DNA of 39,474 nt from a virus (IMGVR_UViG_3300025621_000021:1-39474); one strand, 5' to 3'. Shown: positions 1 through 39,474, counted from the first letter of the stretch. Numbers and translations: made by a program. Notes: generated from the letters alone by a model not told the origin.

Positions 1-1
1 C

Positions 2-1321
2 TGCATTGTTAAGGTCAACAACCACGTCTCCTGGACGTAAAGCTGCCGCAATTGATCCTTCACAGCCATCATAACCACTAGTTGCAGGAGGAAGAGAATA
101 AAGACCTGTGCATCCAAGAGCTCCTTTTGGAAAGCGTCCGTCAATAGCAACACCGTCTTGTCCGCCTGCGAGAGCAATTACTGCATTTCCTCCGATTAAG
201 TTGTTTATTTGGCCATTGGTGACCGCAATAAGAGTAACAAGAGCACTGGCTGCAGCGTCCAACGCAATCAAGTCCCTAAGGTCGGACCATTCTGGATTGT
301 TATCAGCGGCATCATAATTAATATTGATAGCACTTCCAACAACTGCTGTTATTGCAAGAACCGTTCCGACACCGGCATCAGTAAAATTAAGCGTTATAGC
401 GTTTCCGGCGACACCAGCTTGACTTGCGACAACGGTATCGCCAAGCCCTACAATTGCTCGAGCTTGATTTCCTGCTGTTGTTCCTCCTTGATTCCAGGCA
501 GAACTAACATAACTTCCATCACGCATATCGACTGCAGGAACATCGTTTCCAGTTTCTCCAAAATCACTCTTGATGTTCATTCCTTCGACGGTAACGCTTG
601 CAGTAGGAATAGCTCCCACAGAAATATCAACGCTGTAATCAGTAATATAACCATTTCCAAGCGAGATAACTGTTTTCTCTTCTTCTCTTCCTGCATTGTG
701 GATATTTGTATCGCCATTAACTGCATCGCGAGCTTCTGGGACGGTCAATATAAAGAAGTTGTTTCCTGCTTGATAAAGTTCAGGAGATAAAGCTCCACTC
801 AATGCATTAGTAACACCATCGGTTACGAACTCAAGCATTCTTTCATTGTATCCGTCTAAAAGATAATAGCTAAAATCCAAGTTAACAGTTGGAGATTCTA
901 CGACAATGCTGTCAAGCCTAGACATGTGTCCAAACTGATTAACGTCTTGTCTTGTTACGGTGAAACCATAATTTGCACTCTGAATACGATTTAATTGCTT
1001 AATGATCGTACCATGGTACTTAGGGGCCCCAGCTTGTCCATCATTCCATGCGGGCCAAGCATCTCCTTCTTGCCATCCAACTAAATTTTGAGCATTATTT
1101 TTAGCCGGTGAAGCTTCTGTTCCGCCGTGAACCTGCTGAGAATCAACAGCTGGAGTAAAAAGCCCAAAAGGTCCTGGACCAACGTTAGCTGCTAAATTAG
1201 CGTAATTAGCTGGATTAGCTGCGTCTGCAATTGCGGCTCCAGTAAAGTGTGCTCCAGTAGAATCTGGGCTTATAAATAACGCTTCTGATTGGTAGATTAC
1301 TCTGTTTCTATGTACTGTCAT
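2..1321 (-). CDS. Putative major tail (tube) protein, 3' end truncated by window edge
   Basis: Not in the ORF track; own translation from ATG 1321 is open to position 2 (MTVHRNRVIYQSEALFISPDSTG...QLNRIQSANYGFTVTRQDVNQFGHMSRLDSIVVESPTVNLDFSYY...GNGYITDYSVDISVGAIPTASVTVEG); beta-rich, follows neck genes; AGGAG upstream. Confidence 0.7.
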   Translation of the reverse strand, partial: MTVHRNRVIYQSEALFISPDSTGAHFTGAAIADAANPANYANLAANVGPGPFGLFTPAVDSQQVHGGTEASPAKNNAQNLVGWQEGDAWPAWNDGQAGAPKYHGTIIKQLNRIQSANYGFTVTRQDVNQFGHMSRLDSIVVESPTVNLDFSYYLLDGYNERMLEFVTDGVTNALSGALSPELYQAGNNFFILTVPEARDAVNGDTNIHNAGREEEKTVISLGNGYITDYSVDISVGAIPTASVTVEGMNIKSDFGETGNDVPAVDMRDGSYVSSAWNQGGTTAGNQARAIVGLGDTVVASQAGVAGNAITLNFTDAGVGTVLAITAVVGSAININYDAADNNPEWSDLRDLIALDAAASALVTLIAVTNGQINNLIGGNAVIALAGGQDGVAIDGRFPKGALGCTGLYSLPPATSGYDGCEGSIAAALRPGDVVVDLNNA

Positions 1322-1398
1322 TTTTTAATTTCTCCTATTTTGTTTTGAAAAAGTTGTTATCTTTTATTACATCCCTTATTTGCTATTGGGAAATTTTT

Positions 1399-2313
1399 TT
1401 ATTTAGCTCTCGGGAATCTTGCTTGATTAATTTCAAAATCAACGAAACCGAGATACAAATCTGGGTTTGTCGTCTTGGACAATCTATCACTAATTTTAGA
1501 CGCTCTTGCGTCGTCGATAAACATTATTGGTCCATAATGATGGCAATTTCTTACTGTTTCAGTATAGCTAAAATGGCCCGTCTTAAGATCTCCATATTCG
1601 TCAAGTGGATAATTATCGTAACCCACATTCACTACTCCCCTATTGAAAGCGTCCGCACACAAAGACATTGCCCCATCAAGCTGATAAAGATTCTCTGCGA
1701 AAAATATTACCCTATAATACAAATGAGTTAAATCCTCTCCTCCGAATGCGAATGGAGTATTTTGAGTTCTTTCCATCGACACAAATGCAGCTGGAGCTAC
1801 TTGTTGATAAGGTATAAGTCCCGTGCCCTGACCCAAGTCGGGAGTGGTTCTACTATTTACATTATACTTGTTCTGTATAACTAAATTTTCTTCTGTATCA
1901 TCGGCTAGATATATATTTATATCTTTAACTGAAAAGTCGCCACTAATTTTCAAGTCTGCATAATTTGTTGGAAAAAATATTCCATCAAAAAGAACCCTTC
2001 CATTTTCGAAATCTAAAGATAATCCGCTTTGTCCTCTTTCACAAAAATTATACACCCCATCGCCTGTATCCACGTAAACTCCACTTGGTATTACTGCTCC
2101 AGCTATATCGCTGTCGTAAACCCACTGCTTGTATTCACTATTGTACGACACTAATCCGTTTACTGGATCATCAGGATACATTGGCAATCTTTCGTCGGGC
2201 ATATAATAAAGCTCGCCCTGCTTGTTCGAGTACGCCTCTCCGCAGTGAACAAGATAATGATCAAGCCATAAAGCAAAGCTGCTCGTTGCGTCGTGCTGAA
2301 ATTGCGGCTTCAT
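1399..2313 (-). CDS. Virion structural protein, probable tail completion/terminator
   Basis: 304 aa ORF between neck genes and tail tube; function from synteny only. Confidence 0.5.
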   Translation of the reverse strand: MKPQFQHDATSSFALWLDHYLVHCGEAYSNKQGELYYMPDERLPMYPDDPVNGLVSYNSEYKQWVYDSDIAGAVIPSGVYVDTGDGVYNFCERGQSGLSLDFENGRVLFDGIFFPTNYADLKISGDFSVKDINIYLADDTEENLVIQNKYNVNSRTTPDLGQGTGLIPYQQVAPAAFVSMERTQNTPFAFGGEDLTHLYYRVIFFAENLYQLDGAMSLCADAFNRGVVNVGYDNYPLDEYGDLKTGHFSYTETVRNCHHYGPIMFIDDARASKISDRLSKTTNPDLYLGFVDFEINQARFPRAK

Positions 2314-2957
2314 AATCCTCTTCCTACTGAAATGTCTTTATCTATTTTCTCAAATATCTTTGCCCATTTGTTTAAAAACGCAGATACATACGGAGTGTTG
2401 CTAAATTTACCCGTTCTTATTTTATTATTTGCTTGAACCCCTCGCCCAGATCTACTATTCTTGCTGCTTGTATTTAAATACATTCCCAGTCCAGACATTC
2501 CTTTTTCTATTCTTTCTGCCCAGCTTATTCCGCTGGCCCAAGGCAAAGGGGTGACCGCAAATATATCCCGGCTACTTGGTATTTCTATTATCAATTTTGC
2601 TGTTCCATTTTTATTAAATCTAGTGACCCTATAATTGGTTTGAGATAAAAGCTCAAGAATTGGAGTTATCGGACTATCTCCTTGATTAAAACCTATAAAC
2701 GTAAAAAGATTACCGTAGCCCCCTAGTGTGCCGCTTATATTGCTTGATGTTGATCCGGCTAATATCTCCTTGGTTACCGGTAATCTTAAAAAGTTTGCCA
2801 TCATTTCCTTCTTTAGTTTTTCTATTTTCTTGTAAACTAATTCTCCGTTTTTTAATTTTAAATTGTTTAATATAGCTTTTTGTGAATTTTTTGAAGATAA
2901 AGATCTTTTTATTTCTTTATCAAAAGCTGCACTATCAACTGAGAATCTTACGGGCAT
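2310..2957 (-). CDS. Probable neck/tail-completion protein
   Basis: 215 aa basic ORF overlapping both neighbours; position after head-closure gene. Confidence 0.45.
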   Translation of the reverse strand: MPVRFSVDSAAFDKEIKRSLSSKNSQKAILNNLKLKNGELVYKKIEKLKKEMMANFLRLPVTKEILAGSTSSNISGTLGGYGNLFTFIGFNQGDSPITPILELLSQTNYRVTRFNKNGTAKLIIEIPSSRDIFAVTPLPWASGISWAERIEKGMSGLGMYLNTSSKNSRSGRGVQANNKIRTGKFSNTPYVSAFLNKWAKIFEKIDKDISVGRGL

Positions 2958-3406
2958 TAATCTGTTGGTCTTAAATAATAAGTAAAGAATTTAGGGCGGA
3001 ATAGTCCGTGCTTCCTGACATCTGTAACTTTAAACATCAAGCGGCCATCTATTTCTACGCGCTTTGCATCTTTAAAATACTCGTACCCTTCTGAGTCAAG
3101 CTTTATTCTAACCTCTCCAATGTCGTGGCTTACTTTTATTGTGCTGTTTACTTCTGAATCAAAGTTTACTTCTGTTTGTTTGTCTGAGTATAGTATTCTA
3201 GCCTTAAGGGCGCTAAACTGACTTTTTCTTATTGTCTGACTAACTCCCCTGACGTTGTTGTATAGATAATTAAAGTTCGGATCAGTACTTACTATAACCT
3301 TCTGGGATTCTTTATAAGCAAATATACTGCGTGCAAATGTATCGTGCATGTCTTGCATTACTGATTCGTATTCTGCCTTTTGGGCCGCTGTTAAAAAACT
3401 CGCCAT
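2957..3406 (-). CDS. Probable head-closure (stopper) protein
   Basis: 149 aa, beta-rich C-terminus RVEIDGRLMFKVTDVRKHGLFRPKFFTYYLR typical of stopper proteins; GTGTA motif 9 nt upstream. Confidence 0.5.
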   Translation of the reverse strand: MASFLTAAQKAEYESVMQDMHDTFARSIFAYKESQKVIVSTDPNFNYLYNNVRGVSQTIRKSQFSALKARILYSDKQTEVNFDSEVNSTIKVSHDIGEVRIKLDSEGYEYFKDAKRVEIDGRLMFKVTDVRKHGLFRPKFFTYYLRPTD

Positions 3407-3481
3407 AAAGTATTATACACTTTCTTTGAAAAAAATACTCTCGCATTTTATAATAAGATACAACGAGCAAACACAAACTAC

Positions 3482-3766
3482 ATGAACCCAGACGAATCAA
3501 TACATTCATTCTACAGTAAAAACACAAAGATACTTTTTAAATCTTTCTTGATTATGATTGAAGATCTAAATAACGATCATCTTCGCAACTTCGAGAAACT
3601 TCGTAATTCTGTCCCCAAAGAATATCAACCGTTAATCGACCAAGCAGACTACTTCGATCAAACAAAACTACAATACCTAAGAAAGAAAATACTAGACCTA
3701 GGTAATGAAAGTATAAGAACTACTGAAAATTCATTAGAAAATTTTACTATAAGTTTTAAATTCTAA
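3482..3766 (+). CDS. Hypothetical phage protein
   Basis: 94 aa ORF, first of plus-strand cluster. Confidence 0.6.
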   Translation: MNPDESIHSFYSKNTKILFKSFLIMIEDLNNDHLRNFEKLRNSVPKEYQPLIDQADYFDQTKLQYLRKKILDLGNESIRTTENSLENFTISFKF

Positions 3767-3804
3767 ACATATAATACATTAAGCAATAAAACAATATTAA
3801 TAAT

Positions 3805-4569
3805 ATGAGCAAAAAAACAATCTACAAGTTTACTGTCAATAAAGAAGAAGAAGTTGAGGAACAAGAAGTTTCTGAAGTTGAAAACAAAGAAACTAAGGAA
3901 AAAGAAAAAGTTACGAAAACTAAAACTGTAAAAAAACCAGTTCAGTACACTATCAGAATTGCCTCCCCCTCGCGTAGGCAAGTGGAAGATGCAGACATGG
4001 AGTTCAGTATCGAAATGAGCAAATGCATCAAAAAAGGAATTCTGACAAAAGCGATGCTCGCAAAAAAATACAGCGACAGCGGGGGGCTACTTTCAGAAGA
4101 AGACTCTACAGAGCTGATGCGCCTTTATAGAGAGCTCACTGAAACTCAAAGCGATCTTGGCCGCTCAATTAACAAGAAAAACAAAAACGACAAAGAAACC
4201 AAAAAAGAAGAAGAACTGACCGAATCTTTTGCGGCGATCAGAAAGCGTATTGTTGATCTTGAAACAAGCTACCAAAATGTATTTAATCATACGGCCGATA
4301 CTAAAGCCCAAAATAAAACCATATTATGGTACATGCTCAATCTTTCTTATGTTACCGGTCCGGACGAAAAAGAAACTCCTTTATTTGCCGGACAAAGCGT
4401 GGAAGAAAAAGAAGAGTCTTACTATCAGCTTGACGAAAATGAAGACGAAGTTTTTGACCTGGCTCGTGAAAAATTGATGACCTTTATTAGTTTTTGGTAC
4501 TTTAGCCAAAACGCATCCGAGGAAGATTTCTCCAATCTCGAAAAAGATATCGATTCTGGCGAACTCTAA
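3805..4569 (+). CDS. Hypothetical acidic/coiled-coil protein, possible tail assembly chaperone
   Basis: 254 aa ORF; chaperone role is inference from composition and location. Confidence 0.55.
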   Translation: MSKKTIYKFTVNKEEEVEEQEVSEVENKETKEKEKVTKTKTVKKPVQYTIRIASPSRRQVEDADMEFSIEMSKCIKKGILTKAMLAKKYSDSGGLLSEEDSTELMRLYRELTETQSDLGRSINKKNKNDKETKKEEELTESFAAIRKRIVDLETSYQNVFNHTADTKAQNKTILWYMLNLSYVTGPDEKETPLFAGQSVEEKEESYYQLDENEDEVFDLAREKLMTFISFWYFSQNASEEDFSNLEKDIDSGEL

Positions 4570-4572
4570 TGG

Positions 4573-5553
4573 GTGGACCCAAAAGAGTATAGAGGACTAT
4601 TCAAAGAAATAGTCGATGGGTTCTCAGCCTACTATGTGGGTGAAAAAAAAAGGTTCATAAAACACCAATCCACCTCAGATCTTGTTGACTTTGATCAAGT
4701 GTACCAAATGCACTTTGACCGAGCGATAGCCAGAGGTTTACCCACTGAAGAAGAAATATTTTCTGATCTAGAAAAAGAAGGGGTCTGGTCAAAATCTGAT
4801 GACGCCGAAATAGAAACTCAAAAATTCTATCTACAAAGTTTAGTAAAAAACAAAAAGAACATTTACTTAAAGAGCGCACTGCAAAGAGTAAACGAACAGA
4901 TAAAAGAAGCTGAGAAAAAACTAAACGAATTAACCTCTCAAAAGGAAAACCTTATATCGAACTCGTCGGAAAGATACGCTACCAATAGAGCTAATGACTT
5001 TTATATGTTTAATAGTTTCTATAAAACTCAAGATCTAGACGAGCCCCTGTATACCCAAGAAGAATTCGAAAACATAAGCACAAAAGAAGTTACCAACCTA
5101 GTAAGAATATACAATAGCTTTCATACAAAATTTTCAGAAAAAAAAATACAACACCTAGCTATACAAGATTTTTATAAAATATATTACTCGTTCTCGGAAA
5201 GCACTATGGACTTCTTTGGTATACCAGTAGTCAAGTTAAATAACTTCCAACTCAATCTTCTAATATATACTAGAATATTTAAAAATATATTTGAAATGAA
5301 TGATGATATTCCAGATAAAATAAAAAAAGATCCAGAAGCCTTACTGGATTATGCAAATTCTTCAGAGGCTAGGGAAGAGGTTAAGGGGAAAATGAACGAC
5401 TCTTCATCAGCTTCCACAATTGTAGGAGCCACAAAAGAAGACCTAGAAGAATTAGGAATGAATACTTCAAGCGGCACAAGCCTACATGAAGCCGCCAAGA
5501 AAAAAGGTGGATCTCTCTCAATGAAAGATTTGATGGATATAGGCGGAGTTTAG
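4573..5553 (+). CDS. Hypothetical coiled-coil protein, possible tail assembly chaperone partner
   Basis: 326 aa ORF with GTG start, same frame as upstream gene. Confidence 0.55.
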   Translation: MDPKEYRGLFKEIVDGFSAYYVGEKKRFIKHQSTSDLVDFDQVYQMHFDRAIARGLPTEEEIFSDLEKEGVWSKSDDAEIETQKFYLQSLVKNKKNIYLKSALQRVNEQIKEAEKKLNELTSQKENLISNSSERYATNRANDFYMFNSFYKTQDLDEPLYTQEEFENISTKEVTNLVRIYNSFHTKFSEKKIQHLAIQDFYKIYYSFSESTMDFFGIPVVKLNNFQLNLLIYTRIFKNIFEMNDDIPDKIKKDPEALLDYANSSEAREEVKGKMNDSSSASTIVGATKEDLEELGMNTSSGTSLHEAAKKKGGSLSMKDLMDIGGV

Positions 5554-5566
5554 TGTATACATATAC

Positions 5567-6319
5567 ATGCCTAGTATTAAAATTCGAAACTTAACCAGTG
5601 CTACCGAACCAGAGGTGGTTAGTGGTAATTTTATAGCTGCAGCCTTAGATGAAAATGCAGGACTAACAAAATCTACTCGTAAAGTTACTTTCGCTCAAGT
5701 AGTAGCAGGAGGCCTAAAAGACGGAGTCGTACCTATTCCTATTGAGTCCTTGCCTGTGGCAACAAATAACTCTCTCGGAGTAGTACAGATTGGAGGTAAT
5801 TTATCTATAACCCCACAGGGAGTTTTGAGTGCCAATTCATATTCGTTACCGATAGCAAGCGGAACGGTTCTTGGAGGTATAAAAGTTGGAAGCAATTTAT
5901 CTATAACCCCAGAGGGGGTTTTGAGCGCCAATTCATATTCGCTACCGATAGCGACCAAGCAAGCAGTCGGAGGCGTACAAGTCGGAAGCAATTTATCTAT
6001 AACGCCGCAGGGCCTTTTGAGTGTCGATCTCGCCACCCTACTACCTTCTCTGCCTATAGCTACAACAAACTCTCTCGGAATGGTTCAGGTTGGGGCAAAT
6101 TTATCTATAACACCGGGCGGGGTTTTGAGTGCACCTACTCCCGCTGCTGCTTATCAATTACCAATAGCAAGCGCAACAATTCTTGGAGGTGTAAAGGTCG
6201 GAGATAATTTATCTATAACCCCAGAGGGGGTTTTGAGCGCTCCTCCTCCAGTTGCGGCGCCCACACCTACTTTTTCCTACGATCCCGCAACGGAAACCCT
6301 AAACATAACAAACGTTTAA
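5567..6319 (+). CDS. Head/tail fibre protein with five LPIAT..LGGVKVGxNLSITPxGVLSA repeats
   Basis: Repeat unit resembles phage head-fibre repeats; GTGTA motif 9 nt upstream. Confidence 0.7.
   Translation: MPSIKIRNLTSATEPEVVSGNFIAAALDENAGLTKSTRKVTFAQVVAGGLKDGVVPIPIESLPVATNNSLGVVQIGGNLSITPQGVLSANSYSLPIASGTVLGGIKVGSNLSITPEGVLSANSYSLPIATKQAVGGVQVGSNLSITPQGLLSVDLATLLPSLPIATTNSLGMVQVGANLSITPGGVLSAPTPAAAYQLPIASATILGGVKVGDNLSITPEGVLSAPPPVAAPTPTFSYDPATETLNITNV
5750..6241 (+). repeat. Five intragenic tandem repeats of about 96-110 bp (32-37 aa)
   Basis: AATTTATCTATAAC and TTTTGAG recur five times, translating to NLSITPxGxLS. Confidence 0.9.
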
Positions 6320-6323
6320 TTAT

Positions 6324-6830
6324 ATGCCGAATCAATCGTTCGACATGTCTGCCGTTAAAGAAGTTAAATGGCATGATAAAGATCTAACATTTAATGTTTG
6401 CGACCTTCAAATTGATGGGGTATCTATATGGAAATGCAATACCGGAGCAGGCTACTACCTAAAAAACGGAGATGCGGGTGGACCTATAGTTAGCGCGAAA
6501 ACTGGGGTAGAAAAAAGCGTAGCCCAAGTTATGGAGGAAAGAAATTACGGCTTGCGAGTCGCCGGCTCACTTTGGTTTTATGTTCTCGAGGTGCCGGGAA
6601 ACCCATACTATGTATACCCACAACTTTTATCCTGGCAACTAGGCAGATCCGAAACACAATCGAACATACAATCAAGCTCAAAATACATTGCGCTCAGAAA
6701 TAGATTGGTCTCAGAACTCAATAGAGAAATTTTAAGCACTCGACTTCCTGTAAATCCATACCCTTACGCCAATCCACTGTCTCCGTATTACCCAAATGAC
6801 CCCGATCAAGATCCTTGGCTTAATTGGTAA
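6324..6830 (+). CDS. Hypothetical protein, fibre-associated
   Basis: 168 aa ORF 4 nt after the fibre gene. Confidence 0.6.
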   Translation: MPNQSFDMSAVKEVKWHDKDLTFNVCDLQIDGVSIWKCNTGAGYYLKNGDAGGPIVSAKTGVEKSVAQVMEERNYGLRVAGSLWFYVLEVPGNPYYVYPQLLSWQLGRSETQSNIQSSSKYIALRNRLVSELNREILSTRLPVNPYPYANPLSPYYPNDPDQDPWLNW

Positions 6831-6839
6831 TTAAACGAA

Positions 6840-7373
6840 TCAATAACACCCCGAACCAGTAACAGTCCATCCATCATTTCCAGCAACCTGTCTGGGTTGA
6901 GCGCCATACATATTATACGCACCCACAAGCTCTGTAATTTTCTTGTCTGCTTCTTCTGCTAATTCTTTATAATTTCTTGACGCACTGACTCTATCCTTGG
7001 CTGAAAAGACTCCTCTTTTTATTGTGGTATCTCCTTCGCGTAGTTCAGTCCATTCGCTTTCATTAAAGGCTGAGGCCGAACTTGCGTCGTAAAGGCTTCT
7101 AAGCACCCTTCTTGCCTCTTTAAAGTAATAGTCCTTGATATAAAGCTGAACGAGTATTTCTTTTTCTTCTTCTTGAAGTGGCGGGTTTACATCTCCTCCT
7201 GAGCCAGTGTATCCAAATGATTGGTTGATTAAAACATTTAATTGTCCTACATGCCCGCTTAAGCTACCAGATATGGTCAACAGTTCAGCAGCTTTCTCTG
7301 TAGTGCCGGTAATGAAATCAAAATCGTACAGAAGTACGCCGCTAGCTATTTGACCTATCTGATTAAGGGACAT
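6840..7373 (-). CDS. Probable head-tail adaptor
   Basis: 177 aa helical ORF downstream of capsid, with WTELREGDTTIKR hairpin followed by a helix. Confidence 0.5.
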   Translation of the reverse strand: MSLNQIGQIASGVLLYDFDFITGTTEKAAELLTISGSLSGHVGQLNVLINQSFGYTGSGGDVNPPLQEEEKEILVQLYIKDYYFKEARRVLRSLYDASSASAFNESEWTELREGDTTIKRGVFSAKDRVSASRNYKELAEEADKKITELVGAYNMYGAQPRQVAGNDGWTVTGSGCY

Positions 7374-7765
7374 TAGAATTGCTCTCCAAGTATCTTGAGT
7401 AATTTCTTACCTTGCTCTGATTCTGGATCAACGATTGGTTTAGTGACTTGAACCACTTTGTTCGCGCCGCCAGTAGTATACTGGGAGTACGCCTTTTTGA
7501 GTTTTGTTTTCAACATTGCTTTTGTTCCCGATGGAAACACCCCAGATTTAACTGCTAGTTCTTGCAAGCTGGTAATCGGCATGGTTTCTATTGCTGAGTC
7601 AAACGCTTCTGACGTATCGTATCCAAACGGATTCTTTTCTTTGAAACCCATTAATTGCTCGAGGTCTCTTGCTTCTTTTGATTCCTCTTTTAAATGATCA
7701 ACTCCGTCACTGAATTCCATCGGTGCTTTTGTTGCCTTTTTTCTTGTGTTTGTTTTTTTAGCCAT
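7373..7765 (-). CDS. Hypothetical capsid-adjacent protein
   Basis: 130 aa; LQELAVKSGVFPSGTKAMLKTKL resembles a helix-extension-helix (SAP/Rho-N-like) motif often found after capsid genes. Confidence 0.5.
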   Translation of the reverse strand: MAKKTNTRKKATKAPMEFSDGVDHLKEESKEARDLEQLMGFKEKNPFGYDTSEAFDSAIETMPITSLQELAVKSGVFPSGTKAMLKTKLKKAYSQYTTGGANKVVQVTKPIVDPESEQGKKLLKILGEQF

Positions 7766-7815
7766 GATTTTTCCTTTTTCCTTTATTTATTATATAAATA
7801 TATGTTAATATCCAC

Positions 7816-7848
7816 AAACAAAAAATCCACCATAAAGGTGGACTTTTT
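7816..7848 (-). terminator. Rho-independent terminator after major capsid gene
   Basis: Minus strand TCCACC-tttat-GGTGGA followed by TTTTTT. Confidence 0.75.
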
Positions 7849-7870
7849 GAAAGTTTCCTTTGAGACTCTA

Positions 7871-8944
7871 TTATAGAGTGATTCCAGTAAGAACTCTGTC
7901 ATCAAGGATCATACGACCTTCTTCAAGAGAACCGTAGTATCCAATTTTTTGCTGACGAATACTATACTGATCATCTGCCAAGAGAGTAAACTCGGATCCT
8001 GTTTCAGAATCAAGAGCAACTGCGCGGAATAAAGATTCACGCGTACGGTCAAGACCGATAACTAAATCTGTTCCAGCTCCGCCAAGACCAGTCCATACAT
8101 TTGTGAACTTTTGACCTGCGCCAAGCTCATTGATTTCCATGATGGAAATACCGTAGAACTCAGGAATACCAGCGTTTTGATAAATTGCGTTGCGCATTTC
8201 ATCGGTAGCTGCAATGCCGTCAGCTCCAGTACCAGCAACTGGGCCAGTGTTAGTATTAACAGGATTGTAAGCCATCGCACGAAGACCTTGAACAGCCTCA
8301 GGACTCATGATCATATCAGTGATTCCTTTGATTCGGCCTTCTGGAGTTCCACCTGTCCATGCAGTGTTGATTCGTTTTGCTTTAGTTAAAAGCTTATTGA
8401 AATCATCAAGGATCAATGTGGTTCCATTAGCTGCGTTAGTGTGAGCTACACCGTTTGTGCTAGCAGCAAATAATGCTCCTAGGATCAAGTTTGCAGAAGT
8501 AGATTCTTGACGAAGAAGAATTTCTTGAGCAATACGAGTAAATGATTTACCAACAACGTCTAAACGAGACTTAGCGGCGTAGCGTTTGTCGAAATCAACA
8601 GCGCTATCAAGACGATAAGTCGTGAACTTCATTTCTGAAGCAGTTGGTGTTACAGTATTGGTTGGAAGACCACCAGGAACTGATGTGCTGTAAACCTTTA
8701 CGTAATCTGGAGCAGTAACATCATAGTAAAGATCCAAAGGAATACTAGGACTGTCCATATCGTTAAACTGGAAGTTTGTGAATAAGTTACTAAGCGTAGG
8801 AGCTTGGTTTACAACCTCGGCTAAAACTGGTCCGATGAATTCTGCCAATGCCATTTGTGCTTCGTAAGCAACTTCGCGATTTCGTGAGGCCATAGCCTTT
8901 ACGAGCTCGACTTGTTCTTCTGTTCTCTTAAGTGTAATTTTCAT
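7871..8944 (-). CDS. Major capsid protein (HK97 fold)
   Basis: 357 aa; order portal-protease-decoration-MCP-terminator; TDMIMSPE, IPEFYGISIME and QQKIGYYGSLEEG segments typical of HK97-fold MCPs. Confidence 0.85.
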   Translation of the reverse strand: MKITLKRTEEQVELVKAMASRNREVAYEAQMALAEFIGPVLAEVVNQAPTLSNLFTNFQFNDMDSPSIPLDLYYDVTAPDYVKVYSTSVPGGLPTNTVTPTASEMKFTTYRLDSAVDFDKRYAAKSRLDVVGKSFTRIAQEILLRQESTSANLILGALFAASTNGVAHTNAANGTTLILDDFNKLLTKAKRINTAWTGGTPEGRIKGITDMIMSPEAVQGLRAMAYNPVNTNTGPVAGTGADGIAATDEMRNAIYQNAGIPEFYGISIMEINELGAGQKFTNVWTGLGGAGTDLVIGLDRTRESLFRAVALDSETGSEFTLLADDQYSIRQQKIGYYGSLEEGRMILDDRVLTGITL

Positions 8945-8970
8945 TTTTTTTGATACTCTCTAGTTAAATA

Positions 8971-9618
8971 TTAAAGGTCAAGTTTGATTACGTAGTAAGC
9001 GCCAGTTGATCCGTCTCCTGCAAAATAGTCAGGATTTGTTCCAACATCGTCGCGATCTCCAACTGCAAGACAAGTTCCAACAATTGTGTTCGTTGCGTTG
9101 TCGGCTCTGAATTTTCCTCCAGCTCCAAGTGCAACTTTAGCTCCAACTGTAGGCTCTGCTCCAGCGATAACGCTTGCTGCGCTAACAGTAACAATACCCT
9201 TTGTTAAAACAGGAACTGCTTCGCCAGGAAGAACTCCGTAAAGCTCAAGAAGTTTTTGCTTGTAGTAAAGGAACTTCTCGCCATTTTCATCAAAAGCGAT
9301 GGTCTGACGAAGAGTAACACCTAATGGGATATCCGTACCGGCAGCAACGCTAACTTTTAAGGGCACTTCAGGGTAATAATTTCCACCCACGTGAGGGTAG
9401 TCAGTTTTACCTAAGTAAGATTGTAATTGAGCTGTACCGTTTGCGATGGGCTCTTGAGTCATGTCGCCGTTGGTTACTTTTACGATAACGCCTGCGTCCC
9501 AAGCACCATTAGATGCGTGAGTCATGTCTGCCAAAGTTAACGCTGATGTATCAAGCGAAAACAAGTTGACAACGTCGTGTTCGTTGTATTGTCTGAATGG
9601 AAGTAGTCTATTAGCCAT
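8971..9618 (-). CDS. Capsid decoration/cement protein
   Basis: 215 aa Gly/Ala-rich (VPVLTKGIVTV..VGAKVALGAGGKF..IVGTCL), between scaffold and MCP. Confidence 0.65.
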   Translation of the reverse strand: MANRLLPFRQYNEHDVVNLFSLDTSALTLADMTHASNGAWDAGVIVKVTNGDMTQEPIANGTAQLQSYLGKTDYPHVGGNYYPEVPLKVSVAAGTDIPLGVTLRQTIAFDENGEKFLYYKQKLLELYGVLPGEAVPVLTKGIVTVSAASVIAGAEPTVGAKVALGAGGKFRADNATNTIVGTCLAVGDRDDVGTNPDYFAGDGSTGAYYVIKLDL

Positions 9619-9635
9619 TTTATTTTTCCTCTATT

Positions 9636-11228
9636 TTAGTATTGAATGTTTACGTTATCCTTCGAGAAAGCTTGTTTAAATTTTTCCCTTAAAGTTAGTT
9701 GGTCTTGAGTTGCATCGCCATTATTGTTGGCAACCACCTCTTCTTCGATTTCTGCATTTTCGATAGCTTCTTCAACAACCTCTTCGGTTGATTCTTCTGC
9801 TACTTCTTCTGTAGATTCGCTTGCGGAAGAAAGCTCAGAAATTCTCTTTTGAACTTGCTCTTCAACTTTAGCTGCAATAGCTTTTTGTTGTTCTTCCTTG
9901 AAAGATTTTGTTTTGTGCTTCCACATTACAGAAAGTTTTTCCTTATACTCAGCATAAGCTTCTTCTGTGGAATCAAGTGATTTAAGATCAGAAGCAAGAA
10001 CGACTCGATCTTCGTCTTCTAATTCGAAAAGATCATCAAGTGCGCTCATTCTGTCGTTAAACTTCTCGGAAGCTTCTTTTGCGGCTGCTTCAGTTTTGAG
10101 AAGCTCAACTTGCTGATTCATTGCTGCGATTTCTTCTTTTAAAGATTCAATGGTCTTCTTAGACTCTTCGGAAGCTTGAACGAGTTCTTCGTTTGCTTTT
10201 CCCATTTCTTCTTTGTCCGCTTGCCACTGGTCATTCTTTTGAATGATAGCGTCATGAAAAACTTTAGTGATGTTGGCAATAGCCTCTTCAGAAAGTTTCT
10301 TAGACGAAGCTTGAGCTTCTAAGGTTTCTTTTACTTGGTTTAAAATTTCTTGTTCCATAATGATATTAGGTTTTAAGTTCTTGCTTAAATTTACATCGTG
10401 TTTACGTAAATGGGAACTTTTTTTATTTTTTATTTCTATTTTTTCATAGCTGGAGCTTTCTCCGCTATCTTTTAGTTTAAATTCTCGGATGCTTTTTTCG
10501 TCTACAGTTAAACCCTTTACGGCGGCTGCTGGATTAGCTGTGAAGCCGATTCCAAGAGGATAAACATCTCCAACGATCAAGCGATGAACTTCTTCTCCGT
10601 CGTCGTTTCTTCCGTTTCCTCCATATGCCTTAAGAAATTGTTTATTTTCTTCTTTGCCTTCTTCGTCTTCGATAATTTTCGCATCTTTTAAATTGTCGCT
10701 TCCAATGGCAATTACATAATCATTGAATCCAATTTCCCAGCTCGCTGATACTTTTTGATAAAGCTCATCCTCTTCATCTACGGATTTCTGAACGAGTTCT
10801 GCAAATTCGGGGTTAACTGTTTTATATACAACAGAAGATAATGCAATATTAAAAGGCTCATCACTTGCAGCCGCTTCTTCTTCGCTCATCAATTCGTTTG
10901 TGCCAAACTTAGAGAATGAAGCTCCTACGACATGTCCAACCACTTTCTTTCTTTGATGCTCTATATTGGTGGGCTTGTGAATGAAGTAGTCCTTTATAGC
11001 TATCGCGGTCTCGGTATCGATTCCATCTCCATTCTTATTGAACATGTTTGCTACAGCGCCGTTAAATGCTACTCCAACTAAATCAATGTTCTTTCCAAAA
11101 TCAATATCTTCTGGTATCAAGTCCCTTAAAGATTCAACAGATGCTAAAGATTCAATCTGTTCGCTTTTCGGGCTAGAAGCTACAACACTTTCAGAAAACT
11201 TACATATATACTTAAAAGGTAAACTCAT
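9636..11228 (-). CDS. Prohead protease fused to coiled-coil scaffold
   Basis: N-terminal NKNGD, PTNIEH, VSASWEIGF, GIGFTANPA protease-like motifs; acidic coiled-coil C-terminal half. Confidence 0.8.
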   Translation of the reverse strand: MSLPFKYICKFSESVVASSPKSEQIESLASVESLRDLIPEDIDFGKNIDLVGVAFNGAVANMFNKNGDGIDTETAIAIKDYFIHKPTNIEHQRKKVVGHVVGASFSKFGTNELMSEEEAAASDEPFNIALSSVVYKTVNPEFAELVQKSVDEEDELYQKVSASWEIGFNDYVIAIGSDNLKDAKIIEDEEGKEENKQFLKAYGGNGRNDDGEEVHRLIVGDVYPLGIGFTANPAAAVKGLTVDEKSIREFKLKDSGESSSYEKIEIKNKKSSHLRKHDVNLSKNLKPNIIMEQEILNQVKETLEAQASSKKLSEEAIANITKVFHDAIIQKNDQWQADKEEMGKANEELVQASEESKKTIESLKEEIAAMNQQVELLKTEAAAKEASEKFNDRMSALDDLFELEDEDRVVLASDLKSLDSTEEAYAEYKEKLSVMWKHKTKSFKEEQQKAIAAKVEEQVQKRISELSSASESTEEVAEESTEEVVEEAIENAEIEEEVVANNNGDATQDQLTLREKFKQAFSKDNVNIQY

Positions 11229-11250
11229 ATTAATATATTAATACACAAGA

Positions 11251-13374
11251 TTATTTATTATCAATATTTATTTTTTTACTATGATAAAGTATAGAAGCAG
11301 GATAAGATACAATTTCATGCTGTTCAGAAATATCTAAAACATCAGATAAAATATTTAATTTTTCAATATTATTAAAATCTTCAATACAAGAGCTTAATGC
11401 TTTTTCCCATTGGCCATGTTCTGTTGACATAACTATGCTTTCTGTCAATGTATCTATAATACCCTTGTGTTCTTTAGATAATCTTTTCTTGCCGTAGTGG
11501 TTCTTTAGCGCCGATTCAGCTTGCTTGCGTAAAGCTTCAATGCTGTACACCACTTCTTGAATATTCTTTCTGCTGTGAACTTCGTCCGAGGCAAATACTC
11601 CACTAGGCTTGGTTGTTGTTCCTGCTGGCCTGCCATTGTCTTTTTTTACGGCAGGCTTTGCTGGTTGAGGCTGTCCTGGCTGAGGAGGAGGCGGTCCCTT
11701 TTTCATTTGTTCCTGAGATACCTTTTGCTGCTCAATGCTCATTTCGTGCTGCTCTTCTTTCATTTCTTGATCTTCTTCGCTTAGAATAGGCTGAGATGCA
11801 GACAACGGAGTATAAAACCCTTTCTCTCTATCTTCAACAAATCTTTCTTGCGCTGGGCGAAGATCTTGAGGGTCTGGGTAAACACCTTTCTTTAGAGCAA
11901 TCATTCCCTGTTCTGGGGTTATGATTCCCATCTCGATTAACCTGGACGTTACTCTTTGTAGTTGCACTTCATCCTTGATGTCTATCTCTACGAATTTCGC
12001 CGTTGGGAAATTCTTAAAACCCATTGCTTGACAAACTTTCTTTATCTGGGGCTGCATAAAGTCATTAAGAAATGCACTTCTAGCTTCTTTTAATCTCTCT
12101 AGAAATATCTGAGCTTTTACTTGAGTGCTTGAGTAATTCTCTTTACCCACAATAATGTTCTGTAAACCTTCCTTGATGTCTTCGTTTACTATTTGGTACT
12201 TGGTCGGACCTAGAACCTTATTTAGATCAGGTATAACAAATTCCGCCTTGGTTGTGTAGTCCGCAATCAAAGCACGCCCAATGCTTTCATTCTGGAAGAG
12301 GGATTGCATTGCTTTTAAATTATTTGGATTAACTCCTCCTTTGTCTGGAGTATTTCCCATCGTCACCAATAAGATTACATTTTCAATGGTACGAGTTATA
12401 GCTTGATCTATTTTCTTTAACTCCATTTTCCAATTTATATCATCAAGCACAGAGAAACCAAAAGGAATAGCAAAAGGCTCATAATCTTGTTTTTTATAAA
12501 AAGAAAAAATTAATTTATTAGGATCTAAATCGACCATGATTCCGTCTGACATCCACTGGTTCTGCTTTATTTTATCTTTGGCGTCTTTAGGTAACGCATT
12601 AAACATTTCTTGGTCGTAGTCAGACTGAGGAAACTTCAACTTCTCTATATCGTACTCACTTAGTATTTTTTTATAGATGCCATTCTTTGCGCTGAAAGTT
12701 AAGGCTCTGTCGGCCACAAAGTCATATGGGTTTAAAAATATGTAACCAACAGGTATTTTCTTGGATCCGATGTTTTTACTTTCTGCTCCATAAACCTGAT
12801 TCAGTTTAATTAAATCTTCTGTAGTAAATTTGCCGTCCAGCTTATACATGAAAACATTCCCCGACCTATAATACTCCCTGAAGTATTGATCCTTTAACTT
12901 CCATATGTTTATCTTCTGCATCCATTTGTCTATGAATATCTTGGCTTTCTCTGAACCTCCGTCTAAATAAATGTCTGAATTTGAGAACTCAGCCATTACG
13001 TCTATAGCGTTCCTAAAGATTGGTACGTTCGCATAAGCTTTCTGACAAAGCTCAATAGAAATCCTTGGGCTTACATAAGAATCCTTGTACGAGTACGGCA
13101 ATCCCAGACTGTCGATATTCGCATACTTGTTTGCCTTGGGTGGTTTTGTTGCCCTGTTTGATCTGTAACGAGTTCCTTCTTCTCCTTCTATTTGGCCTAC
13201 GTTTCTAGAGTAATTTGCCTCGGTATAATAAGACTCTCCCGCTGTAGCTGGTTTTACTTCTTGAGTACTTTCGGCTTTACTTAATAAAGAATTTAGATCT
13301 TCTTTCTCCGCCTGACCTGCACTTGCGTTGAATTTACTCCAGTATTCTGATTTCTTATTATATTTTCTTGGCAT
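11251..13374 (-). CDS. Portal protein
   Basis: 707 aa between terminase and protease; YANVPIFRNAIDVMAEF, YYRSGNVF, PFAIPFGFSVLDDI, C-terminal GRP motif. Confidence 0.85.
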   Translation of the reverse strand: MPRKYNKKSEYWSKFNASAGQAEKEDLNSLLSKAESTQEVKPATAGESYYTEANYSRNVGQIEGEEGTRYRSNRATKPPKANKYANIDSLGLPYSYKDSYVSPRISIELCQKAYANVPIFRNAIDVMAEFSNSDIYLDGGSEKAKIFIDKWMQKINIWKLKDQYFREYYRSGNVFMYKLDGKFTTEDLIKLNQVYGAESKNIGSKKIPVGYIFLNPYDFVADRALTFSAKNGIYKKILSEYDIEKLKFPQSDYDQEMFNALPKDAKDKIKQNQWMSDGIMVDLDPNKLIFSFYKKQDYEPFAIPFGFSVLDDINWKMELKKIDQAITRTIENVILLVTMGNTPDKGGVNPNNLKAMQSLFQNESIGRALIADYTTKAEFVIPDLNKVLGPTKYQIVNEDIKEGLQNIIVGKENYSSTQVKAQIFLERLKEARSAFLNDFMQPQIKKVCQAMGFKNFPTAKFVEIDIKDEVQLQRVTSRLIEMGIITPEQGMIALKKGVYPDPQDLRPAQERFVEDREKGFYTPLSASQPILSEEDQEMKEEQHEMSIEQQKVSQEQMKKGPPPPQPGQPQPAKPAVKKDNGRPAGTTTKPSGVFASDEVHSRKNIQEVVYSIEALRKQAESALKNHYGKKRLSKEHKGIIDTLTESIVMSTEHGQWEKALSSCIEDFNNIEKLNILSDVLDISEQHEIVSYPASILYHSKKINIDNK

Positions 13375-13440
13375 ATTATATAGTACACCAAATCCATTGA
13401 AAGTCTATCCAAAGTTGCAAAGTTAACTTTAACTTTACTT

Positions 13441-15315
13441 TTAAACCATTATCGGAGTAAACGTTGCATCTACATGTGCCTCTTTGGCATTCATCATGTC
13501 GTAATACGTCTTGATCATCCAATTCCCAAGAACCAAAGCTGAATAAGAATCCTTCCTTGTTTTACTTGGTCCGCTTTGCCTTCTTAGGTTTGACGGCAAT
13601 CCAAAAGTTTGAGTTCCTTGGGGCGTAGAAGTTACCTGTATCAATGCACATTGATTTTTAGTATAGTTAACCATATCCCATTGATGATCCAGGAAATCTA
13701 TTAGCTTTGCCCCACCGCTACTTTTCAAAAACTCTTTCTGATTGGGCACAAATGTCAAATCGTCTATAGGTACTTTTTTCTTTAATTGCATATGATAATT
13801 ATCATCCAATGGCCTAGAGCCAAACCATATTCTTTTGTGGTCTAAGTTGGCCTGTAAAAGTTCATTCGACTTTCTAATCCAGTCAGAATTGGCTTTCCTC
13901 AGTATGCATATTTTTCTATCTTTTAAATTGTATTGCATTTTGAGCTCCCTGAGTCCTTCTTGGTAATGCTCGGTATTATCAAGGTCAGCAGAGATTTCCT
14001 GTATATTTATATTACTTTTATTGAATTGCTCACTAGCGTTAGCTCCCTGTAAAAATTGTACACCTCCACCATAGTCACCAACAATAGCAACAATATTAAA
14101 ATGAGTCAACAAGTAATGAAAATAATTAATATGATCCTGCATCTTTAAACCAGGAACAGCATAACTATGAATTAAAGTACCAGATTTTGTATTATCATTC
14201 AATTTAAATAATTGCATAGCGAAATCGTCAGAGCTTTCACTCTCCGCCCAACTTGGGTCAAATGCTAACAAATATTTACAATCTCTGTCTCCAGCAAGCT
14301 CCATGCAAGGAGTCTCTCCATCAGGAACAGTGCATGCAGCCATTGTGGATGTTTTAAAGAACCCTGAGCTGTCGTCCGTGAATATAGCATTAAACTCTCG
14401 ATCAAACTGAGACTGACTCATTGTTTGCTTTGATTGATTGATCAAGTTTTGATCGTAAAGAGCTTCGGGGGCCACATCATAACTAAAATGCATTATAACC
14501 CTTTTTGACGTATCTATGGATCCTGGATGAGTTCCGTCGAGAATTAGATTCTCGAATGTCTCGTATACCTTATATAAATATTCAAACTTATAACTAGCAG
14601 AGGATAATGCTATCAATTTATTGTTTGGCCATTTGTACCTATCCTCTTCCTTCATTTTACCCTTGGCTATCATTTGGTCTTCTAGTTTTCTTACCTTCTC
14701 TCTTTCTGTGGGGTTTTGAACAACACTAAGGAACGGCAAAATAACCTCATTGTAAATATGCTCTGGCATCAAAAGAAACTCATCAATAATAATTCTATGA
14801 AACCTAAAACCACGCAACTTTGAACCATCACCCAAAGGTAAAGCAATAATTTTAGATTCTCCGATCTCTAGGGTCCACTGGTCGTTTTTCTTTGATTTCT
14901 TGGTTATGCATTGCGCTAAAAATGCAGCTTCTGGTTTTCTTGCTATATCCTCAATCTTTTCAAATATCATCTTCGACTGCCTGAATGTGGCAGCCATAAT
15001 ACCTATCTGCACTCCCTGATTAAATATCGCATCCAGAAAAGCATATATAGCAGTACTAAAAGACTTGGACATTCCTCGACTCCATATACCAAGAAAGTAA
15101 TCCGTTTCCAACATCGACTTGATGGCCAGGTGCTGAAAAGGAAAAAGATCCACTCCAGCTATTAAGTTTGTTGTAAAAGTTACATTATCCCTAAGGAAAT
15201 TGTGAAGCAGTATCTTTGCGTCTGGCTCGTCTAGGTACCCCTTGATCTTCAACATTTCGTCGTTGACGTTCGTCTCTTTATCGTTGTTCGCTAGCCTGCC
15301 TTCTTCCCAAGTCAT
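13441..15315 (-). CDS. terL: Terminase large subunit
   Basis: LFPFQ adenine motif, Walker A SRGMSKS, LRGFR, Walker B IIIDEF, LSSA motif III, nuclease AFDPS and C-terminal KDSYSA. Confidence 0.92.
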   Translation of the reverse strand: MTWEEGRLANNDKETNVNDEMLKIKGYLDEPDAKILLHNFLRDNVTFTTNLIAGVDLFPFQHLAIKSMLETDYFLGIWSRGMSKSFSTAIYAFLDAIFNQGVQIGIMAATFRQSKMIFEKIEDIARKPEAAFLAQCITKKSKKNDQWTLEIGESKIIALPLGDGSKLRGFRFHRIIIDEFLLMPEHIYNEVILPFLSVVQNPTEREKVRKLEDQMIAKGKMKEEDRYKWPNNKLIALSSASYKFEYLYKVYETFENLILDGTHPGSIDTSKRVIMHFSYDVAPEALYDQNLINQSKQTMSQSQFDREFNAIFTDDSSGFFKTSTMAACTVPDGETPCMELAGDRDCKYLLAFDPSWAESESSDDFAMQLFKLNDNTKSGTLIHSYAVPGLKMQDHINYFHYLLTHFNIVAIVGDYGGGVQFLQGANASEQFNKSNINIQEISADLDNTEHYQEGLRELKMQYNLKDRKICILRKANSDWIRKSNELLQANLDHKRIWFGSRPLDDNYHMQLKKKVPIDDLTFVPNQKEFLKSSGGAKLIDFLDHQWDMVNYTKNQCALIQVTSTPQGTQTFGLPSNLRRQSGPSKTRKDSYSALVLGNWMIKTYYDMMNAKEAHVDATFTPIMV

Positions 15316-16232
15316 TGTTTATCTATAAAGTATTGTAAGTCTGTTTCCCATAATTTTTTACCATAAACCAAAAGCTTGGGTATCATTTCTTCTGATTGCT
15401 TCCTTCCTCCAGTAAAAATAAATTGACATTTTTTAGCGAATTTATGCATGAGTAATCTCATGTTATGCCATATGTATGGCAGGTTTGATTGCCTAGGTCC
15501 GTACATATTGTTTTTTATAATCGCTTCTATCGAACTTTCGACTACTATAAAAATATATGCATCAAATTCTTGTGCCCTTTCAAGCTCTCTAGTGAATCTT
15601 TTAAACCCTGTAGTCATTGTGCCTTTGAAGTCTGATTCGCTTTTCCTATCAACATAAGTATAGTCGTAATGCGGCGCGCCAACAGCGTAATCGCCAAAAT
15701 CCAACTTCATAGACGTGGAGTTGTTAAACTTTAATGGTTGCTGCTCACGAGTGTCTATCAGTATGTTAATATTATCCAATTCTATATTTCTATCAAAAAA
15801 ACCTTTCATTATATTTTTATCCAATAATGGTTTAATTTTTATATCATTGCATGCTTGCGAATAAGAACCAAAAAAATACTTATACATATCCATTGATGGC
15901 AAGTCATGAAGAAGAAGTTCCAGGTGACACGGAGCATATGCCAATTCCTTGACCGTAACGCGCTGCTGAAGGCGTTTCAATATATATTCCTTAACTTCCT
16001 CCTTGTCGGCATCTAAAGCCCATTTACGAAGGTTTCCCTGCGACACAAAATCAATATTAAAATAATCATCTTTATTTTTAAATTCTAATAATTCATTAGT
16101 TAATTTATCCCGACGCTGATAAATATTAACATAATATTCAGCAAGAGGAATTTTATGCGTCTTGGGAATGTGCAAGTGCAAGCCTCTTTCATTCTTGAAA
16201 GATTTATTACATACTTTACATTCACAAGTCAT
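15312..16232 (-). CDS. C2H2 zinc finger plus ERCC4/XPF-like nuclease
   Basis: CKVC..HIPKTH finger; IDTREQ, GDY, VDRKSESD, IVVES motifs of the ERCC4 nuclease domain. Confidence 0.8.
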   Translation of the reverse strand: MTCECKVCNKSFKNERGLHLHIPKTHKIPLAEYYVNIYQRRDKLTNELLEFKNKDDYFNIDFVSQGNLRKWALDADKEEVKEYILKRLQQRVTVKELAYAPCHLELLLHDLPSMDMYKYFFGSYSQACNDIKIKPLLDKNIMKGFFDRNIELDNINILIDTREQQPLKFNNSTSMKLDFGDYAVGAPHYDYTYVDRKSESDFKGTMTTGFKRFTRELERAQEFDAYIFIVVESSIEAIIKNNMYGPRQSNLPYIWHNMRLLMHKFAKKCQFIFTGGRKQSEEMIPKLLVYGKKLWETDLQYFIDKQ

Positions 16233-16302
16233 CTATAAACAAAAATAAGCCACTACAAAATGCAGTGACCTATTTCCATGCGCAATTAAGCAAAAAAATA
16301 TA

Positions 16303-16551
16303 TTAAGCAACAACTTCAGTCTCTGCGACTTCAGCTTCACCTGATTCGTTTTCTGCGGCTTCTGCGTCAGCTTTTTCGATGTGTTCAACTAACTTCTCTT
16401 TGTCTTCGTCGGACATCTTGTCCAACTCAGTGTTAGCTAATTGAATCGAGTAGCTTTTTGCCGCCTCAATTAGGCCGTTAAGGTTTAACTGATTGAGAAT
16501 GGAGGTTCCAAGGGTTTCAATCATTTTGTCTCTGATAATTTTATCACTCAT
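16303..16551 (-). CDS. Hypothetical acidic protein
   Basis: 82 aa ORF. Confidence 0.6.
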   Translation of the reverse strand: MSDKIIRDKMIETLGTSILNQLNLNGLIEAAKSYSIQLANTELDKMSDEDKEKLVEHIEKADAEAAENESGEAEVAETEVVA

Positions 16552-16676
16552 AATTATTTAAATTTTATTTTATATTTATTGTTTAGTTTACTTGTTAATT
16601 GTTTATTGTTTAACTGTAGTTTTCTTTGTATCTGCTACTGTTTGTATTATATATTGACAAGTAGTATATTTCTATA

Positions 16677-16931
16677 TTAAAGTTTGTATTCTACCTTACC
16701 TTCGTCGAGAGACTTGTTTTCCGGCTCTTTGACCTGCTTTATGGAATACGTTGTGATTTCTTCTCCACCAATATCCTGTTCAACTAAATTCTTAGGGCTC
16801 ACGATTGAGCTAAGAGCTTTAATAATAATGTGGTCCGTTTCACCAACAGGCTTGAAGTCAGCCTCTTTTTCAAAGATTTCTTGGATCTTGGAGTATTCAT
16901 AGTCGCCAATTAATAATTCAATTTTTTTCAT
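16677..16931 (-). CDS. Hypothetical protein
   Basis: 84 aa ORF, ATGA overlap with upstream gene. Confidence 0.6.
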   Translation of the reverse strand: MKKIELLIGDYEYSKIQEIFEKEADFKPVGETDHIIIKALSSIVSPKNLVEQDIGGEEITTYSIKQVKEPENKSLDEGKVEYKL

Positions 16932-17983
16932 GTTGCATCGTGTTTAGAGATTCCTAGTATTCTTGCTTTCCAGCTATCCATATTATCAAGTCGAGTTACC
17001 TCTTCGTCAACTAATTTTTTCTGCATCTCTGCTAATTCCACCATTCGACGTCGTTCGTCCTCAACCTGAAAGTTCTTTACCAGTGAGATTATAGTAGCGT
17101 TTTCCTTGCTTTTATTCTTCAATCTCTCTGACCGGTCACCATTTAATTTTTTAATTAATGATTCCATTCTTTTTTCACATTTATCGTATTCATCTGTTTT
17201 AGATTTTAATACTTCCGCTAATCTTACTGTCATGTCTTGTTGGTCTTCAACTTCATTAAACATTGTATTTAGCTTTTCAATGTGAGATGATATATTTTTT
17301 AAATTAATATAATCAACACAAACATTAATATATAAATTTATTTCATCACTTGTTAAATCTGGTTTATCCCATGTAGCTCTTATAAACTCTGCCTCGAACA
17401 ACTCTCTATCTTTCATGTTGCTGTAGTTACTTATAACCTGTATGAATCTTGGCGCCGAAAGACTTTTTATTAAGGATTCAATGCAGTTTGTATCATCATG
17501 AGTGAGTTTATCTTCCCTTAGGTCCGCAAAGCAAAATTCGTTAACTTTATTAAGTCCAGTAGACAAAAGCTTGGGTGGGGCATAAACCCTATTAACTGCA
17601 CTCTCACTATCATGGACGTAAGCTGGTTCATACTCTCTAAGGAAGTCTAATACAGCTACATGTTGTTTCGAGAATCTTTTGACAGACATTTCAGGCCAAA
17701 TCATCTCTGCTATCTGAAAAGCGCTAAGACCGTTCTTGGCTTGCTGCTTGGCAAACTCAATCTGATGGTCAGTTAATTCAATATCTTCGACCTTGTCCCA
17801 TGCGCTAGTCTTGTAATCCATGCTCTGCTCTGCAAGAAACTTCTTTACAGCTCGACCTTCTTTACTTCGACCATCAAGGTCTTCGTTTTGAAATACAGCT
17901 TTTGTTAAATCTAGTAAATTAGGAGTTTCCTTAAAGTTTTCCCTAATGTATTGCTTTTGCTCTTTAGATAATGTTATTTTCAT
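16928..17983 (-). CDS. HTH plus coiled-coil protein, possible terminase small subunit
   Basis: LTDHQIEF..GLSAFQIAEMIW HTH-like segment and long C-terminal coiled coil; close upstream of terL. Confidence 0.45.
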   Translation of the reverse strand: MKITLSKEQKQYIRENFKETPNLLDLTKAVFQNEDLDGRSKEGRAVKKFLAEQSMDYKTSAWDKVEDIELTDHQIEFAKQQAKNGLSAFQIAEMIWPEMSVKRFSKQHVAVLDFLREYEPAYVHDSESAVNRVYAPPKLLSTGLNKVNEFCFADLREDKLTHDDTNCIESLIKSLSAPRFIQVISNYSNMKDRELFEAEFIRATWDKPDLTSDEINLYINVCVDYINLKNISSHIEKLNTMFNEVEDQQDMTVRLAEVLKSKTDEYDKCEKRMESLIKKLNGDRSERLKNKSKENATIISLVKNFQVEDERRRMVELAEMQKKLVDEEVTRLDNMDSWKARILGISKHDAT

Positions 17984-18746
17984 CTCCTAGAAATGCTATA
18001 CCTTTCTTTTTTAGTATTTTAACGGCTTTGTCTTTTAAGGTTTTCTTCAAATTTTTAATTTGCTTGTATCCCGCTTTTCTTCCAGACTCTGTGCTCTTGA
18101 AGCCCATTTGGTCTGCAACTTCTTGATCTGTCAAGTTCTGTATGTAGAGCAAGTGGAAGGCCTTGAACTGCCTTTCATTTAGACAAGCTTTAAGTTCTTT
18201 GATTAATTTCTCGGAAGCTGAATTTATATCCATGTCAAGATGATTATCTACGTTTCCATCAATCTCATGAATGTGACTATCTAGAGATAAAGTGATTTTT
18301 ACATTGTATGCGTGCTTTTTTGTTTTGTCCCATTTTTTGTATAGCGGGCATGTTCTGTCTTGTTGCCCGGATTTAGTGAAGCTGCATAGTTGCATATCTG
18401 CATCATTGTTGAAGGGACAGTTTAAGCATGGACGGGCGTAATTACTGTAATGGTTGCGAAGAATGTTCTTCATCTGGTTTGCAATAATTTTATTGAGCCA
18501 TGGCTTTATTGGGCGTGACTGATCCCATTGATCCCATTTTTTTGCAATATGTGCCCGTATAATTTGCGATACGTCGTCAAAGTCTATCCATGCTACTGAG
18601 CTTAAAAACCAATTCCTCTTTCTTTTGATCAGTTCTTTATCTATTACATCATTAAGGTCTTCGTACTTTGCCTTAACTACGGGCTCCTTGAGTTCAGCGT
18701 CTTTTGTAGGCTTAGTTGCTGGTGTCTTCTTTTTGGGCGGCATCAA
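17964..18746 (-). CDS. Phage RNA polymerase sigma factor (sigma70/ECF-like) with Cys-rich insert
   Basis: Region 2-like DFDDVSQ..KWDQWD..PWLNKIIANQMKNILR; region 4 LNERQFKAFHLLYIQNLTDQEVADQMG. Confidence 0.8.
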   Translation of the reverse strand: MMPPKKKTPATKPTKDAELKEPVVKAKYEDLNDVIDKELIKRKRNWFLSSVAWIDFDDVSQIIRAHIAKKWDQWDQSRPIKPWLNKIIANQMKNILRNHYSNYARPCLNCPFNNDADMQLCSFTKSGQQDRTCPLYKKWDKTKKHAYNVKITLSLDSHIHEIDGNVDNHLDMDINSASEKLIKELKACLNERQFKAFHLLYIQNLTDQEVADQMGFKSTESGRKAGYKQIKNLKKTLKDKAVKILKKKGIAFLGDENNII

Positions 18747-19053
18747 TAATATCTTTAAAGTTATGAATTGTATTGCCCGATTTAGTTATCTCGTAGCTCA
18801 GTGATGATATATTTGGAACATGATCTATGTCCGTTTCGTCCTCTGATAGGGAGCCTCTAGATTCCTTTCTGGCTTCCATTTGCTCTCTGAAGCTTCCGGC
18901 GCTCTTGCGGGCAACAGGCTTCTTGTCCGCTTGTGGCTTGACGCCGCTTGATGCAGTTTTCTCCATAGGAGTTCCGCAGGAAGAACAAAACTTTGGCTTA
19001 GCGCCAGAGTACTCGTTTTTTGCTCCGCATTCTGTACAAAATATTGTTTGCAT
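18712..19053 (-). CDS. Zinc-ribbon protein
   Basis: FCTECG..KFCSSCG; ATG 19053 preferred over the track start 19083. Confidence 0.7.
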   Translation of the reverse strand: MQTIFCTECGAKNEYSGAKPKFCSSCGTPMEKTASSGVKPQADKKPVARKSAGSFREQMEARKESRGSLSEDETDIDHVPNISSLSYEITKSGNTIHNFKDIIDAAQKEDTSN

Positions 19054-19096
19054 AATACTTGTATTATAAACAAGCAAATGCATTATATCTAATAAT

Positions 19097-19726
19097 TTAT
19101 ATTAAATACCCGGCAATTATCCTTGCCTGCCTGCGCATAAACTCGTTGGTTGTTTTATCAAAACATTTATCTCCACTAGAAGCGCAAGAGTCCATGGCGC
19201 ATTCGTCTACGTAGCCTTTTACATAGTCTACCCCCAATATGCCAATAACGGTATCGTTTAAAGTCTTTATTGGAACATTATAAATACTTCTGACTCCTTT
19301 GTCTTGAGCCATCATCGCAAAAGCGTGATCCGGAGCAGATTTAATATCCGAGTAAGCGAACGATCCTTCGCCAGTTAATTTGTTAATATAATCGTGAAAA
19401 TTTGAAACAATATGGTTTCTTGAATGTTCATGCTCCCTGCTTATTCCAGGAAGAACCATTTCATGGGTGCAGCTAAACTTCTGCTGGCTTCTCCCGGAAA
19501 CATAATAACTGCCATTATGAAACTGCATAATATAAGCGCGGTCAGCACCCATTTGGTTCATCAAGTAATCTAGAGCAGTATAAATGTTTTCGTTATTCTG
19601 AGTTTCGCTTAGTATTGGGTCTTTTTTTTTCGCTATATCTTTTGCTCTTTTTCTTGAAATTAGTACGCTAGCTATTGTTGCTGACGCACCGATTATCGCA
19701 GATACTATAATATAAATTCCATCCAT
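19097..19726 (-). CDS. N-terminal TM plus GAF domain, T4 gpT-like holin candidate
   Basis: Hydrophobic N-terminus; GADRAYIMQFHNG, GVRSIYNVPI, IGILGVDY GAF-type motifs. Confidence 0.6.
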   Translation of the reverse strand: MDGIYIIVSAIIGASATIASVLISRKRAKDIAKKKDPILSETQNNENIYTALDYLMNQMGADRAYIMQFHNGSYYVSGRSQQKFSCTHEMVLPGISREHEHSRNHIVSNFHDYINKLTGEGSFAYSDIKSAPDHAFAMMAQDKGVRSIYNVPIKTLNDTVIGILGVDYVKGYVDECAMDSCASSGDKCFDKTTNEFMRRQARIIAGYLI

Positions 19727-19739
19727 ACTTTTTGTTACA

Positions 19740-20465
19740 CTACTTTTTGTATGTTTTTAATTTAGTGATTATATATTTTAATATTTCACTTCTAAATATG
19801 TCATTCTCATTAAACTTAAAGCAATGTATACCTTTTTCTTTACTTACTGGGTCGTTGAATAAGTTGAACATGTCTGAGAATCCGCTTCTGCTGCCGATAT
19901 CGCTTTGCATCATATCGCCGCACACAAAGAGCTTTGTGTTTTCTCCTATTCTAGTTGTCATCGTAACGAGCTCCCTGAACGAGAAATTTTGAGACTCATC
20001 TGCTACTACAACTTTATTAAACCAACTTGCTCCCCTAAGGAAGTTGATTGGCATGGCTTGTATTCTTCCGTATTTTAAAAGTTCACTCTTTATGCCAGAA
20101 CCTTTTGGAAGCATCTCTTCGAGCTTGTCCTCTAGTGGAGCCATGTAGGGGTTAATCTTCTCTTCTAGTGAGCCTGGTAGTGCTCCAAGCCCTTTATCTG
20201 CACTTTCGATTGCTGTACGAACATATAGTAAGTCCAGTTCTTCGTTTTTTTGCAAATGTCTTAGCGCTGAAAATACAGCCATGTATGTTTTGGTTGCTCC
20301 AGCTGGGCCAGAAACAAATATTATCTTGGTATTCTCGTCCATAGATAAATCAAGGAAAACTTTTTGCTTGTCGCTTAGGTTTTTGCCTTTTATTACTATT
20401 TTGGTCTTGAATGGGTTTATGTCAAACTCTGGGTCAATATCTTTTGGCGCTTTTTTTCTTGGCAT
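19740..20465 (-). CDS. phoH: PhoH-family ATPase
   Basis: GPAGATKT, LGALPGSLEEKINPY, FLRGASW, VADESQN, TRIGENTK, GDMMQSD. Confidence 0.93.
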   Translation of the reverse strand: MPRKKAPKDIDPEFDINPFKTKIVIKGKNLSDKQKVFLDLSMDENTKIIFVSGPAGATKTYMAVFSALRHLQKNEELDLLYVRTAIESADKGLGALPGSLEEKINPYMAPLEDKLEEMLPKGSGIKSELLKYGRIQAMPINFLRGASWFNKVVVADESQNFSFRELVTMTTRIGENTKLFVCGDMMQSDIGSRSGFSDMFNLFNDPVSKEKGIHCFKFNENDIFRSEILKYIITKLKTYKK

Positions 20466-20528
20466 TTATTTAAGGGTTATTGATTATTACTAAATATTAC
20501 ACAGACTTTAGTGTATAATATATTATAT

Positions 20529-20714
20529 ATGTCAAATATTTCTAAATACGATATTCTGGAGCTTCTTGCGAAGAAAATGCCTTTTTACGCAGCCACTCAG
20601 TGGCTTAAAGCTGAAAATGAAGATCTGGATGGAAGTACTCCTTCTGACTATATGAAAGAAGGTAAATTAAAGGAAGTGCATAAAGTGCTCGTTAAAGAAT
20701 TGGAGGGCAAATAA
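20529..20714 (+). CDS. Stand-alone Xre/MbcA/ParS C-terminal (toxin-binding)-like domain
   Basis: AATQWLKAENEDLDGSTPSDYMKEGKLKEVHKVL fits the A..WL..N..L.G.TP...G...V pattern; ATG 20529 preferred over GTG 20511. Confidence 0.65.
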   Translation: MSNISKYDILELLAKKMPFYAATQWLKAENEDLDGSTPSDYMKEGKLKEVHKVLVKELEGK

Positions 20715-20715
20715 G

Positions 20716-22374
20716 ATGGCGGGCTGGAGTAGTGGGTGGGTAGAGATACCACATAATGTTTTTGCCTTTGGCTTTGCTCACAATTTAGGTACTACAGATT
20801 TAGTTTTCTCAGTTTATTGGTCTGCAGTCTTGCCGGGTCAAGGCACCGTATCTGTCGAAGATATTGATGCGAATTTTGGATCAAAGGTAGAAGTTTTAAA
20901 CGAAAACGAAATTAATTTAATCTTGATGCCGGATGGCTTTTCAGGAGGCCTTTTCAGACCATCTATAGGGGTTCCAGGTTATATAAAGGTAGCAGCTATT
21001 TCTACGGTATCGGACCCTGTGCCTGGTACCGGCGATTTATGCAAAATACTTTCAGAAGATTCGGGCTATCAAATGTTCCGCAATGGATTAACCATACAAT
21101 GGATGAGTAGTCCAGCATTTACTACAGAATCATCACAGGTGGTAAATTTCCCAATACCGTTTGCTTCAAAACCGTTTAAGGTTGTTGCCTCTACGCGTTA
21201 CCCAAATGGTGACGCAGTTTCACAGACTTTCTTTCAAGTTGTCTCATGGGCCAAAGATGGGGCAACTATTTTCGCCCAATCAGGATTTGCTGCTTTTAAC
21301 CCAGTATACGCCGATATAATCGCCATAGGTATAGCAGAAGTTACAGATTGCCCAGGCAGCACCGACCCGAATGATCCCAGCGATCCAGAAGGAACAAAGA
21401 TCAGTCAACTTACTAGCGCCGCCGAATTAAAAGATGATGATTTGTTTGTGATCTCGAAAGAAAACACCGGTGATGGAATATACGATATTTCTCAAAAGAT
21501 TACTTTGTCTCAGCTTGCAACTTATATCGCAGGAGCAGAGCCACCGGCGCCCACTCCTCCCGCTGAAGGCATTGTTCATTTTAGCTCTAAAATAATAAGC
21601 AATGCTTCCTCTAGCACCGAGTCAAAAGCTTTTGAAGACGATGCGTTTTCAGATATAACCGCTGCAGGGGTTTATGAAATTCAATCGACTTATGCATTTG
21701 AATATTACAAACTAGCCACTCCTCAAGGGCCATATCCGTATACCAGGCTTGACCCGAACAGAGCTGGTGATGGTTGGAATAGCTCTAGTGGATTAGGAAA
21801 AGCCGCACCAACTGTCGCAAAGCAAGATCTAAAATCCATGGCAATTCCAGCAGGAACAACCGTTAAGTTCTCCCTGGACTGGACTCACTTAGGCGCAACC
21901 TACACACACCACAATTACACGAGAGAAGATTTAATATTTTTCGAAATCACTGGTCCAGCCTTAATAGTTGATCTATCTCCGGGCGAGCAGCTTCCAGACG
22001 CTTCCTCCGGTACACACCTAGCAAGCATGGGTATAACGCAAGGAAAAGTTTATAATTGGTACAATATATTGCCATATCCCGACACTGATGGCTCACCGAA
22101 TCGTTCGTATGCGACAATATTCGATAAAGGAACATTCTCGGAACAACGAACCGACACAGGTTGGGCAACTGGAGCACCAAGTATAAATAGCCTTTATTGG
22201 AACGATGGGGTTCAATGGAGTCAAACAGTATCTCAAGAACTCTTCCTTAGAGATTCCACTAGAGCAACTATAGATTCGTTATTTAAATTGCCAGCTACCA
22301 CCGCTAATGGGGTCGCAATTGACCAAAGAACTCTACGCAACATGCCCTATACGTCAACTTTGATTATAGAGTAG
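20716..22374 (+). CDS. Tail fibre-related multidomain protein
   Basis: gp53-like fibre domain SGYQMFRNGLTIQW..VNFPIPF; KISQL module; Pro-rich linkers. Confidence 0.7.
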   Translation: MAGWSSGWVEIPHNVFAFGFAHNLGTTDLVFSVYWSAVLPGQGTVSVEDIDANFGSKVEVLNENEINLILMPDGFSGGLFRPSIGVPGYIKVAAISTVSDPVPGTGDLCKILSEDSGYQMFRNGLTIQWMSSPAFTTESSQVVNFPIPFASKPFKVVASTRYPNGDAVSQTFFQVVSWAKDGATIFAQSGFAAFNPVYADIIAIGIAEVTDCPGSTDPNDPSDPEGTKISQLTSAAELKDDDLFVISKENTGDGIYDISQKITLSQLATYIAGAEPPAPTPPAEGIVHFSSKIISNASSSTESKAFEDDAFSDITAAGVYEIQSTYAFEYYKLATPQGPYPYTRLDPNRAGDGWNSSSGLGKAAPTVAKQDLKSMAIPAGTTVKFSLDWTHLGATYTHHNYTREDLIFFEITGPALIVDLSPGEQLPDASSGTHLASMGITQGKVYNWYNILPYPDTDGSPNRSYATIFDKGTFSEQRTDTGWATGAPSINSLYWNDGVQWSQTVSQELFLRDSTRATIDSLFKLPATTANGVAIDQRTLRNMPYTSTLIIE

Positions 22375-22377
22375 ACC

Positions 22378-22608
22378 CTATTTTATTTTATTATACCAAT
22401 ACTTCGAGCTTTGACGCAGTGCGTCATTTGATTCTCTTACATACTCTAAGGCGGAAATAGCTAGCTCGAGCTTTTGTTCAATAAATGAAGAGTCGCATTC
22501 GTCTATTACTTCTTTTATTATTTCCTCAATAAAGTCTATATAGGGACAAGTATTTGTCGGTATTTCTGGCGCTGATTGTTTTAGTTTACTTAATTTGTTG
22601 ATGTCCAT
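22378..22608 (-). CDS. Hypothetical protein
   Basis: 76 aa, P..TCPYID..LEYVRESNDALR; GTGTA 9 nt upstream. Confidence 0.65.
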   Translation of the reverse strand: MDINKLSKLKQSAPEIPTNTCPYIDFIEEIIKEVIDECDSSFIEQKLELAISALEYVRESNDALRQSSKYWYNKIK

Positions 22609-22641
22609 ACTTTATGGTACACATCAAAAAAAACAACAGTT

Positions 22642-23418
22642 TTACTTTTTCTTATCCTTGTAGCCTGAATCAGAAACTGGTACGCATTTGCCGTCTTTCT
22701 CGACATATCCTTCGCTGCACTCTGGAGGATAACCAGCTTTTTCGTCAGCTTTCGATTTTTTCTTTTTGTCTAAAATACTTTTCTTTATAGCGTCAGGAAG
22801 TTTTTTTTCTTTGTCTGTTAGTTTTTCTTCTTTTTTGTCGTCCTTCTTGTCGTCTTTTTCAGCCTTAGATTTGTCCTTCTTTGGTTTTTGGGCTTTTTCG
22901 TAAGCGTCTTTCTTTGGGCGATCTTTATCGCCAGGTTTTGCAGGTTTATAATCTTTACCTTCGCGTTTTTTCTTTTTGCGGATATTGTCCCAAAGACCTT
23001 GCTTGCTTTCGGATTCGTCTAAAAACTCTTCTTCTGATTCTTCTTCTCCCTTTGTTACTTTCGTGACACTCTTCTTGCTCCACATTTTGCAACTCCAGTA
23101 TTTTGCCTTAGTTTTTGGCCCGGGATTATCGCATCCATGACGTGCGCGAAAACTTTTACGACGAGCAGGATCATCACGCTTGATTTCCATGTTTGGATCG
23201 CCGAAATTAACTTTAACGACATTACCTTTTTCATTCTTAACGTATACCGAAAACTTCTTCGGGCCGCCAGATGTACGAAATGGCTTGTTGAGCTTTTTGC
23301 CTTTTTTCTCTTCTGCCGCCCAAGCTTCTTGCGTTACTTCTTCTTCTGTACCTTCCGCCTCTTTAAGTTGGGCGCGAATAGCATCACTAAAATCAAGTTC
23401 ATTATTTTTATCGTTCAC
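22642..23418 (-). CDS. Highly charged phage protein with KVNFGD..RRKSFRARHGC..YWSC domain
   Basis: 258 aa; this domain is recurrent in phage proteins of unknown function; Lys/Asp-rich tail. Confidence 0.7.
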   Translation of the reverse strand: MNDKNNELDFSDAIRAQLKEAEGTEEEVTQEAWAAEEKKGKKLNKPFRTSGGPKKFSVYVKNEKGNVVKVNFGDPNMEIKRDDPARRKSFRARHGCDNPGPKTKAKYWSCKMWSKKSVTKVTKGEEESEEEFLDESESKQGLWDNIRKKKKREGKDYKPAKPGDKDRPKKDAYEKAQKPKKDKSKAEKDDKKDDKKEEKLTDKEKKLPDAIKKSILDKKKKSKADEKAGYPPECSEGYVEKDGKCVPVSDSGYKDKKK

Positions 23419-23791
23419 GTATTATATATTACACGAATTTACCTGTTATTTCTATTTCGGCGCTAGAGAATTAACTGTTTTTTTATATTTACCCTTTTAC
23501 AAAATAGGCCCCCCGATTTTTTTTCGATTTGCATTTTTTTGGGTTTTTTCTTTGTTTTGATTAATTATGGGTTTTTTATATTTGGTTTTTTGGTTTTTAT
23601 ACCCTTCGGATTTTTTTGTACTTGCTATTATTTGAAAATGTAAATTATTAAAAATGAGAATGAAAAACACCACCCCCCGCAAGCTACGCACAGAAAGCTA
23701 TTTATTCATATTCAAAAAAGTGGGCGACCCCTTGCCTATTTACAAGCGTGAAAAAAATCGGGCATTTGCTAGAAAATAATTGAGATAAAGT

Positions 23792-23826
23792 TTGCAATTA
23801 GCTAAAAAATACCTTACCTTATATAT
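23792..23826 (+). promoter_or_regulatory. Sigma70 early promoter, leaderless (representative of many in 23.8-36.8 kb)
   Basis: TTGCAA-N17-TACCTT-ATATAT-ATG. Confidence 0.75.
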
Positions 23827-24039
23827 ATGAAAGATACAATAGAAACATTAAACATTAGACTACAAAAGCAAATTAGAGAATTAGAAAACTTTAAAAACGA
23901 TCCCTTGAACGAAGATTTTGAAGATGGAATTGCAACCTTTGCATGCGAAATAAATTCGACAAGAACACAGATCCTTGAAGAAATTGCTCACAATGATAGC
24001 GAAAAGCAAATTGCTTTGAAATTACTTGCTAAAATATAA
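23827..24039 (+). CDS. Small early protein
   Basis: 70 aa with own leaderless promoter. Confidence 0.7.
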   Translation: MKDTIETLNIRLQKQIRELENFKNDPLNEDFEDGIATFACEINSTRTQILEEIAHNDSEKQIALKLLAKI

Positions 24040-24097
24040 TTGCAAATAACCAAAGAAAAAGTTTGCATAAACTCAATAAATAGCTTACATTATACTT

Positions 24098-24376
24098 ATG
24101 AAATTAATACTAGAAGATTACGAACAAATTAACGATGATGCCTTTGAGGGTACTTTTTACTATGGAGATGATACAGTGATTGCCCAAATTAGTACAGATT
24201 GGCTAATCGACTACGAAGAAAATGATTTTGAAATTCATGCTGTCGTCTTGTCAGTACAACAATATGATAACAACGATCAACCTACTGAATTGACTATAAC
24301 AAATGAAGAAATTGAAAACTTCGTTGAAAATGAGATGCACGAATGGTTTGACGATTATCTCAAGAAAATCGCTTAA
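24098..24376 (+). CDS. Small very acidic early protein
   Basis: 92 aa; TTGCAT-N17-TACATT-N6-ATG. Confidence 0.7.
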   Translation: MKLILEDYEQINDDAFEGTFYYGDDTVIAQISTDWLIDYEENDFEIHAVVLSVQQYDNNDQPTELTITNEEIENFVENEMHEWFDDYLKKIA

Positions 24377-24416
24377 ATAGTTTGACACCACACCTTTAAT
24401 CAATTACCTTGTATAT

Positions 24417-24605
24417 ATGAAAATTAATAACGGAGCAATCTATCACAGTAAGTCAAACAATAAAGCCGTTCGCGTAGTGCGAGCAAATCAAGCCTTAGCC
24501 ATAGCGTATGTCAAACACCACAAACAAGACATTGAGTCAGAAGTTTTCTTTACTGACTTGATGCCCGCAACAATCAAACAAGTAAAACAATATCTAGGCA
24601 AATAA
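24417..24605 (+). CDS. Small early protein, SH3-like beta pattern
   Basis: 62 aa; TTGACA-N17-TACCTT-N6-ATG. Confidence 0.7.
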   Translation: MKINNGAIYHSKSNNKAVRVVRANQALAIAYVKHHKQDIESEVFFTDLMPATIKQVKQYLGK

Positions 24606-24671
24606 ATATGCTAATAATTTATATAGTAACCTCAATAATCATTGGTCTAGCTTATACAAACAAATAACAAC

Positions 24672-24980
24672 ATGAGAAAAGTAACACAACAAATTAAACA
24701 AGCCTTCAATCAAGGCAAATCTTTAAAGGTAGGCAATACAAGGACAGACGGGCAGACCGTTTGGCTACATGGCAACGCAATTGTCAAGCGTGACCCTGAC
24801 GGCTTGGTCAGATGGTCGCTTGCAGGATGGAACACGCCCACCACACGCGAACGCGTCAATGGTATAGCGAATGCAGATGTTTGCCAATTCAAATTCGAGC
24901 CTGTACTAAATGGTCAAGTGATTGACTCATCCGATTGGTTCGCATCGCCTAATAAGTTGCCCGATCCTCTAGTATTCTAA
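24672..24980 (+). CDS. Hypothetical phage protein
   Basis: 102 aa, WLHGNAIV..AGWNTPTTRERVNGI; followed by terminator. Confidence 0.75.
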   Translation: MRKVTQQIKQAFNQGKSLKVGNTRTDGQTVWLHGNAIVKRDPDGLVRWSLAGWNTPTTRERVNGIANADVCQFKFEPVLNGQVIDSSDWFASPNKLPDPLVF

Positions 24981-25006
24981 GCTCTCACATAGTTGACCTA
25001 TACAAC

Positions 25007-25030
25007 AGCCCACTATGTGGGCTTTTTTGT
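25007..25030 (+). terminator. Rho-independent terminator
   Basis: AGCCCAC-tat-GTGGGCT followed by T tract. Confidence 0.8.
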
Positions 25031-25093
25031 GTCCTATCCTATAGTGGTATAGTGCAATAAATAAGTTGGCACGATATATGAACATTACTTTCA

Positions 25094-25160
25094 TAAGTCG
25101 TTGAATACCAAGGGTTTACGGCGGCCATGCCCGCGTAAGTCGTTGGTATTCAACGACTTA
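25094..25160 (+). repeat. 67-bp double-palindrome element R1
   Basis: TAAGTCGTTG aatac CAAGGGTTTA c GGCGGCCATGCCCGC g TAAGTCGTTG gtatt CAACGACTTA. Confidence 0.95.
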
Positions 25161-25235
25161 TGCAATAAACAAAATAAATGAAAATAAATCGCCAAATAGC
25201 TTGACATTACGCACATATGCCCCTATGTTATATAT

Positions 25236-25406
25236 ATGATAACAATTACATTAAACAAGAACTTCACCAAATGGCTCAACATTACTATGTTCGGCAAGCT
25301 AATAGATAACGCTACAAATTCAGCTAATGCGATGCAAATTGCTAGCAGGCTACAAAGACAACACAAGCAGGCAACAGGCGAAAAATTAGTGATTATATCA
25401 CGATAA
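25236..25406 (+). CDS. Small protein (56 aa), paralog of 28189-28362
   Basis: Own translation MITITLNKNFTKWLNITMFGKLIDNATNSANAMQIASRLQRQHKQATGEKLVIISR; TTGACA-N17-TATGTT-N6-ATG. Confidence 0.75.
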   Translation: MITITLNKNFTKWLNITMFGKLIDNATNSANAMQIASRLQRQHKQATGEKLVIISR

Positions 25407-25444
25407 CGCTTGACACCACCCACCCAATAGATTACCTTATATAT

Positions 25445-25639
25445 ATGAACGAAAAACAAAGACTACAAGAAATTATCGACAATAACCTCGAAGCAGCTAA
25501 TAATGGGTCAGGCTCGGCTATGATGCAATGCGTAGCCGCTCAAGCAGACCTTGATAGGATAGCACAGGCAGAGGCTAACGAGCTAGAGGCTTATATAGCA
25601 CACACACCACTACCTACCCCCCTTAACATAGTAGACTAA
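25445..25639 (+). CDS. Small protein, near-identical paralog of 26987-27181
   Basis: 64 aa MNEKQRLQEII..; leaderless promoter. Confidence 0.8.
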   Translation: MNEKQRLQEIIDNNLEAANNGSGSAMMQCVAAQADLDRIAQAEANELEAYIAHTPLPTPLNIVD

Positions 25640-25669
25640 TACAATGGCATGGTAGTGCTTAATACCCCC

Positions 25670-25736
25670 TAAGTCGTTGACTATCAGGCACTTACGGCGG
25701 CCCGGCCGGCATAAGCCGTTGAATAACAACAACTTA
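25670..25736 (+). repeat. 67-bp element R2
   Basis: TAAGTCGTTG actat CAGGCACTTA c GGCGGCCCGGCCGGC a TAAGCCGTTG aataa CAACAACTTA. Confidence 0.95.
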
Positions 25737-25863
25737 CGGCATAATTGACACAAGTTCCGTGCCAACTTCCCAAGAAAACCCCAAGAGAATAGTGCATCAA
25801 CATAGTTGAAAGGTAAGTGAGAAAAAGCTTGTGTTTTGCCGGCTTTACCATTACATTGTATAT

Positions 25864-26091
25864 ATGAACATAATAGAACAAACAAAATACGAATTAGATT
25901 TGGATCTCGACCTTGGCTTGGCATTAGCTGAGGCAGAAGGCGACTTGAACCACTTGGCTCGCGAGTCAAATTCATCCGATTGGCAAGGCTCAATCACGCA
26001 GGGCATAACAATTCTTGACGCGTTGAACGCAGTACAAAAAGCAAGAAAAGCTTTCCAAGAAATAAAGCAAAATAATAGCCGGAAAGCTTGA
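25864..26091 (+). CDS. Small helical protein
   Basis: ATG 25864 follows TTGTGT-N17-TACATT-N6; track start 25831 lies inside the promoter. Confidence 0.7.
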   Translation: MNIIEQTKYELDLDLDLGLALAEAEGDLNHLARESNSSDWQGSITQGITILDALNAVQKARKAFQEIKQNNSRKA

Positions 26092-26122
26092 CATTAGGCG
26101 TATATGCCCTTATGTTATATAT

Positions 26123-26278
26123 ATGGAAATTAAGATTAAACCCCTCTGCACTTGGTCAAATGTCGTATTCGATTTATACATCGGAAACAATTACTCCGGA
26201 TCATTCGATTCTTTTAAGGAAGCTCAAAGCTATGGGCTTAAATTGACAAGCTCTTTTCTTTTACTAGAAAATAACTGA
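26123..26278 (+). CDS. Small protein (51 aa)
   Basis: Own translation MEIKIKPLCTWSNVVFDLYIGNNYSGSFDSFKEAQSYG..; promoter nearly identical to that of 25236. Confidence 0.7.
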   Translation: MEIKIKPLCTWSNVVFDLYIGNNYSGSFDSFKEAQSYGLKLTSSFLLLENN

Positions 26279-26284
26279 AATAAT

Positions 26285-26434
26285 ATGCTAGATAACAAAA
26301 TACAGAAATTCATTCAAGACAATGGTCTTGTTCGCATTCAAGCCAGCCCAATGTCCGAGGCTTTTGATCTTTGGGAATGTCCCGGCGGTCATGTTTGGAC
26401 TTTTGACATGATCATCGACTCAGCCAAGAAATAA
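26285..26434 (+). CDS. Small protein (49 aa)
   Basis: Own translation MLDNKIQKFIQDNGLVRIQASPMSEAFDLWECPGGHVWTFDMIIDSAKK; ends 12 nt before R3. Confidence 0.65.
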   Translation: MLDNKIQKFIQDNGLVRIQASPMSEAFDLWECPGGHVWTFDMIIDSAKK

Positions 26435-26446
26435 CCCAAAAACCCC

Positions 26447-26513
26447 TAAGTCGTTGAATACCAAGGGTTTACGGCGGCCAGGCCCGCGTAAGTCGTTGTA
26501 TACCAACGACTTA
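26447..26513 (+). repeat. 67-bp element R3
   Basis: TAAGTCGTTG aatac CAAGGGTTTA c GGCGGCCAGGCCCGC g TAAGTCGTTG tatac CAACGACTTA. Confidence 0.95.
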
Positions 26514-26587
26514 TGACAAAGTAAAATAAATGCAAAATAATCAATATATCGCTTGACTTTAGCCACTTCATGCACTAGATTGTATAT

Positions 26588-26938
26588 ATGAAATCATTAT
26601 ATAATACAGATACAAAAGAATTCACTTTTAACTTTATCATGTGCATCGAAGGCAAAGCCTATCGAGTCGAGGCTATAGCTTGCGAGGACGACATAATGCT
26701 TAGCGAGCAATATCGCCCTGAATACATAGATGTTTACATGGCTAAATTGACAAACGAAAAAACAAACGAATTGACAGAGTCAAATGTCTACCAAAATAAA
26801 GATCTTTTAAAAGTAGTAAGCGACAAGCTTACGGAAAGGCTAATTACTAACGCTAGTAAAACTTGGTTCGTTACTGATGCACCAAGATTATTCCTTGAAC
26901 AATTCGATAATAGCCTCGAAATAATGTTTAATAAATAA
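26588..26938 (+). CDS. Hypothetical early protein
   Basis: 116 aa; TTGACT-N17-TAGATT-N6-ATG. Confidence 0.75.
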   Translation: MKSLYNTDTKEFTFNFIMCIEGKAYRVEAIACEDDIMLSEQYRPEYIDVYMAKLTNEKTNELTESNVYQNKDLLKVVSDKLTERLITNASKTWFVTDAPRLFLEQFDNSLEIMFNK

Positions 26939-26986
26939 TTCCCTAAATAGCTTGACAATAACTCAATAATCCTTTACCTTATATAT

Positions 26987-27181
26987 GTGAACGAAAAACA
27001 AAGACTACAAGAAATAATCAACGATAACCTCGAAGCAGCTAATAACGGATCTGGTTCAGCTATGATGCAGTGCGTGGCGGCTCAAGCCGACCTTGACAGA
27101 ATAGCACAGGCAGAGCGTAGCGAGTTAGAGGCTTACATCGCCCACACTCCATTGCCTGACCCCATTATCTTGGTTGATTAA
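26987..27181 (+). CDS. Small protein, paralog of 25445-25639
   Basis: 64 aa, GTG start, TTGACA-N17-TACCTT-N6. Confidence 0.8.
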   Translation: MNEKQRLQEIINDNLEAANNGSGSAMMQCVAAQADLDRIAQAERSELEAYIAHTPLPDPIILVD

Positions 27182-27192
27182 ACAAAATCCCC

Positions 27193-27259
27193 TAACTCGT
27201 TGATTATCAACGGGTTACGGCGGCCCGGCCCGCGTAAGTCGTTGATATACAATGACTTA
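27193..27259 (+). repeat. 67-bp element R4
   Basis: TAACTCGTTG attat CAACGGGTTA c GGCGGCCCGGCCCGC g TAAGTCGTTG atata CAATGACTTA. Confidence 0.95.
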
Positions 27260-27323
27260 TGGAAAGATAAAAAAAAGTGAAACTTTTTCTTGACTTTGGC
27301 CCAGAATAAGGCTATATTAGGGT

Positions 27324-27467
27324 ATGAATAAAAATACTACATCTCACAAAAATACTAACGCTGACAAAAAAGTCAACATCTGCCCCGCACTAAATCAAAT
27401 TTTCTCAGTACACGGAAAATCTCTAAACCAGCAGTTGGTCGCAATAACTGCGATTAAGAAAAGTTAA
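27324..27467 (+). CDS. Small protein (47 aa), single-gene cassette between R4 and R5
   Basis: Own translation MNKNTTSHKNTNADKKVNICPALNQIFSVHGKSLNQQLVAITAIKKS; TTGACT-N17-TATATT-N5-ATG. Confidence 0.65.
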   Translation: MNKNTTSHKNTNADKKVNICPALNQIFSVHGKSLNQQLVAITAIKKS

Positions 27468-27479
27468 CCTTAAATCCCA

Positions 27480-27546
27480 TAAGTCGTTGGTAACCAATGG
27501 GTTACAGCGGCCCGGCCCGCGTAAGTCGTTGATATACAATGACTTA
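27480..27546 (+). repeat. 67-bp element R5
   Basis: TAAGTCGTTG gtaac CAATGGGTTA c AGCGGCCCGGCCCGC g TAAGTCGTTG atata CAATGACTTA. Confidence 0.95.
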
Positions 27547-27609
27547 TGGAAAGATAAAAAAAGTGAAACTTTTTCTTGACTTTGGCCCAGAATAAGGCTA
27601 TATTAGGGT

Positions 27610-27786
27610 ATGATTAAAATTAACGATGCAGTATCCACCCCATTTTTCAAAGTGGGACAAGTCAACGAGATAGAGGTCAACTCTAAAGGTGTCGAGATGG
27701 CTAGAGTCAGAGCCATGGGTTCTGATAAAACCAAATGGTTTAAGCTTGACAGCCTCACCCTACTATGGCACGCCTCTAACTTCTAA
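27610..27786 (+). CDS. Small SH3/KOW-like protein (58 aa), single-gene cassette between R5 and R6
   Basis: Own translation MIKINDAVSTPFFKVGQVNEIEVNSKGVEMARVRAMGSDKTKWFKLDSLTLLWHASNF; same promoter as 27324. Confidence 0.7.
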   Translation: MIKINDAVSTPFFKVGQVNEIEVNSKGVEMARVRAMGSDKTKWFKLDSLTLLWHASNF

Positions 27787-27791
27787 TCCCA

Positions 27792-27900
27792 TAAGTCGTT
27801 GGTAACCAATGGGTTACGGCGGCCCGGCCCGCGTAAGTCGTTGAGTATCAAGTACTTAGGTGGGTTAGGCCCGCCTAAGTCGTTGACTACCAACAAGTTA
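27792..27900 (+). repeat. Triple-arm element R6 (67 bp plus a further 42-bp core-arm unit)
   Basis: Arms start at 27792, 27834 and 27876; cores GGCGGCCCGGCCCGC and GTGGGTTAGGCCCGC. Confidence 0.95.
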
Positions 27901-27964
27901 GGGGATTAAAAATTATTATTTACTATTTATCTATTTGCTATTTATCTATTTGCTATTTGTAGAT

Positions 27965-28192
27965 TTAGTATTTGTCGAGCGCCTCTAAATCTTCTAATAA
28001 AACATATAGCTTGCCGAATGCTCCTTGCGCTTGTTTGGTCATATCTTTAAAGCGCCCACTTTCTAAGTTTTTACTTACGCAGTCGGCACTTAGCATATAT
28101 TCGCCTTTTCTTGGTCTTTCGGTTGTTGGCACTTCCATCATGGCAAATTGACTGCCCCCTCCAATAGTTGTGGCAATAAAAAAAGAACTCAT
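27965..28192 (-). CDS. Hypothetical protein
   Basis: 75 aa, ATGA-coupled to upstream gene. Confidence 0.65.
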   Translation of the reverse strand: MSSFFIATTIGGGSQFAMMEVPTTERPRKGEYMLSADCVSKNLESGRFKDMTKQAQGAFGKLYVLLEDLEALDKY

Positions 28193-28362
28193 ATTGGTCT
28201 AGCCTCTCCTTCTATGTTTATGTAATGTAGATTTCTCTTTTTTGCTAATGACTCTGCTAACTCTATGGCTTTTGCCTCGCTAGTTAATTCGTCAATAAAT
28301 TTTCCAAAAGAAAAAACTTGAATCCAATTAGTAAAATTTTTGTTTCGTCTAACGCTTATCAT
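28189..28362 (-). CDS. Small protein (57 aa), paralog of 25236-25406
   Basis: Own translation MISVRRNKNFTNWIQVFSFGKFIDELTSEAKAIELAESLAKKRNLHYINIEGEARPI. Confidence 0.7.
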   Translation of the reverse strand: MISVRRNKNFTNWIQVFSFGKFIDELTSEAKAIELAESLAKKRNLHYINIEGEARPI

Positions 28363-28445
28363 TATGTTTTAATTGTTTGAAATAATATCTTTGTGCATCA
28401 TATAAAATACAACGATCCAAGGCAAGAATAAAAGTATGTCGTAGC

Positions 28446-28700
28446 TCATTTGTAGACTCCTTTCATTTCGTCAGACACTCCGATGTCTTGATCCTCTTCG
28501 TCAATGTCTTCAGCAACATCAGAATGAAGAAATTGTTTTTCGTCTTCGATGTCAGCATTGGCGACATTAAAAAGTCCATTCTCACCGATAACTTCCTCGG
28601 TTTTAACTTCTTCAACGAAGTTGTCAACCAATGCGTTGGATGTACCTTGGCTTGCAAGGACTGCGTTTTTAATAAGGTTAATTCTTTCTTGTTCTTCCAT
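28446..28700 (-). CDS. Very acidic small protein
   Basis: 84 aa; TTGACA-N17-TAGATT-N5-ATG. Confidence 0.7.
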   Translation of the reverse strand: MEEQERINLIKNAVLASQGTSNALVDNFVEEVKTEEVIGENGLFNVANADIEDEKQFLHSDVAEDIDEEDQDIGVSDEMKGVYK

Positions 28701-28721
28701 AATATATAATCTAGTTTAATT

Positions 28722-29003
28722 TTAGTTTTTTGTCAAGCTGTAAAGAAGTTTTTCTCTAGCTTTCTTTTTTTTGTTAAGATGACTCATGGCTAAATGCTTA
28801 AACATTTCCCTTTCTTTATTCGAGTATGCATTAGTTAGTTCCATCGCTTCGTCTAATTCAAAGCCCGAGTCTATTAGTTTTTTAATTGAAAATTTATCAT
28901 CTTGTATTGATTTTCTTTTTATCTCTGCCCATTCAAAAGCTTTAGATTTTATTCTTTTTGTGTTTTTTTCTGCTTCTTGTTTGATTGCTAATAAGTTATT
29001 CAT
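28722..29003 (-). CDS. Basic helical protein
   Basis: 93 aa; promoter TTGCTA-N17-TACTAT between gene and R7. Confidence 0.65.
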   Translation of the reverse strand: MNNLLAIKQEAEKNTKRIKSKAFEWAEIKRKSIQDDKFSIKKLIDSGFELDEAMELTNAYSNKEREMFKHLAMSHLNKKKKAREKLLYSLTKN

Positions 29004-29103
29004 ATCTTCATATATAGTTTAGTTTTGTTGATTAGATAAGTACATAGTAAGCCAGTTTTCTAGTTATAGCAAGAAAAAAGATCATTAGTTTTGCATATTG
29101 TTC

Positions 29104-29170
29104 TAAGTCGTTGAGCATCAAGGACTTCTGCGGGCCGGGCCGCCGTAAGTCATTGACTTACAGTGACTTA
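29104..29170 (-). repeat. 67-bp element R7 (reverse core)
   Basis: TAAGTCGTTG agcat CAAGGACTTC t GCGGGCCGGGCCGCC g TAAGTCATTG actta CAGTGACTTA. Confidence 0.95.
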
Positions 29171-29175
29171 GGGAA

Positions 29176-29397
29176 TTATTCTTCCATCATCCACTCGTCA
29201 AGAGCATAAGTGTCTAAATCCTCATCCTTATAACTCGCACCGTCGGGTGTTTCTGTTTGGTCGCAAGCTTCTAGCTCATTCGCTAAATCCTTATAGTGAA
29301 CAAATCTTCGAGCCATCTTATAAAGCCCTTCGTCGTTAGCTAACCATAAAGCCACATTCCAAGTCGCCCAATTCTTCCATCCGTTGTATCCTTCCAT
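29176..29397 (-). CDS. Small phage protein with YNGWxNWxTWNVALW motif
   Basis: 73 aa; recurrent early-region phage motif; stop 5 nt from R7. Confidence 0.75.
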   Translation of the reverse strand: MEGYNGWKNWATWNVALWLANDEGLYKMARRFVHYKDLANELEACDQTETPDGASYKDEDLDTYALDEWMMEE

Positions 29398-29401
29398 AGT
29401 C

Positions 29402-29593
29402 TTACCCTTCTATTAGTTGCTTAAATTGATCGTAAACTTTTTGCTTGCTACCTTTTAGGTTAAACTCGTCCTTAACGATGGAGTAGCAACTCCTACCCCT
29501 TGACATCCTCAAGCCATTAAGCTCAAGCCTTAGCCCCCGAAGTAATGTTTTAAATCTGAATGCTTCAATTTGTGTTGGTGTGTTTAGTATCAT
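29402..29593 (-). CDS. Small basic phage protein
   Basis: ATG 29593 after TTGACA-N17-TATATT-N6; LRLELNGLRMSRGRSCYSIVKDEFNLKGSKQKV. Confidence 0.7.
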   Translation of the reverse strand: MILNTPTQIEAFRFKTLLRGLRLELNGLRMSRGRSCYSIVKDEFNLKGSKQKVYDQFKQLIEG

Positions 29594-29607
29594 ATCTTTA
29601 ATATAGT

Positions 29608-29793
29608 TTAGTTGTTGTCTTGTGTCAAGTCTTCTTTTTCTAATTGTACTCTGATGTATAGGTCGCCATTCTCGTCTTCGTCCATGTCGGCATAATTGCA
29701 ATCTTTAAAATCTTTAATGTCGTATCCTCTAATATTATCAATAGAGAAAGAGCATAAATCATTTCCTCGGTAATCTTCAATCTGTATTATCAT
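29608..29793 (-). CDS. Small acidic protein
   Basis: 61 aa ORF. Confidence 0.6.
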   Translation of the reverse strand: MIIQIEDYRGNDLCSFSIDNIRGYDIKDFKDCNYADMDEDENGDLYIRVQLEKEDLTQDNN

Positions 29794-29804
29794 ATCTTTA
29801 TGTG

Positions 29805-30050
29805 TTAAACGATTTCTTTTACCATTTTCATTAGTCCCTTTACTTCGTCTAGGTTTTGTTGAAGCAAGTTAAGTTGTGCAAGTATGCCTTTGTAACCGAC
29901 ATATCCTCCATTCATGTGACCCTGCCAAGTGTCGCCCACTTTCTTGAATGAAACATCCCAACCACAATGATAATCATATGCTTTTAGGATGCCGTTTGGC
30001 AAGAGTTCAAATGTTAGTTCTTTTCCGTTTGTTTTGTCTTTTAATGTCAT
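29805..30050 (-). CDS. Hypothetical protein
   Basis: 81 aa; TTGCGT-N17-TAGTTT-N6-ATG. Confidence 0.7.
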   Translation of the reverse strand: MTLKDKTNGKELTFELLPNGILKAYDYHCGWDVSFKKVGDTWQGHMNGGYVGYKGILAQLNLLQQNLDEVKGLMKMVKEIV

Positions 30051-30116
30051 ATAAACAAACTAAGGTATAAACCTAATTAACGCAAGAAAAAAGTTAAGTT
30101 TTTTTGCATATTGTTC

Positions 30117-30183
30117 TAAGTCGTTGAGCATCAAGGACTTCTGCGGGCCGGGCCGCCCTAAGTCGTTGAGTATCAATGACTTA
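30117..30183 (-). repeat. 67-bp element R8 (reverse core)
   Basis: TAAGTCGTTG agcat CAAGGACTTC t GCGGGCCGGGCCGCC c TAAGTCGTTG agtat CAATGACTTA. Confidence 0.95.
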
Positions 30184-30235
30184 CAGGGGTAAAAATAAAG
30201 CTTGCAATTAGCCCCAAATAGAGGTATATTAAGAT

Positions 30236-30565
30236 ATGAAATTAATAATAGACGACATCGACCCTAGCGAACATACATTCTTCGCATCAATCTCAAACGA
30301 CGACTGCCAAAAAATGATCTTGAGATGCTCCTTCTACACAGACGAGCAGGAAGAATTGTATGGAGATCAAGTTTCAGCGATTCATGTGGTCGGCTACTTC
30401 AATTCAGTCGAGGAGATTGTAGCTTACGGAGATCATGGATTTCCGATGACCCCGCCTGTTGAGCTAGTAAAATCAGCTATGGATCAGCTTAAGGATGTTG
30501 AACTAGAAATTGAGTCTCGAGAATGTGAAGTCGATTACTCACCTCAATACTACGATCTAGTTTAA
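30236..30565 (+). CDS. Acidic protein, single-gene cassette between inverted R8 and R9
   Basis: 109 aa; TTGCAA-N17-TATATT-N5-ATG. Confidence 0.75.
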   Translation: MKLIIDDIDPSEHTFFASISNDDCQKMILRCSFYTDEQEELYGDQVSAIHVVGYFNSVEEIVAYGDHGFPMTPPVELVKSAMDQLKDVELEIESRECEVDYSPQYYDLV

Positions 30566-30571
30566 ACCCCC

Positions 30572-30638
30572 TAAGTCGTTGACAACCAATGGGTTGCGGC
30601 GGCCCGGCCCGCCTAAGTCGTTGACTATCAATCACTTA
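30572..30638 (+). repeat. 67-bp element R9
   Basis: TAAGTCGTTG acaac CAATGGGTTG c GGCGGCCCGGCCCGC c TAAGTCGTTG actat CAATCACTTA. Confidence 0.95.
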
Positions 30639-30756
30639 GGAGAACTTCTTTCAACTCTGTGACTGACCACCCCGAAAGCTGAGAAAGCTCCCGGAGTGTC
30701 ATTGATATATTTGAGTCAAATGTATTTGTTACTTTTTCTTTTGTCCATTTATTCAT
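30628..30756 (-). CDS. Small HTH-like protein (42 aa), stop codon inside R9
   Basis: Own translation MNKWTKEKVTNTFDSNISMTLRELSQLSGWSVTELKEVLLSD; ATGA overlap with the Gp88-like gene. Confidence 0.65.
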   Translation of the reverse strand: MNKWTKEKVTNTFDSNISMTLRELSQLSGWSVTELKEVLLSD

Positions 30757-31490
30757 GAGTTTGTCCCTTCTACTACGAATCCTGTTTCATCCTTCTTTGC
30801 CAAACCTTTTTCGATAAGACCAACAACAACACCTTTCTTGTCAAGAAAACGCAAGTCAGTTTCATCACCATTGACGACCTCAAAGCCTTTCCATGTTTTG
30901 GGTAATTGATTGCGAAATACAACGGCAACATTGCCACCCATTAAAAGAACCATCTCGCACTTTTTGTCGTTATTCTCTGAGCGAGAAAAAGTTAAATGAT
31001 AATTAGAGGGAAATTTTGCCTCGCCCTTGATAAAAGGTTTGCCGAGAAAAGAACACATTCTTTTGAATGATTTGGTATAATCATAAAATTGAGTTGATGA
31101 GTGCTTTTCAAGAATAGTCGCACCATCCTCATTGATCTCATTTTCCCACATGATGTCGCTTGTAAGATTAGGACGAAATACAGCTTTCATGCTTTTCTTT
31201 TGTGCCGACTTAATTGAAGAAGTAATTTCTTTGGATAATTTCTCAAAAAACTCCATTTTCTTCTCAAAGAACAATTTTGTTTTGTTGATGCGTGAATCTT
31301 GAACAGATCCCATTTGACCACGACCTGCCGTATTCAAACAAGACATTGTGCAACCTTTAGAACGCCATTGGCAAGTTTCGTAGCCTGAAAGATTTGCTGG
31401 AGCTAAATGAATTCCTTTTGTGATGTAACCGAGTTTTTCTCCTTTGAGAATTTTTTGATTACCTGATGTGAGAAGTGTTGTTTTAATCAT
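30753..31490 (-). CDS. Gp88-like (radical-SAM-related) phage protein
   Basis: TCQWRSKGCTMSCLNTAGRG Cys triad, FRPNLTSDI, FYDYTK, NYHLTFS, GDETDLRFLD; leaderless promoter. Confidence 0.75.
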   Translation of the reverse strand: MIKTTLLTSGNQKILKGEKLGYITKGIHLAPANLSGYETCQWRSKGCTMSCLNTAGRGQMGSVQDSRINKTKLFFEKKMEFFEKLSKEITSSIKSAQKKSMKAVFRPNLTSDIMWENEINEDGATILEKHSSTQFYDYTKSFKRMCSFLGKPFIKGEAKFPSNYHLTFSRSENNDKKCEMVLLMGGNVAVVFRNQLPKTWKGFEVVNGDETDLRFLDKKGVVVGLIEKGLAKKDETGFVVEGTNS

Positions 31491-31555
31491 AACTACATAC
31501 TAAGGCACTTTTTCAATTAACACAAGAAAAAAATCAATTAAAATGAAAATAGTTC

Positions 31556-31622
31556 TAACTCGTTGAATACCAAGCACTTGCGCGGGCCTGGCCGCCATAA
31601 GTCGTTGATTATCAACAACTTA
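31556..31622 (-). repeat. 67-bp element R10 (reverse core)
   Basis: TAACTCGTTG aatac CAAGCACTTG c GCGGGCCTGGCCGCC a TAAGTCGTTG attat CAACAACTTA. Confidence 0.95.
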
Positions 31623-31734
31623 GATAAAGAAAATAAAATGAAAATAATAGCACTTTTTTCTTGCCTAAACCCAATAAGTAGACTACTATATACTTATAAA
31701 CCAAATAATAACACTACTAAAAAAAAGGAAAAAT

Positions 31735-32043
31735 ATGACACACACAGTAAACAAAGAAACATTAGAAAATGCAGTTCAAATGAAACAAGGAATCGTAGTA
31801 CACGATTTAGAAACCCTCAATCGTTTGGTCGGTGATGCGATTCTTCAGGTCGCCTCCCAAGATACAATGGGATCAATCAATGCTAAATCTGCGGTAGAGA
31901 AAGTTGCCAAAGATCAATTCGAAAAAGATTACGGAAGTCGCCAGATCTCATGGGTAGATTATGCTACCAAATTCTCCGAGAATCTTGATGGCAATCCTTT
32001 TCTTCTTGACGAGATTCTCGCTAATAGATTAGAAAGGTCTTAA
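31735..32043 (+). CDS. Hypothetical protein, single-gene cassette between inverted R10 and R11
   Basis: 102 aa; promoter TTGCCT..TACTAT from 31661; AAGGA upstream of ATG. Confidence 0.75.
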   Translation: MTHTVNKETLENAVQMKQGIVVHDLETLNRLVGDAILQVASQDTMGSINAKSAVEKVAKDQFEKDYGSRQISWVDYATKFSENLDGNPFLLDEILANRLERS

Positions 32044-32056
32044 TCAAAAAACCTCG

Positions 32057-32123
32057 TAACTCGTTGATTATCAACGGGTTACGGCGGCCAGGCCCGCGCA
32101 AGTCGTTGACCATCAACAACTTA
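32057..32123 (+). repeat. 67-bp element R11
   Basis: TAACTCGTTG attat CAACGGGTTA c GGCGGCCAGGCCCGC g CAAGTCGTTG accat CAACAACTTA. Confidence 0.95.
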
Positions 32124-32141
32124 GGTAATTAAGGTAGAAAT

Positions 32142-32175
32142 AAAAAAGCCCCTCCCCGAATACTCAGAGAGGGGC
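32142..32175 (-). terminator. Rho-independent terminator after DUF932-like gene
   Basis: Minus strand GCCCCTC..GAGGGGC followed by TTTTTT. Confidence 0.75.
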
Positions 32176-32188
32176 AAGTAATGACTAT

Positions 32189-33031
32189 TTACGCCAAAAC
32201 TAATTCGGATCCGACTTTTTCTTTTTCGATGCCGACAAAAGGATCAAGCACCGAATGAAGAGCATATGACCTGTTCATGAGGTGAGCAGGTTGGGAGCTT
32301 AGTTGTAAGTTGCCCTTATATACTTCTGTAAAAGCATTATAAAGTGAATTTACATTTCTATCCCAAAATGAAGGGTGATCGCTAGATTCCCATTGATTCA
32401 ATACATCGGGGATTCTTTGCAGGTTGATCGCCTTAGCTTGATAAGCCTTGACGATTAAATCGTTTGCCTCAGAGTTAGTGATCTCTTTCTCTTGGTAAGA
32501 CTTGACCCGATTGTCTTGAGTGTTCCACATTGTAAAGAGTTGACCCAATCCGCTTGAGATTTTTTGACTAATCACATCAAGCAACTTATCAAGTTCGCCC
32601 ATGTGCTTGCGAGCAACGACAACCTCGTTAGAAAAGATTAAGTTGTCGCACACAAAGGGAGCATCACCTGCACACATACCCGCAGCGAATGCTTTATCGT
32701 GAGCGTTACGCAACCCGATAATGGTTGCCCTTTCCTCTTGACCCTTTCTTGAGCCGTGGCTCACTTGAAACAGCCCAAAGTATCTTGCTCCATCTTTAGC
32801 TAGATTATGGCATTCGCTTTGCACTTGGAAGTGCCTAGAGGACAATTCACTTCTGAATCTATTAATCATGTCAATATGACTGATAGGTTGATGAGATACA
32901 GAGCGAGAGCCGTCTTTATTGAGCTTTTCCCTGTATGTTGCTAATGGAGTATTAACGGCTTTAACTTGTGAGAGATTGACGACATCATGCTCGCCTCCGC
33001 AGATTGTTAGGTTGGATTTTCTTGTTATCAT
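32189..33031 (-). CDS. DUF932-like protein
   Basis: HQPISH, DGARYFGLF, IGLRNAHDK, FVCDNLIF, SLYNAFTE motifs; leaderless promoter. Confidence 0.75.
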   Translation of the reverse strand: MITRKSNLTICGGEHDVVNLSQVKAVNTPLATYREKLNKDGSRSVSHQPISHIDMINRFRSELSSRHFQVQSECHNLAKDGARYFGLFQVSHGSRKGQEERATIIGLRNAHDKAFAAGMCAGDAPFVCDNLIFSNEVVVARKHMGELDKLLDVISQKISSGLGQLFTMWNTQDNRVKSYQEKEITNSEANDLIVKAYQAKAINLQRIPDVLNQWESSDHPSFWDRNVNSLYNAFTEVYKGNLQLSSQPAHLMNRSYALHSVLDPFVGIEKEKVGSELVLA

Positions 33032-33069
33032 AGTATTATAGTAGTGTATTTTTTTTAATTTGTCAAGGA

Positions 33070-33300
33070 TTAATTTTTATAGTTTTGGTCTAATCCTGTT
33101 TTGTTTAGTATTTCGTATGCAGTTGCTTTTTCAGCTATAGCTTTGAGTGTTTCGCCTATCATGTCAAGGACTTTGAAGTCATCAATGTTAAGTTCTTTTT
33201 GCATTGGTTCGATGACCATCTCAAACAAGACGCTTTGCATTGCTTCCATGACTTCGTCGGGAGATGGTTGACTCTTTGCGTAGGATTCGTTTATATTCAT
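33070..33300 (-). CDS. Hypothetical protein
   Basis: 76 aa ORF. Confidence 0.65.
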   Translation of the reverse strand: MNINESYAKSQPSPDEVMEAMQSVLFEMVIEPMQKELNIDDFKVLDMIGETLKAIAEKATAYEILNKTGLDQNYKN

Positions 33301-33301
33301 T

Positions 33302-33466
33302 TTAGTCTTCTTTTAGTTGTATGTCGTAATGCTCGCCATCTTTAAGCACCATAGATGCAAAGTTTTTTAAACCTAGCTTTGCTTGCTCTAATGTATAGGC
33401 TTTAGTTCTTGCGATCTCTACCCACGCCCCTGATGATGTGTTTGCCATTAATTGATATATATTCAT
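33302..33466 (-). CDS. Small protein (54 aa)
   Basis: Own translation MNIYQLMANTSSGAWVEIARTKAYTLEQAKLGLKNFASMVLKDGEHYDIQLKED; ATGA overlap. Confidence 0.6.
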   Translation of the reverse strand: MNIYQLMANTSSGAWVEIARTKAYTLEQAKLGLKNFASMVLKDGEHYDIQLKED

Positions 33467-33579
33467 GCTAATTTTGTTTTATGTTTTAGTTTTCTATGCA
33501 AGACTTTATTCTTCATCTTGAATGGTCGAGCCTTAGTGAAAAGGATTTGTTTTCTTATCTTTATCTCTCTCGCTTTCAT
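33463..33579 (-). CDS. Small basic peptide (38 aa) with RKxKHK C-terminus
   Basis: ATG 33579 after TTGCGT-N17-TACTAT-N6; track start 33666 lies inside R12. Confidence 0.65.
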   Translation of the reverse strand: MKAREIKIRKQILFTKARPFKMKNKVLHRKLKHKTKLA

Positions 33580-33644
33580 ATATACATAGTAAGCTAATTT
33601 AATAATTAACGCAAGAAAAAAGTGAATTAAAACAAAGATAGTTG

Positions 33645-33711
33645 TAAGTCGTTGAATATCAGGCACTTGCGCGGGCCAGGCCGCCGTAAGTCGTTGATAG
33701 TTAAGTAGTTA
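33645..33711 (-). repeat. 67-bp element R12 (reverse core)
   Basis: TAAGTCGTTG aatat CAGGCACTTG c GCGGGCCAGGCCGCC g TAAGTCGTTG atagt TAAGTAGTTA. Confidence 0.93.
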
Positions 33712-33712
33712 C

Positions 33713-33744
33713 AAAAAACCCCCCTTTCGGATTCGAAAGGAGGG
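33713..33744 (-). terminator. Rho-independent terminator abutting R12
   Basis: Minus strand CCCTCCTTTCG-aatc-CGAAAGGGGG followed by T tract. Confidence 0.75.
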
Positions 33745-33771
33745 ATAATGATATTAAGCAAAGTCTATTTG

Positions 33772-33978
33772 CTAATTTCGCTTTTCTAATCGGTAAAGCT
33801 CAAAAAGGTCATTGCGATGACTTTCATAAGCCTGTTGAGACTTGTCGCCCCGCATCTCCTTGAGGGCCAAGCTATACCCTTGTGACCTAAGACTTGACCG
33901 AAGCCAATTAGCTTTTTTGTTTGCCAAGTCGTTGGCGTCGCTTAAATTTCTATCCTTTAATAATTCTGATGATGACAT
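33772..33978 (-). CDS. Hypothetical protein
   Basis: 68 aa ORF. Confidence 0.6.
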   Translation of the reverse strand: MSSSELLKDRNLSDANDLANKKANWLRSSLRSQGYSLALKEMRGDKSQQAYESHRNDLFELYRLEKRN

Positions 33979-33982
33979 AATA

Positions 33983-34219
33983 TTATACTCCTTTGGTTAG
34001 CGATACGATACGATCATAACGGAAGGAACGAACTCCTCCTTTGTTGTGGCAGAAACTTCTGAAGCCCGCAACTTTGATGGCTTGGGCAACATTGCCAAAC
34101 TCATTCTTGTGTTGTGGTTTTTCGATGGTGTACATCTCGGTTCTTCCGTCCGCAGTTGTATAGACTACGCTATAAAGTGGGTTGAAGATTCTTTTGATTG
34201 TGTTGATTAGTTTTAGCAT
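33983..34219 (-). CDS. WYL/Sm-like small domain protein
   Basis: YTTADGRTE..GFRSFCHNKGGVRSFRYDRIVSL resembles the WYL-domain R.FR.DRI signature; ATG 34219 preferred. Confidence 0.55.
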   Translation of the reverse strand: MLKLINTIKRIFNPLYSVVYTTADGRTEMYTIEKPQHKNEFGNVAQAIKVAGFRSFCHNKGGVRSFRYDRIVSLTKGV

Positions 34220-34437
34220 GATGCTTTTTCCTCCGTTTTTGTGTTGTAGTAGTTGTAAGTCTCGCAAGCCTCATCGGCTGATTCAAAACTTACTGCGATT
34301 AAATCTCTTTGGATGTCGTGACAGAACCAAGGTGTTTCTGACTCTTCAAAAAACAATTCCCATTGCTCTGTGTCTTCGTTGTAATTAGGAAGGTCAAGGG
34401 GTCTGCCTTCACATACTGATTCTATATAATTGTTCAT
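34213..34437 (-). CDS. Small acidic protein
   Basis: 74 aa ORF. Confidence 0.65.
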   Translation of the reverse strand: MNNYIESVCEGRPLDLPNYNEDTEQWELFFEESETPWFCHDIQRDLIAVSFESADEACETYNYYNTKTEEKASC

Positions 34438-34454
34438 GGTTTTATTCTCTCAAA

Positions 34455-34667
34455 TTAAGAGTCGTGTGTCAACTCTTTTAATATTTCTTTTTGTACTCTT
34501 GCTTTTTTATTTTGGTCGTCTACTATCTTTGCTAAACGAACTAGCTCGGCAGTTACCTCTTTCTTTGATTGGGCAGGTGCTTTTGGATTCTTGAGGACTT
34601 CTACTAATGGAGGAATAATGGATGCCCAAGTTGGTGTGATATCTATTGTTTTTTCTGTTTCTTTCAT
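34455..34667 (-). CDS. Small protein (MKETEKTIDITPTW..)
   Basis: ATG 34667 after TTGACA-N17-TATATT-N6. Confidence 0.7.
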   Translation of the reverse strand: MKETEKTIDITPTWASIIPPLVEVLKNPKAPAQSKKEVTAELVRLAKIVDDQNKKARVQKEILKELTHDS

Positions 34668-34964
34668 AACTATAATATAGGTTAGTTTGTTGTGTGTGTC
34701 AAGCGTTCTTATAAAGAATCTTCTTCCCATTTGTTTTTAATTTTCATCTAAATTAAAGTGATCCACATTGCAGTGAAATAATTCTTCATCTTTGTCCATA
34801 ATAGCCACAAGATCATCGTAAACATAACTCATAAGATCGTCAAGATCCATGTCGTCTACAATTTTTTGTGCTACTGCCATCACATTCTCGTCTGTATAAT
34901 TCATTATTGTTTTTTCTGTTTCTTTCATAAGTATAATATAGGTTAGTTTGTTGTGTGTGTCAAG
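34644..34964. repeat. 60-bp direct repeat (34644-34703 and 34905-34964) covering promoter plus first 8 codons
   Basis: tattgttttttctgtttctttcataa[c/g]tataatataggttagtttgttgtgtgtgtcaag, one mismatch. Confidence 0.9.
34737..34928 (-). CDS. Small very acidic protein (MKETEKTIMNY..)
   Basis: 63 aa with duplicated promoter. Confidence 0.7.
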   Translation of the reverse strand: MKETEKTIMNYTDENVMAVAQKIVDDMDLDDLMSYVYDDLVAIMDKDEELFHCNVDHFNLDEN

Positions 34965-34976
34965 GGTTTTGTTAAT

Positions 34977-35198
34977 TCAGCAAGGGATTGGTGAGTCTTC
35001 GTCTGTTACGATGGTTACTCCGAAATGAGATGCTAGCTCTGAAATCATTGTATCCTTATTGAAATAATTATATGCATGGGTTAAAAGTTGCTCTTGCTCT
35101 TCTCCTGTATGCCCATCTCTGAGTTCGTCATATATCTCAAAGATGTTCATGTTCCAATTCCAGCCTTCTACTCTTGATTCTATCTGTGATTTTGTCAT
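34977..35198 (-). CDS. Hypothetical protein
   Basis: 73 aa ORF. Confidence 0.65.
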   Translation of the reverse strand: MTKSQIESRVEGWNWNMNIFEIYDELRDGHTGEEQEQLLTHAYNYFNKDTMISELASHFGVTIVTDEDSPIPC

Positions 35199-35217
35199 AT
35201 TTTTTTTGTTTGTTTGT

Positions 35218-35451
35218 TTATAGTTGTGCTGATTGGAAAGATGATTCTATCCTAAGCTCATTTTGTAATGAGGTCAAGCTCAAAACAATATCCTCTAAGA
35301 TTTCTTCTGCGGACTGAATAGTCGCACCAAGTGGAAACTTGTCGGGGTGTTGTTCGTGTCGATCCAAACATACTTTGGACATCGGATCGGCATATGCCAT
35401 TTCTCCTCTGACTATGTCTAGAATGGTTTCTCTAATTTTTGCTTGTGTCAT
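35218..35451 (-). CDS. Hypothetical protein
   Basis: 77 aa ORF. Confidence 0.65.
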   Translation of the reverse strand: MTQAKIRETILDIVRGEMAYADPMSKVCLDRHEQHPDKFPLGATIQSAEEILEDIVLSLTSLQNELRIESSFQSAQL

Positions 35452-35453
35452 AA

Positions 35454-35855
35454 TTATCTATTGTACGCAGTTACTTGGTTGTGTTGTAGTTTAACTTGAT
35501 CTGCATAGTATACAAAACTTTCGTCCTTCTTGTCAACAAAAGTCTCATACTTATATGGATTATATGTTACCTCTGTCGCGGGGAGATCGGTGTCTACATT
35601 CTCTGCGTCTTGAAGATAGCCCTTGACAAATGCGTGAACATTCTTACGCTTTTCACGGAGAACTTTTTCTCTACCCTTAACATCAACATGAAAATAACAA
35701 TCCCACATTCCAATTGAATGATCCTTTGGGATGTGAGCTTTAACTAATCCGTGTTGCTTTACTGACCAGCAGTCTTTGTGAAGATTCTTGTATACATAAA
35801 CAGGTCGGTTAGACTTGAGGATGTATCGTGGGTCTTGTTGGTTTCTCTTTATCAT
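35454..35855 (-). CDS. Conserved phage protein (VYKNLHK..WSV..RKNVHAFV..YNPYK)
   Basis: Recurrent phage motif set; ATG 35855 after TTGCGT-N17-TACTAT-N6. Confidence 0.75.
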   Translation of the reverse strand: MIKRNQQDPRYILKSNRPVYVYKNLHKDCWSVKQHGLVKAHIPKDHSIGMWDCYFHVDVKGREKVLREKRKNVHAFVKGYLQDAENVDTDLPATEVTYNPYKYETFVDKKDESFVYYADQVKLQHNQVTAYNR

Positions 35856-35920
35856 ATATACATAGTAGACCATCTTTTTAGTTAACGCAAGAAAAAAAAC
35901 AATTAAAACGAAAATAGTCA

Positions 35921-35987
35921 TAACTGCTTGAACATCAACACTTTGCGCGGGCCCGGCCGCCGCAACCCCTTGGTTATCAACGACTTA
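35921..35987 (-). repeat. 67-bp element R13 (reverse core, most diverged)
   Basis: TAACTGCTTG aacat CAACACTTTG c GCGGGCCCGGCCGCC g CAACCCCTTG gttat CAACGACTTA. Confidence 0.88.
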
Positions 35988-36225
35988 TGTAATTTTTTAA
36001 TTTTGTAGCTTAATTTTTAATTAAATTTTATTTTATATTGTAGTTTTTTATATTGTAGTTTATATATTTATAGTATTTGTATTATATATATTTGTAGTTG
36101 TTGTATTTGTAAGGGGCCTATTTGTAAACGGTAGAGTTGTAATTGGGCGGAGCCCGCATTATTCAGACTTCACCAGGATTAATGCCAAAAAAAGAGTCAA
36201 AGCAATATAAGCTAACATCATATTC

Positions 36226-36516
36226 TTAAGCACGTATGGATTCAATCGCTTCCTTCACTGAGAGGGGCACGAATGGAGACTGAGCCATGTCGTCAAGTGC
36301 TCTAGACGGAATAGAAACATCACGAAGATAGTCTCCGTCCGCCTCCTTCTCTGACATAATAGTCTTAGCCATGTAAGCACCGGCTACCTCTCGGGAATTA
36401 CCGAAACGCATAAGCACAGGAATGTTAGGCACCTCCTTCTCAAGCACCTCAAGGTCGTTGGAATCGATAAAGCCGAATTGTTCTTTAGATATAATTTTTA
36501 GTAATGTTTTAATCAT
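36226..36516 (-). CDS. Hypothetical protein
   Basis: 96 aa; TTGACA-N17-TATATT-N6-ATG. Confidence 0.7.
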   Translation of the reverse strand: MIKTLLKIISKEQFGFIDSNDLEVLEKEVPNIPVLMRFGNSREVAGAYMAKTIMSEKEADGDYLRDVSIPSRALDDMAQSPFVPLSVKEAIESIRA

Positions 36517-36552
36517 AAGTATAATATATGTGTTTTTGTTGGTTGTGTCAAA

Positions 36553-36792
36553 TTAATACGGCGGAAATAGTAAAATTAAATTGTCCTTGGAGCCGCCCTT
36601 TGGGTGAGTTAAAACTCCTATCGCTCTAATGTTGTTTGGCTCATCATCAATCCAATATAAATCTTTCAATTCATAAGTGCGCATTAAGTCTTTGAACGAA
36701 TCATCCATGTGCCCTTGTATGAATTTTATGCTCGATGGTGATGGTGGCGAGTTAATTCTTCTTCTATATCCATTGTTTATTATTGGTATCAT
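36553..36792 (-). CDS. Small protein, paralog of 38845-39057
   Basis: ATG 36792; PSSIKFIQGHMDDSFKDLMRTYELKDLYWI..RAIGVL..NLILLFP. Confidence 0.7.
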   Translation of the reverse strand: MIPIINNGYRRRINSPPSPSSIKFIQGHMDDSFKDLMRTYELKDLYWIDDEPNNIRAIGVLTHPKGGSKDNLILLFPPY

Positions 36793-36830
36793 GTATATGA
36801 GTATGGCAGAAATGTGGCGCTTGTCAATAA

Positions 36831-36867
36831 ATAAAAAACCCCCCTTGCGGATTAACGCAAGAGGGGC
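36831..36867 (-). terminator. Rho-independent terminator closing the ncRNA transcript
   Basis: Minus strand CCCCTCTTGCG-ttaatc-CGCAAGGGGGG followed by T tract. Confidence 0.8.
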
Positions 36868-36956
36868 ATAATAACAAAACAGCGAATAACCAACTCGCAA
36901 TAGAAAGACCCGCCTCCTTTAAAACCCATTAAAAAGGGGGCGAGATATTATGAAAA

Positions 36957-37143
36957 TGGTGTGGGAAGGGATTACTGTATACCCTCGACTTTTCGGGATG
37001 AACATCAGTTCATGGTTTCCTACTTCGCACTACAAATTAGACTTGGTATTCGTCATCGACTCATCCGATTGGACTCTATCGCTCCACCACAGAGAATTTG
37101 CATACTTTAGCCCGCTCATCACAGGCTTATTCAGTCACCCACA
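36957..37143 (-). ncRNA. manA-like structured RNA (about 187 nt) ending in CCA
   Basis: 5' TGTGGG pairs with 3' CCCACA; GACTGAATAA near 5' end, internal GTGGTG and 3' GAGGGTATACAGTAATCCCTT match my recollection of the phage manA motif; flanked by promoter and terminator. Confidence 0.65.
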
Positions 37144-37177
37144 GGAAGGATTATAAGCCCTTCCAAAGTTTTTAAAA

Positions 37178-37263
37178 TGTTAAAGATCAAGCTTATTTTA
37201 TTTAATTGAGTTTAGCTTTCTCAATGATTTATATAGTATACTCTATTATTTGTTATTTGTCAA
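37178..37263 (-). promoter_or_regulatory. Consensus sigma70 promoter plus boxA-like element upstream of the ncRNA
   Basis: TTGACA-N17-TATACT at 37263-37235; TGATCTTTAACA at 37189-37178 (one mismatch to rrn boxA TGCTCTTTAACA). Confidence 0.7.
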
Positions 37264-37361
37264 GTTCTTTTTTGGAAATTTATAATCTTTATTCCATACT
37301 AGTATGTTTATTGATTGTCCTTTGTATTTAAAATTATTATTATATTTAAAATTATACATAA

Positions 37362-37601
37362 TTATTTATTAAGTTTGCGAAGTTCTTTTAATAAGTCTTT
37401 TATTTTATTGTAACTATCTTTGGGCGGAAACATATCATTTGTTTGTGGATATATTATTGATCCGTATAAATCTTCTAGGAACTCTTCCGCTTTAACTAAT
37501 TTAATTAAAGAAATTTCTTTTGGAGTTAATTGTTCCTCCAACTCTTTATTGGATGCAAACATACTAACCTTGTCGCTGATGGGCTTGATTGAGGCATCCA
37601 T
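37362..37601 (-). CDS. Hypothetical protein
   Basis: 79 aa, TAATG-coupled to upstream gene. Confidence 0.6.
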   Translation of the reverse strand: MDASIKPISDKVSMFASNKELEEQLTPKEISLIKLVKAEEFLEDLYGSIIYPQTNDMFPPKDSYNKIKDLLKELRKLNK

Positions 37602-37780
37602 TACGCAACCCTCCTTGCTCGCTGAGCTTGAATCTGTAGCAATCTACGATCCGCTTGTCGTTGTTGGGCTTTAATAGAATCCTCTACTACTGAACCATAG
37701 TTGGCGAACTTAAACTGCTTGATGTAAGTTCCTTTGGAGATGTTTGATGCGATGTGTGATGCTCTTGCTGAATTGCTCAT
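37601..37780 (-). CDS. Small basic protein (59 aa)
   Basis: Own translation MSNSARASHIASNISKGTYIKQFKFANYGSVVEDSIKAQQRQADRRLLQIQAQRARRVA. Confidence 0.6.
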   Translation of the reverse strand: MSNSARASHIASNISKGTYIKQFKFANYGSVVEDSIKAQQRQADRRLLQIQAQRARRVA

Positions 37781-37784
37781 GGTT

Positions 37785-37994
37785 TTATTGGTTGTTGTTA
37801 TTGTTGGTGATAAGATTAACTATATAGACTTCTTGTGTCGTGTCAACCACTTTTTTTGTAAAATTTAAACATTCGGGGCAATAACCTTTTCTCCAAGAAG
37901 GATTATCTCTCCCGCAATCACAAAGCATTCCGCCTAGTATTTGAGACTTCGGGGCGCAACTAGAAAACAATAGAATAAATAATAAATACTTCAT
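37785..37994 (-). CDS. Small putative lipoprotein with CxC..CxxC
   Basis: MKYLLFILLFSSC lipobox-like N-terminus. Confidence 0.5.
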   Translation of the reverse strand: MKYLLFILLFSSCAPKSQILGGMLCDCGRDNPSWRKGYCPECLNFTKKVVDTTQEVYIVNLITNNNNNQ

Positions 37995-38296
37995 TTTTTT
38001 CTTTTTCTTGATTCCTTTAGTATTTTCTTATCTTGCAACATATCATTAATGTAGAATTCATTATTAAAGATGCCCCGAATGTTCTGACCATTATTGGTTA
38101 GCTTATTCAAGTGTGCTTTAAGGTCGTCTATCATGCCGTGTACGACTTCTAGCGCCTCATCTTTTGATGCGGTCTTGCCTGTGGCTAGAGTTGTTAGCTT
38201 TGCGCCCGCTTTTAATTCTTTTTTTAATTTAGTTAATTCTTTTTTAATATCAATTATTTCATCTAATTTTGTATTTATATCTCTAGCTAAACTCAT
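37991..38296 (-). CDS. Coiled-coil hypothetical protein
   Basis: 101 aa ORF. Confidence 0.65.
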   Translation of the reverse strand: MSLARDINTKLDEIIDIKKELTKLKKELKAGAKLTTLATGKTASKDEALEVVHGMIDDLKAHLNKLTNNGQNIRGIFNNEFYINDMLQDKKILKESRKRKK

Positions 38297-38399
38297 ATTT
38301 GTTATTTGTTATTTGTTAATTTGTAATTCATTATTTGACCAAGTATGAATAATCGGGGCAAAAAGTCAACACTTTTATTTAGTTGGTGTAAAATAAATC

Positions 38400-38774
38400 A
38401 TGGATTATAAAACAAAAAAGAAAATTATTATTAATTATTTATTAAACTACTTTGTTAACTTTGTGGGTGAGGTCGAATTTGCCGTACCCCATAAACTGGT
38501 GTCCGCTCATTGGGCGCAGACTACATACGAAAGGCTTAGTGAACAAGAGAGGGAGAACATCTATCTTGCGTCCCTATCCAAGCAAGCTAAACACAAAGCA
38601 AAGATAATTGATTATTTGGAACATTCGCTTTCAGGTTCACTCACCATGTCTGAAGTTAATGGCTCGCCCGAAAAGAGAAGGATGCGTATTGAAGAGTATG
38701 CCCGACATAAATACGACTCGATGTCCGAGCGTGACAAACAAGCTATACTCAACATAATAAACAATAGAATATAA
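38400..38774 (+). CDS. Hypothetical protein with internal duplicated motif (YERLSEQER / YDSMSERDK)
   Basis: 124 aa; GTGTA 9 nt upstream suggests late expression. Confidence 0.65.
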   Translation: MDYKTKKKIIINYLLNYFVNFVGEVEFAVPHKLVSAHWAQTTYERLSEQERENIYLASLSKQAKHKAKIIDYLEHSLSGSLTMSEVNGSPEKRRMRIEEYARHKYDSMSERDKQAILNIINNRI

Positions 38775-38844
38775 TATACTTATTTGAATAAAACAAAATT
38801 ACAATTTAAAAAAACTATTATTTAAAAATTAAACAAAAAAATTA

Positions 38845-39057
38845 TTAATATTTACCTTCTATATAATTGGGGAATAGCATTACTAGATTGCTATCAGTAT
38901 AACCCTCATCTGTTGGCTCTGCTAGCTTACCTACTGCCCTAGCGCCCTCGTCTGTCTCGATCCAATCTAGGTCTTCAATCAAGTAGACCTCCATTAACTC
39001 CTTGAAACTATTTTCTAGATGCCCCTCAAGGAACTCAACTGATGGATCTTTCGGCAT
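38845..39057 (-). CDS. Small protein, paralog of 36553-36792
   Basis: PSVEFLEGHLENSFKELMEVYLIEDLDWI..RAVGKL..NLVMLFP. Confidence 0.7.
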   Translation of the reverse strand: MPKDPSVEFLEGHLENSFKELMEVYLIEDLDWIETDEGARAVGKLAEPTDEGYTDSNLVMLFPNYIEGKY

Positions 39058-39474
39058 TTTAAAAATCTTTTTTAATATTTTATTATTATTTGGGGCTTAT
39101 TAATTAATATTTTATTTGTAATTTTATTATTTCGGGGCTTTTATTTGTAATTATTTGTTATTGTTACTGATATTATTGTTTATTATTATTTGCTTAAATA
39201 AGCTAAAGCAAACTAAAACAAACTAAAATGTGCTAAAACTTTCTAAAATCATTTAAAATATTTTATTATTATTTGTAGAATGGATAGCCAAATCTATTTC
39301 GTTCTGTTTTTATTTTTGGTTTTGTTTTGTTATTATTATTGCGCCTTTTAAGTTTTAATATTAAATTATAAATTATTATTATTAATCGCGCGAGGGTTTT
39401 GGTTATCTGTTTCATTTGCTTATTGTTTCTTTTTCTATATAAAATTAAAATAAATAATTAAAAAGCCGACATCA

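What the first reader, a model, noticed from the sequence alone, without database searches (positions are those of the whole stretch)
25094..35987. Array of 13 indel-free 67-bp double-palindrome elements bounding small gene cassettes: candidate phage cassette-shuffling system
Seen: 13 copies (starts 25094, 25670, 26447, 27193, 27480, 27792, 29104, 30117, 30572, 31556, 32057, 33645, 35921), all 10-5-10 palindrome + 17-bp spacer + 10-5-10 palindrome, consensus TAAGTCGTTG-N5-CAACGACTTA-N-GGCGGCC-N-GGCCCGC-N-TAAGTCGTTG-N5-CAACGACTTA. Lengths are invariant while the N5 loops and central base vary. The whole unit is a nested imperfect palindrome (R1 has a perfect 20-bp outer inverted repeat), and the asymmetric GC core gives it direction. 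Copies lie 5-13 nt from stop codons (R3, R4, R5, R6, R7, R9, R11) and separate blocks of one to several small genes that carry their own promoters. I found none in the 23-kb structural region. Established analogies: integron attC sites, shufflon recombination sites, T4-type PeSL promoter stem-loop cassettes, mycobacteriophage stoperators/ESAS; I do not recognise this sequence as any of them. Inference: recombination or protein-binding sites that modularise the early host-takeover/anti-defence repertoire. No recombinase is visible in this window.
Basis: partly seen in the sequence, partly recalled or inferred. Interest (0 to 1): 0.92.

Follow-up and report, generated by a model that had tools for sequence, protein, structure and literature searches.

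The report
Paired IHF-type sites bounding phage cassettes
Thirteen rigid 67-base repeats between the early genes of an uncultured marine phage are pairs of mirror-symmetric sites that match the binding consensus of the bacterial DNA-bending protein IHF and sit in step with the DNA helix just upstream of strong promoters, so they likely fold the DNA to tune early gene expression, while related phages have gained, lost and swapped gene cassettes at them, likely by ordinary homologous recombination rather than a dedicated shuffling enzyme.

Summary
Observation confirmed: 13 gap-free 67-bp elements (27 25-mers; copy 6 has a third), all in the early-gene island. They read as double-stranded protein sites, not hairpins. 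The invariant bases are AA..TTG-N5-CAR..TT, 25 of 27 25-mers have a half within one mismatch of the IHF consensus WATCARNNNNTTR, and there is no covariation. Gaps to adjacent sigma-70 promoters cluster at 18-20, 29-31 and 39-41 bp (period about 10.5). Near-identical relatives gain and lose whole cassettes at the elements. However, crossover points differ, promoter-only junctions rearrange almost as often (p=0.27), and near-complete relatives have no tyrosine, serine or HUH recombinase, while 3 of 5 carry a RecA-like gene. The shuffling therefore looks PeSL-like (homologous), not like a shufflon. This scan has met the element on other DNA about 40 times; I found no paper describing it. New here: the cultured Stenotrophomonas phage DLP6 carries the same word in pairs upstream of sigma-70 promoters, also helically phased, probably the motif published as 'phage promoters in groups of two'. 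That makes the idea bench-testable. The binder and its effect are untested.

The parts
25094..25160 (.). R1, paired 25-mers, core orientation F; promoter 40 bp to the right
25670..25736 (.). R2, F; promoter 92 bp to the right
26447..26513 (.). R3, F; 12 nt after a stop codon; promoter 39 bp to the right
27193..27259 (.). R4, F; promoter 30 bp to the right
27480..27546 (.). R5, F; promoter 29 bp to the right; element plus promoter nearly duplicate R4's
27792..27900 (.). R6, F, with a third 25-mer at 27876-27900; between convergent genes, no adjacent promoter
29104..29170 (.). R7, core orientation R; leftward promoter-like site 31 bp away (-35 at 29072, read by eye)
30117..30183 (.). R8, R; divergent promoters 31 bp left and 18 bp right
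30236..30565 (+). 109-aa cassette gene between R8 and R9; absent (one element left) in L021, L310, L315, L338, L345; at other positions in L024, L153/L154 and inverted in L001
30572..30638 (.). R9, F; convergent junction, no adjacent promoter
31556..31622 (.). R10, R; divergent promoters 30 bp left and 38 bp right (latter read by eye, -35 at 31661)
31735..32043 (+). 102-aa cassette gene between R10 and R11; absent in L310, L329, L338, L345; the empty site in L310 and L338 is R10 joined to R11's right flank within the last ~13 bp of the element
32057..32123 (.). R11, F; convergent junction; separate intrinsic terminator at 32148-32175 (- strand)
33645..33711 (.). R12, R; leftward promoter 30 bp away; separate intrinsic terminator at 33719-33744 (- strand)
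35921..35987 (.). R13, R (most degenerate copy); leftward promoter 30 bp away
23792..36551 (.). Early-gene island: small genes under repeated sigma-70-type promoters (TTGACA-17-TA...T) with ATG 4-7 nt after the -10 box (predicted leaderless mRNAs); 23 such sites listed, 10 within 92 bp of an element

Best explanation
Each 25-bp palindrome is likely one symmetrised binding site for a host IHF/HU-family DNA-bending protein, and the two sites around a GC-rich spacer would kink the DNA at a fixed helical face just upstream of the phage's strong sigma-70 early promoters, likely tuning or insulating those transcription units. Shown: the consensus match, the lack of hairpin covariation, the paired layout, the helical register with the promoters, and cassette gain and loss at the elements. 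Inferred: the identity of the binder, the bend, and the sign of the effect on transcription. The reshuffling is likely a by-product: 13 similar elements and many similar promoters offer short homology for RecA/UvsX-type recombination, as for PeSLs of T4-type phages.
For: (1) Invariant columns equal the IHF consensus WATCARNNNNTTR (PMC8421141, passages), including A/G at both R positions. In the window, 43 of 54 half-sites and 25 of 27 25-mers (best half) are within one mismatch, against a background of 69 of 46,000 positions. In 404 distinct 25-mers of the 42-bp class, 377 are within one mismatch and 368 keep CAR....TT on both halves (partly circular, as sites were picked with a matrix from the window). 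(2) The two halves overlap at the centre with TTG and CAA 5 bp apart; IHF is pseudo-two-fold with kinks 9 bp apart, so I read each 25-mer as one site (inference). (3) Pairing at variable positions is at or near the independence expectation, within arms and between arms. (4) 749 of 784 sites have a partner within 70 bp; spacing peaks at 41-42 and 50; spacers are 85-96% GC at those peaks. (5) Element-to--35 gaps peak at 18-20, 29-31 and 39-41 bp; with one value per downstream gene family, R=0.74 at 10.5 bp for 55 families of the 42-bp class, and 0 of 5000 uniform draws reach it. (6) Independent case: DLP6 (KU682439.2) has 34 exact consensus matches against 5.5 expected, 31 of them in pairs or a triple; for 13 pairs the gaps to the -35 are 11-12, 21-22 and 32 (R=0.96); its host is a gammaproteobacterium, a group with IHF (established knowledge). 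(7) No HU/IHF gene in 0 of 7 virus records, so an IHF-type binder would be the host's. (8) RecA-like gene in 3 of 5 near-complete relatives; G002 also has SSB, RuvB-like and Holliday-resolvase-like genes. (9) IHF sites affect the Mu early promoter Pe (PMC3820752, passages).
Against: No binding or transcription data. The N4 positions are biased (CGAC commonest, also in DLP6), more than the IHF consensus demands, which would fit a specific phage or host regulator. Geometry is not uniform: 42 bp is 4.0 turns, 50 bp about 4.8 turns, and DLP6's 25-bp head-to-tail spacing is shorter than IHF's 35-bp footprint. The 50-bp class shows no significant promoter phasing (14 families, 362 of 5000 null draws exceed it). 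Promoter-facing arms match the consensus slightly worse than other arms (mean mismatches 1.27 against 1.03, p=0.002). Three of 13 elements (R6, R9, R11) have no adjacent promoter, and 13 of 23 leaderless promoter-like sites have no element nearby. The host is only inferred as Verrucomicrobiota, and I could not test whether it has an IHF-type protein. Related contigs are not independent samples.
Confidence: 0.55

Rival explanations
1. The 25-mers are operators of a phage-encoded (or other host) dimeric regulator that represses or activates early promoters, like mycobacteriophage stoperators (recalled); the IHF likeness is coincidental.
For: Dyad symmetry, N4 bias beyond the IHF consensus, helical register with promoters, confinement to phage early islands, and only 9 matching stretches in GTDB genomes, all in MAG contigs.
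Against: The same word occurs in distant phages with different hosts and in different arrangements (inverted overlap here, head-to-tail in DLP6). Invariant and R positions match IHF's exactly. No conserved DNA-binding family was found among the island's genes (one Atlas look-up uninformative), though most early genes are unannotated.
Confidence: 0.2
2. The elements are protein-bound boundaries with no promoter role of their own: roadblocks or anti-silencing barriers that insulate neighbouring strong transcription units or shield the AT-rich early DNA.
For: Three copies lie at convergent junctions without promoters; seven lie 5-13 nt from stop codons; the spacer is nearly pure GC in a ~37% GC region; promoter-facing arms are not better sites.
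Against: A pure barrier would not need a fixed helical face relative to the -35 box. Separate intrinsic terminators lie beside R1, R11 and R12.
Confidence: 0.13
3. A site-specific recombination system (shufflon/integron-like) reorders the cassettes at these sites.
For: Precise cassette gain and loss at the elements in 98-100% identical relatives; cassettes in other positions and orientations; element junctions are the least conserved class, 26 of 160.
Against: Clean crossovers map to non-overlapping intervals (element positions 55-68, 22-42, 34-45, and 68-70, which is outside the element). N5 loops differ between copies. No tyrosine, serine or HUH recombinase in near-complete relatives. Promoter-only junctions are conserved in only 43 of 120 (p=0.27 against elements). 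4.6-kb contigs span R8-R12 in window order in two runs.
Confidence: 0.05
4. The elements act as RNA or single-stranded DNA hairpins (terminators/attenuators as in PeSLs, or attC/REP-like folded substrates).
For: Eight of 12 folded copies beat all 200 shuffles; the central GGCC-N-GGCC shows some excess pairing (0.78-0.87 against 0.61-0.73 expected).
Against: Folds differ between copies and some are no better than shuffles (z -0.94 and +0.54). Arm pairing shows no covariation. None is called as a terminator and none has a U-tract. No Rfam family matches.
Confidence: 0.07

Closest known systems
PeSL (promoter-early stem-loop) cassettes of T4-type phages RB49/phi1, T4/PST, KVP40/nt-1 (PMC2839356: abstract and section 13 read; PMC4122927: passages)
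   Same: Repeated intergenic modules next to sigma-70 early promoters in the plastic small-gene region; gene gain, loss and exchange by homologous recombination between copies.
   Different: PeSLs carry a terminator stem-loop and a Shine-Dalgarno sequence. Here the module is a fixed-length pair of protein-site-like palindromes without covariation, and the mRNAs are predicted leaderless. The PeSL text searched has no mention of IHF. The phage is not T4-type (lambda-like minor tail genes and a Pol III-alpha polymerase in relatives).
IHF binding sites (WATCARNNNNTTR; lambda H', Mu Pe; two IHF sites folding the I-F CRISPR leader) (PMC8421141, PMC3820752, bioRxiv 2020.09.11.293639 and 2023.05.26.542337: passages)
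   Same: Same consensus and R positions; location upstream of a phage early promoter; paired sites that could fold DNA.
   Different: Known sites are asymmetric (A-tract plus consensus) and occur singly or in small sets. Here they are symmetrised, paired around a GC spacer and repeated 13 times in 11 kb. Binding is untested.
PHIRE-predicted 'phage promoters in groups of two' of Stenotrophomonas phage DLP6 (PMC5349666: passages; Fig. 3 logo and supplements not seen)
   Same: The same word AATCAACGACTTA in pairs upstream of sigma-70-type promoters and in helical register with them. Pair positions precede the genes that the paper names (AAY80_060, 092, 113, 121, 131), so they are probably the same motif.
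   Different: DLP6 sites are one-sided, head-to-tail and 25-26 bp apart, with the GC-rich stretch between site and promoter. They were published as promoters, not as IHF-like sites. DLP6 is a T4-like phage with another host.
Integron attC sites and shufflon sfx sites (recalled)
   Same: Repeated sites bounding small gene cassettes whose content varies.
   Different: No recombinase, no fixed crossover point, no conserved fold.

Membership tests
IHF binding site | Consensus WATCARNNNNTTR | tested here: met
   25 of 27 window 25-mers have a half within 1 mismatch, 12 exact; background 69 of 46,000
IHF binding site | Upstream A-tract on the left arm (asymmetric site) | tested here: not met
   The left arm is a mirrored consensus half (TAAGTCGTTG), not an A-tract
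IHF binding site | Specific binding and ~160 degree bending by IHF | not testable with these tools
   needs EMSA, footprint or AFM
IHF binding site | Host encodes an IHF-type protein | not tested
   Host only inferred (Verrucomicrobiota); no host genome handle could be obtained
PeSL cassette | Sigma-70-like early promoter within the repeated module | tested here: met
   10 of 13 elements have an adjacent promoter-like site
PeSL cassette | Terminator-type stem-loop | tested here: not met
   No covariation, variable folds, not called as terminators
PeSL cassette | Gene indels and exchanges at the modules between close relatives | tested here: met
PeSL cassette | Mini-circle formation | tested here: inconclusive
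   Only assembled contigs were available; a few go-back joints, which may come from co-occurring relatives
Site-specific recombination array (attC/shufflon) | Cognate tyrosine, serine or HUH recombinase | tested here: not met
   PF00589 0 of 7 records; PF00239 and PF01797 0 of 5
Site-specific recombination array (attC/shufflon) | One fixed crossover position with an identical overlap | tested here: not met
   Non-overlapping crossover intervals; 17 distinct N5 loops of 26
Known structured RNA / REP | Rfam match or conserved covarying fold; presence in bacterial chromosomes | tested here: not met
   No Rfam hit over the elements; 9 stretches in GTDB, all in MAG contigs; no plasmid match

The most novel reading that the evidence does not exclude
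Large lytic phages of unrelated families build their own chromatin on the early-gene region: arrays of paired, high-affinity sites recruit the host's IHF to fold each early transcription unit into a U-turned domain that switches promoters on and blocks host silencers or DNA-scanning defences, and the same modules double as swap points for host-takeover cassettes.
Probability: 0.2. Interest if true: 0.85.

Novelty: new variant of a known kind. Interest (0 to 1): 0.55.

Why it matters
IHF is known as a helper of temperate phages (lambda integration, Mu). Dense arrays of IHF-type sites phased with early promoters in large lytic phages would add an unrecognised host dependency of the first minutes of infection. 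They would also explain why these hypervariable islands break assemblies and exchange cassettes. The DLP6 copy turns a metagenomic pattern into a bench question and suggests that some published 'phage promoter' motifs are nucleoid-protein sites.

Tried and rejected
Recombinase search: none in the window; none among 80 G001 ORFs (>=95 aa, 68-108 kb left out) or 149 of 168 G002 ORFs (>=110 aa); none in six-frame family searches. A novel or host recombinase is not excluded. Rule 'core orientation follows the left neighbour's strand': holds for 13 of 13 in the window, but empty sites in L021, L310 and L315 have an F core between two minus-strand genes, so I treat it as history, not function. Strict in-phase pairing: rejected as general, since spacing is bimodal at 42 and 50. 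Whole-element hairpin: rejected. Expression: the two RNA-labelled runs were contigs with flat depth and could not show transcription. Lower contig depth over the two variable cassettes in run X15 and a loose end matching the R10-R11 empty site suggest both forms coexist there, but contig depth is weak evidence. Cultured relatives: terminase <=27% identity to any GenBank phage; no phage or plasmid record holds the 67-mer; the DLP6 unit has no near-full-length match in other GenBank phages. Anti-defence function of the cargo: only weak PADLOC hits. The table in PMC6907758 lists the consensus in the H-NS row, apparently swapped with IHF, so I cite PMC8421141.
Full report
OBSERVATION. The 13 elements lie at the stated starts and align without gaps as 25-17-25 bp. 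The arm pattern has 21 matches at up to 3 mismatches against 0.01 expected. A matrix built from the arms finds exactly 27 sites, all in 25094-35987: two per element and a third at 27876. Copies share 41-61 of 67 bases, and the median longest exact match between two copies is 11 bp, the maximum 41. The GC core comes in two orientations (FFFFFFRRFRFRR). The window is a 39,474-bp virus record, with terminase, PhoH, a sigma factor and head genes on the left and small unannotated genes on the right.

THE PHAGE AND THE SPREAD OF THE ELEMENT. 126 viral stretches encode a terminase relative, 59-100% identical among the 80 kept, but no GenBank phage exceeds 27%. Relatives of 138 and 214 kb (G001, G002; terminase 81% and 83%) hold 15 pairs, and 6 pairs plus a single site, confined to one island of 13 kb or less. 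A DUF1501 gene of G002 has named best hits only in Verrucomicrobiota (2 of 120 rows name a taxon; 72-75% identity), so that host group is an inference. The runs that hold the window are marine.

WHAT THE 25-MER IS. The invariant bases are AA....TTG-N5-CAR....TT. Read from the centre, each half is the IHF consensus WATCARNNNNTTR (PMC8421141, passages). In the window, 15 of 54 halves match exactly and 28 have one mismatch, against 69 of 46,000 background positions within one mismatch. Across 815 distinct sites from 297 loci, pairing at each position is at or near what independent columns give. The same holds between the two arms in 253 elements of the 42-bp class and 128 of the 50-bp class; only the central GGCC-N-GGCC shows some excess pairing. 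Folds differ between copies, none is a terminator, and Rfam has no match. This is the signature of a double-stranded protein site. IHF is pseudo-two-fold, kinks DNA at two points 9 bp apart, covers 35 bp and bends about 160 degrees. As the two consensus halves overlap at the centre, I infer one symmetrised site per 25-mer. The column statistics are partly circular because sites were picked with a window-derived matrix.

GEOMETRY. 749 of 784 sites away from locus edges have a partner within 70 bp. Spacing peaks at 41-42 and 50, also among the 247 pairs that match none of my search patterns, and spacers at those peaks are 85-96% GC. In the window the gaps from element edge to the -35 box are 18, 29, 30, 30, 30, 30, 31, 39, 40 and 92, plus 31 and 38 for two promoters read by eye. 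With one value per downstream gene family, the 42-bp class gives R=0.74 at 10.5 bp (55 families; 0 of 5000 uniform draws reach it); the 50-bp class is not significant (14 families; 362 of 5000). Against a simple activator model: three elements have no promoter, 13 of 23 leaderless promoter-like sites have no element, and promoter-facing arms are slightly poorer matches. I took the phasing test as a lead from earlier notes of this scan and ran it on my own loci.

A CULTURED CASE. A paper search for the half-site led to Stenotrophomonas phage DLP6 (PMC5349666, passages), whose authors report 25 PHIRE-predicted 'phage promoters', 22 of them 'in groups of two'. In KU682439.2 I count 34 exact WATCARNNNNTTR matches against 5.5 expected, 31 in pairs or a triple mostly 25-26 bp apart, 24 with CGAC in the N4. 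For the 13 pairs with a sigma-70-type promoter downstream, the gaps are 11, 11, 12, 21, 21, 21, 22 (x5), 32 and 32 (R=0.96 at 10.5). Several pairs precede the genes that the paper names. I did not see the logo, so identity with the PHIRE motif is inferred. The 25-bp spacing is shorter than IHF's footprint, which counts against simultaneous canonical binding there.

SHUFFLING. Maps of 57 loci show real plasticity. The 109-aa cassette between R8 and R9 is missing, with one element left, in L021, L310, L315, L338 and L345, whose neighbouring genes are 89-100% identical; it sits elsewhere in G001 and L153/L154 and is inverted in L001. The 102-aa cassette between R10 and R11 is missing in L310, L329, L338 and L345. 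In L310 the empty site is R10 base for base, followed by R11's right flank. Of 249 distinct elements, 20 had both parents at hand and 7 were explained with at most 3 mismatches; their crossover intervals include element positions 55-68, 22-42, 34-45, 21-45 and 68-70, so there is no common point. In 34 loci from 30 contigs, adjacency was kept at 26 of 160 element junctions, 43 of 120 promoter-only junctions and 84 of 168 junctions with neither (element against promoter-only p=0.27; element against neither p=0.013). Population contigs mostly follow the window's order (4,573-bp contigs over 30128-34700 in 2 of 4 runs), and joints fall both at elements and at promoter repeats. Tyrosine recombinases are absent from 7 of 7 records, serine and HUH recombinases from 5 of 5, and HU/IHF genes from 7 of 7 virus records, whereas 3 of 5 carry a RecA-like gene. 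Records may be incomplete; G001 lacks replication genes among the ORFs scanned, despite its 100% estimate.

MECHANISM. Most likely (0.55) a host IHF/HU-type protein binds both sites and bends the DNA on a set face upstream of the early promoters, tuning or insulating them; IHF sites are known to affect Mu Pe (PMC3820752, passages), and two IHF dimers fold the I-F CRISPR leader (bioRxiv 2023.05.26.542337, passages). Cassette exchange is then short-homology recombination, as for PeSLs (PMC2839356, abstract and section 13; PMC4122927, passages). Rivals: another regulator's operator (0.2), pure boundary (0.13), hairpin (0.07), site-specific shufflon (0.05).

NOVELTY. It works like a PeSL in evolution but fails the stem-loop test, and it reads like an IHF site but lacks the A-tract and has no binding data, so I file it as a new variant of a known kind. 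Searches of the paper library (search listings only, except DLP6) found no description of paired IHF-type sites in phage early islands; most subscription papers are not in that library. This scan has noted the same kind of element about 40 times in at least 39 other genomes; those notes are unchecked and are not counted as support. No note matched DLP6 together with IHF and promoter pairs, and the 8 of 10 DLP6 notes shown concern other features.

Noticed in passing
window 36956-37164 (-): Rfam manA RNA match (82.3 bits, cut-off 55.2) with its own sigma-70-type promoter (-35 at 37263) and a terminator at 36838-36867; conserved in several relatives.
   Followed up: no
window 23792-36551: Most early promoters have ATG 4-7 nt after the -10 box, so the early mRNAs are predicted to be leaderless; the promoter repeats are themselves rearrangement points.
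   Followed up: partly
window 25445-25639 and 26987-27181: Duplicated 64-aa gene with promoter (79% DNA identity); 25236-25406 and 28189-28362 are also paralogous.
   Followed up: partly
window 29072-29040 (-) and 33614 (-): Promoter-like sites left of R7 and R12 are not followed by a clear ORF for some 70-150 bp; short peptides or small RNAs are possible.
   Followed up: no
L021:6100, L029:4852, L031:3055 and others: Many close relatives have a single 25-mer at the left edge of the island (about window 23690), which the window lacks; in L031 a further degenerate half-site lies upstream of an element.
   Followed up: no
window 30753-31490, 32189-33031, 35454-35843: GP88 (PF17338), DUF932 (PF06067) and L5 gp82-like (PF25735) genes are the stable backbone of the island in most relatives.
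   Followed up: no
window 5750-6240 (+): Five 96/108-bp repeats inside a 250-aa head-fibre-like gene.
   Followed up: no
G002 (L133, L134, L137): Very large set of glycosyltransferase, sulfotransferase and sugar-epimerase genes, plus DUF1501, ClpB-like, HSP20, APS kinase and an ECF-type sigma factor.
   Followed up: no
L298-L306: GTDB MAGs of unrelated taxa hold contigs with these elements, one of 211 kb matching the early island; probably mis-binned phage DNA.
   Followed up: partly
KU682439.2 (L357-L359): DLP6's paired AATCAACGACTTA words, probably the published 'phage promoters', lie upstream of ordinary TTTACT-17-TATAAT promoters that are not annotated in the record.
   Followed up: yes
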